Source: Abditibacteriaceae bacterium (GTDB lineage: Bacteria; Armatimonadota; Abditibacteriia; Abditibacteriales; Abditibacteriaceae). Taken from it: 64,000 bases of DNA. Where the stretch lies: assembly GCA_031372065.1 (NCBI GenBank), contig JANMKN010000015.1, forward strand, positions 1,683-65,682, written 5' to 3'. Numbering within the stretch: the stretch's first letter is position 1; each line of letters opens with the position of its first letter. The translations under genes were made by a program, and so were the position numbers. The notes under the pieces were generated by a model. The model worked only from the letters and a program-made list of their open reading frames with translations, was not told the DNA's origin and made no database searches. Positions 1-64,000 of this stretch are shown here, in pieces.

Positions 1-1
1 T

Positions 2-1108
2 TTGCACGTTGATGCCGAACTTTTCGACGGCGTGACGCGTTGCACCAACAAATGCCCGTTTTGCTTTGTAGACCAACTGCCCAAGCGCCAAAAAGGGCCG
101 GACGCCAAAAATTTGCGCCGCACGCTTTATGTGCGCGACGACGATTATCGTCTTTCGTTTTTGCATGGGCATTACATCACCCTAACAAACCTGAGCGACG
201 CTGATTACACGCGCATCATCGAGGAAAAACTCTCACCTTTGTGCGTTTCGGTTCACGCGACAGACGCCGCCACGCGCATTAAATTAGTTGGCAACGAGCG
301 CGGCGGCGAAATTATGGAGCGCCTGCGTTTTTTGATTGACAATGGCATCCAAATCAACGCGCAACTCGTCATTTGCCCCGGCATCAACGACGGCGAAATT
401 CTCACGCGCAGCGTGCGCGATTTGATGGAATTGTATCCCGGCGTCGAATCCGTGGCCGCTGTGCCGATTGGACTGACCAAATATATGCCCGCTTCGCGCG
501 GTTTGCGCACGGTGCGGCCCGACGAAGCGGCGCATATGATCGAGCAACTCAAACCGTTGCAAAAACAAGCGCGGCAGCAGTGGGGCGTGCGCTTTGTTTA
601 TGCTTCGGACGAAATGTATTTGCTGGCCAATCAAGCCGCTGATTATCCGATGCCGCCCGAAAGTTTTTACGACGGCTATCCGCAATATGCCAACGGCGTG
701 GGCCTGATTCGCGCTTTTTTGGACGAAGTGAAAATTCTCGAACGCCGCCGCCCGAAAAGCGGCCCGGCGCCGAAAATTACTTTAGTCACGGGCCGTTTGG
801 CGGGCGATGGCGTGCGCGAATTGGCGCGCGTTTTAAACGAAAAAAATCGCGCCCATGCGACGGTTGTTGAAATCGAAAACAACTTTTGGGGCGGCAACGT
901 CGGCTGCGCCGGATTGATTATGGGCGAAGAAATTCTGAGCCAATTAAAAGGCCACGATTGCGGCGATTACCTGTTTTTACCGCCCGATGCCGTTGATAAT
1001 CAAGGCCGCTTATTAGACGACATTACATTAGACGATTTAAGCCGCCAATTAAATACCATCGCCCGCCGCGATGCCAACGGGCCTTTGGAATTAGCGGCGC
1101 TGCTTTAG
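2..1108 (+). CDS. DUF512-type radical-SAM-like Fe-S protein (5' partial, runs off window edge)
   Basis: Long ORF open to the window edge. It has the Cys motif CTNKCPFCF near its start and a C-terminal region typical of DUF512 proteins. Family assignment is by recognition only. Confidence 0.6.
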   Translation: MHVDAELFDGVTRCTNKCPFCFVDQLPKRQKGPDAKNLRRTLYVRDDDYRLSFLHGHYITLTNLSDADYTRIIEEKLSPLCVSVHATDAATRIKLVGNERGGEIMERLRFLIDNGIQINAQLVICPGINDGEILTRSVRDLMELYPGVESVAAVPIGLTKYMPASRGLRTVRPDEAAHMIEQLKPLQKQARQQWGVRFVYASDEMYLLANQAADYPMPPESFYDGYPQYANGVGLIRAFLDEVKILERRRPKSGPAPKITLVTGRLAGDGVRELARVLNEKNRAHATVVEIENNFWGGNVGCAGLIMGEEILSQLKGHDCGDYLFLPPDAVDNQGRLLDDITLDDLSRQLNTIARRDANGPLELAALL

Positions 1109-1177
1109 GAATCAGCTTAAAAATCGGAAAACCATCACCTTTAGGCAGTAAGAGTGCCAATTTTCGTCTCCAAGCCT

Positions 1178-1515
1178 GCTGAACTCGATTATTTCGCAAA
1201 ACAATAAGAATACGCGCCTGATCAATGAACTATTCTTATGAATGGGTTATCTCACGCACCGTTTGGGTTATCTAACGCATCGTTTGGGTCATCTCACGCG
1301 GCAAAACAATAAGTATACGTGCCTGATTAATGATCTATTCTCATCAATGGGTTTTCTGCACGCCCGATGGATAATCTGCACAGCCGCTGAACTCTCTTAC
1401 ACAGCAAAACAATAAGAATACAAGCCTGATTAATGATCTTCACTAATGAATGGGTCTTCTGCACGGCGTTTCGACTCTCTGACGCATCGTTTCGGTCATC
1501 TTCCGCACTGCGCAA
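1178..1515. repeat. Three tandem copies of a ~104-bp unit, built from 21-bp sub-repeats
   Basis: The anchor GCAAAACAATAAG recurs at 1196, 1301 and 1404 (periods 105 and 103). Inside each unit, GGGTTATCTCACGCACCGTTT-like 21-mers follow one another. Confidence 0.85.
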
Positions 1516-1620
1516 CGGCATTTTAAGGCTACTGTCAAACAGAGAACTGGCCGCACAGGGCGGATTCAACCGTTCTTGCTGGCCGTCGTTGTCAAATTTC
1601 GTATTGGTTGCACACAGTTC

Positions 1621-2622
1621 ATGAGCAGTTTTTCAAATCGCCTTTTACGGCGTGTCTTTTTTATTGTCCACCGCGAAACCCCGGTTTTGCCAGCGGTCGC
1701 CGGTGCCGTTTTGTGTTTGGGATTAGCCGTCAGCGGCACGATGGCGTATGCGCAGGCTGCTGAAACTGAGGACGGCGAAGCGATTGTGGCGAACGCCGCA
1801 AACGCCGCACCGAATTACAATTCGTTGCCGCCTGATACTTATCCGGTAGCGCCATCGCCGTTGCCGCAACAAGCGGAACGCCAGAACCGCCTCCAAGAAA
1901 CCAATATTCGCAATCTGATGCGCAGCTTTGGTGTCAACGCGCGCGATATGCAGGACTTGGTGATTTCGCATATTTCAAATGAAACGCAAGCGCGCGAACC
2001 GATGCGCGCCGCCAGTGGCCGTTTGTTGCAAGCGATGCGCACGCCGGGTGTCACCGAAGCGCAACTTGGTGTGTTGCTCAACGATTGTCGCGTGTCCTTT
2101 GACACCGACAGAATGCGCCGCGCCGATGCCTTAGAGTCGCTCAAAGACAAAATTGGCCTTGCCCTCACGCCGCGTATCGAATCTATGATTCTCTTGCTTG
2201 GTTTGGAAGGCGATGTCATCATCACTTTGCCCTCGCCGACGATGCTCTCGCAGATGCAGCGCGAACGTCAGCAACTGTTGAGAATGGTGGACGGCCTGAA
2301 ATTGGAAGCTGACAGCCTGCGCCGCGAGCGCGACGACATTAAAGCTGAACGCGACGCGTTTGCTCGCCCCAACGTGCCTAATCCGGCGATTCACTCCACG
2401 GCGAATGCGCAGATTAATCCCAACGGCCTTTACAATGCCCCCGAACCAACGGCGGTGCCCGTTCTTTCCGAGGAACTAAAAGAAGTGGCTCGACTTCGCG
2501 AAGAAAATGCCCGCATGAAAAAAGAAAACCAACGCCTGCAACGTGAAAATACTACATTGCGGCACGCGGCAAAAGAAGAAACAGGCGGCGTCAAAGAACA
2601 AAATAAAAACGACAAGCGATAA
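1621..2622 (+). CDS. Secreted helical/coiled-coil protein, paralogue family member P1
   Basis: ATG at 1621 precedes a hydrophobic signal-like segment (AVAGAVLCLGLAVSGTMAYAQA). The conserved core ends in KIGLALTPRIESMILLLGLEGD. The C-terminus is a charged coiled coil (LREENARMKKENQRLQREN). Confidence 0.7.
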   Translation: MSSFSNRLLRRVFFIVHRETPVLPAVAGAVLCLGLAVSGTMAYAQAAETEDGEAIVANAANAAPNYNSLPPDTYPVAPSPLPQQAERQNRLQETNIRNLMRSFGVNARDMQDLVISHISNETQAREPMRAASGRLLQAMRTPGVTEAQLGVLLNDCRVSFDTDRMRRADALESLKDKIGLALTPRIESMILLLGLEGDVIITLPSPTMLSQMQRERQQLLRMVDGLKLEADSLRRERDDIKAERDAFARPNVPNPAIHSTANAQINPNGLYNAPEPTAVPVLSEELKEVARLREENARMKKENQRLQRENTTLRHAAKEETGGVKEQNKNDKR

Positions 2623-2641
2623 AGGTCAAGGAGAAAACGAC

Positions 2642-3604
2642 ATGAAAAAATTGGCAATGCTGACAATGCTGGCGGGAGCCACTGGGCTTGTGATGTTTCC
2701 TGTCATGGCACAACCCGACCTCAATCGTGGCGGTGTAGCAGGCGAAAAAGCGGGCAAAGGCAAGCAAAAAGAAGACGAAGCGCGCAAAATCGTTGAAAAA
2801 GCCTTTGAAAAAGCGGCGGCGAACGATTTGGGCGCCCGTATGGTTTTTCTCAAAGGCGCCGGAGAGATGAGTCCAGAGCGCGTGCGCGCCAGCCTGCAAG
2901 CGCAAGGCGTTACCGATGAAAACACGCAAAATGCCATTCTCGAACACGTGGCGCGCACCGAAACAGCGCGCAAAAGCGTTGATGAAAAAGCGGCGGCCTT
3001 GCGCGACAATTTAAAACCCAACGCGGTTGTGGCCGATGTGCAATTCAACGTGCTGTTCAACGATTATCAGGCGGCGATTGAAGATTACCGCGCCCTCCGC
3101 GACAAATCAGCGCATCAGCTTGATGAGAAAATTGGCTACACCAAAAACACGCGTTTGCACGCCACATTACTGCTTTTGGGCATCATCGGCGATGCCCCAG
3201 CGGCTGGCAATTCCAATTGGGGTATGAACGGCATCACAACCCTCACGCGTCGTCTCGGAGAGCCTCCGATGATTATGCGCTGGAACGGTGCGCCTGATGG
3301 TAACGGGCAATTCAATTTTGATTTCAATGGCGGATTGCCTCAAAATGGCGCTGCTCCGTTTAATGCTCCCGATGCCAATGTCATCATCGAAAAAGCCCTG
3401 CGCGCGGTGCCAAATCCGTTTTTTCAAGCCAATCCCGTGCTTGATCCCGACCAAATTGGCGCCTTGCGCCGTGAGTTTGGTGCTCAAATCAAAGAATTAC
3501 GCGAAGAACTGAATCGCCTTAAAGCGGGGCAAGGCGAAAAAGAAAAAGCGCCCACCGAAAAGGGCGCCAAGAAAGAACGCGTCGAAAAAGGCGAACAGTT
3601 TTAA
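2642..3604 (+). CDS. Secreted helical protein, paralogue family member P2
   Basis: AAGGAGAAAA RBS precedes the ATG at 2642. Signal peptide MKKLAMLTMLAGATGLVMFPVMAQ. The core ends in KIGYTKNTRLHATLLLLGIIGD, matching P1 and the two proteins at 57.9-59.6 kb. Confidence 0.75.
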   Translation: MKKLAMLTMLAGATGLVMFPVMAQPDLNRGGVAGEKAGKGKQKEDEARKIVEKAFEKAAANDLGARMVFLKGAGEMSPERVRASLQAQGVTDENTQNAILEHVARTETARKSVDEKAAALRDNLKPNAVVADVQFNVLFNDYQAAIEDYRALRDKSAHQLDEKIGYTKNTRLHATLLLLGIIGDAPAAGNSNWGMNGITTLTRRLGEPPMIMRWNGAPDGNGQFNFDFNGGLPQNGAAPFNAPDANVIIEKALRAVPNPFFQANPVLDPDQIGALRREFGAQIKELREELNRLKAGQGEKEKAPTEKGAKKERVEKGEQF

Positions 3605-3621
3605 ACGCCAACAAAATTTGC

Positions 3622-3654
3622 AAAAACCTCCGAGGCAAACTTCGGAGGTTTTTG
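3622..3654 (+). terminator. Rho-independent terminator
   Basis: Hairpin CCTCCGA-GGCAAAC-TTCGGAGG followed by a T tract, directly after the stop at 3604. Confidence 0.8.
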
Positions 3655-3700
3655 CATTTCGTGTTAAAATCGCAGAGAGTTCAACGAAAACGGGAGCAAT

Positions 3701-4561
3701 ATGGCCGATTTTGATCGCTATAATGATGGCAGTGGCGCGGCGCCACGTTTGCGGGTGCAACATTCGTTGTGGTCGCTGCTAAAACTGCCGATGAACGGCA
3801 CCGAATGGACGCTGGATGAAAAGTTTTCGCGCGTCAAAGAAGCCGGTTTCGAGGCTGTCGAATGTTGGCTTTCCGACGCCGATGAAGCGGAAACCAAAGC
3901 TGCGCTGGAACGCCACAGTTTGCGTTTGATTTTGGGGCACCGGCCTTTCAAAATTGAAGACACCAAAGCCACTATCGAACGCGCTGTGCGTTTGGGCGCC
4001 GATTTCGTTTTTGCGCAACCCGCCAGCGCTTTTCATTCGTTGGACGACATCGCGCAATTGGTAACCGAAGGGCGCAAAATAGCCAACGATAACGGCTTGG
4101 CGTATTTTGTGGAAACGCATCGCAATAATTTCACGGAAAACCTGCCGCAAACGCTGCAACTCATTGAACGCGTGCCCGAAATTCGTTTTACCGCCGATTT
4201 ATCGCACTTTGTCGTCGTCGGCGAATTTTACGGTTGGGAAGCCGAAGGTGCGCTCGAACGCATGGCGCCGGTTCTCGAACGCGCCGCGCATATTCATGGC
4301 CGCATTTCCAACGGCGAACAAGTGCAAGTGGATGTCGGCGATGGCAGCGGCGAAACGGCCCAGTTTTTCGTGCGGTTGTGGACACACATCATGCGCGCTT
4401 GGAAAAACGGCGCCGTTGCGGGCGATGTTTTGCCTTTCACCAGCGAACTTGGCCCGCCACGCTACGCGATTACCCTGCCCGATGGCCGCGAATTTTCTGA
4501 TCGCTGGACGCAAAGTTTGGTGATGAAACAACTCGCTGAACAAGCGTGGAGTGCAGGATAA
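3701..4561 (+). CDS. Sugar phosphate isomerase/epimerase (xylose-isomerase-like TIM barrel)
   Basis: 286-aa ORF. The N-terminal pattern (EKFSRVKEAGFEAVECW) and overall layout fit the AP-endonuclease-2/xylose-isomerase-like family. Confidence 0.65.
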   Translation: MADFDRYNDGSGAAPRLRVQHSLWSLLKLPMNGTEWTLDEKFSRVKEAGFEAVECWLSDADEAETKAALERHSLRLILGHRPFKIEDTKATIERAVRLGADFVFAQPASAFHSLDDIAQLVTEGRKIANDNGLAYFVETHRNNFTENLPQTLQLIERVPEIRFTADLSHFVVVGEFYGWEAEGALERMAPVLERAAHIHGRISNGEQVQVDVGDGSGETAQFFVRLWTHIMRAWKNGAVAGDVLPFTSELGPPRYAITLPDGREFSDRWTQSLVMKQLAEQAWSAG

Positions 4562-4575
4562 AACCCACCACAAAC

Positions 4576-4621
4576 AAGCAAAAGCGGGCCAGAGAAAATC
4601 TCTGGCCCGCTTTGCTTTTCG
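4576..4621. terminator. Bidirectional stem-loop terminator between convergent genes
   Basis: AAGCAAAAGCGGGCCAGAG-AAAAT-CTCTGGCCCGCTTTGCTT followed by TTTC, placed between the stops at 4561 (+) and 4630 (-). Confidence 0.8.
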
Positions 4622-4629
4622 GCATGAAA

Positions 4630-5364
4630 TTACATCGTTTTCATGCCGTGCGTGTTGTGTTTCATGCCATCTTTCATCATGGTGCCGTTTTCCATCATGT
4701 CGGCGCACATCGGACAGTTCTTGGCGCTGTGATAGGGTGTCATCCAGCGCATATGCTTGCGGGCCAAATTGCCACGTTTGTGCATGGCGGCGCGCACTTT
4801 GGGACTGTTGCTCATGCCCCAGCGCATCTGCGACATTTGCACGGCTTTGGCGTGATCCATGTGCGCGGCGTGCAGCATTTCCATCGGAGAGCCGATTTTC
4901 GGTGCCATCATCACTTTGGTAGTGCTGGGGTCGGCGCCGAGCGATTTTGCTAACTTCATCATGCCCGGCCCGGCGGCTTCGTGTTCATGGCGCATACGAT
5001 CAAGCAAATTGGCGATTTTCCGGTTTTTGCTGCCGCCCAACTTGCGCAGTTGCATCGCTTGCGCTTGGAGCGCGGCGATTTCGGTTTTTTCTTCGCTGAT
5101 GGTGTCCATCACAAAACGAGGGTTTTGCTGCATCATGTCGGCGCGTTCGTCGCTGCCGGGTGGCGGCGCGGTGTGCGAATTGGTGGTCGGGGAATGCGTC
5201 GTTGTGGCATCAGGCTTGGTCACAACAACGTGTTCACCGGGTTCGACTTTGCGGTCGCCATCATCTTTGGGCGATTCGGCAAAAGCCAGAGCGGGCAACA
5301 GTAAAGCGGCGCTGGCGGCGCCACAGCACGATAGCCATTTGCGGAAATTTTTGCGGGTTTTCAT
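4630..5364 (-). CDS. Secreted Met/His-rich protein, possible periplasmic metal binder
   Basis: GGAGAAAC RBS precedes the ATG at 5364. Signal peptide MKTRKNFRKWLSCCGAASAALLLPALAFA. The C-terminal third is packed with M and H and contains CPMC (..HMRWMTPYHSAKNCPMCADMMENGTMMKDGMKHNTHGMKTM). Confidence 0.65.
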   Translation of the reverse strand: MKTRKNFRKWLSCCGAASAALLLPALAFAESPKDDGDRKVEPGEHVVVTKPDATTTHSPTTNSHTAPPPGSDERADMMQQNPRFVMDTISEEKTEIAALQAQAMQLRKLGGSKNRKIANLLDRMRHEHEAAGPGMMKLAKSLGADPSTTKVMMAPKIGSPMEMLHAAHMDHAKAVQMSQMRWGMSNSPKVRAAMHKRGNLARKHMRWMTPYHSAKNCPMCADMMENGTMMKDGMKHNTHGMKTM

Positions 5365-5502
5365 AGTTTCTCCTGTGATTTGAGACTTGACAGTTCGACG
5401 CCGGGAAGATGCAAACCACGGGCCGTTTAAACACTGAAAAACTGTTTTTGCGTTCACACTTTGCGATTTGCGCTTAAACTGGCAGACGACTGACTGATTT
5501 TC

Positions 5503-7599
5503 ATGGCGCGTAACGAATCCTTACCTTTATCACGACAACTGAGCATTGCTGTGGCCGCCGTAGCGGTGCTGGTTTGCTTTTTGCTTTTGCTGCGCGGCCC
5601 GTTAATGGCCGACCCGCAGGCCAATTTTTTCTTCAAGGCCCAGCAGCTTCAAGCACAGGGCTTAACCGATTTGGCATTGAAACATTATCGTCTGATTAGC
5701 CAATATCACCCCGAATCGGCTTATGCGCCGGCATCGCTTAAAGCACAGGCGGATATTCTGACTGGTTTGGCGCGCAAGAGCGAAGACCGGGCGCAATTTC
5801 GAGAAGCGATCCGGCTTTATCGCCAGTTGGCCGATACCTACAGCAGTGACCGCGACAGCGGCGATGCGCTGTTGGCCGCCGCTGGCATTGCCAAAGATGA
5901 TCTGGGCGATGCTTCACAAGCGCGCACGATTTTAAAGCAAGTGCTGGAACGCTTTCCCAACAACGCCGGTTATGCTGCAAAAGCGACGGTGCAATTGGGC
6001 CGTTTGGCTTTGGAGGCCGGCCAAAAAGACGAAGCGAAAACTTTGCTGCAAAGCGTGCTGCAAAAATTTCCGCGCGTGGACGTGGCTTGCGCCGAAGCGC
6101 AATATCATTTGGGCGTGTTGTATGAAACGCTTTTCAACAAAAAGGATGCCGCACAACGGGCTTATGAGGCCACATTTGAGCATTATCCGCGCACGATTTG
6201 GGCTGCCAATGCCAAAGAGCGCTTGGGAATGTTGATTTTTCAAGCCTCGGACAAGCATCCTGAACGCTTGGTCATGGTTGAGTTGCAGCCGGTGCCCGAT
6301 GATGGCGGGGGCGACGGCGATGACAGTCTTTTGGAAGCCTTGCGCCCGCTTTTGGCAGCGCGCGGTTTGAGTTCGGACGCTTCGACGCTGCGTGGTTGGA
6401 GCCTGAAACCGTTTTGGGGCGCGTTCGATCCGAATCAGCCGGGGCGTGTTGTTGAAGCGCCGTTTAACGATTTTATTAACGTCACCAGCAGCGCCAATTT
6501 ATTTTTCAATCGCTATCAGGACGCCAACGAAGTTGAGGCTTTAGGGCATTTGCAACGCGAACTGGATGCCGCTCGCCCGTTGGTGATTTACAACGGCGCG
6601 TGGCGTTTGGTGGTGGGCTACGATTCGGAACACGAAGAAATCTTTGTGCAGTCGCGCGGTGCGCGGGTGCAATCTATGGCGGTCAAAGAATTTTTAGCGG
6701 CGTGGAAGCGCAAAGCGCCCGATGGCGGGGCGTTTACCTCCATGATCTTTTACGCGCCGGGCGAAAAAGCGCGCATCAGCCGCGTGACAGGCGACAAGGC
6801 AAAAGCGGCCACAGGTGCCATTACAAAAGTCAGTATCAAAGCCACGCCCACCATGCCGACTATTAATCCGGCGGTGCCCGAACCAACGCCGACGCCCGTG
6901 CCAACGCCAGTATCGCTTGGCCTGACGCCGACTTTTGTTTTTCAATTGAAGCCGCTGTCCGCGCCCGATGCCCATCGCCGTGCCTTGCGTAGCGCGGTGA
7001 AATGGATGCGTCGTTCACGCGTCGCCGATAAAGACACCGCGTTGCTCAATTTGGATGCGTTGGATGCGATGGCAACCGCGCTGGAACGAGTCGCCAAAGC
7101 GCCCGCGACTGCTGTCGGCGAAGAATCGCCGGTGCCACTGCCCGAAGCCGATCCGACTCTTGAAAAGCCCATCGCCACGCCCTTGTCTATGCCCTTGGCC
7201 GTGCCTTTGGCGACGCCTTTGGCTTCGCCGACTGTCGCGCCCACTGCGACAGTTTCACCTGTGCTTTCCGCCGCGCAAAAATTAGAAAGAGCGCGTCAAC
7301 TGGCGCAATGGTTTCGCGCGCCGTTGCAAAGCTGGGTGCGCGCGCGCCGCGATGCCGCCTCCTATTTGCAAGGCGCCGCTGGGCCATTGCGCCGCGCGCA
7401 ACTCAAACAGGCCGCTGAAAATCTGCGTTTATCGGTCAACGAATTAAGTTCCGCCGCCGCCGCCATGCCCGCGCCGGAAACGTTGGAAGAAAACGGCGCC
7501 CTCACCGATAGCGCCCGCCGTGCCCTGCTGGACGCTGCTCGTCATGTCCGCGCCGCCCGCACTGCCGAAGCCAAAGCCACCGACCAAATGGATTTTTAG
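5503..7599 (+). CDS. TPR-repeat protein with N-terminal membrane anchor and Pro/Thr/Ala-rich linkers
   Basis: 698-aa ORF. A hydrophobic N-terminus is followed by repeated TPR-like helices (ALKHYRLISQYHPES, AIRLYRQLADTY, AQYHLGVLYE) and two proline-rich low-complexity stretches. Confidence 0.7.
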   Translation: MARNESLPLSRQLSIAVAAVAVLVCFLLLLRGPLMADPQANFFFKAQQLQAQGLTDLALKHYRLISQYHPESAYAPASLKAQADILTGLARKSEDRAQFREAIRLYRQLADTYSSDRDSGDALLAAAGIAKDDLGDASQARTILKQVLERFPNNAGYAAKATVQLGRLALEAGQKDEAKTLLQSVLQKFPRVDVACAEAQYHLGVLYETLFNKKDAAQRAYEATFEHYPRTIWAANAKERLGMLIFQASDKHPERLVMVELQPVPDDGGGDGDDSLLEALRPLLAARGLSSDASTLRGWSLKPFWGAFDPNQPGRVVEAPFNDFINVTSSANLFFNRYQDANEVEALGHLQRELDAARPLVIYNGAWRLVVGYDSEHEEIFVQSRGARVQSMAVKEFLAAWKRKAPDGGAFTSMIFYAPGEKARISRVTGDKAKAATGAITKVSIKATPTMPTINPAVPEPTPTPVPTPVSLGLTPTFVFQLKPLSAPDAHRRALRSAVKWMRRSRVADKDTALLNLDALDAMATALERVAKAPATAVGEESPVPLPEADPTLEKPIATPLSMPLAVPLATPLASPTVAPTATVSPVLSAAQKLERARQLAQWFRAPLQSWVRARRDAASYLQGAAGPLRRAQLKQAAENLRLSVNELSSAAAAMPAPETLEENGALTDSARRALLDAARHVRAARTAEAKATDQMDF

Positions 7600-7680
7600 C
7601 GGGTTTCGGGTGTCGCAAGCCAAAAAATGGCCCTTTTTTCCAGAAAAACGCCACCAAAATGCTTTTTGACAGCCCTTTTT

Positions 7681-7960
7681 GGCCTTTCCCCTCGAAAGTA
7701 AGGCCCCAAAACGTTTGTGGGATGGTTTTCCCTTCGAGGGGAAGCGCGCCAAACGTTTGTGGGATGCGTTTCCCCTACAGGGGAAAGCTGCCCCACATTT
7801 GTGGGATGCGTCTCCCTTCGAGGGGAAAACCATCCCATAAATATGGGATGGCTTTCCCCTGCTCCCCAAAAGCTGCCCATAAATGTTCGCTTCGCGCGGA
7901 CTCGAAGAGAAATGTATGCCACAAATGTGCGCTGCGTTCGGCGCGACGAACTTTGACGCC
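7681..7960. repeat. About six tandem copies of a 42-bp unit, each carrying a small hairpin
   Basis: Units GGATG(G/C)NTTTCCCNTNNAGGGGAANNNNNCCNNANNTTTGTG start at 7720, 7762, 7804 and 7846, with decayed copies on both sides. The hairpin core is TTCCC-N4-GGGAA. Confidence 0.85.
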
Positions 7961-7982
7961 TCATAGCAACTCCAACCTCTTG

Positions 7983-9329
7983 ATGCCTGAAAAAACACTC
8001 GCCGTTTCACCAACCGCCAAACGGCATTCGCGCCCAAAATGGGACAAAGCCGAGAAGCGCTTCATCGTGGCTTCGCTGCTGCTGATTGGCTGCTTTTGCA
8101 GCAGTTTGGTGTGGTGGGGACGCCTCAACGAACTGCCGGAGTATCAAATTCCCAATCCGGCGCTACCCTCGCCGAACGCCTTTGATACCTATTTGCAAGC
8201 GACTTGGACGATGGCGCCCGTGAAAAAGCCAGCAGTTGACCCGATTGTGGACACCGAAAGCCTCACCGACCCCAAAGAACGTGCCCAGCGTTATTCTCTC
8301 GCCCGCCGTGACGCGTGGCTCAAACAAAATGCGGGTGCTTTTGCCTTGTTACGGCAAGGCTTGAAGCAACAATATCAACAGCCGTCGGCGCGTTCGTGGT
8401 CGGCTTTGTTTCCGTATCTATCGGGTTTTCGCGAATTAGCGCGCCGCCTGATGGTCGAAAGCAAAACGCATTTACTGCGCGGCAAGGCGGGCGCGGCAGC
8501 TTCCAGCGCGTTAGACACTATGCAATTTGGCACACAAGTGCCACGCGGCGGGCCATTGATTTCGGGATTGGTAGGCATCGCTATCCAAAATATGGGGCGC
8601 CTTCAACTTTCCAAAGTGCTGCCACATCTCAGCGCCGCCCAATGCAAAAGCGCCATTCAACGCTTGGAGAAAATTCGCGCAGTGCAATTGCCTTATGCCC
8701 AAATGGTGCGCGAAGAAAAATGGTGTGGGCAGAGCGGTATGCTGGAAATTATGAAAAAACCGGATTGGGCCGGGCAATTTGCCACGAATCTTGTGGGGCT
8801 GACGGGCACTCCGACGTATTTGTGGGATAAATGGCGTTTTATGCTTGTCGGCAAGCGCCGCGCGCTGGATAATTACACGAATTTCATGGACAAATCCATC
8901 ATCGAGGCCACCAAACCGTATGCCAAAATGCAAGACGTGCCCGTTCCCGATGATCGAATCAATCAGATATTAGCGCCCACTTTTGGTAGAACACGTTTCA
9001 CTTTTGCCCGCGCCGAAGCTGGTGCCGATTTGCTTGCAGTTGCGTTAGCTTTGCGCGCCTACAAACTCGAACGCGGCGCTTATCCCACCAAACTTGCTGC
9101 CTTAGTGCCGACTTATCTGCGAAAAATCCCCGCCGATGCCTTTGGCGGCGGCGAACCGCTACGCTACCAAAAGCAAGGCCCGACTTACAAACTCTGGAGC
9201 CTCGGCCCCGATTTAAAAGACAACGGCGGCCAACCGATTAAAAACATGACTGTCAATCGCTACGACGAAACCGAAAAAGACGCCCCGCGCGACGAAACCA
9301 CTCAGGGCGATTGGGTGATGCAGCCATGA
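7983..9329 (+). CDS. Membrane-anchored protein with pseudopilin-like C-terminal motif (paralogue 1)
   Basis: The in-frame ATG at 7983 lies after the repeat array. TM segment FIVASLLLIGCFCSSLVWWG. The motif IPNPALPSPNAFD and the C-terminal LALRAYKLERGAYPTKLAALVPTYLRKIPADAFGGGEPLRYQKQGPTYKLWSLGPDLKDNGG are shared with the next gene. Confidence 0.65.
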   Translation: MPEKTLAVSPTAKRHSRPKWDKAEKRFIVASLLLIGCFCSSLVWWGRLNELPEYQIPNPALPSPNAFDTYLQATWTMAPVKKPAVDPIVDTESLTDPKERAQRYSLARRDAWLKQNAGAFALLRQGLKQQYQQPSARSWSALFPYLSGFRELARRLMVESKTHLLRGKAGAAASSALDTMQFGTQVPRGGPLISGLVGIAIQNMGRLQLSKVLPHLSAAQCKSAIQRLEKIRAVQLPYAQMVREEKWCGQSGMLEIMKKPDWAGQFATNLVGLTGTPTYLWDKWRFMLVGKRRALDNYTNFMDKSIIEATKPYAKMQDVPVPDDRINQILAPTFGRTRFTFARAEAGADLLAVALALRAYKLERGAYPTKLAALVPTYLRKIPADAFGGGEPLRYQKQGPTYKLWSLGPDLKDNGGQPIKNMTVNRYDETEKDAPRDETTQGDWVMQP

Positions 9330-10645
9330 AAAATTTCAAGCGCAGTGACCGGCGCTTCCTCATTTCGATAGGAACGTTTTCGCTCCTGCTGCTCGGCTGC
9401 GCGTGGTGGTGGAATGCGTTCAACGCCATGCCGCAAGTGACAATCCCAAACCCGAAAATGCCCTCGCCTAACGCGTTTGACATTTACGCGAAGGCGTATC
9501 TTTCCTATACGGTTCGGCCTCTCTCGCTTTACGAGGATTATGACGCCAAAGCCCAAAATATAGAAACAAACCGTGTAAAGACGTGGGAGCAGCAGTTGCC
9601 TTTTTATCGCACACCAGAAATTCAAAAATGGCTGGCGGGCAACCAAGGCGCGCTCAAACTTTTGCGGCAAGGTTTCAAATATGAATATCTTCAGCCGCCA
9701 GCACGGTCGTTTATGACGATGTTTCCACATTTCGCCAAAGCCAGAGAAATGGCGCGCACTTTGGACACAGAAGGTAATATACGGGCCGCACAAGGCAATT
9801 GGAGCGGAGCCGCCGACAGCGCCTTAGATGCGATTCATTTAGGCCATGCTATTCCACGCGGCGGGGCGTTAATCGCCTCTTTGGTTGGTTATGCCATTCA
9901 AGCGATAGGCCAAAAGCAATTGCAAAATGTGTTGCCGCATCTTGATGCCACAACTTGCCGTGCCGCTGCCAAACGTCTCGAAGAACTATACGGAAATCGC
10001 GTGCCGTTCGATGTCGTTCTAACCGAAGACAAATGGACAACGCAGGCCAGTTTGTTGGAAATCATGCAACAGCAAAACTGGATTAAATCACTCTATCAAA
10101 TGCGAGGTTCGCCATCGCCCTTGAAATTCCGCTTCTACAGCAAACAGCGCCTGATGAGCGATTACACCAGTCACATAGATGCCCAGATCGCCGCCGCGAA
10201 GCAACCCTATGCAAAAGCGAATTCGCCTCAAGAACCTACTGACCCCCTGCTTGATTCTTTTATCGTGTCCTTCGGCAGAGCGCGATGGAGTGCGGCGCGC
10301 GTGGAAACAAAAAATACCCTGCTCATCGTTGCTTTGGCGCTGCGCGCCTACAAACTCGAACACGGCGCGTATCCTGAAAAACTGGATGCTTTAGTGCCGA
10401 ATTACTTGCAAGAAATTCCAACCGACCCGTTTGGCAGCGGCGAACCGCTGCGCTACAAAAAGCAAGCTACGAACTATAAATTGTGGAGCATCGGCTCCGA
10501 TAAAAAAGATGACGGCGGGATATTCGCCATTCTTCCCGGTTTCAAACGTCCACAGGAAGCCGAAGCCAAACAGAAAAAATTCACGCGTTTTTACCTTATG
10601 CTACCCGACAGCAAAGGCGATTTTGTATTTGGCATTAACCATTGA
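9326..10645 (+). CDS. Membrane-anchored protein with pseudopilin-like C-terminal motif (paralogue 2)
   Basis: The ATG at 9326 overlaps the upstream stop (ATGA). Architecture and motifs match the upstream gene (IPNPKMPSPNAFD; LALRAYKLEHGAYPEKLDALVPNYLQEIPTDPFGSGEPLRYKKQATNYKLWSIGSDKKDDGG). Confidence 0.7.
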   Translation: MKNFKRSDRRFLISIGTFSLLLLGCAWWWNAFNAMPQVTIPNPKMPSPNAFDIYAKAYLSYTVRPLSLYEDYDAKAQNIETNRVKTWEQQLPFYRTPEIQKWLAGNQGALKLLRQGFKYEYLQPPARSFMTMFPHFAKAREMARTLDTEGNIRAAQGNWSGAADSALDAIHLGHAIPRGGALIASLVGYAIQAIGQKQLQNVLPHLDATTCRAAAKRLEELYGNRVPFDVVLTEDKWTTQASLLEIMQQQNWIKSLYQMRGSPSPLKFRFYSKQRLMSDYTSHIDAQIAAAKQPYAKANSPQEPTDPLLDSFIVSFGRARWSAARVETKNTLLIVALALRAYKLEHGAYPEKLDALVPNYLQEIPTDPFGSGEPLRYKKQATNYKLWSIGSDKKDDGGIFAILPGFKRPQEAEAKQKKFTRFYLMLPDSKGDFVFGINH

Positions 10646-10670
10646 ACTTTGCGAGGCATCTCACAAAGAA

Positions 10671-10715
10671 AGCACAAAGCCAGACGAACATTCTTCGTCT
10701 GGCTTTGTGCTTTTG
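10671..10715. terminator. Bidirectional stem-loop terminator
   Basis: AGCACAAAGCCAGACGAA-loop-TTCGTCTGGCTTTGTGCT followed by TTTG, between convergent genes. Confidence 0.8.
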
Positions 10716-10723
10716 CGCCGCAA

Positions 10724-11833
10724 TTAAAAAGTTGTCTTCAAATTCTGCGTTTGGCCGGTTTCGGCGGCGCGGTAAGCGCTTTCGATGATGTCAATCACAT
10801 GGCGCGCGTGTTCGGGTGTGGCGAGTGTCGGCGTGCCTTCGCGCGCCAAATCTACCAACTGCATGATGTCCTCGAAAACGTGTTCTTCGCCGACGCCAGC
10901 GTGATTGTCGTTGATGTGCGGCAAATCGGCCTGTCCGCCCTTTTCTTCGAGGCGTGCTTTGCCGGGATAATCAAGCGGCTGACCGTTGAATTTGGGGCCG
11001 GTGATTTGGCCTTTGGTGCCGAAAAACGTCGGGTCGCCAAACTGCGTAATCGCGCCTGTCGCGGTGCCGTAAACAAAAGCATATTGTGTGCTGCCGAAAT
11101 CGAGCAGCATCAGCGTGTTGTCATCGCAATCGCAGTCCACCATTTCGCCTTTGAATTCGCGCTGCGGAATGGCGTTGCCCGAAAGCGCTGTGACGCGCTT
11201 AGCCGGGCCTAAAATGCCGGTCATCGAATGCAAGCCGTAAACCGTCATGTCGTAAAGCGGCCCGCCGCCCGGCTTGCGCCAATACCAACTGGGGTTGATG
11301 TTAGAAAGCACATCTTCGCCGGTGCGCACGCTTTCCTGTTCGTGATACGCGCCAAAACCGGCGCCGACTGCCGACCAAATTAGCTGACCAAGGTCGCCGT
11401 TTTGAATCATCTCGCGAATTTTTTGGTTGTGTGGGCGAATCATTTGCCCCGGCGAAGCCACCATTTTGACATTCGCTTTTGTGGCCCGCGCGATGAGGTC
11501 GTCGGCTTCTTGCACCGTTGTCGTCATCGTTTTGTTGAAGTGCAGATGCTTGCCCGCTTCAATCGCTTTGACGCCTTGATCGTAATGCAAGCCAATCGGC
11601 GTGCCGACAGTAATGGCGTCAATGTCGCCGTTTTTCAGCAGTTCGTCGTAATCTTCAAAGTGCTGCGGCACATTGTATTTTTCGGCGGCGGCTTTAGCGC
11701 GCCCCGGAACGGCATCACAAACGGCAGCCAACGTCACGCGGTCAGCGTAATCGCCAATCACCAGATGGTTCAACGCCGCGCGAATGCCAATGCTACCCGC
11801 GCCCAAAACAGCCATGCGAATCGGTTGAGACAT
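10724..11833 (-). CDS. Gfo/Idh/MocA family NAD(P)-dependent oxidoreductase
   Basis: N-terminal Rossmann motif IRMAVLGAGSIGIRAALNHL; size and layout are typical of the family. Confidence 0.8.
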   Translation of the reverse strand: MSQPIRMAVLGAGSIGIRAALNHLVIGDYADRVTLAAVCDAVPGRAKAAAEKYNVPQHFEDYDELLKNGDIDAITVGTPIGLHYDQGVKAIEAGKHLHFNKTMTTTVQEADDLIARATKANVKMVASPGQMIRPHNQKIREMIQNGDLGQLIWSAVGAGFGAYHEQESVRTGEDVLSNINPSWYWRKPGGGPLYDMTVYGLHSMTGILGPAKRVTALSGNAIPQREFKGEMVDCDCDDNTLMLLDFGSTQYAFVYGTATGAITQFGDPTFFGTKGQITGPKFNGQPLDYPGKARLEEKGGQADLPHINDNHAGVGEEHVFEDIMQLVDLAREGTPTLATPEHARHVIDIIESAYRAAETGQTQNLKTTF

Positions 11834-11884
11834 GAAATTTTTGTCCTTTGCTGTGGAAACTCTTCCGGCAGTGTAGCAAGAAAT

Positions 11885-12241
11885 TTAAGATGAACCCGAC
11901 GAATAATGCGCCACCACACGTGCAATTTTGCCCTCGCTGTTGAATTGAAAAAACTCGGCTGCTGTGAGTTTATTGACGCTTTGATAGCGCACAACTACGC
12001 TATCCACGCCACTGAAAACGCCCCAGAGAGAAAATTGCAAATCAGGATAAGTTTCCAGCGCGCGTTGGACATAGGAGCGCACCGCTTCGCTGCCATGCAA
12101 AATACCATCGGAGGAGTCGGAAAGCTGCGCCACAAACGGCGATTGATATTCAACATCGTCCGCGTAATGACGCAAAATGCGGTCAATATCATGCGCGTTC
12201 CATGCTTCTATGCAGTGGTGGGCGAAATCTTGCGGTATCAT
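11885..12241 (-). CDS. SnoaL-like / NTF2-fold protein
   Basis: 118 aa. The start FAHHCIEAWNAHDIDRILRHYADDVEYQSP is typical of SnoaL-like domains. Confidence 0.65.
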   Translation of the reverse strand: MIPQDFAHHCIEAWNAHDIDRILRHYADDVEYQSPFVAQLSDSSDGILHGSEAVRSYVQRALETYPDLQFSLWGVFSGVDSVVVRYQSVNKLTAAEFFQFNSEGKIARVVAHYSSGSS

Positions 12242-12290
12242 ACGTCTTCGATTCTGTAAAACTCAAAAACGACACTGTGGAAAACACTTT

Positions 12291-13403
12291 TCATTCATTC
12301 AATTTCCATAGTGCATAGAAAGCGCCATCTTTTTCGTTGTTCTCATCTGTAATCATCATTTTGCCATCAAAAGAAAAGGCAACCGGCGTCCCACAATGTA
12401 TTTTGCGATTTACCTTCCAAGTTTTCGTGTCCCATGCCCAAATTTCGTCCAACCTCCGCCCATCATGAGTGCCGGATTCAGCATATAACAATTTTCCATC
12501 TCTCGAAAAAAATGCCGGACAAACCCATTCACTTTGAGTAAGAGATGGCAACTCTTTCCATGTTCGCGTATTCCACAGGCGTATCGTGCCGATTGTTTGG
12601 TCTGTCTTTGGGCCTTGAGGTTTTCCTCCTGAAACTACAATCAATTTCCCGTCCGGCGAAAAACCAACACCCGTAACCATCCAACCCATGCCATCGGCTG
12701 ACCTAAAGGTATGGCCCGGCAAAATATGTTTGGTTTTCCGCGTTTTGAAATCCCACACGACAACGCCTTTATCCATTGGCGTCGCGACCAAGCTGCCATC
12801 GGGAGAAATTACATCGTAATAGCTGGATTTGTCAGGCTTAAGACCAAGTAGTCGGGCAATTTTTTTTACTTTGCCAGATTTTAAGTCATAAAAATGGATA
12901 GTTGCTCCAACTTTTACCATAATGGCATCATCTCGGTCCAACCTTATCAGATTGCCTTCTGGGATTTTGAAACTGCGCAGCAGGTGTCCATTTTGAGTAT
13001 TGAATTCTCGTAGAACGTTGTCGTAACACTGGGCGACTACGATTTTTCCGTTCTTAGTGAGAGCCAAGCCATAAATGGCGAAAGGAAATGGTTTTGACCA
13101 TGCTAATTTACCATCCTGAGTTTTCCAAGCTTGCACTCCACCAGGGTAGGTGCTAATCCCGCTACTTGTAATCACAAGTTTCCCGTCGGGCGAAAATGCT
13201 GCGGAATTGTGCGCTGTGTAGCGAGGCAACTTGGCATCTGCGAGAACAACGTGAGGAGGATTTTCACGTCGCTCCAAAAGCGGCTTTGCCCAAAGCCAGC
13301 TATAAGGCAGCACAGTCAAAAAAATGGAGAGAAATAGAGATTTCCATTTGCGTGAGGGCAACTTGTTTTGTGGTTCTTGTTTTTTGTTTATGCGGCTCAT
13401 CAT
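12291..13403 (-). CDS. Secreted beta-propeller (WD40/PD40-like) repeat protein, AT-rich gene
   Basis: Hydrophobic N-terminus and recurring FSPDGKL/ISPDGSL/FSRDGKL blades. The gene is visibly AT-richer than its neighbours. Confidence 0.65.
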   Translation of the reverse strand: MMSRINKKQEPQNKLPSRKWKSLFLSIFLTVLPYSWLWAKPLLERRENPPHVVLADAKLPRYTAHNSAAFSPDGKLVITSSGISTYPGGVQAWKTQDGKLAWSKPFPFAIYGLALTKNGKIVVAQCYDNVLREFNTQNGHLLRSFKIPEGNLIRLDRDDAIMVKVGATIHFYDLKSGKVKKIARLLGLKPDKSSYYDVISPDGSLVATPMDKGVVVWDFKTRKTKHILPGHTFRSADGMGWMVTGVGFSPDGKLIVVSGGKPQGPKTDQTIGTIRLWNTRTWKELPSLTQSEWVCPAFFSRDGKLLYAESGTHDGRRLDEIWAWDTKTWKVNRKIHCGTPVAFSFDGKMMITDENNEKDGAFYALWKLNE

Positions 13404-13503
13404 GCCGAACAGTATATAAGTTAGAAAGACTCCAACAGGCCAACCAAATACGATGATTAGAACGCGCTTGATTTTTACCGAATAGCCTTGAGGTCGATGA
13501 GAA

Positions 13504-14493
13504 TTAGTTTGAGTTCTTCAAAAAATCGCGATACCAGTCAAGAGTGCGCGTCAGGCCTTCTTCAAACGAAGATTGCGGATGCCAGCCGAGAATTTCGTAG
13601 GCGCGCGAGGAATCGAGATATTGTTCGCGGATTTCGTCGCTGGCTTGACCCAAAATTTCGGGTTTCAAATCGGTGCGACCTCCGGCGGCGATGATTTTTT
13701 GCACGACTTCGAGAACCGTCACGGGCTGATTGTGGCCGAAGTTGAAAGCCTCGCCGGGTTTGGCTTTGCCATTGGCTAAGGCTTCGGCCAAAGCGACATA
13801 AGCACTGGCGCCGTCTTCGACGTAAAGATAATCGCGCGTGAATTTGCCATCGCTGCGAATAATCGGCGCGCTACCTTCGAGGACGCTGCGAATGGTGCCG
13901 GGAATGAGGCGATTCCAGTTCAAATCGCCGCCGCCATACAAGTTGCCGCAACGCGTGATGCCAATCGGCAAACCATACGTCCACGCGTAGCTTTGCGCAA
14001 TTAAATCGGCGCAGGTTTTCGAGCAATCGTAAGGATGTTTGCCGCGCAGTGGCGTGTCTTCGTTGTAAGGCAACCTATCGTGCGCGCCGTAGGCTTTATC
14101 GGACGAGGCAACCAAAATTTGCTTCACGCGCGGCGCTTGGCGCGCGGCTTCGAGTAGGTTTACCGTGCCGCCGACGTTGATATCAAAAGTGCTTTTTGGA
14201 TTGGCGCGCGCCGTGCCGACAATTGCTTGCGCCGCCAAGTGAAACACTGTTTCGATTTCGTATTCGCACAAGGCGCGCGTGAGTAATGAACCATCGCACA
14301 CATCGCCGCGCACGACTGTGATGTTTTTCACATCGGCGGACGACAAAAGCGCCGATTCGGGCACCCAATCGCGCACAAGGGCCACAATATGCGCGCCTTT
14401 TTGCAAAAGGTCGCGCGTTAGCCACGAGCCAAGCAAACCCCTGGCGCCGGTGATGAAAACGGAACGACCTTTCCAAAAGTGCGAATCGCTCAT
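13504..14493 (-). CDS. NAD-dependent sugar-nucleotide dehydratase/epimerase (CDP-glucose 4,6-dehydratase-like SDR)
   Basis: FWKGRSVFITGARGLLGSWL Rossmann start, plus YDCSK matching the catalytic YxxxK of extended SDRs. Confidence 0.8.
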   Translation of the reverse strand: MSDSHFWKGRSVFITGARGLLGSWLTRDLLQKGAHIVALVRDWVPESALLSSADVKNITVVRGDVCDGSLLTRALCEYEIETVFHLAAQAIVGTARANPKSTFDINVGGTVNLLEAARQAPRVKQILVASSDKAYGAHDRLPYNEDTPLRGKHPYDCSKTCADLIAQSYAWTYGLPIGITRCGNLYGGGDLNWNRLIPGTIRSVLEGSAPIIRSDGKFTRDYLYVEDGASAYVALAEALANGKAKPGEAFNFGHNQPVTVLEVVQKIIAAGGRTDLKPEILGQASDEIREQYLDSSRAYEILGWHPQSSFEEGLTRTLDWYRDFLKNSN

Positions 14494-14499
14494 GGGAAA

Positions 14500-15339
14500 T
14501 TATTTTTTGTAAATGGCGACGGTATAATCGCCCCAATCGCCCTCGCCTACGGGATGCAAATCGCCTTCAAGATCGAGTTTGAAAAGGTCGTAGCCGCACT
14601 CGTCAATCAGCATGGTTTCGATGAGTTTAAAATTCTGCCCGCCATGCTCGCCGCTAAAGCGCTTTAGCGTTTCAAAATACAGTGTCGGATGCAGTTCTTT
14701 GAGCATCCCACGCGCGCCGGTTAAAACCTCGAATTCCATGCCTTCGACATCTACTTTCATAAAGTCCACGCGCTGCAATTTATGTTCACGCGCGAAATCT
14801 TCGAGTGTGACAACAGGAACCGAATGGGAGCCTTCTTTGCCGAGCATGGCGTTGCCGGGGTTGCCCGGTTCTTCGTGCCATTTCAGTTCGCCCGGCTCGT
14901 TGCTGACGCCGACGGGATGAATTTCGATGCGCTTTTTCAGTTCGGGATTGAGTTCAAGATTGGCTTTCAGGCGCTCTAAATTCGGCTTGCCCGGCTCGAA
15001 CGAATAAATCTTGCCTTCGGCGCCGATATATTTGGCTAAAGCTAAGGAAACCGCGCCGACATTGGTGCCGACATCAATACAAACCCAGCCGGGCTTGGCA
15101 TTTTTCTTCAAAAAGCCCATGAGCGGCAACTCGAACTGGCCCGACCACATCAAGCGCTCGCACAAATAGCGCGTGCTGATGTTGACTTTGACATCGCCGA
15201 GATATTCGTTGAAGACGAATTCCATGCCTTCGGGCGCCGCCTTGCGAAACGCCGGCGACGAATCCATCACCTTGGTGCGCAGGGGCTTGGGCATGACGGT
15301 GAGCAAAGCGCGTTTTAAAATGCGGCCATATTGTGCCAT
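14500..15339 (-). CDS. FkbM-family SAM-dependent methyltransferase
   Basis: CIDVGTNVGAVSLALA SAM-binding motif and VDFMKVDVEGMEFEVL, the FkbM signature. Confidence 0.75.
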   Translation of the reverse strand: MAQYGRILKRALLTVMPKPLRTKVMDSSPAFRKAAPEGMEFVFNEYLGDVKVNISTRYLCERLMWSGQFELPLMGFLKKNAKPGWVCIDVGTNVGAVSLALAKYIGAEGKIYSFEPGKPNLERLKANLELNPELKKRIEIHPVGVSNEPGELKWHEEPGNPGNAMLGKEGSHSVPVVTLEDFAREHKLQRVDFMKVDVEGMEFEVLTGARGMLKELHPTLYFETLKRFSGEHGGQNFKLIETMLIDECGYDLFKLDLEGDLHPVGEGDWGDYTVAIYKK

Positions 15340-15369
15340 GAAAAGAAAACTCCGTGTGGCTTTAAAAAT

Positions 15370-16104
15370 TCAAGCCACTTCAAGAAATTGATTCAACCAC
15401 GGCGCCGGTTTGGTGTAGCGCAGCGAGAGCGGTTTTGTTGTGACTTCATTGGCCGCCACTTCGGGCTTGGGATTGCCGTGAAACACCAAGATTTTGGTGT
15501 CCGGCGGGCGCCGGGGCGCTTTGAACAGCGAAAGCGGAAACGGCTGCAAGCAGTGTCGCTTGAAACTGCGGCACCAGCTTTCCGGCCAGTAAGTGGGCGT
15601 GCCAACGTAATGCGTCATCCAATCTTGATCGCAGCGATGATGGGCCGCGATATTTTGCGCGTCGGCGTTAAAACTTTCCAAAATTGCGTGATGCTTGGCG
15701 GCCTCAAAGCGAAACACCGACGAGTTGCCGACCGCGCGGCCTTTGCCATCGCGCAGCCAGTCGCGGATGATGATAAATTCGCCCGCATGCTCGAAAAAGC
15801 AATCAATCGAATCCAGCAGCACCAAATCCAAATCGAGAAACAAAGTCAAACCTGTGAGGCCGGTTTCTGCGGGCGAAAACACGCCCAATTTGCGCCAGCA
15901 ACGTTCGGGGCCTTGCGGCACGTTGACATGGGGCAGCGGCATGATCTCAATATCATCGCGCGCGCCCTCGCCGTTATCTGTGAAGCACACGAAACGATGT
16001 GGCAGCGACAAATGCCGCTTGACCATCGCGCGCAGGCGATTGACATTGGTGGTGTCGTATTTGGCGCCCCATTTCATGCAAATAACGTTGACTTGTTGGT
16101 TCAT
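15370..16104 (-). CDS. Putative GT-A fold glycosyltransferase
   Basis: Start moved to the ATG at 16104 (MNQQVNVICMKWGAKY...). A DxD-like LFLDLDLVLLD is present. Assigned by resemblance to uncharacterised glycosyltransferases, so the call is tentative. Confidence 0.5.
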   Translation of the reverse strand: MNQQVNVICMKWGAKYDTTNVNRLRAMVKRHLSLPHRFVCFTDNGEGARDDIEIMPLPHVNVPQGPERCWRKLGVFSPAETGLTGLTLFLDLDLVLLDSIDCFFEHAGEFIIIRDWLRDGKGRAVGNSSVFRFEAAKHHAILESFNADAQNIAAHHRCDQDWMTHYVGTPTYWPESWCRSFKRHCLQPFPLSLFKAPRRPPDTKILVFHGNPKPEVAANEVTTKPLSLRYTKPAPWLNQFLEVA

Positions 16105-16209
16105 AAAGTGTGCTGCGCAACGAAGTATGCAATTGTGCCTGCCTCGCTGCAAAGAAAATTAGAAATGAAGAAGCGGTTTAAAACTCTTCTTTCGCAGCGT
16201 GAACAAGAT

Positions 16210-16300
16210 TTTTGTCATTCTGATGGAGCCTTAGCGACTGAAGAATCCCCCTGCGTCTGGGGGATTCTTCGCCTCGTGCCTCGCCTCAGAATGACAAAAC
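16210..16300. repeat. Long imperfect palindromic (REP-like) element
   Basis: The outer arms TTTTGTCATTCTGA and TCAGAATGACAAAA and the inner arms GAAGAATCCCCC and GGGGGATTCTTC surround a 7-nt loop. Confidence 0.75.
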
Positions 16301-16352
16301 TCTTACGATTCAGACTTATGAAAGAGGCCTTTTGCGAAAGGTGCATATTCCC

Positions 16353-17408
16353 TCACGCAGGAACATTTTTTCGGGCCAAATCGCGCATGAAGTTTTGCCT
16401 GCCCGCTAAATGTGCTTGCAAGGTGGCGCGTTCGCGCAGAGCGTGATCAACTTTCGCCGTAATTTCATCGGGCGCGTCGCGGAACAAATGCAGCGGCGGC
16501 ATTGGATGTTCCAATAAGCGACACAAGCCTTCGATTTTATAAGTCGGCGCCTCGAAACCTAAAAACGGCACCGCGCAAAAGGCGGCGAAAACGGCGGTGT
16601 GAAAGCGCCCAGTCAAAACAAAATGCGCCGTTTGTAAATGCGCCATAAAGTCCGTGTAGTTTTCAAAAGCGTGATATTCCAATTCCAGCGAGTCGGCGAA
16701 ATGCTTATCGAAAGGCTGCGAAAGCACGCTCAAATAACCAACCTCGTGGCCCTGACTTTTAATTTGCTCGATGAGTTCGCGCACGCGTCCGCGCCGCTGT
16801 TGCCAGCCGACTTTCCAACTGAAACTATCGGTTATCAAAAACTTGCCGCGTAGCGGACTTTCTTTTGCGGGCGGCGGCGGCGCCATCGAAAAAATCGCGT
16901 CGGCGGATAAAGTCGCGTTGGTAACACCCAATTTTTGCAGATATTCCAGCGAAAACGGCTCACGCACCGCGACGTGATTCATCTTTGGATAAGCGGCGCG
17001 CACCAAGTCATCGAAGTTTTGATGGCGCGAAGAAATCGAATGATTGACCATCATCACGTCTTTTTTCAAGTCGCGCTTGGCTAAATAGCCTTCCACAATG
17101 CGCTGATTAGAACCTGCGCCGCTTTTGAGATAGTTTTTGGCGTGCAGCGTGCCCTCGGCGTTGACGACAATCAAATCGGCGCGCTGAAAATCGCCCCAAC
17201 GCGCATCGGTTTTCATCAAAGCGCCGCGCCGGTTGCGTCCCCACGCGCCGAAATACATCAAAGCATCAGCACGTTTGACCGAGTGTTTTTCTTTTTCTAT
17301 TGTCGCGTTGGGATAACGCTCGCGCAGCAGCGTTTCGAGTGCGTCGCAGGTCGCGATGCAGCCCAAATGCGGCTGATGGCCGGTGTAATTGGTAATCAGA
17401 ATTTGCAT
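16353..17408 (-). CDS. Polysaccharide pyruvyl transferase family protein
   Basis: 351 aa. The C-terminal LTGRFHTAVFAAFCAVPFLGFE resembles the conserved pyruvyl-transferase motif, and the gene sits in a polysaccharide cluster. Confidence 0.6.
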   Translation of the reverse strand: MQILITNYTGHQPHLGCIATCDALETLLRERYPNATIEKEKHSVKRADALMYFGAWGRNRRGALMKTDARWGDFQRADLIVVNAEGTLHAKNYLKSGAGSNQRIVEGYLAKRDLKKDVMMVNHSISSRHQNFDDLVRAAYPKMNHVAVREPFSLEYLQKLGVTNATLSADAIFSMAPPPPAKESPLRGKFLITDSFSWKVGWQQRRGRVRELIEQIKSQGHEVGYLSVLSQPFDKHFADSLELEYHAFENYTDFMAHLQTAHFVLTGRFHTAVFAAFCAVPFLGFEAPTYKIEGLCRLLEHPMPPLHLFRDAPDEITAKVDHALRERATLQAHLAGRQNFMRDLARKNVPA

Positions 17409-17423
17409 GAAGTCAGCATGATT

Positions 17424-18086
17424 CTATCGTTTCAACAAGCGCCGCGCCCATTTTTCGAGCGGCGTTTTTTTGTTGAGATTGTCCCAGTCGGCGCTTGTCA
17501 TTTGGTCGGGTGCGGAAAACTTTTTGATTTTGGAGATGGATTTATCATCAATTTCCGCCATGCGTCTTTGCAGCCAGTTCAAGAGAAAATTCACTTTACG
17601 ATGGCCTACCACTGCCGCCGCGAAATCTATTAAATAAACCCGTTCGTCGGGCGTCACCAGCAAATTACTGCGCCGCTTTAAATCGCCGTGACTGACGCCG
17701 CGTGCGTGAATGGCGTCAATGGATTTTTGCACATTTTCCAGCGCTTGCGTGGATAATTCGCCCGCCGCAAAATCGGCAATCGGCTTGCCTTCGATCCATT
17801 CCATCGCAAACGCCAGTCTATCCACGCGCCCGAAAAAACGCGGCACACCCGGCGTGCCATCGAGATATTTCAAGGCTTTCATTTCTCGCCCGACTAAAAA
17901 CGGCGCGACCAAACGCCGAAACTTGGGCGGCGTGTCAGCGAAATCCTTCACCGCCGCGCGCTGCCCCTCAATTTCGACCAAATAAACCGAACTTTGCAAG
18001 CCCTTGCCCTGATGAATGACGCGAATCGTGCGCGCTTTCAAATCGCCGCGCCGCAGTTTGGAAAGGGGAAACATGGTGTAAAACAC
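17424..18086 (-). CDS. Small protein-kinase-like (Kdo/WaaP/RIO-type) kinase
   Basis: Catalytic loop HGDLKRRSNLLV, followed by YLIDFAAAV (DFG-equivalent). Confidence 0.65.
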   Translation of the reverse strand: MFYTMFPLSKLRRGDLKARTIRVIHQGKGLQSSVYLVEIEGQRAAVKDFADTPPKFRRLVAPFLVGREMKALKYLDGTPGVPRFFGRVDRLAFAMEWIEGKPIADFAAGELSTQALENVQKSIDAIHARGVSHGDLKRRSNLLVTPDERVYLIDFAAAVVGHRKVNFLLNWLQRRMAEIDDKSISKIKKFSAPDQMTSADWDNLNKKTPLEKWARRLLKR

Positions 18087-18140
18087 AAAAGCACAAAGAT
18101 TTTTATCACCTTTGTGCTTTCGTGTCTTTGTTTTGGCACT

Positions 18141-18920
18141 TTACCAACTAAAATACCCGCGCCGCATGAGGTCGGCTTCAGTATCGAATTGCGCTTGGGG
18201 CGCGTGTTTATTGATGGCGGTTAATATAGCAGCAAGTCCTTTCACGCCATATTCTTGCGCTTCGATAGGCAGATATGTATGTTTCTCTTCATGAAAGTAG
18301 TAAATGTGGAGATTTCTAAATCCGGGAGATTCCACGCGGTCAATCGCGGAATAGTGAATCTCCATAGCAGATTCTTCTAATTTTTTGCCTTTGCACTTGT
18401 ATCGGTGCTTGATAATCAATCTATCCTGATTTAGAACGATCCATTGTCTATAACTTGCCAATAATCGCCAAGACTTAAAGGCAAAGAAGCAACTGAAACA
18501 AATCCAAGCGGCATACATAATGAAGTCTGTGATGTCTCTTGCGTTTTGAAGACAAAGAACTAAAAACGATAGTGTCAGAATGACACTTGGAAAGTAATAC
18601 CTATCCCGAAAACCTATCCCTTTGATAATCTGTGACCAGTCCTTTTGTGGTGTAGGGACATACTGAAATTTATTTTGAGCTACTAAGTGCCAACGCCAAA
18701 ATGCTGCACACAATGTGAGAAACATCAGCCCAATGCACCAATTTTTCAATGGTGTAGGCATCAGCCACCAGAAATAACAGCAAGTAATTTCAAACCAAAA
18801 GGCGTTCCACTGAATATCAGTGCGTGCTCGTTGCACAGATTTCTCCGCCAGTTTGTTTTCTTCGTCGCTGAATTCCGGTTCTTGCGGCTTGCTGATTACG
18901 GCTGTATTCATTTTTGACAT
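18141..18920 (-). CDS. Multi-pass membrane protein of unknown function, AT-rich gene
   Basis: 259-aa ORF with about four hydrophobic helices and a soluble C-terminal domain. No family recognised. Confidence 0.5.
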   Translation of the reverse strand: MSKMNTAVISKPQEPEFSDEENKLAEKSVQRARTDIQWNAFWFEITCCYFWWLMPTPLKNWCIGLMFLTLCAAFWRWHLVAQNKFQYVPTPQKDWSQIIKGIGFRDRYYFPSVILTLSFLVLCLQNARDITDFIMYAAWICFSCFFAFKSWRLLASYRQWIVLNQDRLIIKHRYKCKGKKLEESAMEIHYSAIDRVESPGFRNLHIYYFHEEKHTYLPIEAQEYGVKGLAAILTAINKHAPQAQFDTEADLMRRGYFSW

Positions 18921-18952
18921 CTCGCGCCATTAGTTTAGAATGGCGAAAAGTC

Positions 18953-19984
18953 TCACGCTACGGGCAAGACGGAGTGCGCCTCGAAATTGAGCGATTGCAC
19001 CGAATAATCTTTGTCGGCCCGCATTCGGTGGCGATAGTAACCGGCGACGGCGATCATGGCGGCGTTGTCGGTGCAGAGAATTTTATCGGGCACCACGAAA
19101 TTGATGCCCGCTTTGGTCGCGGCGTCTTGCATGGCGCCACGCAGGGTGGAATTGGCCGCCACGCCGCCGCATAAGCCCAAAGTGGCGGGCTTGAATTCTT
19201 GCAAGGCGCGTTCGACGTTGCGGCGCAATTGCGCGATGGCGGCGCGCTGAAAACCGGCGGCGATTTGCGGAATTTGGTCGGGATATTTCTGCGCCGCTTG
19301 CGAAGCCGCCGTTTTTAAACCGGAATACGATACGTCAAATGACGGCTCCATGTTGGAAACGGAAAACTGCATCGCTTCGCTGGCCGTGAGCGCCATTTTT
19401 TCCAAGTTTGGGCCACCCGGAAGCGGCAAACCGAGCGCGCGGGCCACTTTATCGTAGGCTTCGCCGATGGCGTCGTCGCGGGTGCGGCCCAAACGCTCGT
19501 AAATGCCAAAGTCGCGCATTAAAATGAGGTCGCTGTGCCCGCCGCTGACGACTAAACAAAGCATCGGAAATGCTAAATCGGGCTGCGCCAAGAAGTTCGA
19601 GAGAATGTGCCCTTCAATGTGATTGACCGGCTGACACGGGATGTCGTGCGCGAACGACAACGCCTTGGCAGCGGCCACGCCGACTAAAAGCGCTCCGGCG
19701 AGGCCCGGCCCATGCGTCACGGCGATCAAATCCAAGTCGCGCCAGTTTAATTGCGCTTGTTCCAACGCGGCGCCGAGCAGCGGGTTGAGCAGTTCCAAAT
19801 GCTTGCGCGAGGCGATTTCGGGCACTACGCCGCCGAAACGTTGATGCGCATCAATTTGCGAGGCGATGAGGTTCACCACAATTTCGGCGCGGTCACGCAA
19901 AATCGCCACGCTGGTTTCGTCACACGATGTTTCAATGCCAAGAGTTATCACGATGGTTGCAGTTTGCGCTGTTTCTATCAGCAT
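18953..19984 (-). CDS. tsaD: tRNA N6-adenosine threonylcarbamoyltransferase
   Basis: LGIETSCDETSVAIL start, HIEGHI and VSGGHS motifs; full-length Kae1/TsaD pattern. Confidence 0.93.
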   Translation of the reverse strand: MLIETAQTATIVITLGIETSCDETSVAILRDRAEIVVNLIASQIDAHQRFGGVVPEIASRKHLELLNPLLGAALEQAQLNWRDLDLIAVTHGPGLAGALLVGVAAAKALSFAHDIPCQPVNHIEGHILSNFLAQPDLAFPMLCLVVSGGHSDLILMRDFGIYERLGRTRDDAIGEAYDKVARALGLPLPGGPNLEKMALTASEAMQFSVSNMEPSFDVSYSGLKTAASQAAQKYPDQIPQIAAGFQRAAIAQLRRNVERALQEFKPATLGLCGGVAANSTLRGAMQDAATKAGINFVVPDKILCTDNAAMIAVAGYYRHRMRADKDYSVQSLNFEAHSVLPVA

Positions 19985-20108
19985 ATTCCACCTGCAAACT
20001 TATAAAATTGCCATTTTGGTTTGGGGTTTTAGGCTTTTGGTCTTTGATTTCATGACGGCGGCGCCATCTTATCAAAGCCGCGTTTTTCGATTTTTCGGGC
20101 CAATATTA

Positions 20109-20345
20109 GCAAAATGCACGGGGATTTCGGCAAAATGCACGGGGGTTTCGGCAGAACTCATGGGGTTTCGGCAAAACGCACGGGGGTTTCAGCAAAACTC
20201 ACGGGGTTTTCGGCAAAACTCACGGGGTTTTCAGCAAAACCCACGGGGATTTCAGCAAAACCCACGGGGGTTTCGTCAGAACCGAAGGGGTTTTCGTCAG
20301 AACCGAAGGGGTTTTCGGCAAAACCGAAGGGGTTTTCGGCAAAAA
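20109..20345. repeat. About 11 tandem copies of a 21-bp unit
   Basis: The unit GCAAAA(C/T)NCACGGGG(T/A)TTTCG repeats head to tail with drift toward TCAGAACCGAAGGGGTTTTCG. Confidence 0.9.
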
Positions 20346-20504
20346 CCCCTCACCCCCGGCCCCTCTCCCCCAATCCGCTACGCGGGGAGAGGGGAGGGTA
20401 GACCAATGCGTTTCTTCTCACTTCAAATGGGTAGGAACGTGTGCGGCAATCTCCCCTCTCCCCGCGCAGCGGATTGGGGGAGAGGGGCCGGGGGTGAGGG
20501 GTTT
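20346..20504. repeat. Inverted pair of a ~53-bp G/C-rich palindromic (REP-like) element around a ~52-bp spacer
   Basis: The left copy CCCCTCACCCCCGGCCCCTCTCCCCCAATCCGCTACGCGGGGAGAGGGGAG is matched by its reverse complement at about 20449-20504, with one mismatch. Confidence 0.85.
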
Positions 20505-20700
20505 CAGTAAAAGCCCCTGCGCTTTCGACGCCTGCATCTGTCAGGGCATTGGCCGCGCACAGGACAATGGCTCTCAAAATTTATGCGTTTGCTGTGGGTA
20601 TGAGGAGTGCTGTGTGCTTGAAAAGCTGCGATAACGGTTAGAATAGAAGAGTCTTGCCGTTTTTTCCTCGTTTGCCGTCCATTTCGCTTCTGGAGGCCTC

Positions 20701-21378
20701 ATGCAAGAAAAATTCGCCGTTCCGCCGTGTCCTGTTCCCCGTGTTGCGCCGACAACTTCTGCCCGTCGGGGCATAACGCTCACCGAATTGCTTGTCGTTA
20801 TAGGTATCGTGGCGCTGCTCGCGGCGATTCTGTTTCCGGTTTTCGGGCGCGTGCGCGAAAACAGTCGCAAGAGTTCCTGCCTGAGCAATCTCAAACAAAT
20901 CGGCGCCGCCATGCTGATTTACTGTCAGGATTACAACGACAAGTTGCCGCATTCCGCACAGGCTTCCGACCCGGTGGACGGCGGTTGGGTGCAAGGCGCG
21001 GGCGGCGCCGCTTACACCTTTCCCGCTAATGTCGCGAAAGGCGCGCTGTATCCGTATGTGAAAAACACGCAGGTTTACATTTGCCCGTCCGACCTGAACG
21101 GCAAAACCAAAGCCTTGAGTTTTTCGATGAACATGATTTGCAGTCAAAAGCGTTTGGCGGGCGCTACCAAAACGTCGCAGACCATCACCCTGATGGACGA
21201 AAGCGCCACCTTGAACGACGGCAATTTCAACGCGCGAGCCTGTGGCGGCAGCGATCAGCCCACTGTCATCCACGCGGACGGTGCCAATGTCGGTTATCTG
21301 GACGCCCACGCCAAATGGGTTCGCCCCGATCAGCTTCAGAAAAAAGATTTTCGCTTTAATGAATTTGATTGTCCTTAA
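20701..21378 (+). CDS. Prepilin-type N-terminal cleavage/methylation domain protein (DUF1559 / H-X9-DG-like)
   Basis: GGAGG RBS. The RRGITLTELLVVIGIVALLAAILFPVF prepilin motif is followed by a C-terminal HADGANVGYLDAH motif. Confidence 0.85.
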   Translation: MQEKFAVPPCPVPRVAPTTSARRGITLTELLVVIGIVALLAAILFPVFGRVRENSRKSSCLSNLKQIGAAMLIYCQDYNDKLPHSAQASDPVDGGWVQGAGGAAYTFPANVAKGALYPYVKNTQVYICPSDLNGKTKALSFSMNMICSQKRLAGATKTSQTITLMDESATLNDGNFNARACGGSDQPTVIHADGANVGYLDAHAKWVRPDQLQKKDFRFNEFDCP

Positions 21379-21393
21379 ACGGCAAGCACGGGC

Positions 21394-21431
21394 GAAAACC
21401 TCCGATGAATTATCGGAGGTTTTTGTTTTTG
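21394..21431 (+). terminator. Rho-independent terminator
   Basis: AAAACCTCCGAT-GAATT-ATCGGAGGTTTT followed by a T run. Confidence 0.8.
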
Positions 21432-21483
21432 GTATGGTTTGTAGTAGCGCGTAAGGCGCGTTTCAACTTTTAGGAGAACACAA

Positions 21484-22290
21484 ATGCAAAGGCGAGATTT
21501 CGTGAAGACAACATTGGCCGCCACGTCTGTCGCGGCGCTGGGCGGGCTGCAAACAGCGGCAAGTGCGGCGGAGAATCCGCAAGAATACTACGAATGGCGC
21601 ACTTACAGCCTGAAAGAAGGCAGCGACGGCAAAGCGCTGCATAGTTTCTTGCGCGATGCGGCGATTCCGGCCTTGAACCGTTTGGGCAGCCGTCCTGTTG
21701 GCGTTTTCACGCCGCGCGATGCGCCCGCTGCCGGCGAAATGCCCGCGCTGTATATGATGATTCCCCATGCTTCGTTGGAAGATTTCGCGGCCATGCCAAC
21801 CAAAATCGGCGAAGACGAAGCCTTTTTGCAAGCGGGCGCGGAGTATTTGCAACTGCCCGCCACTGATGCGGCTTTTGTGCGCTATGAAAGTTCGCTGATG
21901 CGCGCTTTTGCGGGAATGCCGAAGATCGAATTGCCCGCGTATTCAACCGCCAACAAGCCGCGTCTTTTTGAACTTCGCACCTATGAAAGTCACAGCGAAA
22001 TCGCCGCGCTGACGAAAATTCAAATGTTCAACGAAGGCGAAATCGAACTCATGCGCCGCGTCGGTTTAGCGCCGGTTTTTTACGGACAAACAATCGTCGG
22101 CACGCGCTTGCCAAACCTGACTTATCTGCTTTCCGCCGAAAACGACGAGGCCCACAAAAAACACTGGGACACTTTCCGCACCGATGCCGAATGGAAGCGC
22201 ATGAGCGCCATTCCCGAATACACCAACGCGCGCATCGTTTCCAAAATCACCAATAAATTCTTGGTGCCGACGGCGTATTCGCAGATTTAA
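21484..22290 (+). CDS. TAT-signal NIPSNAP family protein
   Basis: Twin-arginine start MQRRDFVKTTLAATSVAALGG and two NIPSNAP-like halves (YEWRTYSLKEG, FELRTYESHSE). Confidence 0.75.
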   Translation: MQRRDFVKTTLAATSVAALGGLQTAASAAENPQEYYEWRTYSLKEGSDGKALHSFLRDAAIPALNRLGSRPVGVFTPRDAPAAGEMPALYMMIPHASLEDFAAMPTKIGEDEAFLQAGAEYLQLPATDAAFVRYESSLMRAFAGMPKIELPAYSTANKPRLFELRTYESHSEIAALTKIQMFNEGEIELMRRVGLAPVFYGQTIVGTRLPNLTYLLSAENDEAHKKHWDTFRTDAEWKRMSAIPEYTNARIVSKITNKFLVPTAYSQI

Positions 22291-22372
22291 GAGTTGTTTG
22301 GGATAGGCCTTCTACCAACATGATGAGAGCGGCTACGCCGCTCGTGCCCTCCCTTCTGCCCAAAGGGCGCCC

Positions 22373-22452
22373 GCCTCCCGGAGGGAGGGAAACTACGCTT
22401 TGAAAAGGCAAAATGCTTTTCAAAAGCGTAGCTCTTCCCCCTCCGGGGGAAG
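22373..22452. terminator. Three consecutive stem-loops in a convergent intergenic region
   Basis: CCTCCCGGAGGGAGG; CTACGCTTTGAAAAG-loop-CTTTTCAAAAGCGTAG; CTTCCCC-CTCC-GGGGGAAG. Confidence 0.6.
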
Positions 22453-22479
22453 TTGGATGGGGGTTCTGCGGCACCACGC

Positions 22480-25400
22480 TTATTTCGATTCCGCGCCTTC
22501 GAGTTCGGCATCGAGAACCGAGCGCGGCTTGATGTTCATGAAATAGCCGCCTTCGCCGAATTGTTCGGCTTCTTCGGGCGTGAGCGTGGCTTCGGGTTCG
22601 GCTTCCGCTTCTTCGGCAGCGGTGGTTTCGATGGTTTCGCCCGCTTCGACGCGGCGCAATTCTTCGATGCCGCGCAAAAAGGCGTCGGCAATATCGGGGT
22701 CGAACTGCGTGCCTTTGCCTTTGACGATTTCCGAAATCGCTTCGTCCCAACTCAGGCCCATGCGATACGGACGATTGGTTGTCATCGCCGAAAAGCAATC
22801 CGGCACGGCCAAAATGCGGCCAAACAAGGGAATATCAAGGCCCGTTATGCGGTCAGGATAGCCGCGCCCATCGAAACGCTCGTGATGGTGCTTAATGCCG
22901 CCTAAAACATCCTCCAAATCGGGCACTTCTTTCACAATTAAAGCGCCAAAAACCGGATGCTGCTGCATCACTTTGAATTCATCGTCGTTGAGGCGGCCCG
23001 GCTTGCGCAAAACCGAATCGGGCACGGCGATTTTTCCGACATCGTGCAGCAAGCCGCAAATGCGTAGTGAGCGCTGCTGTTCGGGCGTGAAATTAAGCTG
23101 CTTGCCAATCATCACGCCCCAACGCGCCACATCCTCGGAGTGGCGCCGCGTGTAGTTATCTTTGTTGTCAATTGCCGTCACCAGCGCGTCTAACACGCCG
23201 AACGAGCCGCCGACGCTGGCATCTTTGAGCGCTTTGAGTTCGTCACTTTCTTCTTCGTGACGGCGCATGATGAAACCGCCGCCCGCCATTTTCGCTTCGG
23301 TCACATTCGCATCGGCGACGCCGAGCAGTTCCAAACCTTTTTCGCCATCATGCGGGAATATCGCGCCGCCAAAAGACAAGCTGATGGGAATGCGCCGCCC
23401 GTCGTCGGATTCCAGCGATTGTGCGGCAACTTTTTCTTCGATGCGGTTGACCACCACGCGGGCGCCTTCGACATCGGTATCCATCAAAACCGCGATAAAT
23501 TCATCGCCGCCGTAGCGCCCAATGACATCGCTGATGCGACACGATTGACGCAGACATTCGGCCACGCGGCGAATCACTTCGTCGCCCACTTGATGACCAT
23601 AGGTGTCGTTGAAAAACTTGAAATTATTCAAGTCCATCATCAAAATGACGAACTGATCGCGCGAGCGCGCGGCGCGCGACAGGCAGATGTTGAGTTGCTG
23701 CTGCACAGCGCGGTGATTTAGCAAATCGCTGAGACTATCGCGGTCTGCAAGGCGCACGGCTTCTTGATAAAGATGGGCATTTTGCAAAGCCACGCCCACT
23801 TCCAAGGCCAACGATTGCAAAAGGGCGATTTCGGCATCGGTCAGCGCGTTTTTGTTGCGTAAAATGCCAACGGCGCCTAAAATTTCGCCTTTCCATTGAA
23901 TCGGCACCACATAGGCGGCTTGAAAATTGTTGTTTAGCGAACGACAAGCCAGCAAAGCGTTTTCGATGTTGCCTTGTTCCAGCCCGCCATGCAGAGCCTT
24001 TATAGCGTTGCGCTGCAATTGTTCTTGACGTTCAACGATATTGTCAACCGCAGCGCGCACCAAATGCCAGCGCCCGCCTTTGGGCATCCAGTCGTCGCGA
24101 TGCTCGGCTAAAGCATGGCCCAGTGCCGCTTCGACCAACGCTTTGCGAATCGCTGCCGCACTGCCGCGTGTATTGGCGCTTTCAGCGACGCGGCTTTCAC
24201 GCTGCGATTTGCGGCGTTCGACGTGCGCTTCGGCCTTGGCATCAAAGCCATCTTGTCCGGCAGTGCCGGTCAACGCGAGCGTCGTTTCGGCTTCTTCCTC
24301 GCCTTTGAACAGCCAAATGGCACCCGCATCGGCGCGCAGCGAATTTATGCTGCGATCCAACGCCGTTGAAATAATTTTGTCGCTATCGAGCGTATTGGAA
24401 AGATCAGCCGCGATTTCGTGTAGTGTAGAAATTTCATGAGTTCGCGCGGCGACATCGGCTTGCAAACCTTGCGCGAGTGAATTCCAAGAACGGTAATCTT
24501 CAAAAGTCTGGCGCGTGTTCAGCAGCGAATCGAACGCATGGCGCAGCAACGCCAACAAAATCAAAAGCGCGGGCCACCAGCCTTCGCCGAGCGCGCCGGG
24601 CGCATCGCGGTGCGTGCCACGAAAATGTTGCTGGGCTACGATAACGGCTATGCTCGCGCAAAACAGCGGCGCGATATTGCGCAACCAGAAAGCGCGCGCC
24701 GCTTGCGCATCCAGCGCCGCTTCAATTTGTCCCGGTGTTTCGGCGCTGAGATTCAAGCCTTCCCACAACGCGGCAACAGCGATCAGCATCGGCGCGGCAA
24801 CACGCAGAAAAACATCAAAGAATGGCGCTGTGCCCGTTGGTAAAAAGAAAAAGCGAAACGCCGCAATCGCAAAAAAGAGCGCGCCCAATAAAGCAGAGGC
24901 CCATGCCGTTGTCCAGTCGGATAGGGGACTGGGGCCGCTTTCTCGTTGCACGGCAGGATGCATTTCGCGTCGTCCGACGATTAATAAGGCGGCTGCTGCC
25001 AAAAACAAAAACGCTACCAAATGAAATCCGCCCGGCGCTGTTGCAGAAACCGCCGCGCGTTGTGCCGGTTCAATAAAAAGCCACCAGACGATGGCCGAAA
25101 CTGCGCCGCCGATAACCAGTGCATCGGGTGCCAAAGCCCAATCAAAAGGCGGTGCTGGTTCGTTTGCTTGGCTTTCGCCCGGCTGCACAGCGTGCGGCGT
25201 GCCGGTCACGCGCGCCAAACCTAAAAATCCGAAAAGAAGCACAAGCGGCGCTATGACCAAAAGCGCAATGGCGAACGAAGAAGCGCTCTGACTTGATAAA
25301 AAAGCGCCGCCACCTTGCAAAAGCAAGGCGCCTGCTATGATAAGCCAACTGAAACGCCGCGCCGCGAAATTTTGCAGGCGCAGCGCACCGAACCCACAAA

Positions 25401-25611
25401 CGGCAGCGGCCAAAAGGCACGCGCCCGCAGCGATTGAGCCGGCTTTAGTCGCATCGCGCGCTAAAACTCCGCCTACCACGCCAAGAGCCAATGCCAAGCC
25501 TACTCCCGCAGGGCCAATGACGGTAAAGCGCGCTCCTCCACCCGAAACCGGGGAGGCAGCCTTATTTGTCTCGATTGATGAATCAGGGGGCAAATTCACA
25601 GCGCCATTCAT
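22480..25611 (-). CDS. Membrane-bound GAF - GGDEF - HD-GYP c-di-GMP signalling protein
   Basis: About 350 aa of N-terminal TM helices, GAF-like segments, RYGGDEFIAVL (GGDEF), then HDVGK and HHERFDGRGYP (HD-GYP). Confidence 0.85.
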   Translation of the reverse strand: MNGAVNLPPDSSIETNKAASPVSGGGARFTVIGPAGVGLALALGVVGGVLARDATKAGSIAAGACLLAAAVCGFGALRLQNFAARRFSWLIIAGALLLQGGGAFLSSQSASSFAIALLVIAPLVLLFGFLGLARVTGTPHAVQPGESQANEPAPPFDWALAPDALVIGGAVSAIVWWLFIEPAQRAAVSATAPGGFHLVAFLFLAAAALLIVGRREMHPAVQRESGPSPLSDWTTAWASALLGALFFAIAAFRFFFLPTGTAPFFDVFLRVAAPMLIAVAALWEGLNLSAETPGQIEAALDAQAARAFWLRNIAPLFCASIAVIVAQQHFRGTHRDAPGALGEGWWPALLILLALLRHAFDSLLNTRQTFEDYRSWNSLAQGLQADVAARTHEISTLHEIAADLSNTLDSDKIISTALDRSINSLRADAGAIWLFKGEEEAETTLALTGTAGQDGFDAKAEAHVERRKSQRESRVAESANTRGSAAAIRKALVEAALGHALAEHRDDWMPKGGRWHLVRAAVDNIVERQEQLQRNAIKALHGGLEQGNIENALLACRSLNNNFQAAYVVPIQWKGEILGAVGILRNKNALTDAEIALLQSLALEVGVALQNAHLYQEAVRLADRDSLSDLLNHRAVQQQLNICLSRAARSRDQFVILMMDLNNFKFFNDTYGHQVGDEVIRRVAECLRQSCRISDVIGRYGGDEFIAVLMDTDVEGARVVVNRIEEKVAAQSLESDDGRRIPISLSFGGAIFPHDGEKGLELLGVADANVTEAKMAGGGFIMRRHEEESDELKALKDASVGGSFGVLDALVTAIDNKDNYTRRHSEDVARWGVMIGKQLNFTPEQQRSLRICGLLHDVGKIAVPDSVLRKPGRLNDDEFKVMQQHPVFGALIVKEVPDLEDVLGGIKHHHERFDGRGYPDRITGLDIPLFGRILAVPDCFSAMTTNRPYRMGLSWDEAISEIVKGKGTQFDPDIADAFLRGIEELRRVEAGETIETTAAEEAEAEPEATLTPEEAEQFGEGGYFMNIKPRSVLDAELEGAESK

Positions 25612-25709
25612 TTTATTGATTATTTGTTGAAAGTTAAAGACACAATTTGCTGACGAACGCAGAAATTCGCCTCACAACTCACTAACGCAATGCCTTGTCC
25701 AAATGAAAC

Positions 25710-27791
25710 GTGTCCCGTTTTTTAGTTCGCTTTCTGCCTTGTTTTGTCGCCCTACTTTTGAATTTACAAGTCGTTTTTGCAGCAACATTCGATCCCAATG
25801 CCTTCTGGCGCGAACCGAATGCGCCTTTTGACATAACAACCGTGCAAACAGGGCGCGAAGATGCCGCTATTGTCAGCAATGCGCCCGAAAATTTTGGACG
25901 GGTCCGACCTCGCGGCGGGCCGAGAGGTCGCAATCGCCGATCCCAAGAAGTGACCGATGATGCTTCTATCACATGGCGCGCCTTCGTTTTTACCAGCGAA
26001 ATCTATGAAGGCAAACCAATGCGCATTTATGCCATTTACGCGGCGCCAGCGGGAATCGGGCCACATCCAGCAGTGCTTTGCTTGCATGGCGGCCTTGATC
26101 GCGCTCAACTCAATCGCGTTTTGGCTTTCGCCCGCGCCGGATATGCGTGTTTGGCCTTCGATTGGTTGCCCCTCAACGATAAAAGCACGGCAGCCCAGAC
26201 GCCCTTGCGCACGGTTTATGGTAACTTGGATTACAACGATTGGGGCCGTATGTTTTCGGACATCGGTGCCGATGGCAAGCGTTCGCTGATTTATCGCGCT
26301 ATTATCGCGGCGCGGCGCTCAATAACATGGCTCGGTCAGCAAAAAGAAGTGGATGCGTCGCGCATCGGCGTCGAAGGCCATTCGTGGGGCGGCTATTTGG
26401 CGCAGCTTTTAGCGGGAGTCGAGCCACGCGTCAAAGCCGTTGTTACTTCGGCAGCAGCGGGCAGTTGGCAACGGCGCTATAACGAAAGCGAGCGCCGCCC
26501 GGCTCCGCTTGGAACACTACCGCCTTTGGTAGAGACTTCGGTGGCCGACGGCGGCGTGGCCGATGTGTATTTCAACGGCGAACGCGATGCCATTGTAGAT
26601 GGTCATCGTTTCGGCGATTTATCACCCAAAGCAATGGCCGCGTGGACGCAACGCTACGATCCGGCCAGTTATGCCGCCAATATTCAAGCGCCGATTTTAG
26701 TGCGCCTTGGCGCTTCCGACTTTTTTGCTTCCATAGATGGCCTCGCCGATTACTATCCCAAAATCCGCGCGCCCAAAACCCTGCAACTTTTGCCCGCTGG
26801 CAATCATACGTTTGCCGACACAGAAACGCGCGTGCAATGGTTCGATGCGTGGCTGAAAAATCTGCCTCAAAATCCGTATCCGCAAGTAGAGAATTGGAAG
26901 CTAACGCCCAACGCTAATAATTCGTGGACGGTCACGGTGCCCGACAATAATGCTGTCGCCGGACAAGTCGCGTGGACGACGACTTCTGGACCGTCCGTTG
27001 TGCGTCAATGGGCGCAGCGGCCTTTGGAAAAAAAGGATGGTTTATGGACGGCGACTTTCACGCCCCCACAAGGCGGCGGCGCCTTGCGCGTTTTTGTTTC
27101 GTTGCAAAACGCCGCCGGTCATATTGCCAGCACGCTGCCGCAAGTGCAGGAAGCCAAAAACGCGCGCCCTCTTTCTAAAACAACCAGCGAAAACCAGATT
27201 TCCATCGTAAAAACCGCCATTTCGCCGCTGGAAAATCCGATTATTTGGAGTAATGCCCGCGAGATTGGCCCTGTTGCGCTTTCGCCCGAAATGGTAGGCG
27301 AACGCAGCGCCACTTTGCGCGCCCTATGGGACGAAAACGCGCTTTATTTGCAAGTGAAAGTCACCGATTCAACGCCGTGGCAAAAAGTGCGCGATGCTGC
27401 GACTTGGTGGAACAGCGATTCGTTTCATTTGCGCTTTTGGGCCAGCGGCTCCCAAGATTTTCCCAATGCTGTCCACCTCGTTGTCTGGAATAACGGCGCC
27501 GCGCCGGGTGTTATCGCCTTTCACGACGCCAGCATTCGTCGCCCCGATTTCGATTTAAGTCCAGTGACAAGGCAAGTGACAATTGAAAAAAGCGGCTATG
27601 TTTTAAATCTGCGTCTGCCGTGGAACTGGCTGGACACTCGCTTGGCGCCGCGCGCCGGAGGCAATTTTCGCATGGCATTTTTAGTCAACGACGGCGATTT
27701 ATTAACCAACGAGCCAATTTTAGCCGCCAATTTCGCCAACGCACACGCTTTGTATAAACCCGAAGTGTGGGGCGTGGCAAAGTTGGACTGA
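25710..27791 (+). CDS. Secreted alpha/beta-hydrolase esterase with C-terminal CBM9/DOMON-like sugar-binding domain
   Basis: Signal peptide, nucleophile elbow GHSWGG, and a C-terminal LRALWDENALYLQVKVTD pattern typical of CBM9-like modules. Confidence 0.7.
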   Translation: MSRFLVRFLPCFVALLLNLQVVFAATFDPNAFWREPNAPFDITTVQTGREDAAIVSNAPENFGRVRPRGGPRGRNRRSQEVTDDASITWRAFVFTSEIYEGKPMRIYAIYAAPAGIGPHPAVLCLHGGLDRAQLNRVLAFARAGYACLAFDWLPLNDKSTAAQTPLRTVYGNLDYNDWGRMFSDIGADGKRSLIYRAIIAARRSITWLGQQKEVDASRIGVEGHSWGGYLAQLLAGVEPRVKAVVTSAAAGSWQRRYNESERRPAPLGTLPPLVETSVADGGVADVYFNGERDAIVDGHRFGDLSPKAMAAWTQRYDPASYAANIQAPILVRLGASDFFASIDGLADYYPKIRAPKTLQLLPAGNHTFADTETRVQWFDAWLKNLPQNPYPQVENWKLTPNANNSWTVTVPDNNAVAGQVAWTTTSGPSVVRQWAQRPLEKKDGLWTATFTPPQGGGALRVFVSLQNAAGHIASTLPQVQEAKNARPLSKTTSENQISIVKTAISPLENPIIWSNAREIGPVALSPEMVGERSATLRALWDENALYLQVKVTDSTPWQKVRDAATWWNSDSFHLRFWASGSQDFPNAVHLVVWNNGAAPGVIAFHDASIRRPDFDLSPVTRQVTIEKSGYVLNLRLPWNWLDTRLAPRAGGNFRMAFLVNDGDLLTNEPILAANFANAHALYKPEVWGVAKLD

Positions 27792-27844
27792 GGCTCGCTC
27801 TTACAAATTAACTTTTTATTCGGTTTTCGCCCAAATTTAGGTTG

Positions 27845-27870
27845 TTTATAACATAGGTTTTTGTTATAAA
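27845..27870. promoter_or_regulatory. Inverted repeat TTTATAACA-N8-TGTTATAAA in an AT-rich upstream region
   Basis: Perfect 9-bp arms about 150 bp upstream of the 28017 start. This is a candidate operator; no experimental support. Confidence 0.3.
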
Positions 27871-28016
27871 TGAACTGTCTTGCGAAGTATTGTTTGCGTT
27901 TCAGACTTTATCCTCACGTTTTGTGTAGTAAATTGCCTCAGCTTGTTTTTCGTTGAGTGACCCTTAATCGAATCTTATGATTCGTTACTTCGGGAATTTT
28001 TTTTAGGAGATTCGTC

Positions 28017-28748
28017 ATGGCTAATCAGAAGATTGCGGATGCAGCACACGCTGCTATGCACGATGCCAGTGTGGAATCGAAGCCCGGTTTCTGCTCGCGT
28101 TTTGTGCGTCAAGTTGTCTCAAAGGTATATGGGGATAAGTATCAAGGCTTGTTTGGTGCTTCCGCTATAGACACCGGCAGGAATTTTGAGCATGCAGGAT
28201 TGGACGCCAGCGCAACGCAAAGCAGTCAATTGGAAGTTGGCGACATCTTGTTCAAGATGCAAGGCAGCGGCGGATTTGGACACGTTGGAATTTATGTGGG
28301 CGAAAAAGGTGTGGCCTCGAATAGCTCCACGCCGTTGGGACGCCTTTCGGGTGCCAAAGGCTATCGCACCTTGGGGCAATGGGGACAATGGCAACTGGTA
28401 GGAAGAATTCCGGGTGAATCGCCTGCGGCCAGTGATCAACCGCTGATTTACCATTTAGTGCTGAACGGCGTTAAAGTGGCTGATATGCCAGTGCATAACG
28501 GGCAGGCGCTATGTCCAGCACGCCTGTGGGCAAATGCTATGCATCTCAACATTGACTGGCACGAGGAAACACACCGCGTGCTATTCAATGGCGTAGAAGT
28601 TTCTGAAAACGCCACGATGATTCAGGATCATGCCTATTTGCCGATCCGTGTCTTAGTTGATGCCGCCAACAAAGTTGTCGGCGATAATGCTAAGGTGCGC
28701 ATAACCACTTTTGATGCTGGTAAGCATCTGGTCGAAGTGGGTAAATAA
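28017..28748 (+). CDS. NlpC/P60-like papain-fold hydrolase fused to a copper-amine-oxidase-N (stalk)-like domain; no signal peptide
   Basis: TAGGAGA RBS. A candidate catalytic Cys (GFCSRFV) and His (GFGHVGIYVG) sit in NlpC/P60 order. The C-terminal LNGVKVADMP...AYLPIRVLVDA resembles the stalk domain. Confidence 0.6.
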   Translation: MANQKIADAAHAAMHDASVESKPGFCSRFVRQVVSKVYGDKYQGLFGASAIDTGRNFEHAGLDASATQSSQLEVGDILFKMQGSGGFGHVGIYVGEKGVASNSSTPLGRLSGAKGYRTLGQWGQWQLVGRIPGESPAASDQPLIYHLVLNGVKVADMPVHNGQALCPARLWANAMHLNIDWHEETHRVLFNGVEVSENATMIQDHAYLPIRVLVDAANKVVGDNAKVRITTFDAGKHLVEVGK

Positions 28749-28755
28749 CTAAAAA

Positions 28756-28808
28756 TTTCAATCCTTGTAATACAATGTAGTTTTTGTGTTGTATTACAAG
28801 GATTGAAA
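28756..28808 (+). terminator. Perfect 20-bp-stem hairpin
   Basis: TTTCAATCCTTGTAATACAA, a 13-nt loop, then TTGTATTACAAGGATTGAAA, directly after the stop at 28748. Confidence 0.75.
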
Positions 28809-28917
28809 CTCATTTCTACAGAGTTTGTTCTTCAGCCGTCAACCGCTTTTATTTTCTCGCTTTCATCTTGCCGCTTTCCTATTGAAATCGGGATTATTTC
28901 GTGAAATGGAGTATCCA

Positions 28918-31578
28918 ATGACTACGAAATTTTTCGATGTTACTGTAAAAACGCAGCTTGTTGTATTGACCGTTTTGCTTTGCCTGTCTATTTTTAGTCG
29001 TTCTGCTTTTTGTGCCGCTAAAAGCACGCCGAGCTTACCACCCAAATCTCAGCAGATCGAGAAACTCTCTGTGGCCTCTTTGCGGCAGGGCGAAAAACTC
29101 ACCATCACTTTCACGGGGGCAGTGCTTCCTCAGCAAATTTTGATTGGTGGGAAGCCCGCAGCGTTTGTTGAACAACCAAAAGCCGCCACAAAAGCGATAA
29201 CAGTGCGGTCTGCTATGGATACGCCTGTTGGTAAGCATAATGTTTTGGTCTTGAAGGCCAAGGAAAACGCGGCAAAGCCTTCTATTAAGCCACAAACAAT
29301 CTCTATAATTTCTGTAAAACCCACACCCCAAATTGATAAAATATCTCCTTCTTCTACGCAAGCAGGGGCCTCCCTACAACCGGGAGAAACACTGGCAATT
29401 ACTTTTACAGAAGGCTTCTTACCCCAGCGGGTTTTGGTCGGAGGTAAAGCCGCAGCGTTTATTGACAGACCAGTGGCTCCAAGCAAAGACATCGTGGTGC
29501 GCCTTTCTCTCGACACGCCAATGGGAGATCATGATGTTGTCGTCGAAGGCAGAGACTCTCAAACCGGTAAAACGCTGAAGATTAGGCCAAAAGTTGTATG
29601 GATTATGCCTTTGGTTACCGGCATCAGGTCAGCCAATAGCATCAGCAAAACGCTGGCTGAAAATGAAATCGTAGCCGGTCAACGCGCTGATATACAATTG
29701 AGTGATAATTTTCCGGTTTATTTAGCACCGTTGCTGGGTGTTAAAGTGGACGGCGTTCTTGTTCCGGCCAAACCTTCTGGAAAAACATTGCAAATTACGA
29801 TACCTGCTGAATTATCACGAGGCGATCATCAAGTGCAGGTTGAAGTGGGAAGTTCGGTATGGCAAAGCCGAATCTCAGCCCATGTTTATCCTAATCCCGG
29901 TCAGGCGACTGTAACTGATATAATGCCTCGACTTCTGCGACCCGGAACACGCATGACGATTACCGGACAGAATTTAATAGCGCCGGCGGATCAAGTTACG
30001 GTGCTGGTCGGCGGCGTCGCGGCCCGTGTATTCAATACTGATCCGGCTGGGACAAAGATCTATGCCGAAGTCATGTCCGATGAAAGACATTTGGCAAAGA
30101 CTCCCTTGGGGCAGCAAGGGGACGCCGAAAGCAATGGGCAGCAAGCGCGCAACAAGATTCTACCGGGTGGTGATGTAGAAGTGCGCTTATGGGGTATGCC
30201 TGTTTCTCTGCCGACAGATTTTTCAGTCAAAATTGAGCGTTCTGTCGGCACTCGCGATACGCTGCTGCTTATTGCCGCCGCGTTGGGTGTTGTGGTAGCT
30301 ATTGCGATGCTGATTTCTTGGTTTTACAGTTTTCTTGCCCAGGGCAATAGAAACTGGCTGGAGGCCCTCTTACTGGAACCAGAAACCCAAACTTACAGCC
30401 TTTCAAGAGCGCAATTTTTCTGGTGGTCTATCATTGTGTCCTTTGGTTACATTTTCCTTTTTGTAGGCCGTGGTTTCATTGAAGAAAAATGGGAATTTCC
30501 ATCGCTTCAAGGCTTTGGTATTACATTCCTTATCAGCTTGGGCACTTTAGTTCTCGCACAGGCAACCAGCAATGCAAAAGGCACCAAAGGCGCTGGCTCT
30601 ATGCATCCCTCACCTGCCGATTTAGTTGTGCATGGCGGCGTGCTGGCACCGGAGCGAGTTCAGCAAGTGGCTTGGACTATCATCACGGGAACAGGCTTTC
30701 TTGTTATTCTGATTAAAACCTATGCCGGGCGCACGCAACTGCCCATCATACCCGATGAATTGCTTTACTTAATGGGCATGAGTTCAGTTGGTTATCTGGC
30801 GGGCAAAGCCGTGCGCAAACCAGGGCCGAATATCAAAGAAGTAGCTGTGGAAGATAACGCAAACGCTAATGGCGTTCGCTTGAAAATTTCTGGCATACAA
30901 CTGGGCAAAAATGCTGTCGTTTTGTTGGATGACAACGAGCAAGCCTCGGACTTAGTCTCTATGGCAGAAAGTGACCCTACCTCACCCGAATTTGCGAATG
31001 CCTTGTTCGTAAATCTGCCGCCAGATAATAGAATGCATATCAATTCCACTAAAGATTGGTTCGGCGCGCGGCGCACCATAACCGTGCGGAATGGAGATAT
31101 GCAACACGCCGAATGGTGGACGGCTCCGGCAATCGTAACGGTAGAACCGCTGAATGTAGATACGGCAACCGGTCAATTGGCTCTAAATGTCCAAACCGAA
31201 CATGTGGATAGCGATGCTCATTGGGAAGCAGAAGGAGCTAATTTAATCAGCTTTGTGCAGCAACCAGACGACCATCGGATGTGGCTTCTCACGCTCCAAC
31301 CCGGCGGCAGTGACGGCACGACACAACCCTACGACAAATTGATTGTGGTCAATCGAGATAATCATAGAGGGACATTCAGTCGAAATGCGCCTTTAACTCC
31401 TTCAAACCCTACCCCTCCCGAAACAACAAAGGGCGTGGATAAGGTAACAGTAAATCAAGGTGCCAACGACGGTTCAGATACAACCACCGTGAACACCCCA
31501 GATGGACCCGATGACACAACTGGTGACGCAACCGGTGACGCAAGCCCAGATGAAGGGCAAGCACGGCCATCGGATTAA
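28918..31578 (+). CDS. Large IPT/TIG-repeat protein with a central multi-pass membrane block and acidic Pro/Thr-rich tail
   Basis: GGAG lies 6 nt before the ATG at 28918 (alternative starts at 28825 and 28906). After a signal/anchor come repeated IPT-like units (LTITFTGAVLPQQILIGGKPAAFVEQP; LAITFTEGFLPQRVLVGGKAAAFIDRP; MTITGQNLIAPADQVTVLVGGVAARVF), then about five hydrophobic helices and a further Ig-like unit (VRLKISGIQLGKNAVVLLDD). Confidence 0.65.
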   Translation: MTTKFFDVTVKTQLVVLTVLLCLSIFSRSAFCAAKSTPSLPPKSQQIEKLSVASLRQGEKLTITFTGAVLPQQILIGGKPAAFVEQPKAATKAITVRSAMDTPVGKHNVLVLKAKENAAKPSIKPQTISIISVKPTPQIDKISPSSTQAGASLQPGETLAITFTEGFLPQRVLVGGKAAAFIDRPVAPSKDIVVRLSLDTPMGDHDVVVEGRDSQTGKTLKIRPKVVWIMPLVTGIRSANSISKTLAENEIVAGQRADIQLSDNFPVYLAPLLGVKVDGVLVPAKPSGKTLQITIPAELSRGDHQVQVEVGSSVWQSRISAHVYPNPGQATVTDIMPRLLRPGTRMTITGQNLIAPADQVTVLVGGVAARVFNTDPAGTKIYAEVMSDERHLAKTPLGQQGDAESNGQQARNKILPGGDVEVRLWGMPVSLPTDFSVKIERSVGTRDTLLLIAAALGVVVAIAMLISWFYSFLAQGNRNWLEALLLEPETQTYSLSRAQFFWWSIIVSFGYIFLFVGRGFIEEKWEFPSLQGFGITFLISLGTLVLAQATSNAKGTKGAGSMHPSPADLVVHGGVLAPERVQQVAWTIITGTGFLVILIKTYAGRTQLPIIPDELLYLMGMSSVGYLAGKAVRKPGPNIKEVAVEDNANANGVRLKISGIQLGKNAVVLLDDNEQASDLVSMAESDPTSPEFANALFVNLPPDNRMHINSTKDWFGARRTITVRNGDMQHAEWWTAPAIVTVEPLNVDTATGQLALNVQTEHVDSDAHWEAEGANLISFVQQPDDHRMWLLTLQPGGSDGTTQPYDKLIVVNRDNHRGTFSRNAPLTPSNPTPPETTKGVDKVTVNQGANDGSDTTTVNTPDGPDDTTGDATGDASPDEGQARPSD

Positions 31579-31684
31579 TAATAGGATTTTGCTACTTATG
31601 ATTGTTTGGGAAAGGAATGAAGCTGAGTTTGATGCGCCAATGTGAGAGAGGCGAGATTTGGGCAAATAGACTGTGCAAACTGGT

Positions 31685-32200
31685 ATGAGAGATATCTACG
31701 AATTTACCTTGTTCTTGATCATTGCGACATTATCAATTATCATCATGAAACTGATTTGCGCAAAACAACCCGCGAGCAAAGAAAGGCGTTACATCGTTGC
31801 TCTCGCTCCTCCGATTGTTATGGTTCTGGGAGTTCATCTCATCGGAATCATCCCCACTACAGTTATCCTAAGAGTGATAAGTTATCTCAATCGGAATAGC
31901 ATTCCTCTGGAGATAGCGGAGGTGCTTATCCCATTTGCATTACTAATAGGGGGTGTTGTTGCAGGAGTGTTTTGGAGCAAGAAAATTATACATAAAATTA
32001 TTTTCTTGTCGTCAAAATCCAAAGCGCAATCGAATGCCACTACACCCACCCTCCCCTTGCATAATCATATCTTTATTTCTTCCTCGATTCTGACTTTATT
32101 GCTCTGCCTAATACTTGTGGAAAACTTCGTGGAAGCTAATTGTTTTTCGTTAGGGTTAATTGTTGGCGTGGGCATAGTATCACTGCTGCTTGAAGATTAA
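31685..32200 (+). CDS. Small multi-pass membrane protein, AT-rich
   Basis: Four or five hydrophobic helices. No family recognised. Start uncertain (GTG at 31673 or ATG at 31685). Confidence 0.45.
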   Translation: MRDIYEFTLFLIIATLSIIIMKLICAKQPASKERRYIVALAPPIVMVLGVHLIGIIPTTVILRVISYLNRNSIPLEIAEVLIPFALLIGGVVAGVFWSKKIIHKIIFLSSKSKAQSNATTPTLPLHNHIFISSSILTLLLCLILVENFVEANCFSLGLIVGVGIVSLLLED

Positions 32201-32219
32201 ACGAATATCATTTGAAATA

Positions 32220-32648
32220 TCATTCAATTTGCCGATAAAACGTCCAACCATAAACGATGACTAAATAAGTCCAGAACAGCGCGAACGCGAAATGGGCCAT
32301 CGTCTCCAATTTTTTGCCGCGCCACAACGACGCATCATAAAAGAAGAATTGCACAAGCCAGCGGCACAGCCAGAAAAACGCGATGGCGCCCGCCACATAA
32401 CGCCCCAGAATGGTTTTTTCGAGCAAAGAATTGGTGCCAAATAACGACAGCGCTCCGATAAAGCCAATCACCAACGTGACGAAAAAATTATGCACATAAA
32501 ACATCTGCCGATTGAAGGGCGAAAGCCGCGATAATTCTTCTTTCCAGTTGAAACGCTTTTCAAAAAAGATATGAGCAAACGCCAAAACGAGCAGCGCAGC
32601 GCCCGCTAATTTGAGGTGAAGTGGCAGCGAAAAAAGCGCGTTCGTCAT
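32220..32648 (-). CDS. Four-helix membrane protein of unknown function
   Basis: 142 aa. Its ATG directly abuts the TAA of the upstream enolase-like gene (TAAATG). Confidence 0.55.
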   Translation of the reverse strand: MTNALFSLPLHLKLAGAALLVLAFAHIFFEKRFNWKEELSRLSPFNRQMFYVHNFFVTLVIGFIGALSLFGTNSLLEKTILGRYVAGAIAFFWLCRWLVQFFFYDASLWRGKKLETMAHFAFALFWTYLVIVYGWTFYRQIE

Positions 32649-34100
32649 TTAAAATGTCGCCGCGTCGAATTGATCCAACGCACGGCACGCATCTAAATCG
32701 GGCCATACCGGAGTGCCCAAACCGGGCATTTGATGCAACGCCGCCACATCAATTTCTCCGTTTGTGATTTGCAAGCGCGCCAAATTATTTTCCTCTGTAT
32801 AAAGTTGTGGCAAGGCGGCGACGGCCTCGTTTTGCTTGTCGCGGCTCAAATGCGAGAGTCCGCGAAAATAATGATGGCCGTTACGTTCGGCGTGCGAAAT
32901 TCCAAGCGTCGAAAGCGCCACTAAATCCTGCTGCAAAGCCACGATGCCGATGTTGGTTAAATCTTCGGCAGATAAAATCGCGCGCCGTCCGGCAGCTTTT
33001 TCTTGTTGCACGCGCGCTAAATTCGCCACGCTTTTGAAGGTGTTTTTGCAGTTCTTGTGACTGGTGCCGCTGTAGCCCAAAGCCAAAGCGTGCCCGAATG
33101 AATCAAGCGCATCATCGGCTTCATCAATGATGACCGGGAACTGCTTTGCAACGCGCGCTAATTCGCCGCAACGCGCGGCATCCAACGCATAAGCGCGTGC
33201 CAAAGGCTGCTCGACAAATAGTAGTGAGAAAGCCATTCTCCGCAAAGAGAGGCGCTGCGAAATTTGTTCGACTAAGGGCACAACTTGCTCAAAACTTTCG
33301 TATTGCTCGTTGCCATCCAAAGTGCAAACGTAGTTGGCATTGGGCATCGTTTCGTCCAAAACTGCCGCGATATTTTCAAGGCGCGCGATGTCGTGTTCCA
33401 ACTGGTTGCAAACCTTGATTTTAAAATAGCGCACGCCATAAAAACGAATCACGTCATCCAAACTCTGCGGCAAACCATCGCCCAGTTTTTCGTCGCCGTG
33501 AATTTCGGAATTCCGAATCGGATCGGATAAACCAACCGTGTGCCGCGCGAAGATTTTCTTTCGCGGCGCGGTTGGCAAAATATCGCGCACATTCAGATTT
33601 TTAAAAGACGCATCGAAGGCTTCCAACTCCACGCCTGCCGCGTTGCTTTTGAGATATTGAAAAAATGATAAACCGCACAATTTCGCCGCTGCATCGTTGA
33701 CAGCGCGCTCCAGGAGCGACGGGCCGAAACCCGCCAATAATTTCGGCAAATACGCCTGCGCCGCTTTTTGATGCACTTCGTGAGAAACCTGCCACCACAA
33801 GCGAAACGGCGTCGCAAATTCACAATTCTGCGCTGCTTCTGCCGCCCAACGAATCACCTGAATTTGGTCGCGCAATTCCTGCGCGTAATCTTTTTCCGGC
33901 GCTTTGTCGAACCATTTTGGCGGCAAATTATCCGATGCGATGCCACGCGCTACCGCGCCTTTTTCGTCGCGAATCTGCGCCACCACATACAAATGCGGAC
34001 AGCGCTCCAACTTCGCCGAGCCATAGCGAAAGGGCATTCGCGTTTGCACGCTTTGCCAGAAAAATTTAATGCTCTCGACTTTGATTTTAAGGAGATTCAT
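32649..34100 (-). CDS. Enolase-superfamily (mandelate racemase / muconate lactonising enzyme-like) protein
   Basis: The KxK motif FKIKV and acidic ligand candidates LDGNEQY, VEQPL and IIDEAD appear in the canonical order. At 483 aa it is longer than typical family members. Confidence 0.6.
   Translation of the reverse strand: MNLLKIKVESIKFFWQSVQTRMPFRYGSAKLERCPHLYVVAQIRDEKGAVARGIASDNLPPKWFDKAPEKDYAQELRDQIQVIRWAAEAAQNCEFATPFRLWWQVSHEVHQKAAQAYLPKLLAGFGPSLLERAVNDAAAKLCGLSFFQYLKSNAAGVELEAFDASFKNLNVRDILPTAPRKKIFARHTVGLSDPIRNSEIHGDEKLGDGLPQSLDDVIRFYGVRYFKIKVCNQLEHDIARLENIAAVLDETMPNANYVCTLDGNEQYESFEQVVPLVEQISQRLSLRRMAFSLLFVEQPLARAYALDAARCGELARVAKQFPVIIDEADDALDSFGHALALGYSGTSHKNCKNTFKSVANLARVQQEKAAGRRAILSAEDLTNIGIVALQQDLVALSTLGISHAERNGHHYFRGLSHLSRDKQNEAVAALPQLYTEENNLARLQITNGEIDVAALHQMPGLGTPVWPDLDACRALDQFDAATF
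34060..34091. repeat. Direct repeat copy 1 (32 nt), covering codons 4-13 of the enolase-like gene
   Basis: AAAAATTTAATGCTCTCGACTTTGATTTTAAG matches 39566-39597 at 28 of 32 positions in the same orientation. Confidence 0.8.
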
Positions 34101-34116
34101 CTGTGGTTGAAGATTG

Positions 34117-35781
34117 TTATTTCACTCCTGCTAATTGCAAAAAGTCATCGTGTGAGAGGCCGCGAATTTCATTTTCGTCGGCGTTATGCACATCGTTATC
34201 CACGATTTGCGCGAAAAGTTCGCGCTTGCCGCGCAGAATTTCGTCCACGCGCTCTTCGATGGTTTCCAGCATGACGTAGCGATAAACATGAACCGGGCGC
34301 GTTTGGCCGGGGCGATGGGCGCGGTCTTCGGCTTGCGTTTCGGTGGCAGGATTCCACCAGCGGTCAAAATGAAAAACATACGACGCGCTTTGTAAATTGA
34401 GGCCCACGCCGCCCGCGCGTAGCGAGACAATCAAAAGTGGCGGGCCGTCTTGCGTCGCGAATTCATCCAAGGCGCGTTGGCGTGCGACGCTGTCCATATC
34501 GCCGGTGAAAAGCAGCGGATTCCACTGCGATAATTCGCGCCGCAAGCGCTTCGCACCGAAGTTCTCGTTGGTAAATTGCGTGAAAATGAGCGCGCGTTCG
34601 CCGCTTTCGATGATGTCGGGCAGGCGTTCGCGGAGGTCATCTAACTTCGAGGAAAAAGTTGTGCTGCCCGGCGCAAAATTGCAGATTTGCTGAAGACGCG
34701 TCAGGTGCGCTAAAACGCCGTCGAAACGCAGTTCGCGGGCTGCGATGGCCGCGCTCCATTCTTCGCTGGCGCTGCTTGTTGAATCGTCGTAAGCAGCGCG
34801 TTGTTCTGTCGTGAGTGGCAACGGCAACGTGGTGACGATTTTCGGCGGCAAATCGGGCAAAACCTCGGCTTTGCGACGGCGCAATTGATGTTGTGAGAGC
34901 AAAATGCGCAAGCGTGGTGCATCGGGGAAAATCGTATTTTTCGCGGTCACAAATTCGAGAATCGAAGCGGCGTCATCAATGTGATTTTCCAGCGGCGTGC
35001 CAGTTAAAGCCCACGAACGTCGGCGCGGCAAAGCCTTGCATACCTGCGCGACGGCACTGTCGCGGTTTTTGATGCGCTGCGCTTCATCCAGCGCCACCAC
35101 GTCCCAGCCGCCGCGCGTGGGCAGTTGGTTCCAGTCCGGATTGCCTTGTAAAATCGCTTCCCAATCGGCGCGCAGAGTTTCGTAGGAAACCACCGTCAAA
35201 TGCGCCTGATAATTCCATTGCCAGCGCCGTAATGTCGGTGCGCCGCCGATGACCATGACGTGCAATTCCGGCGTCCATTGCGCCGCCGCGCGCCGCCATT
35301 GTTCCAGCAAACTGGCCGGCGCAACAATCAGTGCGCGTTGAATTTGGCGCCGATGCAATAGCACGCGCAAAGCGGCTAAAGTTTGTATCGTTTTGCCCAA
35401 ACCCATCTCGTCGCCCAGCAAAAGATGGCGCGCTTTGAGCAGCGAACGCACGCCGCTTTGCTGAAAACCAAATAACGCGTGCGGCCAATCAAGCGGCCCG
35501 TTTTCGCGCAGCAGCATTTCCGGCGCCGCTTGCAAAAGCGCCGCAAATTTCCAGCGCAAGCCATCGTCGGGCGGGGCAGTTTTCGTTTCGTCGTTTTCGA
35601 TGTCCTCGTCTGGCGATTCTGTGGTTCCCACGGAAGGCGGCGCGCTGAAATTTAATTGCACATTGTAGGTGCGCGCTTTCCATTGCCGAACATGGCCGAG
35701 TTGCGAAGTTGCAGCAGATTGCGGCGGCGTTCCGATGCGCCGCGCCGGTTGTTCGTCGTGCCACTGCCACCAAGTAGTCAT
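34117..35781 (-). CDS. SNF2-family helicase/translocase (cassette gene E)
   Basis: Motifs GDEMGLGKT (I), LDEAQRIKN (II), LTGTPLEN (III), SLRAGGVGLNLQ (V) and QAEDRAHRPGQ (VI). About 100 aa of acidic N-terminal extension. The start overlaps the stop of gene D (ATGA). Confidence 0.9.
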   Translation of the reverse strand: MTTWWQWHDEQPARRIGTPPQSAATSQLGHVRQWKARTYNVQLNFSAPPSVGTTESPDEDIENDETKTAPPDDGLRWKFAALLQAAPEMLLRENGPLDWPHALFGFQQSGVRSLLKARHLLLGDEMGLGKTIQTLAALRVLLHRRQIQRALIVAPASLLEQWRRAAAQWTPELHVMVIGGAPTLRRWQWNYQAHLTVVSYETLRADWEAILQGNPDWNQLPTRGGWDVVALDEAQRIKNRDSAVAQVCKALPRRRSWALTGTPLENHIDDAASILEFVTAKNTIFPDAPRLRILLSQHQLRRRKAEVLPDLPPKIVTTLPLPLTTEQRAAYDDSTSSASEEWSAAIAARELRFDGVLAHLTRLQQICNFAPGSTTFSSKLDDLRERLPDIIESGERALIFTQFTNENFGAKRLRRELSQWNPLLFTGDMDSVARQRALDEFATQDGPPLLIVSLRAGGVGLNLQSASYVFHFDRWWNPATETQAEDRAHRPGQTRPVHVYRYVMLETIEERVDEILRGKRELFAQIVDNDVHNADENEIRGLSHDDFLQLAGVK

Positions 35782-36338
35782 GCTTCTGTTAAAGCTGCCT
35801 CCAACGCGCGTTCGGCGCGCTCGAAAGGCTCCAAAATGAGGCCGCGCCCGGCCAATTTTTCAAACAATTCGGCGGCGGCTTCGAGAGGTTCTTGCGGCGT
35901 CCATAGCACATCCACTTCGCCCGCTTCGCCGTTGGCATCGAATGTCATTATGGGCTGCGCGATTTCTCTATCGGACGCTAAATTTTCGTGTAAAGCGCCC
36001 ACGCGCGCGATAGGAATTTCTAAGAGTAATTGGCCTTCTGGCCCAAATAAACCTGGCGCAATGTCTGCCGCGCGATAAAACAACAGCGACGGTGCCAATT
36101 GCGCCGCTTGAAACAAGGTGGCGCACAAACGCCGCGCCGCTGCGTGTGGTTTGTCGCGTGCGCGCCACAAATCGTCGCGCAAGAGTTCCAGACGATTGAA
36201 AACGAATTCCAATGGTTCTCCTCGCGCGTTAAGCAACAAAAGCGCGCCCGCCACGAAATCATCCCCTTCGCGCGACACAACTAAAAATGCCGCGACGCCT
36301 AATTCTTCGATGCTTTCGTTATCGTGAAAAGGAATCAT
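35778..36338 (-). CDS. Hypothetical protein (cassette gene D), translationally coupled to the SNF2 gene
   Basis: 186-aa ORF with normal composition. The ATGA overlap with gene E supports expression. No family recognised. Confidence 0.6.
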   Translation of the reverse strand: MIPFHDNESIEELGVAAFLVVSREGDDFVAGALLLLNARGEPLEFVFNRLELLRDDLWRARDKPHAAARRLCATLFQAAQLAPSLLFYRAADIAPGLFGPEGQLLLEIPIARVGALHENLASDREIAQPIMTFDANGEAGEVDVLWTPQEPLEAAAELFEKLAGRGLILEPFERAERALEAALTEA

Positions 36339-36452
36339 TTTAAATTTTGCAAAATAGGAACGCGGAGGCTTGCCCTATACGGGAATGACACGGTTTTTGT
36401 AGGTTCAGATAAGTGTTTAACCCGTCGCTTACGCTCAGGGTTCTTTGCATCG

Positions 36453-37733
36453 CTAAAGCGTTATTTCTGAATCGTCGCTTGGTTTTTCACTTTGCAAATC
36501 AGTGTCTTCTTCGTAGGAAATTTGCAGAGCTTCAACGACAATATCGGCTTCGATGCCATAAAGACGGCGCAAATCCCACGCGTTAATCCACGAGCGCAAA
36601 TATTGGCGTAGGCCGGTGCTAAGAGAGTATTCGCGCCCTTCGTTTTGCGGCGGCGCTTCCCAATGATAAGCGACGCTATAAAGTTCACGCGCCCGTTCGC
36701 CGATGGCCGCCACGTTTTCCTTGGTTGGTGGGCGCAGGTCTATCGCGTGGCGTTCGATGGCTTTCATGCCGCTTTCGGCGATGCTCATAAGCGGCGCATC
36801 GGGCGTGTTTTCGAGACGTGCCGGAATCGCGTGCAAATCGTCTTTACGTCCGCGCAAAACCTGACTGGAATAATCTTTGGTGATCGTGAACACCGCGCCA
36901 AGGCCCGGCGTGCCGCCTTGTGTGGAAACGTTTTTATCCAATCCCATCAACTGCGCGAGATGGGCATAAGCGCGTCCGCGCTGACGCGGGCTATAACGCG
37001 AGATCATTTCGGTTTCGTCCAGCAAAATAATCCAGCCGTTGTAGCCCGCCGAGCGGAAAAACCGCGCCAAAAATTCAAAGCGCTGCAAAAACTGACCTTT
37101 GATAGGCTTGCTAACCCGCGCCACCGGTTCGCGGATTTCTTTAAGGGCAAATTTTAGGTCGCCCGCCAGCATAGGGTTGCCTGTCCATTCGGCCAAAACG
37201 CGCTCTTGCAAGGCTTCATCGGTGTGCTTTTCAAAAACGCGCAACGTCAAAGCCAAACGCGGATCAAGACCCGGCGTGTGGCGCGCAAAATCGAAAAACT
37301 GCTGATAATGTGGCGCGCTGTCCGAGCGCCAGCCATGCGCGATTTCGGCGAGTGCTGGGCCGGAAAGCTGCGGCGCCACAGCGGCTTCGACGCACGCTTT
37401 ATAAACCTTACCCAAATCGTGCAGCGGCGTTTCTTTGTTGAGAACGATTTGCGAAACCACGAAATTCGCTTCCAACGCCAGATGGCGCATGGCTTCGAGC
37501 CAGTGCGATTTTCCGGCGCCGAAATCGGCTTCGAGCAAGAGGCCGGGCAGAGCTTTCAATGCGGGATTATCCCAGCGAGCGAGGATGTTTTCATGGAGCG
37601 CTTCAAATTTCTCGCGCACATCGCTTTGGTGCGGCTCTAAAAAACGCACCACATCGCGGTTGGGCACGCCGGCACGGAGCGCTTCAATCGCGCGCCGTGC
37701 TTCGATGGTGGATAAGGCATTAGAAGTAGGCAT
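36453..37733 (-). CDS. P-loop ATPase of the DUF2791 / BrxD-like type (cassette gene C)
   Basis: Walker A LEADFGAGKSHW and Walker B GWIILLDETE. The N-terminal ARRAIEALRAGVPNRDVV segment resembles BREX-associated BrxD/PglY-type ATPases; this is recognition from memory, not a search. Confidence 0.75.
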   Translation of the reverse strand: MPTSNALSTIEARRAIEALRAGVPNRDVVRFLEPHQSDVREKFEALHENILARWDNPALKALPGLLLEADFGAGKSHWLEAMRHLALEANFVVSQIVLNKETPLHDLGKVYKACVEAAVAPQLSGPALAEIAHGWRSDSAPHYQQFFDFARHTPGLDPRLALTLRVFEKHTDEALQERVLAEWTGNPMLAGDLKFALKEIREPVARVSKPIKGQFLQRFEFLARFFRSAGYNGWIILLDETEMISRYSPRQRGRAYAHLAQLMGLDKNVSTQGGTPGLGAVFTITKDYSSQVLRGRKDDLHAIPARLENTPDAPLMSIAESGMKAIERHAIDLRPPTKENVAAIGERARELYSVAYHWEAPPQNEGREYSLSTGLRQYLRSWINAWDLRRLYGIEADIVVEALQISYEEDTDLQSEKPSDDSEITL

Positions 37734-37774
37734 GAGTTTGAATCAAAAAATAGAGAACGCAATTTGCGTGCTAT

Positions 37775-38713
37775 TTAAGCAATTTGAACCAGCGCATTTA
37801 ACGGATTAGCGCGGCGGCGGTCGTGAACATCTTCGACGATGCGCATTTTGAGCGCGGTGTAGTTATCCACGCCGCGTTTGACATCGTTTAGCAGCGCAGG
37901 CGCGGCCACGGCGACAAGCAGAAAATGGCTCGTTTCGTCGGTGTCGTCAATAAACTGGCGCAGCACTTCATAGACATCAAGCGCTGTGCCGCGCGAATAA
38001 CGCACCGGCGCCGCGCCGGGCAAAACAGTGGCGGTGACGGCGTTTAAATCCAGCAAAAGCGTTAGCCCGCTGTGCCCAGTTTCACGCAGCCACAAGGCCA
38101 AACTCGAAAGCAGCAGGCGCGCGTTATGGCGCGCGATTTTTCCGAAAATTTGCACGCGTTTGAGCGCCGTGAGATTATATTTTTCGCCGCACAGCCATGA
38201 TTTAATGGTGCTGGCATCGGTGGGCGCCACATTTTGCGGATTGATTTGGCCGCTGCAAAGCATCGCCATGGCAATGCGAAATTCTTTGTTGAAACGCGCA
38301 TCTTTTAGTAAATCGTTGGCGATCCAGCGTTGTGCTTCGGCCATCACATCGGTGGGCCGCAAACCGCGCGACGCGGCGCAGTCATCCAGCGAAGGCAAAC
38401 CGCTTTCGGGCAAAGCGTAACCTTGCGCGGCAAAGCGCGTGCGCAGCCAATGCACAGCCAATGCGTCCCAATCAATCTGTCGCGCGACGGCGAAAAATAT
38501 CTGGTCAATCATGTAAACGCGCGTTTGGCAGGCGTCCACACGCGCCACAACGAGATTTTGCGCCGTCGCTGTTTGCGCCACTTGGTTTAAAATATCCGCG
38601 CGGCGTTCGGGCGCAGCCACGGCAATTTTTACCGCCGCGCCGCCGCCCGGCACAAAGTCGTTGATGTATTCCTTATTCAGTAATTTGAGCCATTCGTCCA
38701 GAGAAACTTGCAT
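37775..38713 (-). CDS. Hypothetical protein, possibly a degenerate P-loop-fold partner (cassette gene B)
   Basis: Start placed at the ATG at 38713, which is preceded by AAGGA. GGGAAVKIAVAAP stands where a Walker A would be, and a hydrophobic-Asp strand (GLTLLLDLNAV) follows later. No confident family. Confidence 0.6.
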   Translation of the reverse strand: MQVSLDEWLKLLNKEYINDFVPGGGAAVKIAVAAPERRADILNQVAQTATAQNLVVARVDACQTRVYMIDQIFFAVARQIDWDALAVHWLRTRFAAQGYALPESGLPSLDDCAASRGLRPTDVMAEAQRWIANDLLKDARFNKEFRIAMAMLCSGQINPQNVAPTDASTIKSWLCGEKYNLTALKRVQIFGKIARHNARLLLSSLALWLRETGHSGLTLLLDLNAVTATVLPGAAPVRYSRGTALDVYEVLRQFIDDTDETSHFLLVAVAAPALLNDVKRGVDNYTALKMRIVEDVHDRRRANPLNALVQIA

Positions 38714-38723
38714 GAAAATCCTT

Positions 38724-39497
38724 TCACTGCGGCGGCGTAAATTTGATGGTGGAATATTCTTTTTCGGCGCCGTCGCGCGTGACAAAATGCAAACGTTTGC
38801 CTTTAGCACCTTCGCGGCTGGAAGTGCTGGAAGGCAAACTCAAGCGATAGCCCCGTTTCGTTTCGAAAATGCCACTGGTATCAAGAAAATACACATCGCG
38901 CGTGAAATCAAGCAGCGTATAATCCTTGGCCGCGCCGGGCAAAAGCGTCAGCACTTTATAAATGTCGGGCAAAGGCCGATCAATGTAATCTTCGCTTTTG
39001 GCGCCCGCGCGCAAGAGTTCGTAGGCTTCAAAAAGCGTTTCAATAAACTGGCTCGATTTGGCTTTGGGTTCTTGCGCCTGCACTTTGCGCAGCAGGGCGG
39101 CTAATACTGCTGGGCGCAAATTAAATTCGAGTTTTTTATCAATGCGCACCGCGCTAATTTCCGCTTCGGGGCGCAGTAAAACCGGATAACAGAAAATAAC
39201 GCCTTCGCGCTCGGAAAGGCGCACACCGGCATTTTGCGCTGCGTTTTGCAATTCTGCCGCGAAATCGTTAGCCAAATAAGCAGCGGCATCAAAATTAAGC
39301 GGTGCACAGTCGGCGGCTTTGGCGGCGGCGTTTTCGCCCGCATTTTGCGCCACCTGACGCAGTTTTTCCAAATCGCGCAAATTGCCCAGCGCGACGGCTT
39401 TTTCCAATTTTGCTATCGCTGCCGCCTGCTTTTTCGCCGCGTCGTGCCATGCGCGCACGGCCTGTTCGTAGTCGCTCAAAACCGGCTCTAATTTCAT
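38724..39497 (-). CDS. Hypothetical protein (cassette gene A, first gene)
   Basis: 257-aa ORF with AAGGA before its ATG. It has an Ala-rich helical N-terminal half and a mixed C-terminal half. No family recognised. Confidence 0.6.
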   Translation of the reverse strand: MKLEPVLSDYEQAVRAWHDAAKKQAAAIAKLEKAVALGNLRDLEKLRQVAQNAGENAAAKAADCAPLNFDAAAYLANDFAAELQNAAQNAGVRLSEREGVIFCYPVLLRPEAEISAVRIDKKLEFNLRPAVLAALLRKVQAQEPKAKSSQFIETLFEAYELLRAGAKSEDYIDRPLPDIYKVLTLLPGAAKDYTLLDFTRDVYFLDTSGIFETKRGYRLSLPSSTSSREGAKGKRLHFVTRDGAEKEYSTIKFTPPQ

Positions 39498-39537
39498 GTC
39501 CCTGTCCTTTTCAAGATGCCCTTTTATTTTGACATAA

Positions 39538-39600
39538 TCACGGCGCTGGTTTCAGATCATTGATTAAAAATTCGACGCTCTCGACTTTGATTCTAAGCAT
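39538..39600 (-). pseudogene. 20-codon remnant resembling the 5' end of the enolase-like gene
   Basis: Translates to MLRIKVESVEFLINDLKPAP*, compared with the enolase-like start MNLLKIKVESIKFF. The nucleotide match is the 32-nt direct repeat. Confidence 0.5.
39566..39597. repeat. Direct repeat copy 2 (32 nt)
   Basis: AAAAATTCGACGCTCTCGACTTTGATTCTAAG is 28/32 identical to 34060-34091. Confidence 0.8.
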
Positions 39601-39641
39601 AGTATGAGTGTGATGAGTAGCGTCAAGAATGGGTGCGCCAG

Positions 39642-40184
39642 CTAATAGATGAGAGACCATTTTTCATGAAGAAAAATAATCGAATAATCATTTTTCATTG
39701 ATGAAACTTTATCCAGCGGAGCTTGAATCAATGCCATTCGGTCAATCGGATATTCATCAAGCCACAAATAAACTACATCACCTTGATGGGCGCCTCCATA
39801 AATATGGAAAACCCCAGCGAACTGTGATGATGGTAGAGAATTTCCTGTTTTAACCTGTGTTGCCATTTTGTCCAAAGAGGCTTGTGTCAATTTGAAAGAT
39901 AAGCGCAAAGGCCAATGCGTCAAAAGAATCGAGGCAGTGAATGTGCAGCACAAAAGAATTATCAACCAAGTTTTCTTAGTCGCTTGGTGAGATTCACTGC
40001 ACTTAGGCGGCCCCCAAGAGTAAGGACGCGGTGCATAAGATAGTCCTACGCCAATTGTAGCAACACATAACAAGGCGACTATGACTAAAAAGACGAAAAT
40101 CGGATGAATCGCCGTCATAGATAGAAGAAATACCAAAACTGAGATGGCAATGAAGGGGATTCTTCTCCACGAAATCTTAGCCAT
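39642..40184 (-). CDS. Membrane protein of unknown function, AT-rich gene
   Basis: 180 aa with three hydrophobic helices followed by a soluble tail. No family recognised. Confidence 0.5.
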   Translation of the reverse strand: MAKISWRRIPFIAISVLVFLLSMTAIHPIFVFLVIVALLCVATIGVGLSYAPRPYSWGPPKCSESHQATKKTWLIILLCCTFTASILLTHWPLRLSFKLTQASLDKMATQVKTGNSLPSSQFAGVFHIYGGAHQGDVVYLWLDEYPIDRMALIQAPLDKVSSMKNDYSIIFLHEKWSLIY

Positions 40185-40269
40185 GAAATCTTTGACTATT
40201 CAACTTTAGCTCCGTTTTAAACAAAGCAAAATGCCCCACAAAAAGCGTTCCATTTGTGGGGCATTACTT

Positions 40270-42624
40270 TTACTTCTTCACCACGCGGGCACCGAATAAA
40301 CCTCCGGCCATCGCGCCGGGATGCGCTTGCAGCTTCACGGTGATTTTGTCGCCGCCTTCGGGCAATGGAAAAGCCATGTCGAAAAATTGGTTGGGCTTGT
40401 TGTTGTCGAGGCGAATCGTGCCGACATTTTTGCCGTTGATTAACACATCGAAGACGCGATTGCCGCTTTCGCTGCCCCAGAAAGTGAGAATCAAATCGGA
40501 GGCGGCTGCGGGCGTTTTCATGTCAAAGGAAAACCAGCCGCCGTCGCGTGCATCGCGCCATTTGCGGTTGTTGAAATCGCCCGCAGTGGATTTATCGCTT
40601 TGCACATTGTGGTCGCGTTCGGCTTGCATTTCGCCGGGCGAGAAAACATCAACGGTGCGCGCGGCCAGTTCTTTTTGGCGTTCTTCTGCGCTGCGATATT
40701 GCGCTTCGCGCGCTTGCCATTCCTGCGGCGTGAAAACATCGAAATAAATCGAATAACGCTCGTGACGCGTTTTGTAAAACGGCGCGAATTGCACATCGTT
40801 TGGTTTGCCTGTGCCGCTGGTTTTGAAGACAGCGACCTCGCCTTTGACGGGTTTGAGCCAGCTATCAAGCGGCTTGCTTTCGGTAATTAAAACCGGCACT
40901 TGCGGCAAATCGCCGCCTACATCGGCAGCTTGTGGGCCGTAAGTGCGCTTATCGGTGATGCCTTGTGTGCCGAGTTCACCCGCCAAAACTGTCGGGCCGT
41001 AAAACAAGGCGATACGCCTCGGATTATCGGGCATCGCTTCCTGTCGCAATTCCAAAGGCAAGGCATAGGTCACTTTGTCGCCTGCTTTCCACGAGCGTGT
41101 GACGAGCGCGTAACCGTTTTCGGTTTGGAACGCTTGCTTTTTGCCGTTGATTTTCAGCGTTGGCGAATGCGAAAGCCATGCCGGAATACGCAACCGAAAA
41201 GTGAGATTTTGCGGCTGTCCGCCGAAAGTGAAATGCACGGCGCCATCTTGCGGATATTTGGTTTCTTGCTTCAGCGTTAAACCTTTGTCCTTCCAATTCA
41301 ACTGCGAGGGGATGAACAAATTGACCCACAAATTATGCTCGTCGTGGAAGTAAATCGAATCGCTATATTTGGTGTGATTTTCGATGCCGGAGCCAACACA
41401 GCACCAAAACGAATCGAACGGCTCAGAGTAGCTTTGAAAATGACCGGGCAAGAGCGAAACGAAGTAAGTCACCATGCCGGTTTTTGGGTCTTGCGAGGCC
41501 AAAATGTGATTGTATAAGGCGCGTTCGTAATAGTCGGCGTAGTGGCCTTGCGGCTGCCACTCAAAGAGGTGCCGCGTCAGTTTCAGCATATTGTAGGTGT
41601 TGCACGTTTCGGCGGTGGCGGGGCCAAGTCGGTCATTCAAATGGTCGGGCGCGCCCAAATGCTCGCCAATGCTGTTGCCGCCCATCGCATACGAATGATG
41701 GCCGGTAATTTCCTGCCAAAAATACTTGGAAATAGTGCCGTATTTGTCATCGCCGGTCAATTCATAAAGCCGCGCCGCGCCGATGATTTTGGGAATTTGC
41801 GTATTGGAATGTTTGCCCGCAAGTTCGTCGCGCTGCGCGGCTAACGGGTCTAAAATCGCGCGGTGGTAAAACTTCTTCGATAAATCCAAATATTTCGTTT
41901 CGCCGGTGATGGCGTAAAGCTGCGCGAGGCTTTCATTCATGCCGCCGTGCTCGCAAGCTAACATTCGCTGCCATTGGTCGTCGTTTAGATTTTTGGTGAC
42001 TTCTACGGCCCAATCGCCGAGTTTGGCAACGACATCTTTAGCTTTTTGATTGCCCGCCAAATTGTGAGCATCAAGTAGGCCCGCGAAGAGTTTGTGTTGC
42101 GTATACCACGGCACCCACGCGCCGTTTAAATCGAAGCCCGCCGAGCGAATGTTACCACCCGAAACTTCCGTCCACAGTTTTTGTGCATCGGGAAAACCGC
42201 CGACGTAATTTTTCAAAACACCGTCGTATTTCGCTTGACAGAGCGCCAATTCGTCCACGATGTAATCCACGCGCTGAAGGAATTTTTCGTCGCCCGTCGC
42301 AGCATATTGCAGCGCGCAGGCCGACAAATAATGGCCTAAGGTGTGTCCCGAAATGCCGCGATTTTCCCATCCGCCATATATCGCGCCTTTAGGCGGCAAA
42401 CCGGCATATTCGCGGAAGCGGCTTAGCAATCGGTCGGGTTCGAGGTCAAGCAGGTATTTTGCGTTGCGCGTTTGGGCATCTTTGAACGGGCTGTCTAAAA
42501 GCTGCACCGCGCTGAGGGCAAAATCCTGCGCCTGCGGCGCGACTTTGGGCGCGACAACATCGCGTGATTGCGCAAAAGCGGTAGAGGAAAGCATGAGTGT
42601 GGCTCCGAGCAGAATGTATTTCAT
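40270..42624 (-). CDS. Glycoside hydrolase family 127 (DUF1680, beta-L-arabinofuranosidase-like)
   Basis: Signal peptide. The GHTLGHYLSA motif and the length and layout are typical of GH127. Confidence 0.8.
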   Translation of the reverse strand: MKYILLGATLMLSSTAFAQSRDVVAPKVAPQAQDFALSAVQLLDSPFKDAQTRNAKYLLDLEPDRLLSRFREYAGLPPKGAIYGGWENRGISGHTLGHYLSACALQYAATGDEKFLQRVDYIVDELALCQAKYDGVLKNYVGGFPDAQKLWTEVSGGNIRSAGFDLNGAWVPWYTQHKLFAGLLDAHNLAGNQKAKDVVAKLGDWAVEVTKNLNDDQWQRMLACEHGGMNESLAQLYAITGETKYLDLSKKFYHRAILDPLAAQRDELAGKHSNTQIPKIIGAARLYELTGDDKYGTISKYFWQEITGHHSYAMGGNSIGEHLGAPDHLNDRLGPATAETCNTYNMLKLTRHLFEWQPQGHYADYYERALYNHILASQDPKTGMVTYFVSLLPGHFQSYSEPFDSFWCCVGSGIENHTKYSDSIYFHDEHNLWVNLFIPSQLNWKDKGLTLKQETKYPQDGAVHFTFGGQPQNLTFRLRIPAWLSHSPTLKINGKKQAFQTENGYALVTRSWKAGDKVTYALPLELRQEAMPDNPRRIALFYGPTVLAGELGTQGITDKRTYGPQAADVGGDLPQVPVLITESKPLDSWLKPVKGEVAVFKTSGTGKPNDVQFAPFYKTRHERYSIYFDVFTPQEWQAREAQYRSAEERQKELAARTVDVFSPGEMQAERDHNVQSDKSTAGDFNNRKWRDARDGGWFSFDMKTPAAASDLILTFWGSESGNRVFDVLINGKNVGTIRLDNNKPNQFFDMAFPLPEGGDKITVKLQAHPGAMAGGLFGARVVKK

Positions 42625-42645
42625 GAGTTAATTTGGGTGGCGCCT

Positions 42646-43446
42646 TTACTTTTTCAGCAATTCGCGCGCTTTGAGTGGGTCAACGTATTTGTCGAGGTCG
42701 CGCACGGCGATGACGGTGAATTTGTTGTCGGCCAGATATTGCATTTCGGCGGTAAAGGTGTCGGGCGGCGTGTTGACCCACGGATGAGTGTATTCGGGCA
42801 CGCCATGATAAATCAGCACCGTGATTTGACCATCTTTGGCTTGCGCCACGGCTTTTTGAAAGGCATCCTGGGTGTCGCCGTGCGCATTAAAGCCGGGCAA
42901 AAGCAGCGGGTCGTCAACAGCGGGGCGATAGGTGCGCTCGAATCCGGCGCGGCCAAAAAGATAGCCGCGTTCTTGCAAAACTGGCAATGCAGCGGCGCTG
43001 GTGGCGTAGCCGGGATAGCAAAACGTCGTCGGGCGGGGGATGTCGTTTTCGGCGCAGCGTTTTTCGATGTATTCCAGTTCTTCTTTTAATTGCGCTTCGT
43101 TCAGCCCATTCACAGCGCGATGATGTCCGGTGTGATTGCCGACTTCAAAACCCATTGTGTGCAATGATTTAATCTGTTCCCACGTCATGTATTGCTGCTT
43201 GTTGGTGGCGAAATCGGGCGGAAACTCGCACACATAAAACGACGCGCCGAAGCCAAATTTTTTCAAAAGCGGCGCTACGAAAGTGGCGTGATCGCTTACC
43301 GCATCGTCGAAACTCAGCACCACAAGTTTGTCGGGAACCGCTTGCCTCAGCGCTGCCGCTAAAGGTTTTGCGGCGGGTTCATCGGCGCTGATAACCTGCG
43401 GAGTGACGGTTAAAGCCGCCAGTAAAAGAAAAGGGATGATTTTCAT
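42646..43446 (-). CDS. Secreted polysaccharide deacetylase (CE4-like)
   Basis: Start moved to the ATG at 43446 (MKIIPFLLLAALTVTPQVISA). LSFDDAV and HTGHH motifs are present. Confidence 0.7.
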   Translation of the reverse strand: MKIIPFLLLAALTVTPQVISADEPAAKPLAAALRQAVPDKLVVLSFDDAVSDHATFVAPLLKKFGFGASFYVCEFPPDFATNKQQYMTWEQIKSLHTMGFEVGNHTGHHRAVNGLNEAQLKEELEYIEKRCAENDIPRPTTFCYPGYATSAAALPVLQERGYLFGRAGFERTYRPAVDDPLLLPGFNAHGDTQDAFQKAVAQAKDGQITVLIYHGVPEYTHPWVNTPPDTFTAEMQYLADNKFTVIAVRDLDKYVDPLKARELLKK

Positions 43447-43460
43447 GATTGATTTGAGAA

Positions 43461-44594
43461 TTACGGCAGCTTCTGGAAAATATCGCCGTCCGCGCCGTTT
43501 ACAACGTGCGTTTTTTCGATTTTTCCGGTTGCCAAACTGCGGCATGGCGCCGCAAAAGTGATGCTCGACGGTTTGTGGCCCGGCGCGTTGTAAACAGCGG
43601 TGCCGTTTTGAAATTCGCGCCGCCACAAAACGCCGTTGCCGCTGCCCGATGCCAAAGGACGGCCCAGCGATTTTTCCCAGAATTCATACCAATTGTGCGC
43701 GTGATCGGGCGTTGGAAGCTCGTTCGGGTCGGAAAACAGGCAATAACCGTCGCTGTGCGTGAGCGCCAATGTGGTGGTGGCGCGCATCAAATGGAAGTCG
43801 TCGCGCGAAGTTTGATACCACGTTTCCAAGCAGTTGACGCGCGGCGTTCGCAGATTCGCTTCGGCCCACAAAAGCGTTTCGCTAATGCGCTGCCAATCGT
43901 CCGGCGTTTTGCTGATGTAGCATTCCATGAAAATTCCGTTGACGTAAGGCGCGCTTTGCGGCACTTGGCGATGGTTGGAGTTGACCATAATCAGCGCCTT
44001 GTCACCAATGGCGGCACGGACGCGTTTTACCAATTCGACGCGCGCAGCGTCTTCGCTCCACCAATCGAGCATCACGCCATCGCAGACGCCGCTTTCGATA
44101 ACGGCTTTGGCCTGCGCCGCGACGTGATTTTGAAAATCCGGGTTGGCATAATCCATTTGCCAATAGCCGCCTTCTTCCCAGCCGGGCACGATTTTGCCTT
44201 GCGCGTCGCGCTTCCACCATGCGCTGTTTTCGGGCAGAAAGCTCTTGTGCGCGTCGCGGTGACGAATTTCGGCTAACAGCACCATTTGCGGATTGCGCTT
44301 CAGTAAATCAGTGCGAAAATCGCGCGCTTTGACAACGCTTTCGGGCGTGAAATTTTCCGCAAGACCCTGAGGTGTTTTGTCCCAGCGCAAGCCAAAATAT
44401 TCGGGATAAGTGAAAAACAAGTCATGCCGCGCCACGCTCGTCGTCGTGTCTTCTTTCAAGCCTTGCACAGCACTCCACGCTTGAAAAACCGACGGAAAAG
44501 TGCGCTCGCCGATGCGTTTTTCCAGCGGCAACTCGTCGGCGCAGGCGCCAAACGCGAAAATGAACGGAATAAGCAAAGAAAGTGCGTTTTTCAT
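43461..44594 (-). CDS. Secreted putative glycoside-hydrolase-like TIM-barrel protein
   Basis: Signal peptide, and the gene lies among CAZyme genes. There is a weak resemblance to hypothetical glycosyl-hydrolase-like families; low certainty. Confidence 0.4.
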   Translation of the reverse strand: MKNALSLLIPFIFAFGACADELPLEKRIGERTFPSVFQAWSAVQGLKEDTTTSVARHDLFFTYPEYFGLRWDKTPQGLAENFTPESVVKARDFRTDLLKRNPQMVLLAEIRHRDAHKSFLPENSAWWKRDAQGKIVPGWEEGGYWQMDYANPDFQNHVAAQAKAVIESGVCDGVMLDWWSEDAARVELVKRVRAAIGDKALIMVNSNHRQVPQSAPYVNGIFMECYISKTPDDWQRISETLLWAEANLRTPRVNCLETWYQTSRDDFHLMRATTTLALTHSDGYCLFSDPNELPTPDHAHNWYEFWEKSLGRPLASGSGNGVLWRREFQNGTAVYNAPGHKPSSITFAAPCRSLATGKIEKTHVVNGADGDIFQKLP

Positions 44595-44691
44595 GGAATT
44601 TTATTGGACGCTGCCACGCGTCGCATGAGGCGCCGTCTAAAGTGCCGGTTATACTTTTGAGCGTCCCAGTTTGAATTTTGGAGGATTTTCT

Positions 44692-47043
44692 ATGCGTGCA
44701 GTTTTGAGAATGGGCGTGGCAGCGACGCTGCTGGCGTCCACAGTTTTGATCGCCGCGCCGGGCGCCCTCGCGCAGACGGCGAACGCCGCGAAGCCGTTTT
44801 TACATCCGCTGTTCACCGATAACATGGTGTTGCAGCGCGGCGTGGCCGACCCGATTTGGGGATGGGCCGAGCCGGGCCAGAAAGTCACAGTCAGTATGTC
44901 GGGCGCGGCGGAAACGGCCACGAAAACCGAGCGTTTCGCTGTGAAATCGAGCGTCACGGCGGGCGCCGACGGCAAATGGCTGGCGAAAATCGGCCCCTTA
45001 AAAGCGGGCGGCCCGTATTCGCTGATGGTTTCTGGGCCGCAAGATGTGACGCTAAACAACGTTATGGTCGGCGACGTGTGGATTTGTTCGGGCCAGTCGA
45101 ATATGGAAATGGGCATCGGCGCCATCAACGCGCCGGACGACATTGCTAAGGCGAATAACCCCAATATTCGCTTGTTTACGGTGCCCAAAGCCGTCGCCAT
45201 GACACCACGTGATTTAACGAGCGGCCAATGGGACGTTTGCACGCCCGAAACTGTGGCGAAGGGCGGCTGGGGCGGCTTTTCGGCGGTTGGTTACTTTTTC
45301 GGCAAGAATTTGCAAGAAAATCTCAAAGTGCCCATCGGCCTGATTCACACTTCGTGGGGCGGCACCATCGCCGAAGCATGGACGAGCGCCGAAGCGCTGA
45401 AAGCCAATCTGCCCGAATTCGTGCCCGCCGTCGAGCAAGTCGAAGCCGCCGCCAAAAACCAAAATGCCGCGACTTTCGCGCAGCAAATGGCCGATTGGTG
45501 GACGAAAAACGATCCCGGCACCGCCGCTAACTGGCAAAATGCCGATATTGACGTGGCCGCGTGGAAAACGATGAATCTTCCCGCCAAATGGGAAGATGCC
45601 GGGTTACCCGATTTCGACGGTGTGGCATGGATTCGCAAAGAAGTCGCAATTCCCGACGCGTGGGCTGGCAAAGATTTGACGCTGCATCTCGGCCCGATTG
45701 ACGACAACGACAGCACTTTTTTTAATGGCACGCAAGTTGGCTCGACCGAAGGTTGGCAGGCGCCACGCGATTATAAAATCCCCGGAAATTTGGTCAAAGC
45801 TGGCAAAAACATCATTGCAGTGCGTGTTCTGGATACCGGCGGCGGCGGCGGCGCTTATGGGAACGCCGCAGATATGAAACTCGAAGCGCCAGGCGCCGAA
45901 CCGATTGCTTTGGCGGGCGCGTGGAGTTTTAAAGACAGCGTGCCACTTAATAAAACCGCGCCTGCTCCAGCGCAAATCAATGGCAATCCGAACGTGACGA
46001 CGGTGCTTTACAACGGCATGATCGCGCCGCTGGTGCCCTTTGGCGTTAAGGGCGCGATTTGGTATCAAGGCGAAAGCAACGCCGGACGCGGCAAGCAATA
46101 TCAAACGCTTTTGCCGACGATGATTAAAGATTGGCGCAACCGCTTTGGCGTCGGCGAATTTCCGTTTTACATCGTGCAGCTTGCCAACTTTATGGAAGCC
46201 AAAGATCAACCGGGCGAGTCGGCGTGGGCCGAATTGCGCGAAGCGCAATCGCTGACTTCGCAAACTTTGCCCAACACCGGCATCGCTGTGGCGATAGACA
46301 TCGGCGATGCCGCCGATATTCATCCGCGCAACAAGCAGGAAGTCGGGCGTCGCTTGGCGTTAAACGCTTTAGCGAAAGATTACGGTCAGAAAATCGAATA
46401 TTCCGGCCCGCTTTACGATTCGATGAAAACCGAAGGCGGCAAGATTCGCTTGAAATTCACGCACGCGGCGGGTTTGGCAGCGAAGAAAATGCCCGCGCAT
46501 GACCCAGCCAAAGCTGTTGATTTGCCACGAGGTCATTGGGCTTATAAAGCACTGGATAAACTTGCCGAAGTCGGAATTATCGAGGGGAAGCCCGACGGCA
46601 CTGCTTTTGGCAATATTGGCAATAAAGTGGTGGCCCGCTATGAATTTGCCGTAGCCATCGCGCGTCTTTTGCAAAAAAATCAACTCCAGCCAGAACGTAA
46701 CAGTGGGCCACTGGGCACCACCATAAAAGCACCGCTGATTTCAGAAGAGAAAGCCTCACTTATACAAATAGTTTCCGCCCTGCGCCAAGAATTCTTGCCC
46801 GAACTCGTTCAACTTGGCATGGATAAATCCGTCGGCAACCTGAGTGGTTTTGCCATCGCGGGCGACGACAAAAAATGGTTTTGGGCCAACGCAAAAATCG
46901 AGGGCGACGAAGTGGTTCTGTGGAACGAAGCTGTGTTCAACCCCACCGTTGCGCGCTACAACTGGGCTGATAATCCCAACGGCAATCTCACCAACGCCGC
47001 CGGTTTGCCCGCTGTGCCGTTTCGCACCGATAGGCCGCAGTAA
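44692..47043 (+). CDS. Sialate O-acetylesterase (SASA) family esterase with a nested SLH-like insert
   Basis: GGAGG lies 8 nt before the ATG at 44692. It has a signal peptide, GDVWICSGQSNM (the catalytic Ser motif) and a family-typical C-terminus (LSGFAIAGDDKKW...GLPAVPFRTD). An insert carries HWAYKALDKLAEVGIIEGKPDG...ARYEFAVAIARLL. Confidence 0.8.
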   Translation: MRAVLRMGVAATLLASTVLIAAPGALAQTANAAKPFLHPLFTDNMVLQRGVADPIWGWAEPGQKVTVSMSGAAETATKTERFAVKSSVTAGADGKWLAKIGPLKAGGPYSLMVSGPQDVTLNNVMVGDVWICSGQSNMEMGIGAINAPDDIAKANNPNIRLFTVPKAVAMTPRDLTSGQWDVCTPETVAKGGWGGFSAVGYFFGKNLQENLKVPIGLIHTSWGGTIAEAWTSAEALKANLPEFVPAVEQVEAAAKNQNAATFAQQMADWWTKNDPGTAANWQNADIDVAAWKTMNLPAKWEDAGLPDFDGVAWIRKEVAIPDAWAGKDLTLHLGPIDDNDSTFFNGTQVGSTEGWQAPRDYKIPGNLVKAGKNIIAVRVLDTGGGGGAYGNAADMKLEAPGAEPIALAGAWSFKDSVPLNKTAPAPAQINGNPNVTTVLYNGMIAPLVPFGVKGAIWYQGESNAGRGKQYQTLLPTMIKDWRNRFGVGEFPFYIVQLANFMEAKDQPGESAWAELREAQSLTSQTLPNTGIAVAIDIGDAADIHPRNKQEVGRRLALNALAKDYGQKIEYSGPLYDSMKTEGGKIRLKFTHAAGLAAKKMPAHDPAKAVDLPRGHWAYKALDKLAEVGIIEGKPDGTAFGNIGNKVVARYEFAVAIARLLQKNQLQPERNSGPLGTTIKAPLISEEKASLIQIVSALRQEFLPELVQLGMDKSVGNLSGFAIAGDDKKWFWANAKIEGDEVVLWNEAVFNPTVARYNWADNPNGNLTNAAGLPAVPFRTDRPQ

Positions 47044-47060
47044 CGGATGCAATAAACACG

Positions 47061-47098
47061 AAAAAGCCGCCGCGAAAATTTTCGCGGCGGCTTTTTTT
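47061..47098. terminator. Bidirectional terminator
   Basis: AAAAAGCCGCCGCGAAAA / TTTTCGCGGCGGCTTTTTTT between convergent genes. Confidence 0.85.
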
Positions 47099-47112
47099 GC
47101 TTGGTGTGGAAT

Positions 47113-47382
47113 TTACTCGCCCGGATAAACCGAAATCTGGCGGGCGCCGTTGCGCTTGGCGCGCTTGGCCGGCTCGAATTTCACGATGCCGGTGGAAGTC
47201 GCGAAGAGCGTGTCGTCGCTGCCAATGCCAACGTTCGTGCCGGGGTAATATTTTGTGCCACGCTGACGCACTAAAATCGAACCAGAACTGACGGTTTGGC
47301 CCGAAAATGCTTTGACGCCCAAGCGTTGTGAATTGGAATCGCGCCCGTTGCGCGATGATCCCATACCTTTTTTATGTGCCAT
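47113..47382 (-). CDS. rpmA: 50S ribosomal protein L27
   Basis: [24 protein letters not shown]... is the canonical L27 N-terminus. Confidence 0.95.
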
Positions 47383-47471
47383 TTTTAGCTCCTTCGGAGA
47401 GTTTTGAGTTTAAAGTTTTGATTTGAATCCGATTTAACTCAAAACTTTTAACTATAAATCCAAAACTCGGC

Positions 47472-47783
47472 TTACACCGTAATCGAATCAATGCGCAGCA
47501 GGGTTTGGTGCGCGCGGGCACCGATGCGGCGGCGATAATTCTTTTTTGCTTTGTATTTGAAGACGCGAATCTTCTCGCCTTTAGCGTGGCGCACAATTGT
47601 CGCGGCGATTTTAGCGCCTTCGACAACAGGCGCGCCGATTTTGGCGTCGGCGCCTTCGCCCGCCACTAAAACCTCGGCGCCTTCAAAAGCGCTGCCCGGT
47701 TCTCCTACAAGTTGATCTACCAAAATCTCGCTGCCGTCTTGCACGCGAAATTGTTTGCCGCTCACGCGAATCACTGCGAACAT
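47472..47783 (-). CDS. rplU: 50S ribosomal protein L21
   Basis: MFAVIRVSGKQFRV... is the canonical L21 start, and the gene lies upstream of rpmA. Confidence 0.93.
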   Translation of the reverse strand: MFAVIRVSGKQFRVQDGSEILVDQLVGEPGSAFEGAEVLVAGEGADAKIGAPVVEGAKIAATIVRHAKGEKIRVFKYKAKKNYRRRIGARAHQTLLRIDSITV

Positions 47784-48004
47784 CGTCGTTCCTTTTAGCT
47801 GAATAAGTCGTTAAAAAACGTCCCTCTTCAGAGACGCCCTACAAATCTTAGCAGCCACCTTCCAAAAGTTCAAGGCTTCGGGCTAAAGTTTGCCCTGCGT
47901 AGCATGATATTAATATTTTGTCCCTTGCCTTCAAACAAAAAGAGTTTGGCACTGTATCTGCAAAAGCGGTGGTGACGGCATTTCACAAGGAGAGATTGAT
48001 TATT

Positions 48005-48460
48005 ATGGCAGACGACAACATTCAGCACGGGATTGACGACGATCCGAAGAACGATGCAGAAAAGGGTGCCGCTTTAGGCGGCTTAGGCGGCGCAGCAGTC
48101 GGCGCCGTAGCCGGCGCAGCCGCAGGCCCGGTGGGTGCCGTTGTGGGCGCCGTGGCAGGCGGCTTGGCAGGCGCAGGTGCCAGCGGCGCGGCAGTGGCAG
48201 CTGTGGATCAGGTTGATAACGATAACACGGTTACCGGCCTTGGCGATGGCGCTACCCGCGACGTAGAAAATCAGGCACACGATGTCACACGCAATGTGGC
48301 GGACATGAATGCCGATCGTCCCGGCAATGGCGTGCCCGGTGTGCAGACGGGCGGAACCGCTGTGGATGGTGCGCCCGATACGCGGGGCGTCACCGAAAAA
48401 GCCGCAGATGTCCTCACCGGCGACAAGGTTGATGACAACACGGGCAAGCGCGTCGATTGA
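48005..48460 (+). CDS. Glycine-zipper small protein (paralogue 1)
   Basis: AAGGAGAG RBS before the ATG at 48005. Gly/Ala zipper EKGAALGGLGGAAVGAVAGAAAGPVGAVVGAVAGGLAGAGASGAAV. Confidence 0.65.
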   Translation: MADDNIQHGIDDDPKNDAEKGAALGGLGGAAVGAVAGAAAGPVGAVVGAVAGGLAGAGASGAAVAAVDQVDNDNTVTGLGDGATRDVENQAHDVTRNVADMNADRPGNGVPGVQTGGTAVDGAPDTRGVTEKAADVLTGDKVDDNTGKRVD

Positions 48461-48487
48461 ATCACTTTCAAAACACGGAACAAGTCA

Positions 48488-48545
48488 GTGCAACGTAAAA
48501 CGCCTTGATGGATAAATTTATCCATCAAGGCGTTTTACGTTGCAC
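48488..48545. repeat. Perfect 58-bp palindrome (29-bp arms, no loop)
   Basis: GTGCAACGTAAAACGCCTTGATGGATAAA is followed directly by its exact reverse complement. Confidence 0.95.
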
Positions 48546-48603
48546 CTTGCCCCATGTTTTGAAGGCGCGCGATGAATCTGATACGATAAAATCAAGGCGC
48601 AAA

Positions 48604-48927
48604 ATGTGCCTTGTGGCGAAATGGGGAGGTTGTGCAACTTTGAATGAGAACGTGATTCAACCAGAAGAAGATTATGTCGGCACAGAAACTTTAAATGACA
48701 CCGAAAAAGGTGCGGCTTTAGGCGGATTAGGTGGTGCTGCTATCGGCGCTATCGCAGGAGCAGCGGCTGGCCCGGTGGGGGCTTTAGTCGGCGCTTTGGC
48801 CGGTGGTTTGGCGGGAGCTGGGGCCAGTGGCGCAGTGGTCAACGTGCTTGAACACATCGAACATTCCGACGACACACAGACGCACGCCAAACAGCCTGAA
48901 TTGGAAGCGGACGAGCAGATTTCCTAA
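48604..48927 (+). CDS. Glycine-zipper small protein (paralogue 2)
   Basis: Same zipper (EKGAALGGLGGAAIGAIAGAAAGPVGALVGALAGGLAGAGASGAVV). The start is either the ATG at 48604 or the TTG at 48640; the TTG has a GGGGAGG RBS and aligns better with paralogue 1. Confidence 0.6.
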   Translation: MCLVAKWGGCATLNENVIQPEEDYVGTETLNDTEKGAALGGLGGAAIGAIAGAAAGPVGALVGALAGGLAGAGASGAVVNVLEHIEHSDDTQTHAKQPELEADEQIS

Positions 48928-48943
48928 GCCAAAAACGAAAAGG

Positions 48944-48986
48944 GCAGCGGCGCGCTTGAAATTTCAAGCGCGCCGCTGTGCTTTTG
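48944..48986 (+). terminator. Rho-independent terminator
   Basis: GCAGCGGCGCGCTTGAA-ATT-TCAAGCGCGCCGCTG followed by TGCTTTTGG. Confidence 0.75.
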
Positions 48987-49023
48987 GTGCTATCGTGGGC
49001 CAAAGTTGCGCCATAATATAGAT

Positions 49024-49614
49024 ATGACCGCGTTGTTAGACGAAGTGAGAAACGAAGCCTCAATTAATGAAATCGTTAATGAAGCCGCGCTTCAGGCGCT
49101 TTATAACCAATTGAACGCGCTTTATTTTGAAAACGCACTGCCACTGTGCCGGATTTCGTGGAGCCGCCGTCTGACACGGGCGGCGGGCAACATCGAAGTG
49201 CGGCGCAAGGTGATTAAATTGTCGGTGCCACTTTTGATTGAAGCCTTTCAGGGCGATTCGCTATTTGCGCCGCAATTTGTGATTTGCGGTGTGGTATGCG
49301 ACTGCCAGCACAGCGCCTTGCGCGAAATTCTTAAGCACGAAATGATTCATTTGTGGTTGCACGAGCGTGGCTTGCCAAGTGGTCACACCGCAGAGTTTCG
49401 GGCCAAGGCGCGGGCCATCGGACAGCCGAAAACGCGCCACGCCATTGATTTGCCGCGCCCGCGTTGCGGTTGGCTTTATACTTGCGGGCATTGCGGGCAC
49501 GAATTCACGCGCCGCCGTCGTTATGGTCGCGCGGTGGCCTGCGGCCCCTGCTGCAAAAAGCACGGCGGCACATTCGATGCGCGGTTTAAACTGCGTGGCA
49601 AGCGCATTGGTTGA
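49024..49614 (+). CDS. SprT-like zinc metalloprotease-domain protein
   Basis: HEMIHLWLHE (HExxH) plus a C-terminal Cys cluster (CGHCGHEF...CGPCC). Confidence 0.7.
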   Translation: MTALLDEVRNEASINEIVNEAALQALYNQLNALYFENALPLCRISWSRRLTRAAGNIEVRRKVIKLSVPLLIEAFQGDSLFAPQFVICGVVCDCQHSALREILKHEMIHLWLHERGLPSGHTAEFRAKARAIGQPKTRHAIDLPRPRCGWLYTCGHCGHEFTRRRRYGRAVACGPCCKKHGGTFDARFKLRGKRIG

Positions 49615-49641
49615 TTTTTCAAGAATGTGAATTAGGATTTT

Positions 49642-52089
49642 ATGCGACGGCAATGGACGCGATGGGCAGGCGCGGCGCTTTTAATAAGTGGTGCGTATGG
49701 GCATTTTCGCGCGCCGCAGCCACCCCTGCCGCATCACGTTGGCGGCACGATTATTCCACAAATCGGTCATGTGGGTGGGATTCGCGCTTTTGTCATCGCA
49801 CCCGACGGAAAAACCGTCGCCACGTTGGGCAAAACGATTAAGTTTTGGGATACGCAAAGCGGCGCGCTGCTGCGCACTTTGAGCCTCGGCAAAGCGCCGT
49901 GGCAGCCACGCGACCTACGTTTTTCGCCTGATGGAAGCACCTTAGCCTTTTTAGATGACACGCCCGACGGCACGCAATTGCGCTTGGTGGATACCGCATC
50001 AGGGCGCCTGTGCCCGATAAAAACGCCGGTTGGTTATAGCCGCGATTTCGCGTTTATCGAAAAAGAACGGGTTTGTCTCACCGTCAACGAGCAATTGCGA
50101 ACTTACGACATCGCCTCTGGGCGCTTGCTGCAAATAAATAAAGTATCATCCGTTTATCCGTGGGGCGCGGTGGCGGGCGATGTTGCTTTGACTGGCTACG
50201 GGAAGCAATGGGCGCTGTGTAATTTGCAAACGGGCCGCACGCAGAGCTTACAGCGCAACATTAATTTGCAAGCCGCCGCGTTTTCTGCCGATGGCCGCGT
50301 TTTACTTACCGGTCAGAATCGTTTTCCCGCCCCGCAACCCGCGACGCGCGACAGAATTACCTTTTCGATTGTGAGCATGGACGAGGACGTGCCACAAATT
50401 AAACGCGCGGTGCGGCCTGTTTCAGAACCAGCGGAGTCGCCCGATGGCACGCTGGCGCTGTGGGATGTGCAAAAAGGCAAGTTGCGGCGTGTGATTACCG
50501 CATTTCCCGCGCAAGTGGGCGCTTTTCGTGGCGTGGCGTTGTCGCGCACCGGCCATCTGGCGGCGGCTTATGGCAGCGAAACTTATAAAGAAGGCTATCG
50601 CACCTGCGTGAAGCTATGGGACTGCACTACAGGCCGCTTAAAAGGCGAATGGGCGCTGAATTCAGATGGTTTTTTGATGACGGCTTTGGCGGTGGCTGAC
50701 GACGGCAACGTGAGCGTAGTGGGACTTAAAACCGATGCCAGCGGCGTGGCCGGTGCGCCGCAGGTGTGGAATTCGCGCACGCGCCAATGGCGGAATAACG
50801 CCATGGGAAACATGGCCGATGAATGGCGCCATCTCGAATGGTCGCCCAATGGCACGATGTTAGCGGGCAGTAGCGAAATCGGTTCGCCTCTGGGCGCGGG
50901 ATGGCGCGGGCCGGGCGGTTTTGCGGGCTATTATTATTCGGCTTATTCGCTGGGCGGCGCTATGCCGACCTTTATTTTTAGCGGCGGGCCGGGCTTTGCT
51001 GCTACCACCATTCGCCTATGGGATTTGAACGACGGAAAAATGCGCCCCGGTTTTTGGGGGCCGATTGTGCCGCCGCGTCATAGTGCGGGGCAGGGCGTCG
51101 CGGCATTGCAACAAGGCGGTTTGGCCTCGGTTTTGGGCGTCTGCGCGTTTTCGCCCGACAATCGTTTATTAGCCAGCGACGAAGGCGGCACCATTGCTTT
51201 GCGCGATGTGAAAAGCGGCGCTGTAACCCGCACTTTGGCCGCGCTGCCGCCTAATTTCGTCAATGTCGGCGATTGGTCGCAGTTCTCTTGGTCTCCGCAA
51301 GGCAGCACAACCGGCAATACGCTAATCGCGTTGACAAAAGCGAACTTGGAGAACAGCGTGCCAACGCTCGCCACACTGACTTTATGGAACACAAAAAACG
51401 GCAAGCTCAAAGCGATTTTAGCAGCAAATGCGCGCGATATTAAAGCCGCTTATTCCGCCGATGGCCGCGCTGTGGTTGCCTTAATTGACGGCACGCCGCG
51501 CGGTTGGGATGAAAACGGCTTTGCTATAAATGTCGCGTCTTTGCCCGCTTTGCCCTGCGGCACCACAGAATTATGCCCGCGTTTGCTGACGCGTCAAGGG
51601 CAAATAATGCGCGCGTTACGCAAAGGCAAAACGGCTTTTATCGAAACGCGCGCGGTTTTGAATGGCAAAGTGGCGAGCTACGACTTTCCGATGCCATTCA
51701 ATGGCAATTCGTTGGCGCCAAAACAGCTTTTTGTGGCGCCAGACGGCAGTTCTGTGGCAGTGCAACAAGCCAACGGCGCGTTGGCGCTGTGGAATTTGAA
51801 TAACTGGGAATTGCTCGGCCATGTGGAGCTAAAATCCAGCGAAAACATTGTTATCGCGCCCGCGCCGGGAGGCCGTTTAGTCGCGGTGGCCCAGCCCGAA
51901 GGCGCCATCCAGATTTACGATCCGGCGCTTTCGTCTTTGCCACTCACTTTGCAGGTTTTGCCCTCGCTCAAACCGCGACGCGGCGGGCAAGAATGGGCCG
52001 TTTTTTCACCCGATGGTTTTTGCAACACTTCGCCGCAAGCATCGCGTCAGTTGCGCCGCTTGGCCGCTGGCAAAATGCCTTTGCCTTGA
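49642..52089 (+). CDS. Large WD40/beta-propeller repeat protein
   Basis: 815 aa with many FSPDG/WSPNG/VAPDG blade motifs and an N-terminal hydrophobic segment. Confidence 0.7.
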   Translation: MRRQWTRWAGAALLISGAYGHFRAPQPPLPHHVGGTIIPQIGHVGGIRAFVIAPDGKTVATLGKTIKFWDTQSGALLRTLSLGKAPWQPRDLRFSPDGSTLAFLDDTPDGTQLRLVDTASGRLCPIKTPVGYSRDFAFIEKERVCLTVNEQLRTYDIASGRLLQINKVSSVYPWGAVAGDVALTGYGKQWALCNLQTGRTQSLQRNINLQAAAFSADGRVLLTGQNRFPAPQPATRDRITFSIVSMDEDVPQIKRAVRPVSEPAESPDGTLALWDVQKGKLRRVITAFPAQVGAFRGVALSRTGHLAAAYGSETYKEGYRTCVKLWDCTTGRLKGEWALNSDGFLMTALAVADDGNVSVVGLKTDASGVAGAPQVWNSRTRQWRNNAMGNMADEWRHLEWSPNGTMLAGSSEIGSPLGAGWRGPGGFAGYYYSAYSLGGAMPTFIFSGGPGFAATTIRLWDLNDGKMRPGFWGPIVPPRHSAGQGVAALQQGGLASVLGVCAFSPDNRLLASDEGGTIALRDVKSGAVTRTLAALPPNFVNVGDWSQFSWSPQGSTTGNTLIALTKANLENSVPTLATLTLWNTKNGKLKAILAANARDIKAAYSADGRAVVALIDGTPRGWDENGFAINVASLPALPCGTTELCPRLLTRQGQIMRALRKGKTAFIETRAVLNGKVASYDFPMPFNGNSLAPKQLFVAPDGSSVAVQQANGALALWNLNNWELLGHVELKSSENIVIAPAPGGRLVAVAQPEGAIQIYDPALSSLPLTLQVLPSLKPRRGGQEWAVFSPDGFCNTSPQASRQLRRLAAGKMPLP

Positions 52090-52158
52090 GAATTCTTTAA
52101 TTGTCACGCCAAACGAATCTCTCTATACTGCGCTCTTTTCCAAATTTCGATTGCATCC

Positions 52159-53034
52159 ATGAACGAAGAATTCAATGAACGCCTGCATAACGCGGCGCAG
52201 CGGGCGCAGATTATTTCGGAGGCGTTGCCGTATATTCGTCGCCTGAGCGGTCAAACCATTGTTATTAAATATGGCGGCGCGGCGCAAACCGACGAAAACC
52301 TCAAAGCCGCCGTGATGGGCGACATCGCGCTTTTGCATTATGTCGGCGTGAAAGTCATTGTGGTGCATGGCGGCGGGCCGGAAATTTCCGCGATGTGCAA
52401 GCAAATGGGCATCGAGCCGCAGTTTGTGCAGGGAATGCGCGTCACGGATGAAGCGACGATGCGCGTCACGGAAATGGTGCTGGGGCAAATCGGCAAAGGC
52501 ATCGCGCATTATTTGGGGCAGCAAGGCGCGCCCGCCGTTGGCTTGTCCGGCAAAGATGGCAACCTGTTTCGCGCCATCAAATTTCAAGGCGAAGCCGATT
52601 GGGGCTTGGTCGGCGAAATCGAAAACGTTAATCCGCAAATTTTGGACACGCTTGCCAAAGAAGGTTTTGTGCCCGTTGTCACGCCCATTGCGCCGGGCAG
52701 CGCCAACGAAACTTACAACATCAACGCCGATTTAGCCGCCGCTGCCATAGCAACTGCCGCGCAAGCCGTGAAACTGCTGCTCCTCACCGATGTGCCCGGC
52801 ATTTACCGCGATTTCGACGATAAAAGCTCGCTCATTCAGCAAATGAGCGCCGATGAGGCCGAGCAACTTATCGAAAGCGGTGCGGTTTCTAAAGGCATGA
52901 TTCCCAAAGTGCGCTGCTGCGCCGATGCGGTGCGCGGCGGCGTCGAAAAAGCGCACATTGTGGATGGCCGCGCGCCGCACGCCGTTTTAATCGAACTATT
53001 CACCGATGCCGGTTGCGGCACGATGATTTTTTGA
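52159..53034 (+). CDS. argB: Acetylglutamate kinase
   Basis: ALPYIRRLSGQTIVIKYGGAA start, with a full-length amino-acid-kinase pattern. Confidence 0.92.
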   Translation: MNEEFNERLHNAAQRAQIISEALPYIRRLSGQTIVIKYGGAAQTDENLKAAVMGDIALLHYVGVKVIVVHGGGPEISAMCKQMGIEPQFVQGMRVTDEATMRVTEMVLGQIGKGIAHYLGQQGAPAVGLSGKDGNLFRAIKFQGEADWGLVGEIENVNPQILDTLAKEGFVPVVTPIAPGSANETYNINADLAAAAIATAAQAVKLLLLTDVPGIYRDFDDKSSLIQQMSADEAEQLIESGAVSKGMIPKVRCCADAVRGGVEKAHIVDGRAPHAVLIELFTDAGCGTMIF

Positions 53035-53072
53035 GCGTTCCATTTAGAAGTATGACCAAGAGGAGAATTTCG

Positions 53073-54302
53073 ATGGTTGGAGCAACACTCGAAAACGAGC
53101 ATTTGACACTGGCTGAACTGCAATCTGTTGATGCACAAAATGCGTTTCAGAACTACGGCTCGCGTATTCCGGTGGCGTTTGTGCGCGGTGAAGGCGCGCG
53201 GATGTGGGATGTCGAAGGCCGCGAATATCTCGACTTTTTGGGCGGCATCGCCGTAACGACGCTCGGCCACGCCCATTCGCGCGTCACTGAAGCGATTGCG
53301 CAGCAGGCGTCGCAAATTCTGCACACCGGCAACTATTTTTATATTGAGCCGCAAGTCAAACTCGCCGCGCGCTTACGCGAAATTTCGGGAATGCGCGCCT
53401 TTTTCTGCAACAGCGGCACCGAAGCCAACGAAGCCGCCATTAAACTCGCGCGCAAATGGCAAAAAGACAACGAAAATCCGCAGCGCGTGGAAATCATCAC
53501 CACGCACAACTCGTTTCATGGCCGCACTTATGGCAGTTTGGCCGCGACAGGGCAGCCGAAATATCACGAAGGCTTTGCGCCAATGCCCGAAGGATTTCGC
53601 CATGTTACCATCAACGATGCCGGGGAATTGCGCGCCGCTGTCGGCGAAAAAACTGCCGCGATTTTGCTCGAACCGATTCAAGGCGAAAGCGGCATTATTC
53701 CGTGCGATGACGAATATTTGCAACTCGCCCGCGATTTATGTGACGCGCAGGGCGCTTTGCTGATTTGCGATGAAGTGCAAGCCGGAATGGGGCGCACTGG
53801 CAGGTTTTTCGGGCACGAATGGGCCGAAATTAAGCCCGACATGATTACGCTTGCCAAAGGTTTGGCGAACGGCGTGCCGATTGGCGCTTTGCTGGCGCGC
53901 GATGAAATCGCAAAGTCGCTGACGCCCGGCAGTCACGGCTGCACGTTTGGTGGCAATTTCCTCGCGTGCGCGGCGGCTTTGGCGACTTTAGAGGTGGTTT
54001 TCGAGGACAATTTAATGGTCAACGCGGCGCACGTCGGCGATTATTTCAAGTCGCGTTTGTGGGATTGGGCGATGAAAACAGGCGCCATTCACGAAGTGCG
54101 CGGTTGCGGCTTGATGATCGGCGTGTCGTTGGAAAAAGCCATAGCGCGCGAACTGATGCTTGAATCGCTGCAAAACGGCCTTGTTTTCAACGCCATTGGC
54201 ACCAACACGCTGCGCTTTTTGCCGCCGCTGATTGTGACCACCGATGATGTGGACGAAGCCATGAAAATTCTGACCGCAGCCTATAAAACGGTGGCTTCAT
54301 GA
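53073..54302 (+). CDS. argD: Acetylornithine aminotransferase
   Basis: GAGGAG RBS before the ATG at 53073. Class-III aminotransferase motifs are present (GSEANEAAIKLAR-like, LICDEVQAGMGRTG, LAKGLANG). Confidence 0.9.
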   Translation: MVGATLENEHLTLAELQSVDAQNAFQNYGSRIPVAFVRGEGARMWDVEGREYLDFLGGIAVTTLGHAHSRVTEAIAQQASQILHTGNYFYIEPQVKLAARLREISGMRAFFCNSGTEANEAAIKLARKWQKDNENPQRVEIITTHNSFHGRTYGSLAATGQPKYHEGFAPMPEGFRHVTINDAGELRAAVGEKTAAILLEPIQGESGIIPCDDEYLQLARDLCDAQGALLICDEVQAGMGRTGRFFGHEWAEIKPDMITLAKGLANGVPIGALLARDEIAKSLTPGSHGCTFGGNFLACAAALATLEVVFEDNLMVNAAHVGDYFKSRLWDWAMKTGAIHEVRGCGLMIGVSLEKAIARELMLESLQNGLVFNAIGTNTLRFLPPLIVTTDDVDEAMKILTAAYKTVAS

Positions 54303-54853
54303 AATTGCGCCTGATTTTACTTTTCGCTTTGGCCGTGCCTTTGCCGCTTGTAGCCGCGCCCGCCAAAAAGCCCACAAAAGCCATCAAAAAAACGCCGGTT
54401 TTGGTGTGGCCGCGCATTTCACGAATTCAAAATTCTGATTGGACGCATCCAATTCGGGCACTGCAATATCTGTTGAATTATCGTGGCGTGAAGATCAACG
54501 TGGACGGAAAATTTGGCGCGCAAACCGAAGCGGCGGTCAAGCAATTTCAACGAAAACACAAACTCAAAGCTGATGGCTTTGTCGGGCCGCAAACTTGGGA
54601 CAAACTTATTGTTCGCGTGAAACGTGGCGATAAGGGAAATGCTGTGCGCGCGGTGCAAGCTGCCTTAAATGGCAAGGTGGATCATATTGGTCAGCCGATT
54701 TGCGATTTAAAAGAAGATGGCATTTTCGGTTCTGAAACGCAAGATGTGGTGCGCTCTTTTCAAGAGGGCGACGGAACATACTACCTTAAAATTGATGGCA
54801 TCGTTGGCCTGCAAACGTGGTGCATTTTGGTGGGCGGCTACTTAAACCAATGA
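54299..54853 (+). CDS. Secreted protein with two peptidoglycan-binding (PG_binding_1-like) repeats
   Basis: Signal peptide. Two copies of the DGKFG..T..AVKQFQ / DGIFGSETQDVVRSFQ pattern. The gene overlaps argD (ATGA) and argF (ATGA). Confidence 0.7.
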   Translation: MKLRLILLFALAVPLPLVAAPAKKPTKAIKKTPVLVWPRISRIQNSDWTHPIRALQYLLNYRGVKINVDGKFGAQTEAAVKQFQRKHKLKADGFVGPQTWDKLIVRVKRGDKGNAVRAVQAALNGKVDHIGQPICDLKEDGIFGSETQDVVRSFQEGDGTYYLKIDGIVGLQTWCILVGGYLNQ

Positions 54854-55770
54854 GACATTTTCTTTCGATTAACGACATCACAAGCGAAGAAGCGGCGTTT
54901 TTGCTGGCGGAAGCCTCGCGGTTGAAACTGGAACTCAAAGAGCATCCGGCGCGGCAACGCGAAAGTTTGTTGGGCAAAAACTTGGCGCTGGTTTTTGAAA
55001 AACCCAGCCTGCGCACCCGCGTTTCGTTCGACGTTGGCATGAACCAACTTGGCGGCCACGCGCTGTATTTGTCGCCCGCCGAAATCGGCCTCGGCACGCG
55101 CGAAAGCATCTCCGATGTGGCGCGCGTGTTATCGCGGATGTGCGATGGCATTATGGCGCGCGTTTTCAAAAACGAGACGTTGAATGAACTGGCGAAGTGG
55201 TCAAGTGTGCCGGTTATCAATGGCCTCTGCGATGCTGAACATCCCTGTCAGGCGATGGCCGATTTTCTGACTTTGCGCGAACATAAAGGCCTCGAAGGCC
55301 GCAAAATCGCCTACTTCGGCGACGGTAACAATGTGTGTCATTCGTTACTTTTGCTCGGTGCCAAACTCGGCGTCAGCGTGGCGGTAGCTTCGCCGGTTGG
55401 CTATTTGCCGCAGGAAAGTTATGTCGCCGCCGCTAAAGCCGAAGCCATGCATACCGGCGCGACGATTGAAATTCTGAGCGACCCTCGCGAAGCCGCGCAA
55501 AACGCCGACGCGCTTTATACGGATGTGTGGACTTCGATGGGCCAAGAAGAAGAATCGCGAGAGCGCGCCGAAATTTTCCCGCCCTATCAACTGAACGCCG
55601 ACTTGCTCAAATTCGCCAAGACGGACGCCATCGTTTTGCACGATTTACCGGCGCACAAGGGCGAAGAAATCACCGAAGAAATCTTTGAAGCGCACGCCGA
55701 AACGATTTTTTCGCAAGCCGAAAACCGCCTACACGCCCAAAAAGCGATTATGGCGTGGCTTTTGGGTTAG
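54850..55770 (+). CDS. argF: Ornithine carbamoyltransferase
   Basis: MRHFLSINDIT start, with SLRTR, HPCQ and HDLP motifs. Confidence 0.92.
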   Translation: MRHFLSINDITSEEAAFLLAEASRLKLELKEHPARQRESLLGKNLALVFEKPSLRTRVSFDVGMNQLGGHALYLSPAEIGLGTRESISDVARVLSRMCDGIMARVFKNETLNELAKWSSVPVINGLCDAEHPCQAMADFLTLREHKGLEGRKIAYFGDGNNVCHSLLLLGAKLGVSVAVASPVGYLPQESYVAAAKAEAMHTGATIEILSDPREAAQNADALYTDVWTSMGQEEESRERAEIFPPYQLNADLLKFAKTDAIVLHDLPAHKGEEITEEIFEAHAETIFSQAENRLHAQKAIMAWLLG

Positions 55771-55823
55771 TTTTGAGTTAAGAATTTTGAGTTGCAAAAG
55801 CAGAACTCAAAACTGCTGTTATT

Positions 55824-56048
55824 ATGTCTCTTTTTAAAGTCATCTTCCTTTTAGTCCTCTTGTTCGGCGCCTACGGTTTGGCCGTGATTTTATTGCGTCG
55901 CCTGACGGAAACGACCAAGCAACTCGGCGAACTGCGCGAACAAATGGCGCGCAACGATTCCAAACTCAGCGACCAAATGCGCAACGTGCATCTGGAACAA
56001 GAACGATTGCAGGCAAAACTCGAAGAAAAACGCGAAACCGGAGCGTGA
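55824..56048 (+). CDS. Small membrane-anchored coiled-coil protein
   Basis: 74 aa: one TM helix followed by a charged helix. Coding status is uncertain. Confidence 0.4.
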   Translation: MSLFKVIFLLVLLFGAYGLAVILLRRLTETTKQLGELREQMARNDSKLSDQMRNVHLEQERLQAKLEEKRETGA

Positions 56049-56104
56049 GAGACAGGCTTAATCGATAGCCCGTCGCTCATGCTCCATGTTCACATCCCCA
56101 CGAT

Positions 56105-56295
56105 TCTGGTCTGGCAATCCAATTATCTGGTCTGGCAATCCGATGGTCTGGTCTGGCAATCCAATGGTCTGGTCTGGCAATCCAATGGTCTCGGCTGGCT
56201 TGTCAACTCTTCTGGCTGCCTATCCATTTGCGCTGGCTGGCTTCTCAACGGCTCTGGCTGGCTATCCAATGGTCTGGTCTGGCAAGTCAACGCCT
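56105..56295. repeat. About nine tandem copies of a 21-bp unit
   Basis: TCTGGTCTGGCAATCCAATGG is repeated head to tail, with decay in the central copies. Confidence 0.85.
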
Positions 56296-56348
56296 CGTGT
56301 TGCCGCTGGCCGAACCGATGAGAGACCAGAATTCGTTGGGAATTTCCT

Positions 56349-57041
56349 CTACGCGGCGGGCGTGTAGCCCAGCACAATGTCGAATTTCGCGGCTAATTCG
56401 CCGATTTTTGAATCTTTGACGGGCGCAAAAGGCACAATCACTGACGCGCGCTGGCGCTCATCGCGGATGCCGCGCAAAACGCCGTCGCGCTCGTTTTGCG
56501 TTTCGCCTTGAACATAGCATTGCGTGGTCAACAGTTCGCGCTCGCCTTTGGAAACTTTGACGTGAATATGTGGCGTGCGGCCCGGATAAGCCACCGGCTT
56601 GATGGTGCGAAAGCGATATTCGCCGTTCGAAGCGGTTTCAAAGCGCCCGTAGCCCTGAAAATTGGCATCGCCTGCGCCATGATGTGGGTCGCGGCTGTGA
56701 ATGTAAACGCCCTTGCTGTCCACCTGCCAGATTTCGATAACGGCGCCCTTGAGAGGCTCGCCCTTGGCGTCTGTGATGCGCCCGCTCAAATGCGTAATTT
56801 CACCCACGGCGGGTGTTAGGCTCTTGTTGATAACAATCAAATCGTTATCGGTATCAAGCGGCAAGTGATCTGGATAATACGGCCCTTCGGTTTGCGCCGG
56901 CGTGCGCACCAATTCATCGGCGAAAGCTTCGTTGCTAAAAGCACGCAACGCGCCCACGCCTGCCACAACGAAAACGCCGGAAGCCAACTGGCGCAAAAAA
57001 CGACGGCGCGCGGGGTTGTTGAGGTTGTTTTGTGTATTCAT
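56349..57041 (-). CDS. TAT-signal intradiol ring-cleavage dioxygenase-like protein
   Basis: ARRRFLRQLASGVFVVAGVGALRA TAT signal, TEGPYYP, and a protocatechuate-dioxygenase-like core (PGRTPHIHVKV). Confidence 0.75.
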   Translation of the reverse strand: MNTQNNLNNPARRRFLRQLASGVFVVAGVGALRAFSNEAFADELVRTPAQTEGPYYPDHLPLDTDNDLIVINKSLTPAVGEITHLSGRITDAKGEPLKGAVIEIWQVDSKGVYIHSRDPHHGAGDANFQGYGRFETASNGEYRFRTIKPVAYPGRTPHIHVKVSKGERELLTTQCYVQGETQNERDGVLRGIRDERQRASVIVPFAPVKDSKIGELAAKFDIVLGYTPAA

Positions 57042-57117
57042 GATGTGTATGGAGCGCGGCCTCTTACCCGCATCTTTTAAGTTATGCGGGCAAGAGGCCC
57101 GCGCTCCACAATTCTCC

Positions 57118-57933
57118 CTACTTCTTGGCTGCCAATTGAGACAAAACGGCTTGCATTTCCTTGTAGCGACGCTCCATGCCTTCCTGCATTGGTTTGGGCA
57201 AGTCCTTCACTTGCTTGTAGGACGCAACCGGATAAAAAGGATTGTAGGTTTTCACAAACTCTCCCATTTTTTTCATGCCCGCTTGCATTTTTTTCATCTC
57301 GGCTTCGCTCGGTGGCTTGAAATCGCCGCCACGCGGGCCGCCTGGAGGACGACCTTCGCGTCCACCATCTCTGCCGCCGGGTGGCGGGCCATCGGGACGA
57401 TCACCGCGCGGGCCGCGTCCCTCAGGCGGTGGCCCGTCGGGACGGTCTCCTCGTGGGCCACGTCCATCGGGCGGGCCACCCATTGGGCCACCAAATGGCG
57501 GGCGCTGATCCATTGCTTTTTTCTGCGCGGCGGTCAGCGTGTCGCGCAAGGCGACGTAAAGTTTTTGGGCGTCGGCGTCGTTCATGCTGGCTTTTTTGCG
57601 CCACGGCGCGATGACGGCGATGATTTTCTGCGCTTGTTTCTTGTTGAGCGGCGTTTTCTTGGCTTTTTCCATGTCGCCAACTTGCCGCACAAATCGACCC
57701 AATTGCATTTTTTCGCTGCGACGGAAAGCCCCGCCGGGGCCACCGAATCTGCCGGGGCCTCCAAAACTGCCACCCGGCCCGCCCGGAGGACGACCTTCGC
57801 GTCCGCCTTCTCTGTTGCCTTCTTTGCCACCTTCACGCGGCCCGTTTTGCGCTTGCGCGCTCACCGAAGCTGCGATCACCAGCGCCGGAATGCAAAGTGC
57901 GACTCCCAAACCAAGAATTGAATTGCTTTTCAT
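57118..57933 (-). CDS. Secreted Gly/Pro/Arg-rich low-complexity protein with LTXXQ-like motif
   Basis: Signal peptide, GGREGRPPGGPGG repeats and DTLTAAQKKAMDQ. Confidence 0.7.
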   Translation of the reverse strand: MKSNSILGLGVALCIPALVIAASVSAQAQNGPREGGKEGNREGGREGRPPGGPGGSFGGPGRFGGPGGAFRRSEKMQLGRFVRQVGDMEKAKKTPLNKKQAQKIIAVIAPWRKKASMNDADAQKLYVALRDTLTAAQKKAMDQRPPFGGPMGGPPDGRGPRGDRPDGPPPEGRGPRGDRPDGPPPGGRDGGREGRPPGGPRGGDFKPPSEAEMKKMQAGMKKMGEFVKTYNPFYPVASYKQVKDLPKPMQEGMERRYKEMQAVLSQLAAKK

Positions 57934-57944
57934 GTTTTGCCTCG

Positions 57945-58772
57945 TTATTGTTGACGCTGCCCTCTGGGGCCACCTTGAGCGCCACCCTGTCCGCCTTGAC
58001 CGCCTTGACCGCCACGGCCACCACCGCGACCGCCCTGACCTCCAAAACCGCCCTGACCTCCAAAACCGCCCTGACCTCCGCCGGGAGGCCCACCTTGACC
58101 TCCAAATCCTCCACCGGGGCCACCGAAACCTCCACCTTGGCCACCAAACCCACCGCCGGGGCCGCCCATGCCACCCATTCCGGGGCCACCGCCCGGCCCG
58201 CCCATGCCGCCATTATTGTTGTCGGAAAGGGCGAAGGCTTCGCCGGTGAATCCTAAAATGGTCAACACGGCTTTGAGACGCGGCTGTGTGCTGAATTTGA
58301 TTTTTCCATCCAGCAAAGCGAGGGCTTTAGCGCGCCGGTCTTGTTCGTCTTCGGCAGCGGCAGTGAAGTCGTTTTGCAACGCGGCGATTTGCGTTGTGGA
58401 ATTCGCGTTGTCATTGAGCGCCATCTGCAAATCGCGGTTTTTTTCGCGCAAGCGTTGCACAGCTTCTTCTTGAGCGGCGGCGAAAGCGATGATAGTCTCT
58501 TGCGTGGTCTTATCGGTGATGCCTGCGTTGTCGAGCATCATGCGCAGCGACATTTCACGCATTATATCGCGCAGTTTGTCTTGCATTTCCTGTCGCTGAT
58601 CCATCGTCAGATTGCGAAAATCGGCGCGCTGATCCATTCCAGGGCCGCCAAATCCGCCCGGCCCGCCTTGTCCGTTGTTGGGGCCGCCCGGTTGGGCTTG
58701 TGTGGCCGTCGCGCTGCAAAGCGCGCTGCCTGCCAGCAAAATAAGCGTCCAAAGTTGTTTTTTCCGTGTCAT
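57945..58772 (-). CDS. Secreted family member P3 with C-terminal GGFGGQGG low-complexity tail
   Basis: Signal peptide. NLTMDQRQEMQ (LTXXQ-like). The core ends in KIKFSTQPRLKAVLTILGFTGE, followed by about 90 aa of G-rich repeats. Confidence 0.75.
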   Translation of the reverse strand: MTRKKQLWTLILLAGSALCSATATQAQPGGPNNGQGGPGGFGGPGMDQRADFRNLTMDQRQEMQDKLRDIMREMSLRMMLDNAGITDKTTQETIIAFAAAQEEAVQRLREKNRDLQMALNDNANSTTQIAALQNDFTAAAEDEQDRRAKALALLDGKIKFSTQPRLKAVLTILGFTGEAFALSDNNNGGMGGPGGGPGMGGMGGPGGGFGGQGGGFGGPGGGFGGQGGPPGGGQGGFGGQGGFGGQGGRGGGRGGQGGQGGQGGAQGGPRGQRQQ

Positions 58773-58814
58773 AGTGTTCTCCGTAAAAATTGAAAATGTT
58801 CCGTGTCTGGCCTG

Positions 58815-59606
58815 TTATTGTCCCGGAGGTGGCCCACCGGGGCCGCCGCCACCAAATCCACCGCGACCGCCGCCACCAAATCCACCGGGGCCGCCTTGAC
58901 CACCAAAGCCGCCACCCGGCCCGCCAAATCCGCCTCCGGGGCCGCCGCGCCCGCCCATCATGTTCATGTTGGCGCCTTGTGAAGTGTTCAAGAGGAGAGA
59001 ATCATCGCCGATAAGACCCAGCGTGGTTAGCACGGCGGTCAGGCGCGGCAGTTTGCTGTAGCCGACTTTGGCGTCTAAATCGGCGGAGGCTTGTTTGCGG
59101 CGCGTTTTTTCTGCTGTGGTCGCCTCTTCGAGTTGTTTGAGGAGTGCCGCGATTTTGTCGTCGGGCGTGCCTTTGGTGCTGACGGCTTCAACTAATTGGC
59201 GCATCAAATCTTGGATTTTCTGCGTTCCTGCATCGCGTGTTCTGCTGTATTGCACGATGGCATCCTGCGTTTTCTGATCGGCATTGCCCGCTGCCAATTG
59301 GCGACGCAAGCGATTATCTTGCATCTGCGCCATCATTTGTTGCATTTCTTCAGGTGTCATTTGCATTCCGCCGGGGCCACCAAAACCGCCTTGACCGCCA
59401 CCCGGCCCGCCAAAACCGCCGCCGGGGCCACCTTGTCCACCCGGCCCACCGCCACGTCCACCGGGGCCACCGCCCGGCCCGCCGATTTGCAGGTTTTGTG
59501 GATTCTGCGCGTTGCCTTGTTGCAACACCGGCTGTGCGCTCACTGCGCCCGCCAATCCCAACACCAGCGCGGCCAATGGAGCCGCGTTTCCGATTTTCTT
59601 TGTCAT
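58815..59606 (-). CDS. Secreted family member P4 with N- and C-terminal GGPGGGFGG tracts
   Basis: Signal peptide. The core ends in KVGYSKLPRLTAVLTTLGLIGD, and G-rich tracts lie on both sides. Confidence 0.75.
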   Translation of the reverse strand: MTKKIGNAAPLAALVLGLAGAVSAQPVLQQGNAQNPQNLQIGGPGGGPGGRGGGPGGQGGPGGGFGGPGGGQGGFGGPGGMQMTPEEMQQMMAQMQDNRLRRQLAAGNADQKTQDAIVQYSRTRDAGTQKIQDLMRQLVEAVSTKGTPDDKIAALLKQLEEATTAEKTRRKQASADLDAKVGYSKLPRLTAVLTTLGLIGDDSLLLNTSQGANMNMMGGRGGPGGGFGGPGGGFGGQGGPGGFGGGGRGGFGGGGPGGPPPGQ

Positions 59607-59688
59607 CCTGTCTCCTTTTACTTCTCGTTGCTTGGATTTAATTTTATGCGGCTGGAATGGTGAATGGGGTTAATGCAGTCTTGCAATT

Positions 59689-59737
59689 TGTGAGAAATTG
59701 TGAATCAGCGCCTCGGCATCATTCACAATTTCTCACA
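59689..59737. promoter_or_regulatory. Perfect 17-bp inverted repeat in a divergent promoter region
   Basis: TGTGAGAAATTGTGAAT-N15-ATTCACAATTTCTCACA, between the Gly-rich gene cluster and the response-regulator gene. Confidence 0.4.
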
Positions 59738-59784
59738 GTGCGCGGCTTTGTTGCTTGATAGAATGCCTTATAGCGAGGCGACTT

Positions 59785-60492
59785 ATGGAAAGCATTTTGA
59801 TTGTGGACGACGACGAGGAATTATGCAGCCTTGTCACGCGCTACCTAAAAAGCGAAGGTTTTGTTGCCGATGCGGTTTATAACGGCTTGCAAGGCGCTGA
59901 AAAAGCGCTGGCAGGGCAGTATGTTTTGGTGGTTTTGGACGTGATGCTACCCGGCGCCAACGGCTTCGATGTGCTGCGTCAGATTCGTCGCAAATCGGCG
60001 GTGCCGGTTTTAATGCTGACCGCGCGCGGCGACGATATTGATCGCATTGTCGGCCTTGAAATCGGCGCCGACGATTACTTGGCGAAGCCTTTCAACCCGC
60101 GCGAATTGGTGGCGCGCATTCGCGCTGTTTTGCGCCGCACGCAAGCAACGCCAGTGGCCGTGCCCGAAAGCGAGGCCGAGCGTTTGCGCGTGGGCGACAT
60201 CGAATTGGATATTGCGGGCCGCATGGTGAAACGCAGCGGCGAAACCATAGATTTAACCGGCGCCGAATTCGATTTGCTGACGATTTTGCTGCGCAATGCC
60301 GGACAAGTCGTAACGCGCGAAGAACTGGTGAAACACGTTTTGGGCCGCTCACTCACGCCTTTAGATCGCAGCATTGACACACTGGTCAGCAACCTGCGCC
60401 GCAAACTCGGCCACGCCAGCGATGGCGTCGAACGCATCAAATCACTGCGCGGCATTGGCTACGTTTACACCCGGCGAAGCGAGGGAAATTAA
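59785..60492 (+). CDS. OmpR/PhoB-family response regulator
   Basis: MESILIVDDDEELCSL receiver start, the phospho-acceptor context VVLDVMLPG, and a winged-helix C-terminus (LRGIGYVY). Confidence 0.9.
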   Translation: MESILIVDDDEELCSLVTRYLKSEGFVADAVYNGLQGAEKALAGQYVLVVLDVMLPGANGFDVLRQIRRKSAVPVLMLTARGDDIDRIVGLEIGADDYLAKPFNPRELVARIRAVLRRTQATPVAVPESEAERLRVGDIELDIAGRMVKRSGETIDLTGAEFDLLTILLRNAGQVVTREELVKHVLGRSLTPLDRSIDTLVSNLRRKLGHASDGVERIKSLRGIGYVYTRRSEGN

Positions 60493-60534
60493 TGGTGGAT
60501 GCTGGATAGTTCCCAGCATCCGGCATCCAGCAAA

Positions 60535-62097
60535 ATGCGCAGTTTGTTTTTAAAAATTTTCCTTTGGTTCTGGCTGGCGATGGCGACGGTGGTAGTAACG
60601 ATTGCGGCCATCGTTTTCGTCACGCAGCAGCAGCGTTTCCGCGAACGCGAACAAGGACGCAGCTTCAATGGCGGGCCGCCCTCGCGGCCCGAAGACCGCA
60701 TCACGCAACAATCGTTAGCGCTTCATCTGCAAACAGCGGCGTATTTTCTGCAAAAAGAAGGCGTAAGCGGCTTACGGGCCTATTTGCAAAAACTGGAAAC
60801 GCATAATCAATTAAGCACCTATTGTTTCGATGAAAAAGGCGACGATCTTTTGAAATTGCCGCCGAATGGACAATCGCAAGAATTCGACCCGAACCTTTTG
60901 AAACTTCTGGCCGGGCGCGCCGCGCAAAGTTCGCAACTCGAAACAACCATTGGCGGCCCCCATTTATTAGCGGCGCAAAGCGTTGTGCTGCCTCATTCCC
61001 CATCGCAAAAGTTCGTGCTGGCGGCAGCATGGAACACGCGCTTCGAAGATTCCCGTTTTGGCAACGGCCCAAATCGCGTCAACAACGGCCCGCCGTTTGG
61101 TCGGCCCAACGAGCGTCACCGCGCGCCTTTTGGCGGGCCATTTGGCTTTTTGTGGGACTTGCTTTTTGGCGAGCCTTCGACTTCGATTCAAGCTTTGCGC
61201 GTGCTGGTGATTTTCGCCATGACGGGTTTGGTTTGCTACGGTCTGGTGCGCCATTTGACGACACCTATTTTTCAATTGCGCGCCGCGACGAAGCGTTTGG
61301 CGGCGGGCGATTTATCGGCGCGCGTTGAGCCGGAATTAGGCCGTCGCCGCGACGAATTGGGCGTTTTGGGCCGCGATTTCGACCAAATGGCCGAGCGTTT
61401 GGAAGATTTAGTCGGCGCGCAAAATCGCCTCATCGCCGATATTTCGCATGAATTGCGCTCGCCACTCGCCCGCGTGAATGTGGCGGTGGAATTGGTGCGC
61501 TCTGTCGCCGGAGCGGAGGCCGAAGACGACCTCAATCGCATCGCGCTGGAAACCGAGCGCCTCAACGCGATGATTGGTCAGTTGCTTACGCTCTCGCGCC
61601 TCGAAAGTGGCGAGCGACTGGCCGAAACTACGCCGGTTAATCTGGCTGGGCTGGTCGAATCTATCGCTGCCGACGCCGATTTTGAAGCGCGCAGCCGAAA
61701 GCGCGCGGTGCGCATTGTGCAAAACGACGAGTGCCAAACGCGCGGTAGCGAAACACTTTTGCGCAGCGCCATCGAAAACATTGTGCGCAACGCGGTGCGT
61801 TATACGCCCGAAAACAGCGCCGTCGAAGTCAGCCTCGAAAAAGCTGAAGAATACGCCCTTATTCGCGTGCGCGATTATGGCCCCGGCGTGCCCGAAGCGG
61901 CCCTGCCGCACTTGTTTCAGCCGTTTTATCGCATCGCCGATGCCCGCGAACGCACCAGCGGTGGCACAGGCCTTGGTTTATCCATTGCCGACCGCGCCGT
62001 GCGCTTTCACAGCGGCACTGTGCAAGCCTCCAACGTCACCGGCCCCGATGATAAACCAGCAGGTCTACTACTCGAAATTCGCTTGCCGATTGTTTGA
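60535..62097 (+). CDS. HAMP-domain sensor histidine kinase (CpxA/EnvZ-like architecture)
   Basis: Two TM segments flank a periplasmic domain of about 180 aa. The H-box is ADISHELRSPLA; the N and G boxes are NAVRYTP and GGTGLGLSI. Start is the ATG at 60535 or the upstream TTG at 60499. Confidence 0.85.
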   Translation: MRSLFLKIFLWFWLAMATVVVTIAAIVFVTQQQRFREREQGRSFNGGPPSRPEDRITQQSLALHLQTAAYFLQKEGVSGLRAYLQKLETHNQLSTYCFDEKGDDLLKLPPNGQSQEFDPNLLKLLAGRAAQSSQLETTIGGPHLLAAQSVVLPHSPSQKFVLAAAWNTRFEDSRFGNGPNRVNNGPPFGRPNERHRAPFGGPFGFLWDLLFGEPSTSIQALRVLVIFAMTGLVCYGLVRHLTTPIFQLRAATKRLAAGDLSARVEPELGRRRDELGVLGRDFDQMAERLEDLVGAQNRLIADISHELRSPLARVNVAVELVRSVAGAEAEDDLNRIALETERLNAMIGQLLTLSRLESGERLAETTPVNLAGLVESIAADADFEARSRKRAVRIVQNDECQTRGSETLLRSAIENIVRNAVRYTPENSAVEVSLEKAEEYALIRVRDYGPGVPEAALPHLFQPFYRIADARERTSGGTGLGLSIADRAVRFHSGTVQASNVTGPDDKPAGLLLEIRLPIV

Positions 62098-62196
62098 CAG
62101 GCGTTACGCCGGTGCCCTTTTCATCGCAATTACTATACTTGCCTCATGGCGTATGAGACCGATTATAGAGAAATGCCAAACGCTGGCGCATACTTA

Positions 62197-64000
62197 ATGA
62201 ACAATTACTTTTGTCCTTTTCACGCCAAAAAATTGAAGATCACAACTTCCTCTGTGAAATTAATAATTGCGAGTGCTTTGTTATTGCTCATTGCTCATAC
62301 CAATGCGCAGAAAGAGACAAGCGCGGAGGAAAAATTTCGGCCACTTGTAGAAGATGAAGCGTTTGCAACGCTCAACTTAGACAGCGTCAAGTGGCAGCAT
62401 CCAGATCGAGTGCTGCTTCCCAATGAAGATTTGGAGCATACACAGGGCGTGTTTAGAGCTTACGAAGTTAATCTACCTACAGCTTACTGGGGAGATTGGC
62501 CTTCTGTTGCTTGCTTTAGCAATTCTCTGGTTCGTGTCGTTGATACCCGACAGGGCCAGCACAGCGAGCAAAATCTGCGAAGCATAGCAAGTGAATATCT
62601 GGCGAAACACTTTCCCAAAGAATGGGCGATTCTCCAAAAGGGAGAGCCTTTTACTACCAATCCAATCCAGCAATTACCCTATAAATCTGGGATTTATGAG
62701 TTTGGTTGGCGGTTCATCAGTGAACTTGAGGATTGGTATTGTGAAGGGAGAGTGCAAGTTCGAGCGATAGATGGGAAAGCCGTGGGGTTTCGTGTATTCA
62801 AGGGACATTGGCCTGAACATAAAATTACAAGAACTGAGGCAGAGAAATCGGTCCGTCAATGTCTTGCGCGTTATCAACTCAAAATTCTCAAAGTCCAAGT
62901 AGGAACTCTTGATAGAGCGGTTAAAGCACCGAAGACAGTATGGCGAGTCGGTGTGACTGCAAAAGATGAGAAAAATAACTCCATCTTGCAAGTCAAAGGT
63001 GGACTTTTTGCGGATGCTCAAACAGGTGAAGTAATGAATTGTGAAACCCTTGATTGGCAGCCGATCAATGATGAAATGTTAGTCAAACCCACTTTTGAAC
63101 CTGTTATTGTCGCTCCTTCGTGGTCGAAGCAAGGCTTGACTTATGTTTCAGTTAGCTCATTGGCAGGTTTGCCGGATTGGGCGGCAACACGTCCTCAAAC
63201 ATTCCTGCGGGACACAAAAGGGCAAATCCATTATCTCACTTCGGACTTGGAATCAGGCTCATTTGCCACATCAGCACTCAATACAGGTTCTTGGTTTGCT
63301 ATCCAACGGCAACGTTGGACATATGCCCTTAATCTCGAAACCGGCGCCTATCGCATTTTAGGGATGCCCGAACGGGCCGGCGAGACGCCAACGATTGACC
63401 CTGACGGCAAGTGGGCCATAGTTTCCGGCACCGGGCGTGACCGCAATACTGATATGGATTTGCTGCCGGATGATTTGTCAACACGCGGCGAATTGCTGGG
63501 CAATCGCGGGCGCTTGGTAAGCAAAGGCGACGATCATCATCCGCTCTTTTCGCCCGACAACAAATGGCTGTATTTTGTCACCTCCAGCGAAGCCAACGGC
63601 AAAGTGACTCAAGCCTTGCGGCGCATTCCGGCGGAGTTGGCGCACACCAAAGAGGTTGTCACGCTCAAACCAACGCAAATCGAAACTATCATTCCCAACT
63701 TTGCGGGCCAAGTTTTGCGCCTCAGTCTGTTTCCCAACGGGCAAAAGCTGCTGTTGCAAACCGAAAAAGAGATGCTGGTTTTGTCCATCACCGATAAAAA
63801 AGCCACGCCCCTTGCGCCGAAAAACCTCAAAGATGCCGAAGTCAACGCACCGATTACGCAAACGCGCGATGGTTGGGCCGGGCCAAGCGATAACGAAGTA
63901 ACGTTTTCGGGCAAAACCACCGATAAAGACGGCAAAATCCGCTGGCGCATTTATAGCTGCCGCTTCGATGGCAGCGGTCTCAAAGCGTGGACGCCCAAAG
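62197..64000 (+). CDS. Secreted protein with C-terminal TolB/PD40-like beta-propeller repeats (3' partial; not in supplied ORF track)
   Basis: I translated frame 1 by hand from the ATG at 62197 and found no stop up to the window edge. It has a signal-like segment (ITTSSVKLIIASALLLLIAHTNAQ) and later DPDGKWAIVSG and SPDNKWLYFVTS blades. The first ~1.2 kb is AT-rich. Confidence 0.65.
   Translation, partial: MNNYFCPFHAKKLKITTSSVKLIIASALLLLIAHTNAQKETSAEEKFRPLVEDEAFATLNLDSVKWQHPDRVLLPNEDLEHTQGVFRAYEVNLPTAYWGDWPSVACFSNSLVRVVDTRQGQHSEQNLRSIASEYLAKHFPKEWAILQKGEPFTTNPIQQLPYKSGIYEFGWRFISELEDWYCEGRVQVRAIDGKAVGFRVFKGHWPEHKITRTEAEKSVRQCLARYQLKILKVQVGTLDRAVKAPKTVWRVGVTAKDEKNNSILQVKGGLFADAQTGEVMNCETLDWQPINDEMLVKPTFEPVIVAPSWSKQGLTYVSVSSLAGLPDWAATRPQTFLRDTKGQIHYLTSDLESGSFATSALNTGSWFAIQRQRWTYALNLETGAYRILGMPERAGETPTIDPDGKWAIVSGTGRDRNTDMDLLPDDLSTRGELLGNRGRLVSKGDDHHPLFSPDNKWLYFVTSSEANGKVTQALRRIPAELAHTKEVVTLKPTQIETIIPNFAGQVLRLSLFPNGQKLLLQTEKEMLVLSITDKKATPLAPKNLKDAEVNAPITQTRDGWAGPSDNEVTFSGKTTDKDGKIRWRIYSCRFDGSGLKAWTPK

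Follow-up and report, generated by a model that had tools for sequence, protein, structure and literature searches.

Genes and features of the locus

The window analysed in this study is a stretch of 64,000 nucleotides from an Abditibacteriaceae bacterium, and the features described below lie on its minus strand unless otherwise stated. An enolase-superfamily-like gene of 483 residues (eno, 32649-34100) occupies the downstream end of the locus; its relatives carry PF13378 and it has a weak NCBIfam match to L-Ala-D/L-Glu epimerase. The encoded protein begins with MNL-LKIKVESIKFF, which is two residues more than the orthologue consensus ML-KIKVE. The spacer between the stop codon of the preceding gene (gene E) and the eno start codon, J1, is 16 nt in length (34101-34116), and within it the homology to the nearest relative, L172, ends at 34113. 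A spacer of this length is too short to hold a separate promoter for eno.

Upstream of eno lies a cassette of five genes, A to E. Gene A (257 aa, 38724-39497) has no family match, and its confident AlphaFold model gave no PDB fold match and none that is recombinase-like. Gene B (37775-38713) encodes the second of two BrxD-like proteins, with 312 aa counted from the ATG at 38713; a GTG-initiated ORF reaches 38809, and the homologues in L086, L088 and L172 are 312 aa long. Gene C (426 aa, 36453-37733) is a BrxD/DUF2791-like ATPase with a PF10923 match at 5.8e-24, a Walker A motif (GAGKSH) and PADLOC matches to BrxD and SngB. Gene D (186 aa, 35778-36338) has no family match and is kept behind gene C in the closer copies of the cassette. 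Gene E (554 aa, 34117-35781) is an SNF2-family helicase with the Pfam domains SNF2-rel_dom and Helicase_C, and its PADLOC matches are to the helicase cores of ZorD, DpdE and DrmD, all under the family cut-offs. The GC and GC3 values of the cassette are typical of the genome.

The region immediately upstream of gene A (39498-39552, TTATGTCAAAATAAAAGGGCA...) aligns with L086, L088, L090 and L172. It is followed by an AT-rich, window-specific segment of 724 nt (39553-40276) with a GC content of 0.41 versus 0.53 for the window. This segment holds the terminator of the upstream neighbour, an orphan ORF, a promoter-like site and, at its cassette-side end, a dead eno 5' end, hereafter the stub (39566-39600). 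The orphan ORF, up180 (180 aa, membrane-like, 39642-40184, GC 0.41), had no homologue among 5.8 billion proteins and no match in phage or viral collections. The promoter-like site (TTGACG-16-TACTAT, 39599-39626) is a sigma-70-like consensus match only; it abuts the stub and its -10 element overlaps the ATG of the stub, which is therefore probably not transcribed from that promoter. No Rfam family matched the stub and promoter region. The terminator-like hairpin with its T-run (40231-40264) begins 6 nt past the stop codon of the upstream neighbour, and the 76-nt stretch around it folds at -28.9 kcal/mol in RNAfold. This neighbour is a GH127 beta-L-arabinofuranosidase gene (40270-42624), which is common to L172 and L173. 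Further upstream and divergent from the cassette, a SASA/GH2_N esterase gene is found on the plus strand (44671-47043); its orthologue lies directly beside the cassette in L086 and L087.

The two repeat copies

The 32-nt direct repeats that an earlier note had described around the cassette were recovered in place and letter for letter. Copy 1 (34060-34091) and copy 2 (39566-39597) are identical at 28 of 32 positions, and a repeat finder returned them as a two-copy direct family with 88% identity and a start-to-start spacing of 5506. A degenerate 32-mer search allowing up to 3 mismatches found these two sites only in the 64 kb window, and none of 100 dinucleotide-preserving shuffles contained a match. 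The copies agree without interruption over at most 16 nt, a core (AATCAAAGTCGAGAGC on the gene strand) with mismatches on either side. This core is coding sequence and, among the loci fetched, it occurs beyond the window solely in L001, conserved at the beginning of the orthologous gene. The 32-mer, with its single pair in the window, is not a generic repeat.

Copy 1 reads CTT AAA ATC AAA GTC GAG AGC ATT AAA TTT TT on the gene (minus) strand and, in agreement with the earlier assignment, codes for residues L4 to F13 and two bases of F14 of the working gene. The homology to the orthologues in L083 and L084 stops exactly at 34091 and that to L001 at 34088. Copy 2 is directly preceded by an ATG (39598-39600), and the 20-codon dead-end ORF noted earlier was confirmed at 39538-39600 (MLRIKVESVEFLINDLKPAP and a stop codon), ending 41 nt before the start of gene A at 39497. 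The stub opens in the way canonical for this gene family, with an ATG followed directly by L-K/R-I-K-V-E-S-V-E-F as in the orthologues, and its description as a duplicated gene start is thus correct.

Compared with the closest orthologue, L001, the stub has 3 differences over 35 sites, while copy 1 has 5 over 32 sites and no ATG at the position equivalent to that in the stub. Over the 32 nt compared, the stub has the orthologue-type ATG and E10, whereas copy 1 has the derived residues I11 and K12 and a new start. The closer agreement of the stub with L001, together with its canonical ATG, suggests that it represents one uninterrupted stretch of a genuine eno allele, as opposed to a duplicate of copy 1. 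The homology to eno breaks off abruptly at 39565/39566 (junction J2).

The locus in related genomes

L172 is the nearest relative, and the same arrangement was found in a second sample (L173). The nucleotide identity to the window is 81-86% for the cassette and 79% for GH127. In L172 the GH127 gene is fused directly to the cassette and the counterpart of 39553-40276 is missing: in blastn, window positions 40277-42633 correspond to L172 5738-3380 and positions 38733-39552 to L172 6552-5737, so that the flanks of the segment adjoin. The GH127 gene of L172 no longer has a stop codon or terminator of its own and continues into the sequence upstream of the cassette, which means that this junction is no clean empty site and that intervening DNA has possibly been deleted there. 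In the more distant lineage of L085 and L086, the SASA gene, cassette, eno and dn142 occur in the same order and orientation as in the window, with conserved intergenic sequence beside the SASA gene and beside gene A. The orthology of the SASA genes is seen in 67-81% amino acid identity (tblastx, tblastn) and in about 70 nt of upstream intergenic sequence that is likewise conserved. As the cassette stands beside the same neighbours in L172/L173 and in L085/L086, it was probably resident at this locus before the stub arose.

The sequence upstream of eno differs in every relative, being occupied by EF-G, NAGLU, ClpS, a toxin-antitoxin pair or a defence island, which marks the position as a variable spot. 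A mosaic patch within eno is common only to the L171 lineage, indicating that alleles have been exchanged between lineages at the locus. In GH127, the cassette and eno alike, sliding-window identity showed neither a crossover point nor a mosaic step.

The cassette, consisting of gene A, the two BrxD-like ATPases, gene D and the SNF2 helicase, was found in many Armatimonadota- or Abditibacteriota-type contigs in differing contexts. None of the 80 metagenome cassette loci had eno nearby, no eno-like sequence was seen at the cassette ends in L086, L088, L090 and L172, and no direct repeats bracket the cassette in L086 and L088. Terminal inverted repeats between the cassette ends of the window were absent, with a score at chance level, and the cassette was not found in the viral and plasmid collections searched. 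Among about 48 ORFs, Pfam returned no integrase, transposase or resolvase match, and as far as Pfam can tell the window holds no recombinase, as the earlier note had said. Its description of the cassette as a discrete, formerly mobile unit stands in its first half, since this is a conserved module recurring in other genomic contexts. The second half is not supported, as a recombinase, terminal inverted repeats and flanking repeats elsewhere are all absent.

At synonymous sites the window and L172 have diverged by a pS of 0.43-0.55 (dS 0.64-0.99); the dS values of 0.64-0.81 for the cassette, 0.75-0.95 for eno and 0.99 for GH127 are compatible with transfer in either direction. A neutral stub predating the split from L172 would be expected to differ at about 27-33% of its sites, whereas 4 of 32 differ from copy 1 and 3 of 35 from L001. 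The binomial probability ranges from 0.14 to <0.001 by assumed rate and is about 0.04 to 0.001 at 27-33%, for 32-35 nt and with neutrality assumed. On this comparison the stub appears to have formed after the split from the L172/L173 and L085/L086 relatives. With a deletion possible in L172, the age argument is the sole evidence against an old stub.

Origin of the stub and comparison with known systems

The stub is most likely the scar of an illegitimate recombination at a variable spot of the genome, and the 32-nt repeat is most likely no proof that the cassette is a self-mobile element. There is a little better than an even chance that a single illegitimate join placed two alternative contents of the GH127-eno interval one behind the other, in the manner of homology-facilitated illegitimate recombination (HFIR). 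Related genomes would have carried two structural variants of this interval: variant X, with GH127, terminator, up180, promoter and eno, and variant Y, with GH127, the five-gene cassette and eno. A single recombination event, with either variant as recipient, might then have stacked the two fillings, with ordinary homology in GH127 or eno on one side and an illegitimate join on the other. The illegitimate join would be J2, where codon 12 of the X-allele eno meets a point 68 nt upstream of gene A, and the truncated gene head would be left behind as the scar. The cassette would be a long-term resident of the neighbourhood and would need no movement mechanism of its own. What is seen in the window, a truncated eno remnant (39566-39600) at a homology-free junction while an intact eno persists nearby, fits the pattern of an HFIR scar. 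The X arrangement, with up180 directly upstream of a full eno, was found in no genome.

The earlier note had proposed that genes A-E entered at the 5' end of eno, either duplicating the target or bringing a copy of it along. In the strict form of this proposal, a mobile cassette would have inserted into codon 12 of eno, either with a 32-bp target-site duplication or by site-specific recombination at the 16-bp core, in which case the copies would be attL and attR and the element would have carried a gene head. Such an insertion would explain why the repeats bracket the cassette exactly and in direct orientation, with an identical core set between mismatches, why a new in-frame ATG before the downstream copy keeps the gene intact, and why the cassette recurs as a unit in several unrelated contexts. 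We nevertheless regard it as unlikely, given the missing recombinase, transposase and terminal inverted repeats, a gene A without recombinase-like fold, the absence of the cassette from viral contigs and plasmids, and other cassette copies that have neither flanking repeats nor an eno-like end. The neighbours shared with L172 and L086 indicate that the cassette probably predates the apparently young stub. Moreover, the copies differ at 4 of 32 positions and the working copy is the more derived one, which is unlike a target-site duplication followed by neutral decay; in the att version the right arm of the stub should be element-derived, yet it is orthologue-like. A softer version may hold, in which a relative with the cassette passed it on by recombination, together with its own linked eno head, to a variant without one; it is one of the two directions in which the preferred stacking could have run.

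An intragenomic origin has a slim chance, although a better one than the strict insertion. Here the stub would have been copied from the eno head of the same genome, as templated filler at a repair junction upon insertion of the up180 segment or through a cassette-spanning tandem duplication with deletions, and would have diverged in place. The source lies 5.5 kb away in the same orientation, KVES is found in both copies and in the closest orthologue subclade, and no donor genome is required. Against this, the ATG of the stub directly precedes the CTT codon as in the orthologues, where copy 1 has CTC; the 4 differences in 32 nt make the copy under constraint the more derived of the two; upstream of copy 1 there is no equivalent of the promoter-like sequence that precedes the stub; and duplication with deletions needs at least three events. 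Still less probable, and slightly below the strict insertion, is an old stub kept by selection, in which a former eno promoter and the 20-codon leader ORF now serve the cassette and preservation says nothing about age. The sigma-70-like match abutting the ATG fits this, as does the position of the TGA of the stub ORF inside the conserved block upstream of the cassette, where the same TGA closes the GH127 gene of L172. However, L172/L173, L086, L088 and L090 have the cassette without the stub and retain their own conserved upstream motif (TTATGTCAnAAT), and both the overlap of the -10 element with the ATG and the lack of an Rfam match speak against a leader. Chance similarity or an assembly artefact is highly improbable. 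The window does come from a metagenome-assembled contig, but the shuffles gave no match, copy 2 is in frame behind an ATG in agreement with orthologue starts, and both junctions recur in L081 and L082, independent Logan contigs of the same run. As no identical run exceeds 16 nt, which is below assembler k-mers, an assembly-graph chimera is unlikely.

Through matches of genes B and C to the BrxD and SngB ATPase models the cassette recalls BREX type 2 and Shango, and through gene E the SNF2 helicases ZorD, DpdE and DrmD, whose cores it matches. The cassette differs from these systems in that all scores are far under the family cut-offs, TerB, PglZ, PglX and a nuclease domain are absent, and genes A and D match nothing. 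Shango (SngABC) comprises a TerB-domain protein, an ATPase and a DEAD/DEAH helicase (10.1101/2022.11.11.516204); it was rejected here on the lack of a TerB match in genes A and D and on weak SngB matches (4.9e-11 and 0.002). BREX was likewise rejected, as the domains are only BrxD-like (37-53 bits against an NCBIfam cut-off of 350) and no PglZ or PglX was found among the window ORFs scanned.

Target-site duplications are usually 2-15 bp long and, to our knowledge, 32 bp far exceeds those made by known transposases. This length, the 28/32 identity, a non-coding copy that is nearer to the orthologues and the absence of terminal inverted repeats and a transposase speak against a transposon duplication; L086 and L088 have no duplications of their own and the flanks in L172 join directly. 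Integrative islands and prophages, with their attL/attR sites and gene-end replacement, resemble the locus in having direct repeats around accessory genes (about 5.5 kb here) that overlap the end of an intact host gene. They differ from it in that here an integrase is absent, the repeats are non-identical outside the 16-nt core, the supposed element arm of the stub is orthologue-like and other cassette copies lack the fragment. With no tyrosine or serine recombinase at the cassette and no attP-like fragment travelling with it in L086, L088, L090 and L172, an integrase-mediated island was also considered unlikely.

Core defence hotspots with conserved marker genes (bioRxiv 10.1101/2022.11.11.516204, PMC10250203) are comparable in that the upstream side of eno is variable and includes DarTG, Dcm/Vsr, toxin-antitoxin genes and the cassette; the hotspot label is drawn here from a handful of diverged genomes and the defence role of the cassette is putative. 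A parallel is also seen in the displaced or orphan gene fragments of Rhs, CDI and T6SS effector-immunity arrays (PMC5361080), where modules arriving at a variable locus leave short homologous remnants of the conserved gene beside it, such that direct repeats bracket the newer module. Those remnants come from toxin genes and their displacement is serial, whereas here a single 5' remnant of a metabolic gene lies beside a helicase/ATPase cassette.

The stacking of two variants by HFIR has precedents, as the mechanism and its scars are documented (PMC3240628, PMC5361080). HFIR is described for Acinetobacter, Streptococcus pneumoniae, Pseudomonas stutzeri and E. coli conjugation in PMC3240628 and in primary papers cited in PMC5361080. 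Unlike in those cases, the event proposed here is reconstructed solely by comparative genomics and neither parental arrangement was seen in full. The likeness lies in one side placed within sequence shared by the parents (here GH127 or eno), a homology-free join on the other (here J2), a truncated gene piece left where the illegitimate joint lies, and the gain of foreign or alternative DNA that brings no recombinase of its own. The event that formed the stub would be of an ordinary kind.

Repeat pair and identity of the second copy

The two 32-nt repeats reported in the earlier note were recovered at 34060-34091 (copy 1) and 39566-39597 (copy 2), in direct orientation, 5506 bp apart and with 28 of 32 positions identical. 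Copy 1 codes for residues L4-F13 of the working enolase-like gene eno (32649-34100, minus strand), whereas copy 2 opens the dead-end ORF MLRIKVESVEFLINDLKPAP* and is directly preceded by an ATG (39598-39600, minus), the two together being referred to here as the stub (39566-39600). Five cassette genes lie between the copies, all on the minus strand, namely the SNF2 helicase gene E (34117-35781), gene D (35778-36338), the BrxD-like genes C (36453-37733) and B (37775-38713), and gene A (38724-39497). Beyond copy 2 are the orphan ORF up180 (39642-40184, minus) and GH127 (40270-42624, minus), and a polysaccharide deacetylase gene and a GHL15 gene are listed between GH127 and the divergently transcribed SASA esterase gene (from 44671). 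On the other side of eno is a 142-aa ORF (32220-32648), the window's counterpart of the dn142 gene of relatives.

A search of the whole window with up to three mismatches matched only these two copies, and 100 shuffles of the window gave no match at that threshold. Among the loci fetched from relatives, the 16-nt identical core occurs elsewhere only at the eno start of L001, the locus of the closest eno orthologue (84% aa identity), and the repeat is therefore not a generic one. Chance or artefact as the source of the pair is effectively excluded. No tRNA genes were found in the window and no Rfam family matched it.

The eno orthologue proteins start ML(K)IKVE(S/N)(V/I)EFFWQ, and the DNA of the L001 gene starts ATG TTG AAA ATC AAA GTC GAG AGC GTC GAA TTT TTC TGG. 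The ATG and copy 2 match this start at 32 of 35 positions, whereas the working copy 1 differs from it at 5 of 32, carries CTC at the position of the orthologues' ATG and begins at a new start, placed two codons further upstream (MNL-LKIKVESIKFF). Judged from these alignments, copy 2 preserves, as a stub, an uninterrupted stretch of a genuine eno head and is less derived than copy 1. Homology of the working eno to its orthologues stops at the outer edge of copy 1 (at 34091 for L083 and L084, at 34088 for L001). A reading of the CTC as a replaced ancestral ATG was dropped, since the orthologues themselves have differing N-terminal extensions (L171 has MSLKIKVE, L085 starts with TTG and the protein P0010 has MDWKIKVE). 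The DNA upstream of the stub has no significant similarity to the orthologue promoters.

The cassette as a conserved module

About 200 homologues of gene A were found, mostly labelled Armatimonadota or Abditibacteriota. The A-B-C-D-E block is intact in other genomic contexts, being placed in L088/L089 between porin and sulfate transporter genes and a GH95 gene, and in L090 containing an additional gene between D and E. This additional gene (L090 4251-4601) belongs to the four-helix-bundle 23S_rRNA_IVP family. Many metagenome contigs hold A-B-C, always together, with D-E present in the closer relatives. The module spans 34117-39497 in the window, 10001-15623 in L086, 10001-15584 in L088 and 5785-11328 in L172, and also occurs in L091-L170. 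A palindromic motif, AAAGTACTTTG, possibly a regulatory site, is repeated in and around the L088 cassette (9769-9791, 13183-13205 and 15518-15540, also downstream of gene E).

In those other contexts no eno was found near the cassette, and the other cassette copies have neither flanking direct repeats nor an eno-like fragment at their ends. Searches of viral contig and plasmid collections yielded neither the cassette nor a relative of gene A. It encodes no recombinase, and none of the approximately 48 ORFs scanned in the window matched a recombinase family, in agreement with the earlier note. Terminal inverted repeats are absent from the ends of both the cassette and the 724-nt segment that carries the stub. 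The cassette is thus upheld as a discrete, conserved module, while nothing indicates the self-movement implied by its description as a formerly mobile unit; the repeat pair is real, and the mobility drawn from it is not established.

Both B and C are BrxD/DUF2791-like, with a Walker A motif (GAGKSH) in gene C and a gene B that looks degenerate. For gene A, a confident structure model (pLDDT 88.8) had no meaningful fold match in a search against the PDB. No named PADLOC system matched the A-BrxD-BrxD-D-SNF2 module, which may therefore be an undescribed defence or DNA-surveillance system. It is a reasonable candidate for a defence system because in one relative it adjoins DarTG and Dcm/Vsr, and this conserved, unnamed module is possibly a more useful lead than the repeat.

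Shared gene order and age of the stub

Three relatives share parts of the locus. Downstream of eno, L084 (eno 78% aa identity) shares synteny with the window across 16.8-34.09 kb of the latter, and upstream of eno it carries ClpS and purine genes. The window block 27800-32200 is missing from this otherwise syntenic locus; it encodes an NlpC/P60-like protein of 243 aa, a TIG-domain membrane protein of 917 aa and an AT-rich 175-aa orphan (GC 0.41). This second lineage-specific insertion flanks eno-dn142 on the side away from the cassette.

L085 and L086 belong to one contig (eno 74% identity) with the order SASA, cassette, GNAT-like, DarT-DarG, Dcm-HATPase-Vsr, sulfatase, eno, two more genes and dn142. 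The four shared anchors (SASA, cassette, eno and dn142) keep the order and orientation of the window, and conservation extends to approximately 70 nt of intergenic DNA beside SASA and to the block upstream of gene A. The genes between cassette and eno form a small defence island (L085 58-9730, equivalent to L086 13947 onwards) in which DarG is a Macro protein. Long perfect palindromes or inverted repeats, MITE- or REP-like, were observed in this contig (L086 9860-9935 and 15640-15810; L085 9740-9760 with 9918-9936), positioned between SASA and the cassette, past the end of gene E and immediately ahead of eno; L090 does not have the one between SASA and the cassette.

The closest cassette relative, L172, was found through the 90% cluster of gene E (cassette 81-86% nt identity, gene A 89% aa identity), and its arrangement was confirmed in a second sample, L173. 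GH127 is followed directly by the cassette, with window 40277-42633 and 38733-39552 aligning to the adjacent positions 5738 and 5737 and window 39553-40276 missing. GH127 of L172 no longer has a stop codon or terminator of its own, and its reading frame closes (…VVKTAP*) within the homologue of the cassette-upstream block (L172 5738-5751), so on the alignment this junction may be a deletion fusing GH127 to the cassette rather than a pristine empty site. L173 and L001 come from the same assembly and lie on different contigs, and cassette and eno are therefore not adjacent there. In the search for an empty site, looking up the exact proteins of eno and up180 led back to the source sample only, and both the cassette and the window's flanking genes were missing from the 80 GTDB loci with eno relatives.

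The segment missing from L172 (39553-40276, 724 nt) has a GC content of 0.41 against 0.53 for the window; GC and GC3 of the cassette genes are genome-typical. It consists, in order, of the GH127 stop codon, a strong terminator-like hairpin, up180, a promoter-like site, the stub and 13 further bases. No homologue of up180 was found among 5.8 billion proteins, and searches of viral contigs and phage records gave no relative either. Four ORFs of the window have a GC content of 0.41-0.45 (12291-13403, 18141-18920, 31673-32200 and 39642-40184), three without a Pfam match and one a WD40 protein, and these may be recent acquisitions.

Synonymous sites differ by 43-55% between the window and L172 (dS 0.64-0.99), divergence from L086 is greater still, and intra-cassette intergenic DNA is unalignable between the window and L172 (gap 36349 to 36455). 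A neutral stub predating the window/L172 split would be expected to differ from its source at approximately 27-33% of sites. The observed differences, 4 of 32 against copy 1 and 3 of 35 against L001, fall below this expectation (P about 0.04 to 0.001, with few sites and neutrality assumed), and the stub is therefore probably younger than both the GH127-cassette adjacency common to L172 and the SASA-cassette-eno order common to L086.

Origin of the stub

The probable youth of the stub is the main argument against its creation by the arrival of the cassette. Strict insertion, by target-site duplication or att recombination, is quite unlikely, as most of the features tested for either process were not found and the reading needs an old stub or else independent arrivals of the cassette in this interval in more than one lineage. 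That the stub was copied from the head of eno in its own genome has a somewhat larger, still small probability; it leaves the orthologue-type ATG and the pattern of differences between the copies unexplained. Were the stub under selection as a promoter or leader of the cassette, the age argument would lose its force, but no other copy of the cassette has such a stub and we consider this very unlikely. It is highly improbable that the cassette integrates site-specifically into the eno head independently of a recombinase, using its own SNF2 helicase, BrxD-like ATPase pair and two unknown proteins, with the 16-bp core as crossover site and a replacement gene head as cargo; if true, the cassette would represent a mobile defence module of a new kind.

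The simplest history fitting all the evidence would be a single recombination between two forms of the GH127-eno interval present among close relatives, form Y with the cassette and form X with up180 followed by eno behind its own promoter. At one end the recombination would have used homology, at the other an illegitimate join (39565/39566) linking eno codon 12 to a position 68 nt upstream of gene A. Both fillings would then be stacked in tandem, with the eno head of the X allele left as the stub. Either form could have been the recipient. The earlier suggestion that the cassette entered carrying a copy of its target fits if X was the recipient, with entry by recombination from a relative and not by mobility of an element. 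Values of dS (cassette 0.64-0.81, eno 0.75-0.95, GH127 0.99) overlap and are not decisive for the direction of transfer, and no mosaic step was found in eno against L001, L083, L084 and L085, or in GH127 or the cassette against L172.

Each relative examined has a different neighbour upstream of eno (EF-G, NAGLU, ClpS, HicB with a HipA-like gene, and the defence island); in L171 the HicB antitoxin and HipA-like genes (272-1353) are directly upstream. An eno patch, EQISQRLSLRRMAFSLLFVEQPL (window 33201-33269, residues 278-300), is common only to P0007/L171 (approximately 80% aa and 70% nt identity) and has 55-70% aa identity to all other orthologues, the closest included, which indicates an old mosaic or gene-conversion segment. 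The variable neighbour and this patch are consistent with allele exchange at the locus.

In a phylum that is poorly sampled (Abditibacteriota/Armatimonadota-like), the stub gives a date and a place to a single recombination event, and suggests that a variable interval can take up two alternative cargos in tandem without one replacing the other. It also cautions against reading an autonomous mobile element from nothing more than direct repeats on either side of accessory genes. As a recombination scar at a variable locus, the event is of a known kind. Stacked fillings with an illegitimate join are the signature of homology-facilitated illegitimate recombination (PMC3240628), the mechanism that has also been proposed for the orphan remnants in T6SS, Rhs and CDI arrays (PMC5361080), to which the eno stub may be likened.

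Follow-up and report, generated by a model that had tools for sequence, protein, structure and literature searches.

ATPase and helicase pairs in bacterial defence systems

BrxD is classed as a standalone ORC/Cdc6 AAA+ protein that pairs tightly with a helicase as a dyad, and loading of the helicase by BrxD has been proposed (PMC12839542). In BREX type 2, the dyad is made up of this PF10923 ATPase and BrxHI, an SF2 helicase of the Lhr/Ski2-like kind. Shango consists of three genes that encode a TerB protein (SngA), an ATPase (SngB), and a helicase (SngC). ZorD of type I Zorya is an SNF2 helicase followed by a C-terminal restriction-fold nuclease, and in the DUF499 "BREX-related" systems an ATPase of the ORC/Cdc6/STAND type is combined with an SNF2-nuclease. 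In type I BREX, BrxA, BrxB, and BrxC follow one another in the order small accessory protein, inactive NTPase, and active PF10923 ATPase, with BrxB being an inactive, ORC/Cdc6-STAND-like NTPase (PMC12839542).

Here we describe a cassette of five genes, A to E, found in a 64,000-nucleotide stretch of a genome contig from an Abditibacteriaceae bacterium (phylum Armatimonadota), referred to below as the window. The cassette has the defining features of no named system, and no description of it was found in literature searches or in the HMM libraries searched. It is most likely an undescribed anti-phage or anti-plasmid system, and could plausibly be a new variant of the ATPase and helicase-nuclease defence systems.

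Layout of the cassette

All five genes are encoded on the minus strand, starting with gene A (38724-39497, 257 aa) and followed by genes B (37775-38713, 312 aa), C (36453-37733, 426 aa), D (35778-36338, 186 aa), and E (34117-35781, 554 aa). A preliminary description of this DNA had proposed that they form an operon, and the ORF list and translations return each of them at these coordinates. The two couplings that it pointed to can be read directly in the sequence. The stop codon of gene A is followed by AAGGATTTTC and then by the ATG of gene B, a gap of 10 nt that includes an AAGGA ribosome-binding site, while genes D and E share an ATGA overlap. Genes C and D are separated by 114 nt. The G+C content of the cassette is 0.548 compared with 0.534 +/- 0.022 for the window, which places it inside the spread and not among anomalous regions.

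A live and a degenerate BrxD-type ATPase

Gene C encodes an ORC/Cdc6-type AAA+ ATPase resembling BrxD and SngB, and gene B encodes a degenerate paralogue of it. Against Pfam PF10923 (BrxC_BrxD), which has a gathering threshold of 22.2 bits, both score above threshold, C at 85.2 bits (5.8e-24) and B at 47.5 bits (1.7e-12). Among PADLOC models, C matches BrxD (3.4e-15) better than SngB (4.9e-11); B also matches both, BrxD at 7.4e-11, and no BrxB model was matched. All ATPase matches in PADLOC are to defence families. The NCBIfam equivalog for BrxD, NF033438, has a cut-off of 350 bits, far above the 53.1 bits of C and the 36.9 bits of B. The translation of C carries ARRAIEALRAGVP, an intact Walker A (DFGAGKSH), and an intact Walker B (WIILLDETE), all as previously noted, and the patterns FG.GKSH and L.DE.E are invariant among 20 orthologues.

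The relationship of B to C is visible in a profile alignment (hhalign) of residues 41 to 257 of B with residues 78 to 265 of C (E 2.3e-4), in which the Walker B strands are in register. Orthologues of B contain no GK[ST], and a single Asp is all that is left of Walker B, the glutamate having been lost. B had been taken for a P-loop relative with a decayed Walker A at GGGAAVKIAV. B does match PF10923 and has no GK[ST], as a pseudo-ATPase would, but the lost motif more likely lies elsewhere. GGGAAVKIAV is present in the translation, but in the alignment to C, GGGAAVK looks like the preceding strand, and AAPERRAD at residues 33 to 40 is more likely to be the former P-loop.

An SNF2 helicase that carries a nuclease in half of its relatives

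Gene E encodes an SNF2-family helicase or translocase. Pfam places SNF2-rel_dom (145.5 bits, 2.4e-42) and Helicase_C (67.5 bits, 1.4e-18) on the protein, and the full motif set attributed to it earlier is present in the translation as GDEMGLGKT, DEAQ, LTGTPLEN, and QAEDRAHRPGQ. Motifs I, II, III, and VI are invariant among 31 orthologues. The N-terminus is made up of a conserved WW and then a variable acidic extension of about 75 to 100 aa. The best PADLOC matches are ZorD (7.7e-74, the top match), DpdE, and DrmD, with the BrxHII model also matched, and the best sequence matches in the PDB are 1z63 and 8qy7.

Of the 31 orthologues of E, 16 have a C-terminal Mrr_cat nuclease. The consensus of their alignment is DxGxDL...QCKN, which we take to be the Mrr active-site pattern, and the domain looks intact. 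The fused Mrr domain would be the visible effector of the family, one that is missing from the window's copy. E in the window has neither an Mrr nor another nuclease domain, all Armatimonadota versions seen are likewise without the nuclease, and a recognisable nuclease or other toxic effector is absent from the window's cassette.

Two conserved proteins with no relatives in sequence libraries

Genes A and D have no matches in Pfam, PADLOC, NCBIfam, or PHROGs, with a limit of E <= 0.1 in the case of Pfam and PADLOC. Both had been described as resembling nothing known. For A, this extends to structure. The AlphaFold2 (AF2) model (pLDDT 92.1) has a helical hairpin at the N-terminus followed by an alpha/beta body, and Foldseek returned no significant neighbour for it in the PDB (E <= 0.001) or BFVD. 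Clustered at 50% identity, the A family yields 698 representatives, almost all of which are standalone proteins of 250 to 290 aa. It is present at no fewer than 570 metagenome loci, and those of its sources that have a name belong to Armatimonadota, Syntrophobacterales, and Propionibacteriaceae. Identity across Armatimonadota is 55-60%, which exceeds that of a typical fast-evolving sensor and counts against a role in defence.

For D, the claim holds in sequence libraries but not in structure. Its AF2 model (pLDDT 87.7, pTM 0.86) has an RNase H-like fold that is shared with endonuclease V (EndoV), the C-terminal domain of UvrC, and the inactive PIWI of short Argonautes. EndoV and UvrC, both repair enzymes, come nearest to it in structure, with the Foldseek match to EndoV at E 1.5e-7, a TM score of 0.59, and a probability of 1.0. 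In short pAgo systems, the inactive PIWI serves as a nucleic-acid sensor. EndoV has a catalytic Asp on beta1 together with further acidic/His residues. This Asp is missing in D, as is sequence homology. A conserved acidic residue is absent from beta1 in 109 sequences, as mapped by secondary-structure order rather than by superposition, and comparison with E. coli EndoV (Nfi) by hhalign gives a probability of 0.2% and no sequence similarity. No MID, PAZ, or wedge motifs were identified in D. D is probably non-catalytic, and since it does not have the canonical beta1 Asp, it is unlikely to be a hidden nuclease. The suggestion that A, B, or D conceals an effector is therefore weakened for D, and the effector seen elsewhere in the family is the Mrr domain on E. 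Gene D is always found directly upstream of the helicase gene.

Comparison with named systems

Pfam and PADLOC assign the whole set to no named system. The difference in composition from BREX, Shango, and DISARM that had been pointed out is confirmed, and the defining features of Zorya and Dpd are missing as well. By Pfam, PADLOC, and a neighbour scan, there is no TerB, PglZ, PglX, PglW, BrxC, ZorABC, DrmABC, or methyltransferase in or adjoining the cassette. The BREX type 2 dyad resembles the cassette in its tight linkage of a standalone ATPase to a helicase. However, the helicase of the cassette is SNF2-type, there are two copies of its ATPase, one active and one dead, A and D come as additional conserved families, and the BrxD equivalog score is far too low. 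In addition, PglX, PglZ, BrxC/PglY, PglW, and BrxHI of BREX type 2 are absent from the cassette, its ten neighbours, and the loci of relatives. Shango likewise combines an ATPase and a helicase with a small accessory protein, and C matches SngB, though less well than BrxD. A, D, and every neighbour are without a TerB domain, SngC is not among the best 25 of the 42 PADLOC matches of E, and the cassette has five genes against the three of Shango.

The nuclease-bearing orthologues of E have the architecture of ZorD, whereas the window's E does not. E scores 173 bits against the ZorD equivalog NF041790 (cut-off 1500 bits), and ZorA, ZorB, and ZorC have no match in the cassette or its neighbours. 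The DUF499 systems likewise bring together an ATPase and an SNF2 protein, and the cassette differs from them in having no methyltransferase and no DUF499 ATPase. For DISARM, E reaches 66 and 59 bits against DrmD equivalogs with cut-offs of 610 and 950 bits, and the partners DrmA, DrmB, DrmC, and methyltransferase are found neither in the cassette nor among its neighbours. For Dpd, the DpdE equivalog (cut-off 500 bits) gives 60.9 bits and none of the partner modification genes DpdA-C is present. The A-B-C order may be likened to that of BrxA-BrxB-BrxC, a resemblance of organisation only; A has no fold match in the PDB and B does not match a BrxB model.

Distribution and neighbourhood of relatives

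The five genes are a real unit whose order is conserved across phyla. The full order A-B-C-D-E is kept at 31 of the 40 loci that are informative and non-redundant, and 8 of the 40 have A-B-C by itself, with gene A being the first gene of this conserved core. Searches with Armatimonadota-type patterns returned 19 loci among 185,579 species genomes, a patchy distribution rather than that of a core gene set. One MAG clearly has two loci, and a second has matches on three contigs, two of them partial. Neighbours differ between lineages, even between relatives that are about 80% identical. No relative was found in phage collections, plasmid collections, or IMG/VR.

Toxin genes accompany several of the relatives. 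In one locus, genes C and D are separated by a DUF4258 toxin and a cyclase-STAND gene; in another, a PemK toxin is found inside the cassette, and an integrase and a CHAT-TPR gene lie close by. A third is flanked by HigBA-like and DUF4160/DUF2442 pairs, a PemK pair adjoins a fourth, and a fifth has transposases nearby. A prophage terminase, integrase, or transposases occur near some relatives, and the 130 flanking ORFs sampled include matches to type I R-M, AbiEi, methyltransferase, and NERD-UvrD. The majority of the genes around the cassettes serve metabolism or housekeeping, which leaves a weak signal of a classical defence island. The island context proposed for the window itself was not seen among the ten neighbours scanned, which include a GH127 glycosidase, a polysaccharide deacetylase, a GGDEF-HD protein, and proteins without assignment.

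Proposed mechanism and alternatives

We infer a defence role for the cassette, together with the complexes, order of events, and target outlined here. With a probability of roughly 0.55, it is a two-module system aimed at DNA, most likely that of phages or other mobile elements. A, B, and C would form a module for sensing and loading, in which C acts as the active ORC/Cdc6-type ATPase, akin to BrxD and SngB, B is probably its partner in a hetero-oligomer, and A is the protein that is always encoded first. This module would recognise a DNA substrate and spend ATP to recruit or load the second, acting module, D-E. Here E would be a double-strand DNA translocase and D its small partner, which most plausibly reads DNA or a DNA structure or serves as an adaptor. 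Where E ends in an Mrr domain, as it does in about half of the family, this would lead to translocation-coupled cleavage of target DNA, while the nuclease-less version in the window would require ATP-driven remodelling or eviction, or an unlinked nuclease. The parts are of defence type, since C and B match BrxD and SngB and E matches ZorD, DpdE, and DrmD. The conserved gene order, the Mrr fusions of relatives, the toxin-antitoxin, integrase, transposase, and R-M neighbours of some loci, a patchy, multi-phylum spread among differing neighbours, and the duplication that brackets the unit in the window favour defence; the missing phage, plasmid, and IMG/VR relatives, the conservation of A, the missing canonical site of D, the lack of flanking repeats at 10 other loci, the host-like G+C, the housekeeping flanks, and the lack of an effector here speak against it.

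The last three of these points would also suit a role in host genome maintenance or repair with no part in immunity, in which the ATPase pair loads D, a reader of lesions or structures, and an SNF2 protein that, like RapA, Mfd, or Rad54, clears stalled complexes or processes damaged DNA. The structural proximity of D to EndoV and UvrC and the strong conservation of A within Armatimonadota fit such a role, but we consider it unlikely. Repair genes of this kind would have to be reconciled with a patchy presence, two loci in one MAG, changing neighbours, an Mrr restriction nuclease fused in half of the orthologues, toxin-antitoxin genes inside or beside cassettes, and ATPase matches exclusively to defence families, and D resembles EndoV neither in its catalytic residues nor in sequence. 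That the cassette is instead a divergent member of a named system is less likely still. It could be a Shango with TerB replaced, a BrxD-helicase dyad escaped from BREX type 2, or a helicase module from Zorya, DISARM, or Dpd, or it may already be named in a newer resource. The PADLOC matches of C and E and the makeup of Shango favour this, but the signature genes are missing, the equivalog scores for BrxD, ZorD, DrmD, and DpdE all fall far under their cut-offs, A and D are conserved with the cassette yet match no PADLOC model, and the literature holds no such description that we could find. Least probable is that the genes are cargo that serves the maintenance of an integrative element or competition between elements rather than host immunity. 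The five genes, and no others, are enclosed by an insertion-like 32-nt duplication, and mobile-element genes lie near some relatives, but the 5.5-kb unit contains no integrase, transposase, or replication gene, relatives are missing from the plasmid, phage, and IMG/VR collections, and 10 other loci examined show no flanking repeats.

Direct repeats bounding the cassette

The bounding direct repeats reported earlier are real. Their copies at 34060-34091 and 39566-39597 are identical at 28 of 32 nt with a 16-nt exact core; the window contains no third match, and none at all is expected (100 shuffles). The downstream copy corresponds to codons 4 to 14 of a 483-aa gene (32649-34100) that begins 16 nt past the stop codon of gene E. 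The upstream copy lies inside a relic ORF of 20 codons on the minus strand (39538-39600; MLRIKVESVEFLINDLKPAP and a stop), which mimics the N-terminus of the 483-aa protein. A duplicated stretch from the 5' end of the adjacent gene frames the unit, as would be seen following an insertion. A promoter-like site (TTGACG-16 nt-TACTAT) on the minus strand at 39599-39626, about 100 nt upstream of the start codon of gene A, comes from a consensus scan only and carries no weight as functional evidence.

A conserved five-gene cassette

The five minus-strand genes form a unit that is real, conserved, and widespread. Most probably it is a variant, so far undescribed, within the class of defence systems that combine an ATPase with a helicase (or helicase-nuclease). 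What is new here is a pair of protein families, encoded by genes A and D, and a natural nuclease-less form. An ORF check places the minus-strand genes A (38724-39497), B (37775-38713), C (36453-37733), D (35778-36338), and E (34117-35781) as the preliminary description had them, and all of the motifs quoted there are found in the translations. The close coupling it described also stands, as the stop codon of A is followed by AAGGATTTTC and then the start codon of B, and an ATGA is common to D and E. Genes C and D are separated by a gap of 114 nt. A GTG at 38809 would allow a longer ORF for B; orthologues nevertheless start at the ATG (M.....EW). A sigma-70-like site, a consensus match only, is present upstream of gene A.

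Close homologues of A number 196 matches, with identities of 54-100% among the 120 listed. Their named sources, among the matches listed, are Armatimonadota and Abditibacteriota, and the window is nearest to Abditibacteriaceae MAGs (A ~80% identical). A full HMMER search of 1.84 billion representatives recovered an A family of at least 698 clusters at 50% identity (488 at E <= 1e-10), the members of which are nearly all standalone proteins of 250-290 aa. Searching with distant A members returned 1240 further sequences, the named ones belonging to Syntrophobacterales and Propionibacteriaceae, and at least 570 A-family loci were found in a metagenome scan. Gene order was counted in the 40 non-redundant loci whose downstream sequence was long enough. 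The order A-B-C-D-E is seen in 31 of these, bearing out five-gene synteny in orthologous cassettes, while eight carry A-B-C only and one carries A-B-C-E; two additional contexts hold one A-B-C-E and one A-B-C. A-B-C is the core of the cassette, and D-E is its usual partner.

Several related loci (handles beginning with L) depart from this layout. C and D are separated by other genes in L029, L030, and L066. In L029 (6178-9970), the cassette holds a DUF4258 toxin pair and a cyclase-STAND gene encoding a 1079-aa guanylate-cyclase/AAA_16/TPR protein, and in L030 (8516-9977) a zinc-ribbon gene, three small ORFs, and a PemK toxin occupy the same place. Insertions seem to be accepted at, or drawn to, the junction of C and D. 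In the Armatimonas-type loci L004 (13168-15001), L011 (5901-8324), L016, and L024, A-B-C is not followed by D-E, and a recurring trio of variable order lies downstream. It is made up of an unannotated protein of ~180 aa (MPWQPPLFDP...), an unannotated 139-aa protein (MTDEEKLVEKLRRIEALYARPGT...), and a DUF4287/DUF5655 protein, and may be an alternative partner module. L019 (9968-15549) comes from the MAG nearest to the window, its A being 83% identical; frameshifts split each of the five genes there into two or three pieces, which points either to a homopolymer-type error in the assembly or to a copy in decay.

The ATPase pair

Both B and C match PF10923 (BrxC_BrxD) above the Pfam threshold, at 1.7e-12 and 5.8e-24, respectively. 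The PADLOC matches of C are to BrxD (3.4e-15) and to SngB, the ATPase of Shango (4.9e-11); B matches BrxD (7.4e-11). The FG.GKSH and L.DE.E motifs are kept by C across 20 orthologues. In the orthologue alignment of B, GK[ST] is absent, the Walker B strand has a single Asp only, and the protein is well conserved outside of its lost ATPase motifs. In a profile-profile alignment, B 41-257 pairs with C 78-265 (E 2.3e-4) and the two Walker B strands coincide. Because of this motif loss and the alignment to C, B is classed as a pseudo-ATPase paralogue of C, in agreement with the earlier view of B as a P-loop relative with a lost Walker A.

The helicase and the effector seen in relatives

E is an SNF2 helicase by Pfam, its best defence-library matches in PADLOC are ZorD, DpdE, and DrmD, and the solved structures that match it best are the Sulfolobus SNF2 core (1z63) and 8qy7. 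Across 31 orthologues, the first ~75 residues are variable apart from a WW at the N-terminal tip (residues 4-5), which is at least 90% conserved and is followed by ~70 variable residues. This WW may be a short docking motif; together with the LEPFERA helix of D, it is a candidate site of contact between subunits. Pfam detects a C-terminal Mrr_cat domain in 16 of the 31 orthologues, an architecture that matches the SNF2 helicase and C-terminal Mrr nuclease of ZorD. The consensus in this region of the alignment, DxGxDL...QCKN, reads to us as the Mrr active-site pattern. The Mrr domain is absent from the E of the window and from every Armatimonadota E seen. The earlier remark that no effector is obvious thus holds for the window but not for the family, in which Mrr fused to E is evident in relatives; the accompanying suggestion that an effector may be hidden in A, B, or D fails, as the family's effector is none of these.

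Proteins A and D

Neither A nor D has a match in Pfam, PADLOC, NCBIfam, or PHROGs, so annotation from those libraries misses both genes. For D, an AlphaFold2 model built on an alignment of 71 homologues (pLDDT 87.7, pTM 0.86) has endonuclease V as its best Foldseek match (E 1.5e-7, probability 1.0, TM 0.59), followed by the C-terminal half of UvrC and then Argonaute PIWI domains. The modelled fold is RNase H-like. Comparing the profiles of D and E. coli Nfi gave a null result, ruling against sequence homology, and the tie between D and EndoV is confined to the fold. To our knowledge, all RNase H-like nucleases carry a key Asp on β1. In 109 D sequences, acidic residues are conserved at positions 6, 41, 44, 62, and 170, none of which lies on β1, an assignment mapped by the order of secondary-structure elements and not by superposition. 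An acidic pair after β4 is present in most clades and lost in the Armatimonadota clade. The idea that D is the hidden nuclease of Mrr-less versions was rejected because β1 has no conserved acidic residue, and D as a replacement for the missing Mrr because the pair after β4 is most degenerate exactly in the Mrr-less Armatimonadota clade. Judging from the model, D probably serves as a reader or an adaptor and not as a catalyst.

The model of A (AlphaFold2, alignment of 60 homologues, pLDDT 92.1) contains a helical hairpin at residues 3-63 followed by an α/β body. Foldseek returned nothing significant for it, either in the PDB (best E 0.8) or among BFVD viral models. With no HMM match and no significant match in these structure sets, A was rejected as a TerB, a BrxA, or a restriction-fold nuclease. 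A possible E-x-D...D-K-K motif was also set aside, since alignments of the wider family do not retain it as (D/E)xK.

Proposed function and alternatives

The best-supported reading, to which we give a probability of roughly 0.55, is a two-module system acting against mobile DNA. In A-B-C, an ATPase/pseudo-ATPase pair of ORC/Cdc6 type would assemble with an accessory protein; the assembly would detect a DNA substrate and load or switch on D-E, a putative SNF2 translocase with an EndoV/PIWI-like reader. Where the Mrr domain is present, D-E would then cleave through it. The loader idea is modelled on the helicase-loader role proposed for BrxD and BrxHI (PMC12839542). For the nuclease-free form in the window, one can sketch a functional pathway of immunity or DNA surveillance in which DNA is not cut. 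The ATPase/pseudo-ATPase pair, again ORC/Cdc6-like, and the new-fold protein A would load an SNF2 remodeller at sites chosen by D as an inactive EndoV/PIWI-like reader, and ATP-driven eviction of replication or transcription machinery would neutralize the invading DNA; Mrr-bearing relatives would be an "armed" version on the same chassis. This sketch is, in our view, unlikely.

The predicted working of the cassette comes closest to that of the BrxD-BrxHI dyad, of Shango, and of systems that join an ATPase to an SNF2 nuclease, and the cassette appears to belong to none of them. It differs from BREX in lacking PglZ, PglX, PglW, and BrxC, from Zorya in lacking ZorABC, from DISARM in lacking DrmABC, and from Dpd in lacking the modification genes; TerB of Shango is likewise absent. 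These absences, and that of any methyltransferase, apply to the cassette and scanned neighbours. DUF499 "BREX-related" systems are of the ATPase plus SNF2-nuclease class, like ZorD, and the cassette resembles both. The cassette proteins miss all NCBIfam equivalog cut-offs by a wide margin, PADLOC-DB 2.0.0 has no model for A or D, and the cassette is undescribed in the full-text literature searched, although papers or database releases beyond that scope could still hold a description. A divergent or already named system is, on our estimate, improbable, and a host repair or maintenance system is rather less so, though still unlikely.

The neighbours of relatives' cassettes differ from lineage to lineage, and most families among 130 sampled flanking ORFs, pooled as counts per family and not per locus, are metabolic. 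Matches to type I R-M, methyltransferase, AbiEi, and NERD-UvrD families occur in the same sample. Among individual loci, L033 is surrounded by HigBA-like and DUF4160/DUF2442 pairs, L115 has a PemK pair, L030 has an integrase and a CHAT-TPR gene nearby, L119 has transposases, and L032 has a prophage terminase nearby. The defence-neighbourhood signal is present and modest, because some neighbours are of mobile or defence type but most flanking families are metabolic. A function serving a mobile element would be in keeping with such neighbours, yet relatives of A, C, and D are absent from plasmid collections, phage collections, and IMG/VR; carriage by phages or plasmids thus has no support from these collections, and we hold this explanation to be very improbable.

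Should the cassette act in defence, it would add a family that is spread widely over several phyla and rests on two protein families without annotation. Cassettes with and without Mrr would provide a natural matched pair for the part of the SNF2 translocase in immunity beyond cleavage. One live and one dead ATPase copy would likewise offer a simple setting for the proposed helicase-loader role of BrxD-type ATPases, a role that still awaits an explanation in both BREX type 2 and Shango.

A possible insertion site and the flanking genes

The cassette's neighbours in the window are a GH127 glycosidase, a deacetylase, a GGDEF-HD protein, a TIG-domain protein, and uncharacterized proteins. Its G+C is unremarkable within the window, with no foreign base composition seen, no tRNA genes are present in the window, and no Rfam match points to structured RNA in or around the cassette. 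The bounding direct repeats noted previously are real: 32-nt copies at 34060-34091 and 39566-39597 are identical at 28 of 32 positions, unique within the window, and unexpected by chance. The downstream copy corresponds to codons 4-14 of a 483-aa gene after E. The upstream copy is held within a minus-strand relic ORF of 20 codons (39538-39600; MLRIKVESVEFLINDLKPAP and a stop) just upstream of gene A, which duplicates the N-terminus (MNLLKIKVESIKFF...) of that 483-aa gene. The relic looks like a 5' gene fragment displaced by insertion of the 5.5-kb cassette, and the repeats resemble a scar of insertion on either side of a 5.5-kb unit without a recombinase. Comparable repeats are absent from 10 other loci, and were rejected as a general cassette feature.

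The 483-aa protein starts 16 nt past the stop of E and is followed with no gap by a 142-aa membrane-like protein (32220-34100, minus strand); both could be co-transcribed with the cassette. It has no Pfam match at E <= 0.001, and enolase-superfamily-like motifs (FKIKV, VEQP, IDE) can be picked out by eye. A link of the cassette to an enolase-like neighbour, prompted by an MR_MLE gene adjoining L115, was dropped, as the 483-aa protein shows no significant similarity to that gene. In another related locus, L034, a 17-nt unit (GACTACCCGGACTTCCA) is repeated in ~5 tandem copies at 9573-9657, ~350 nt upstream of gene A.
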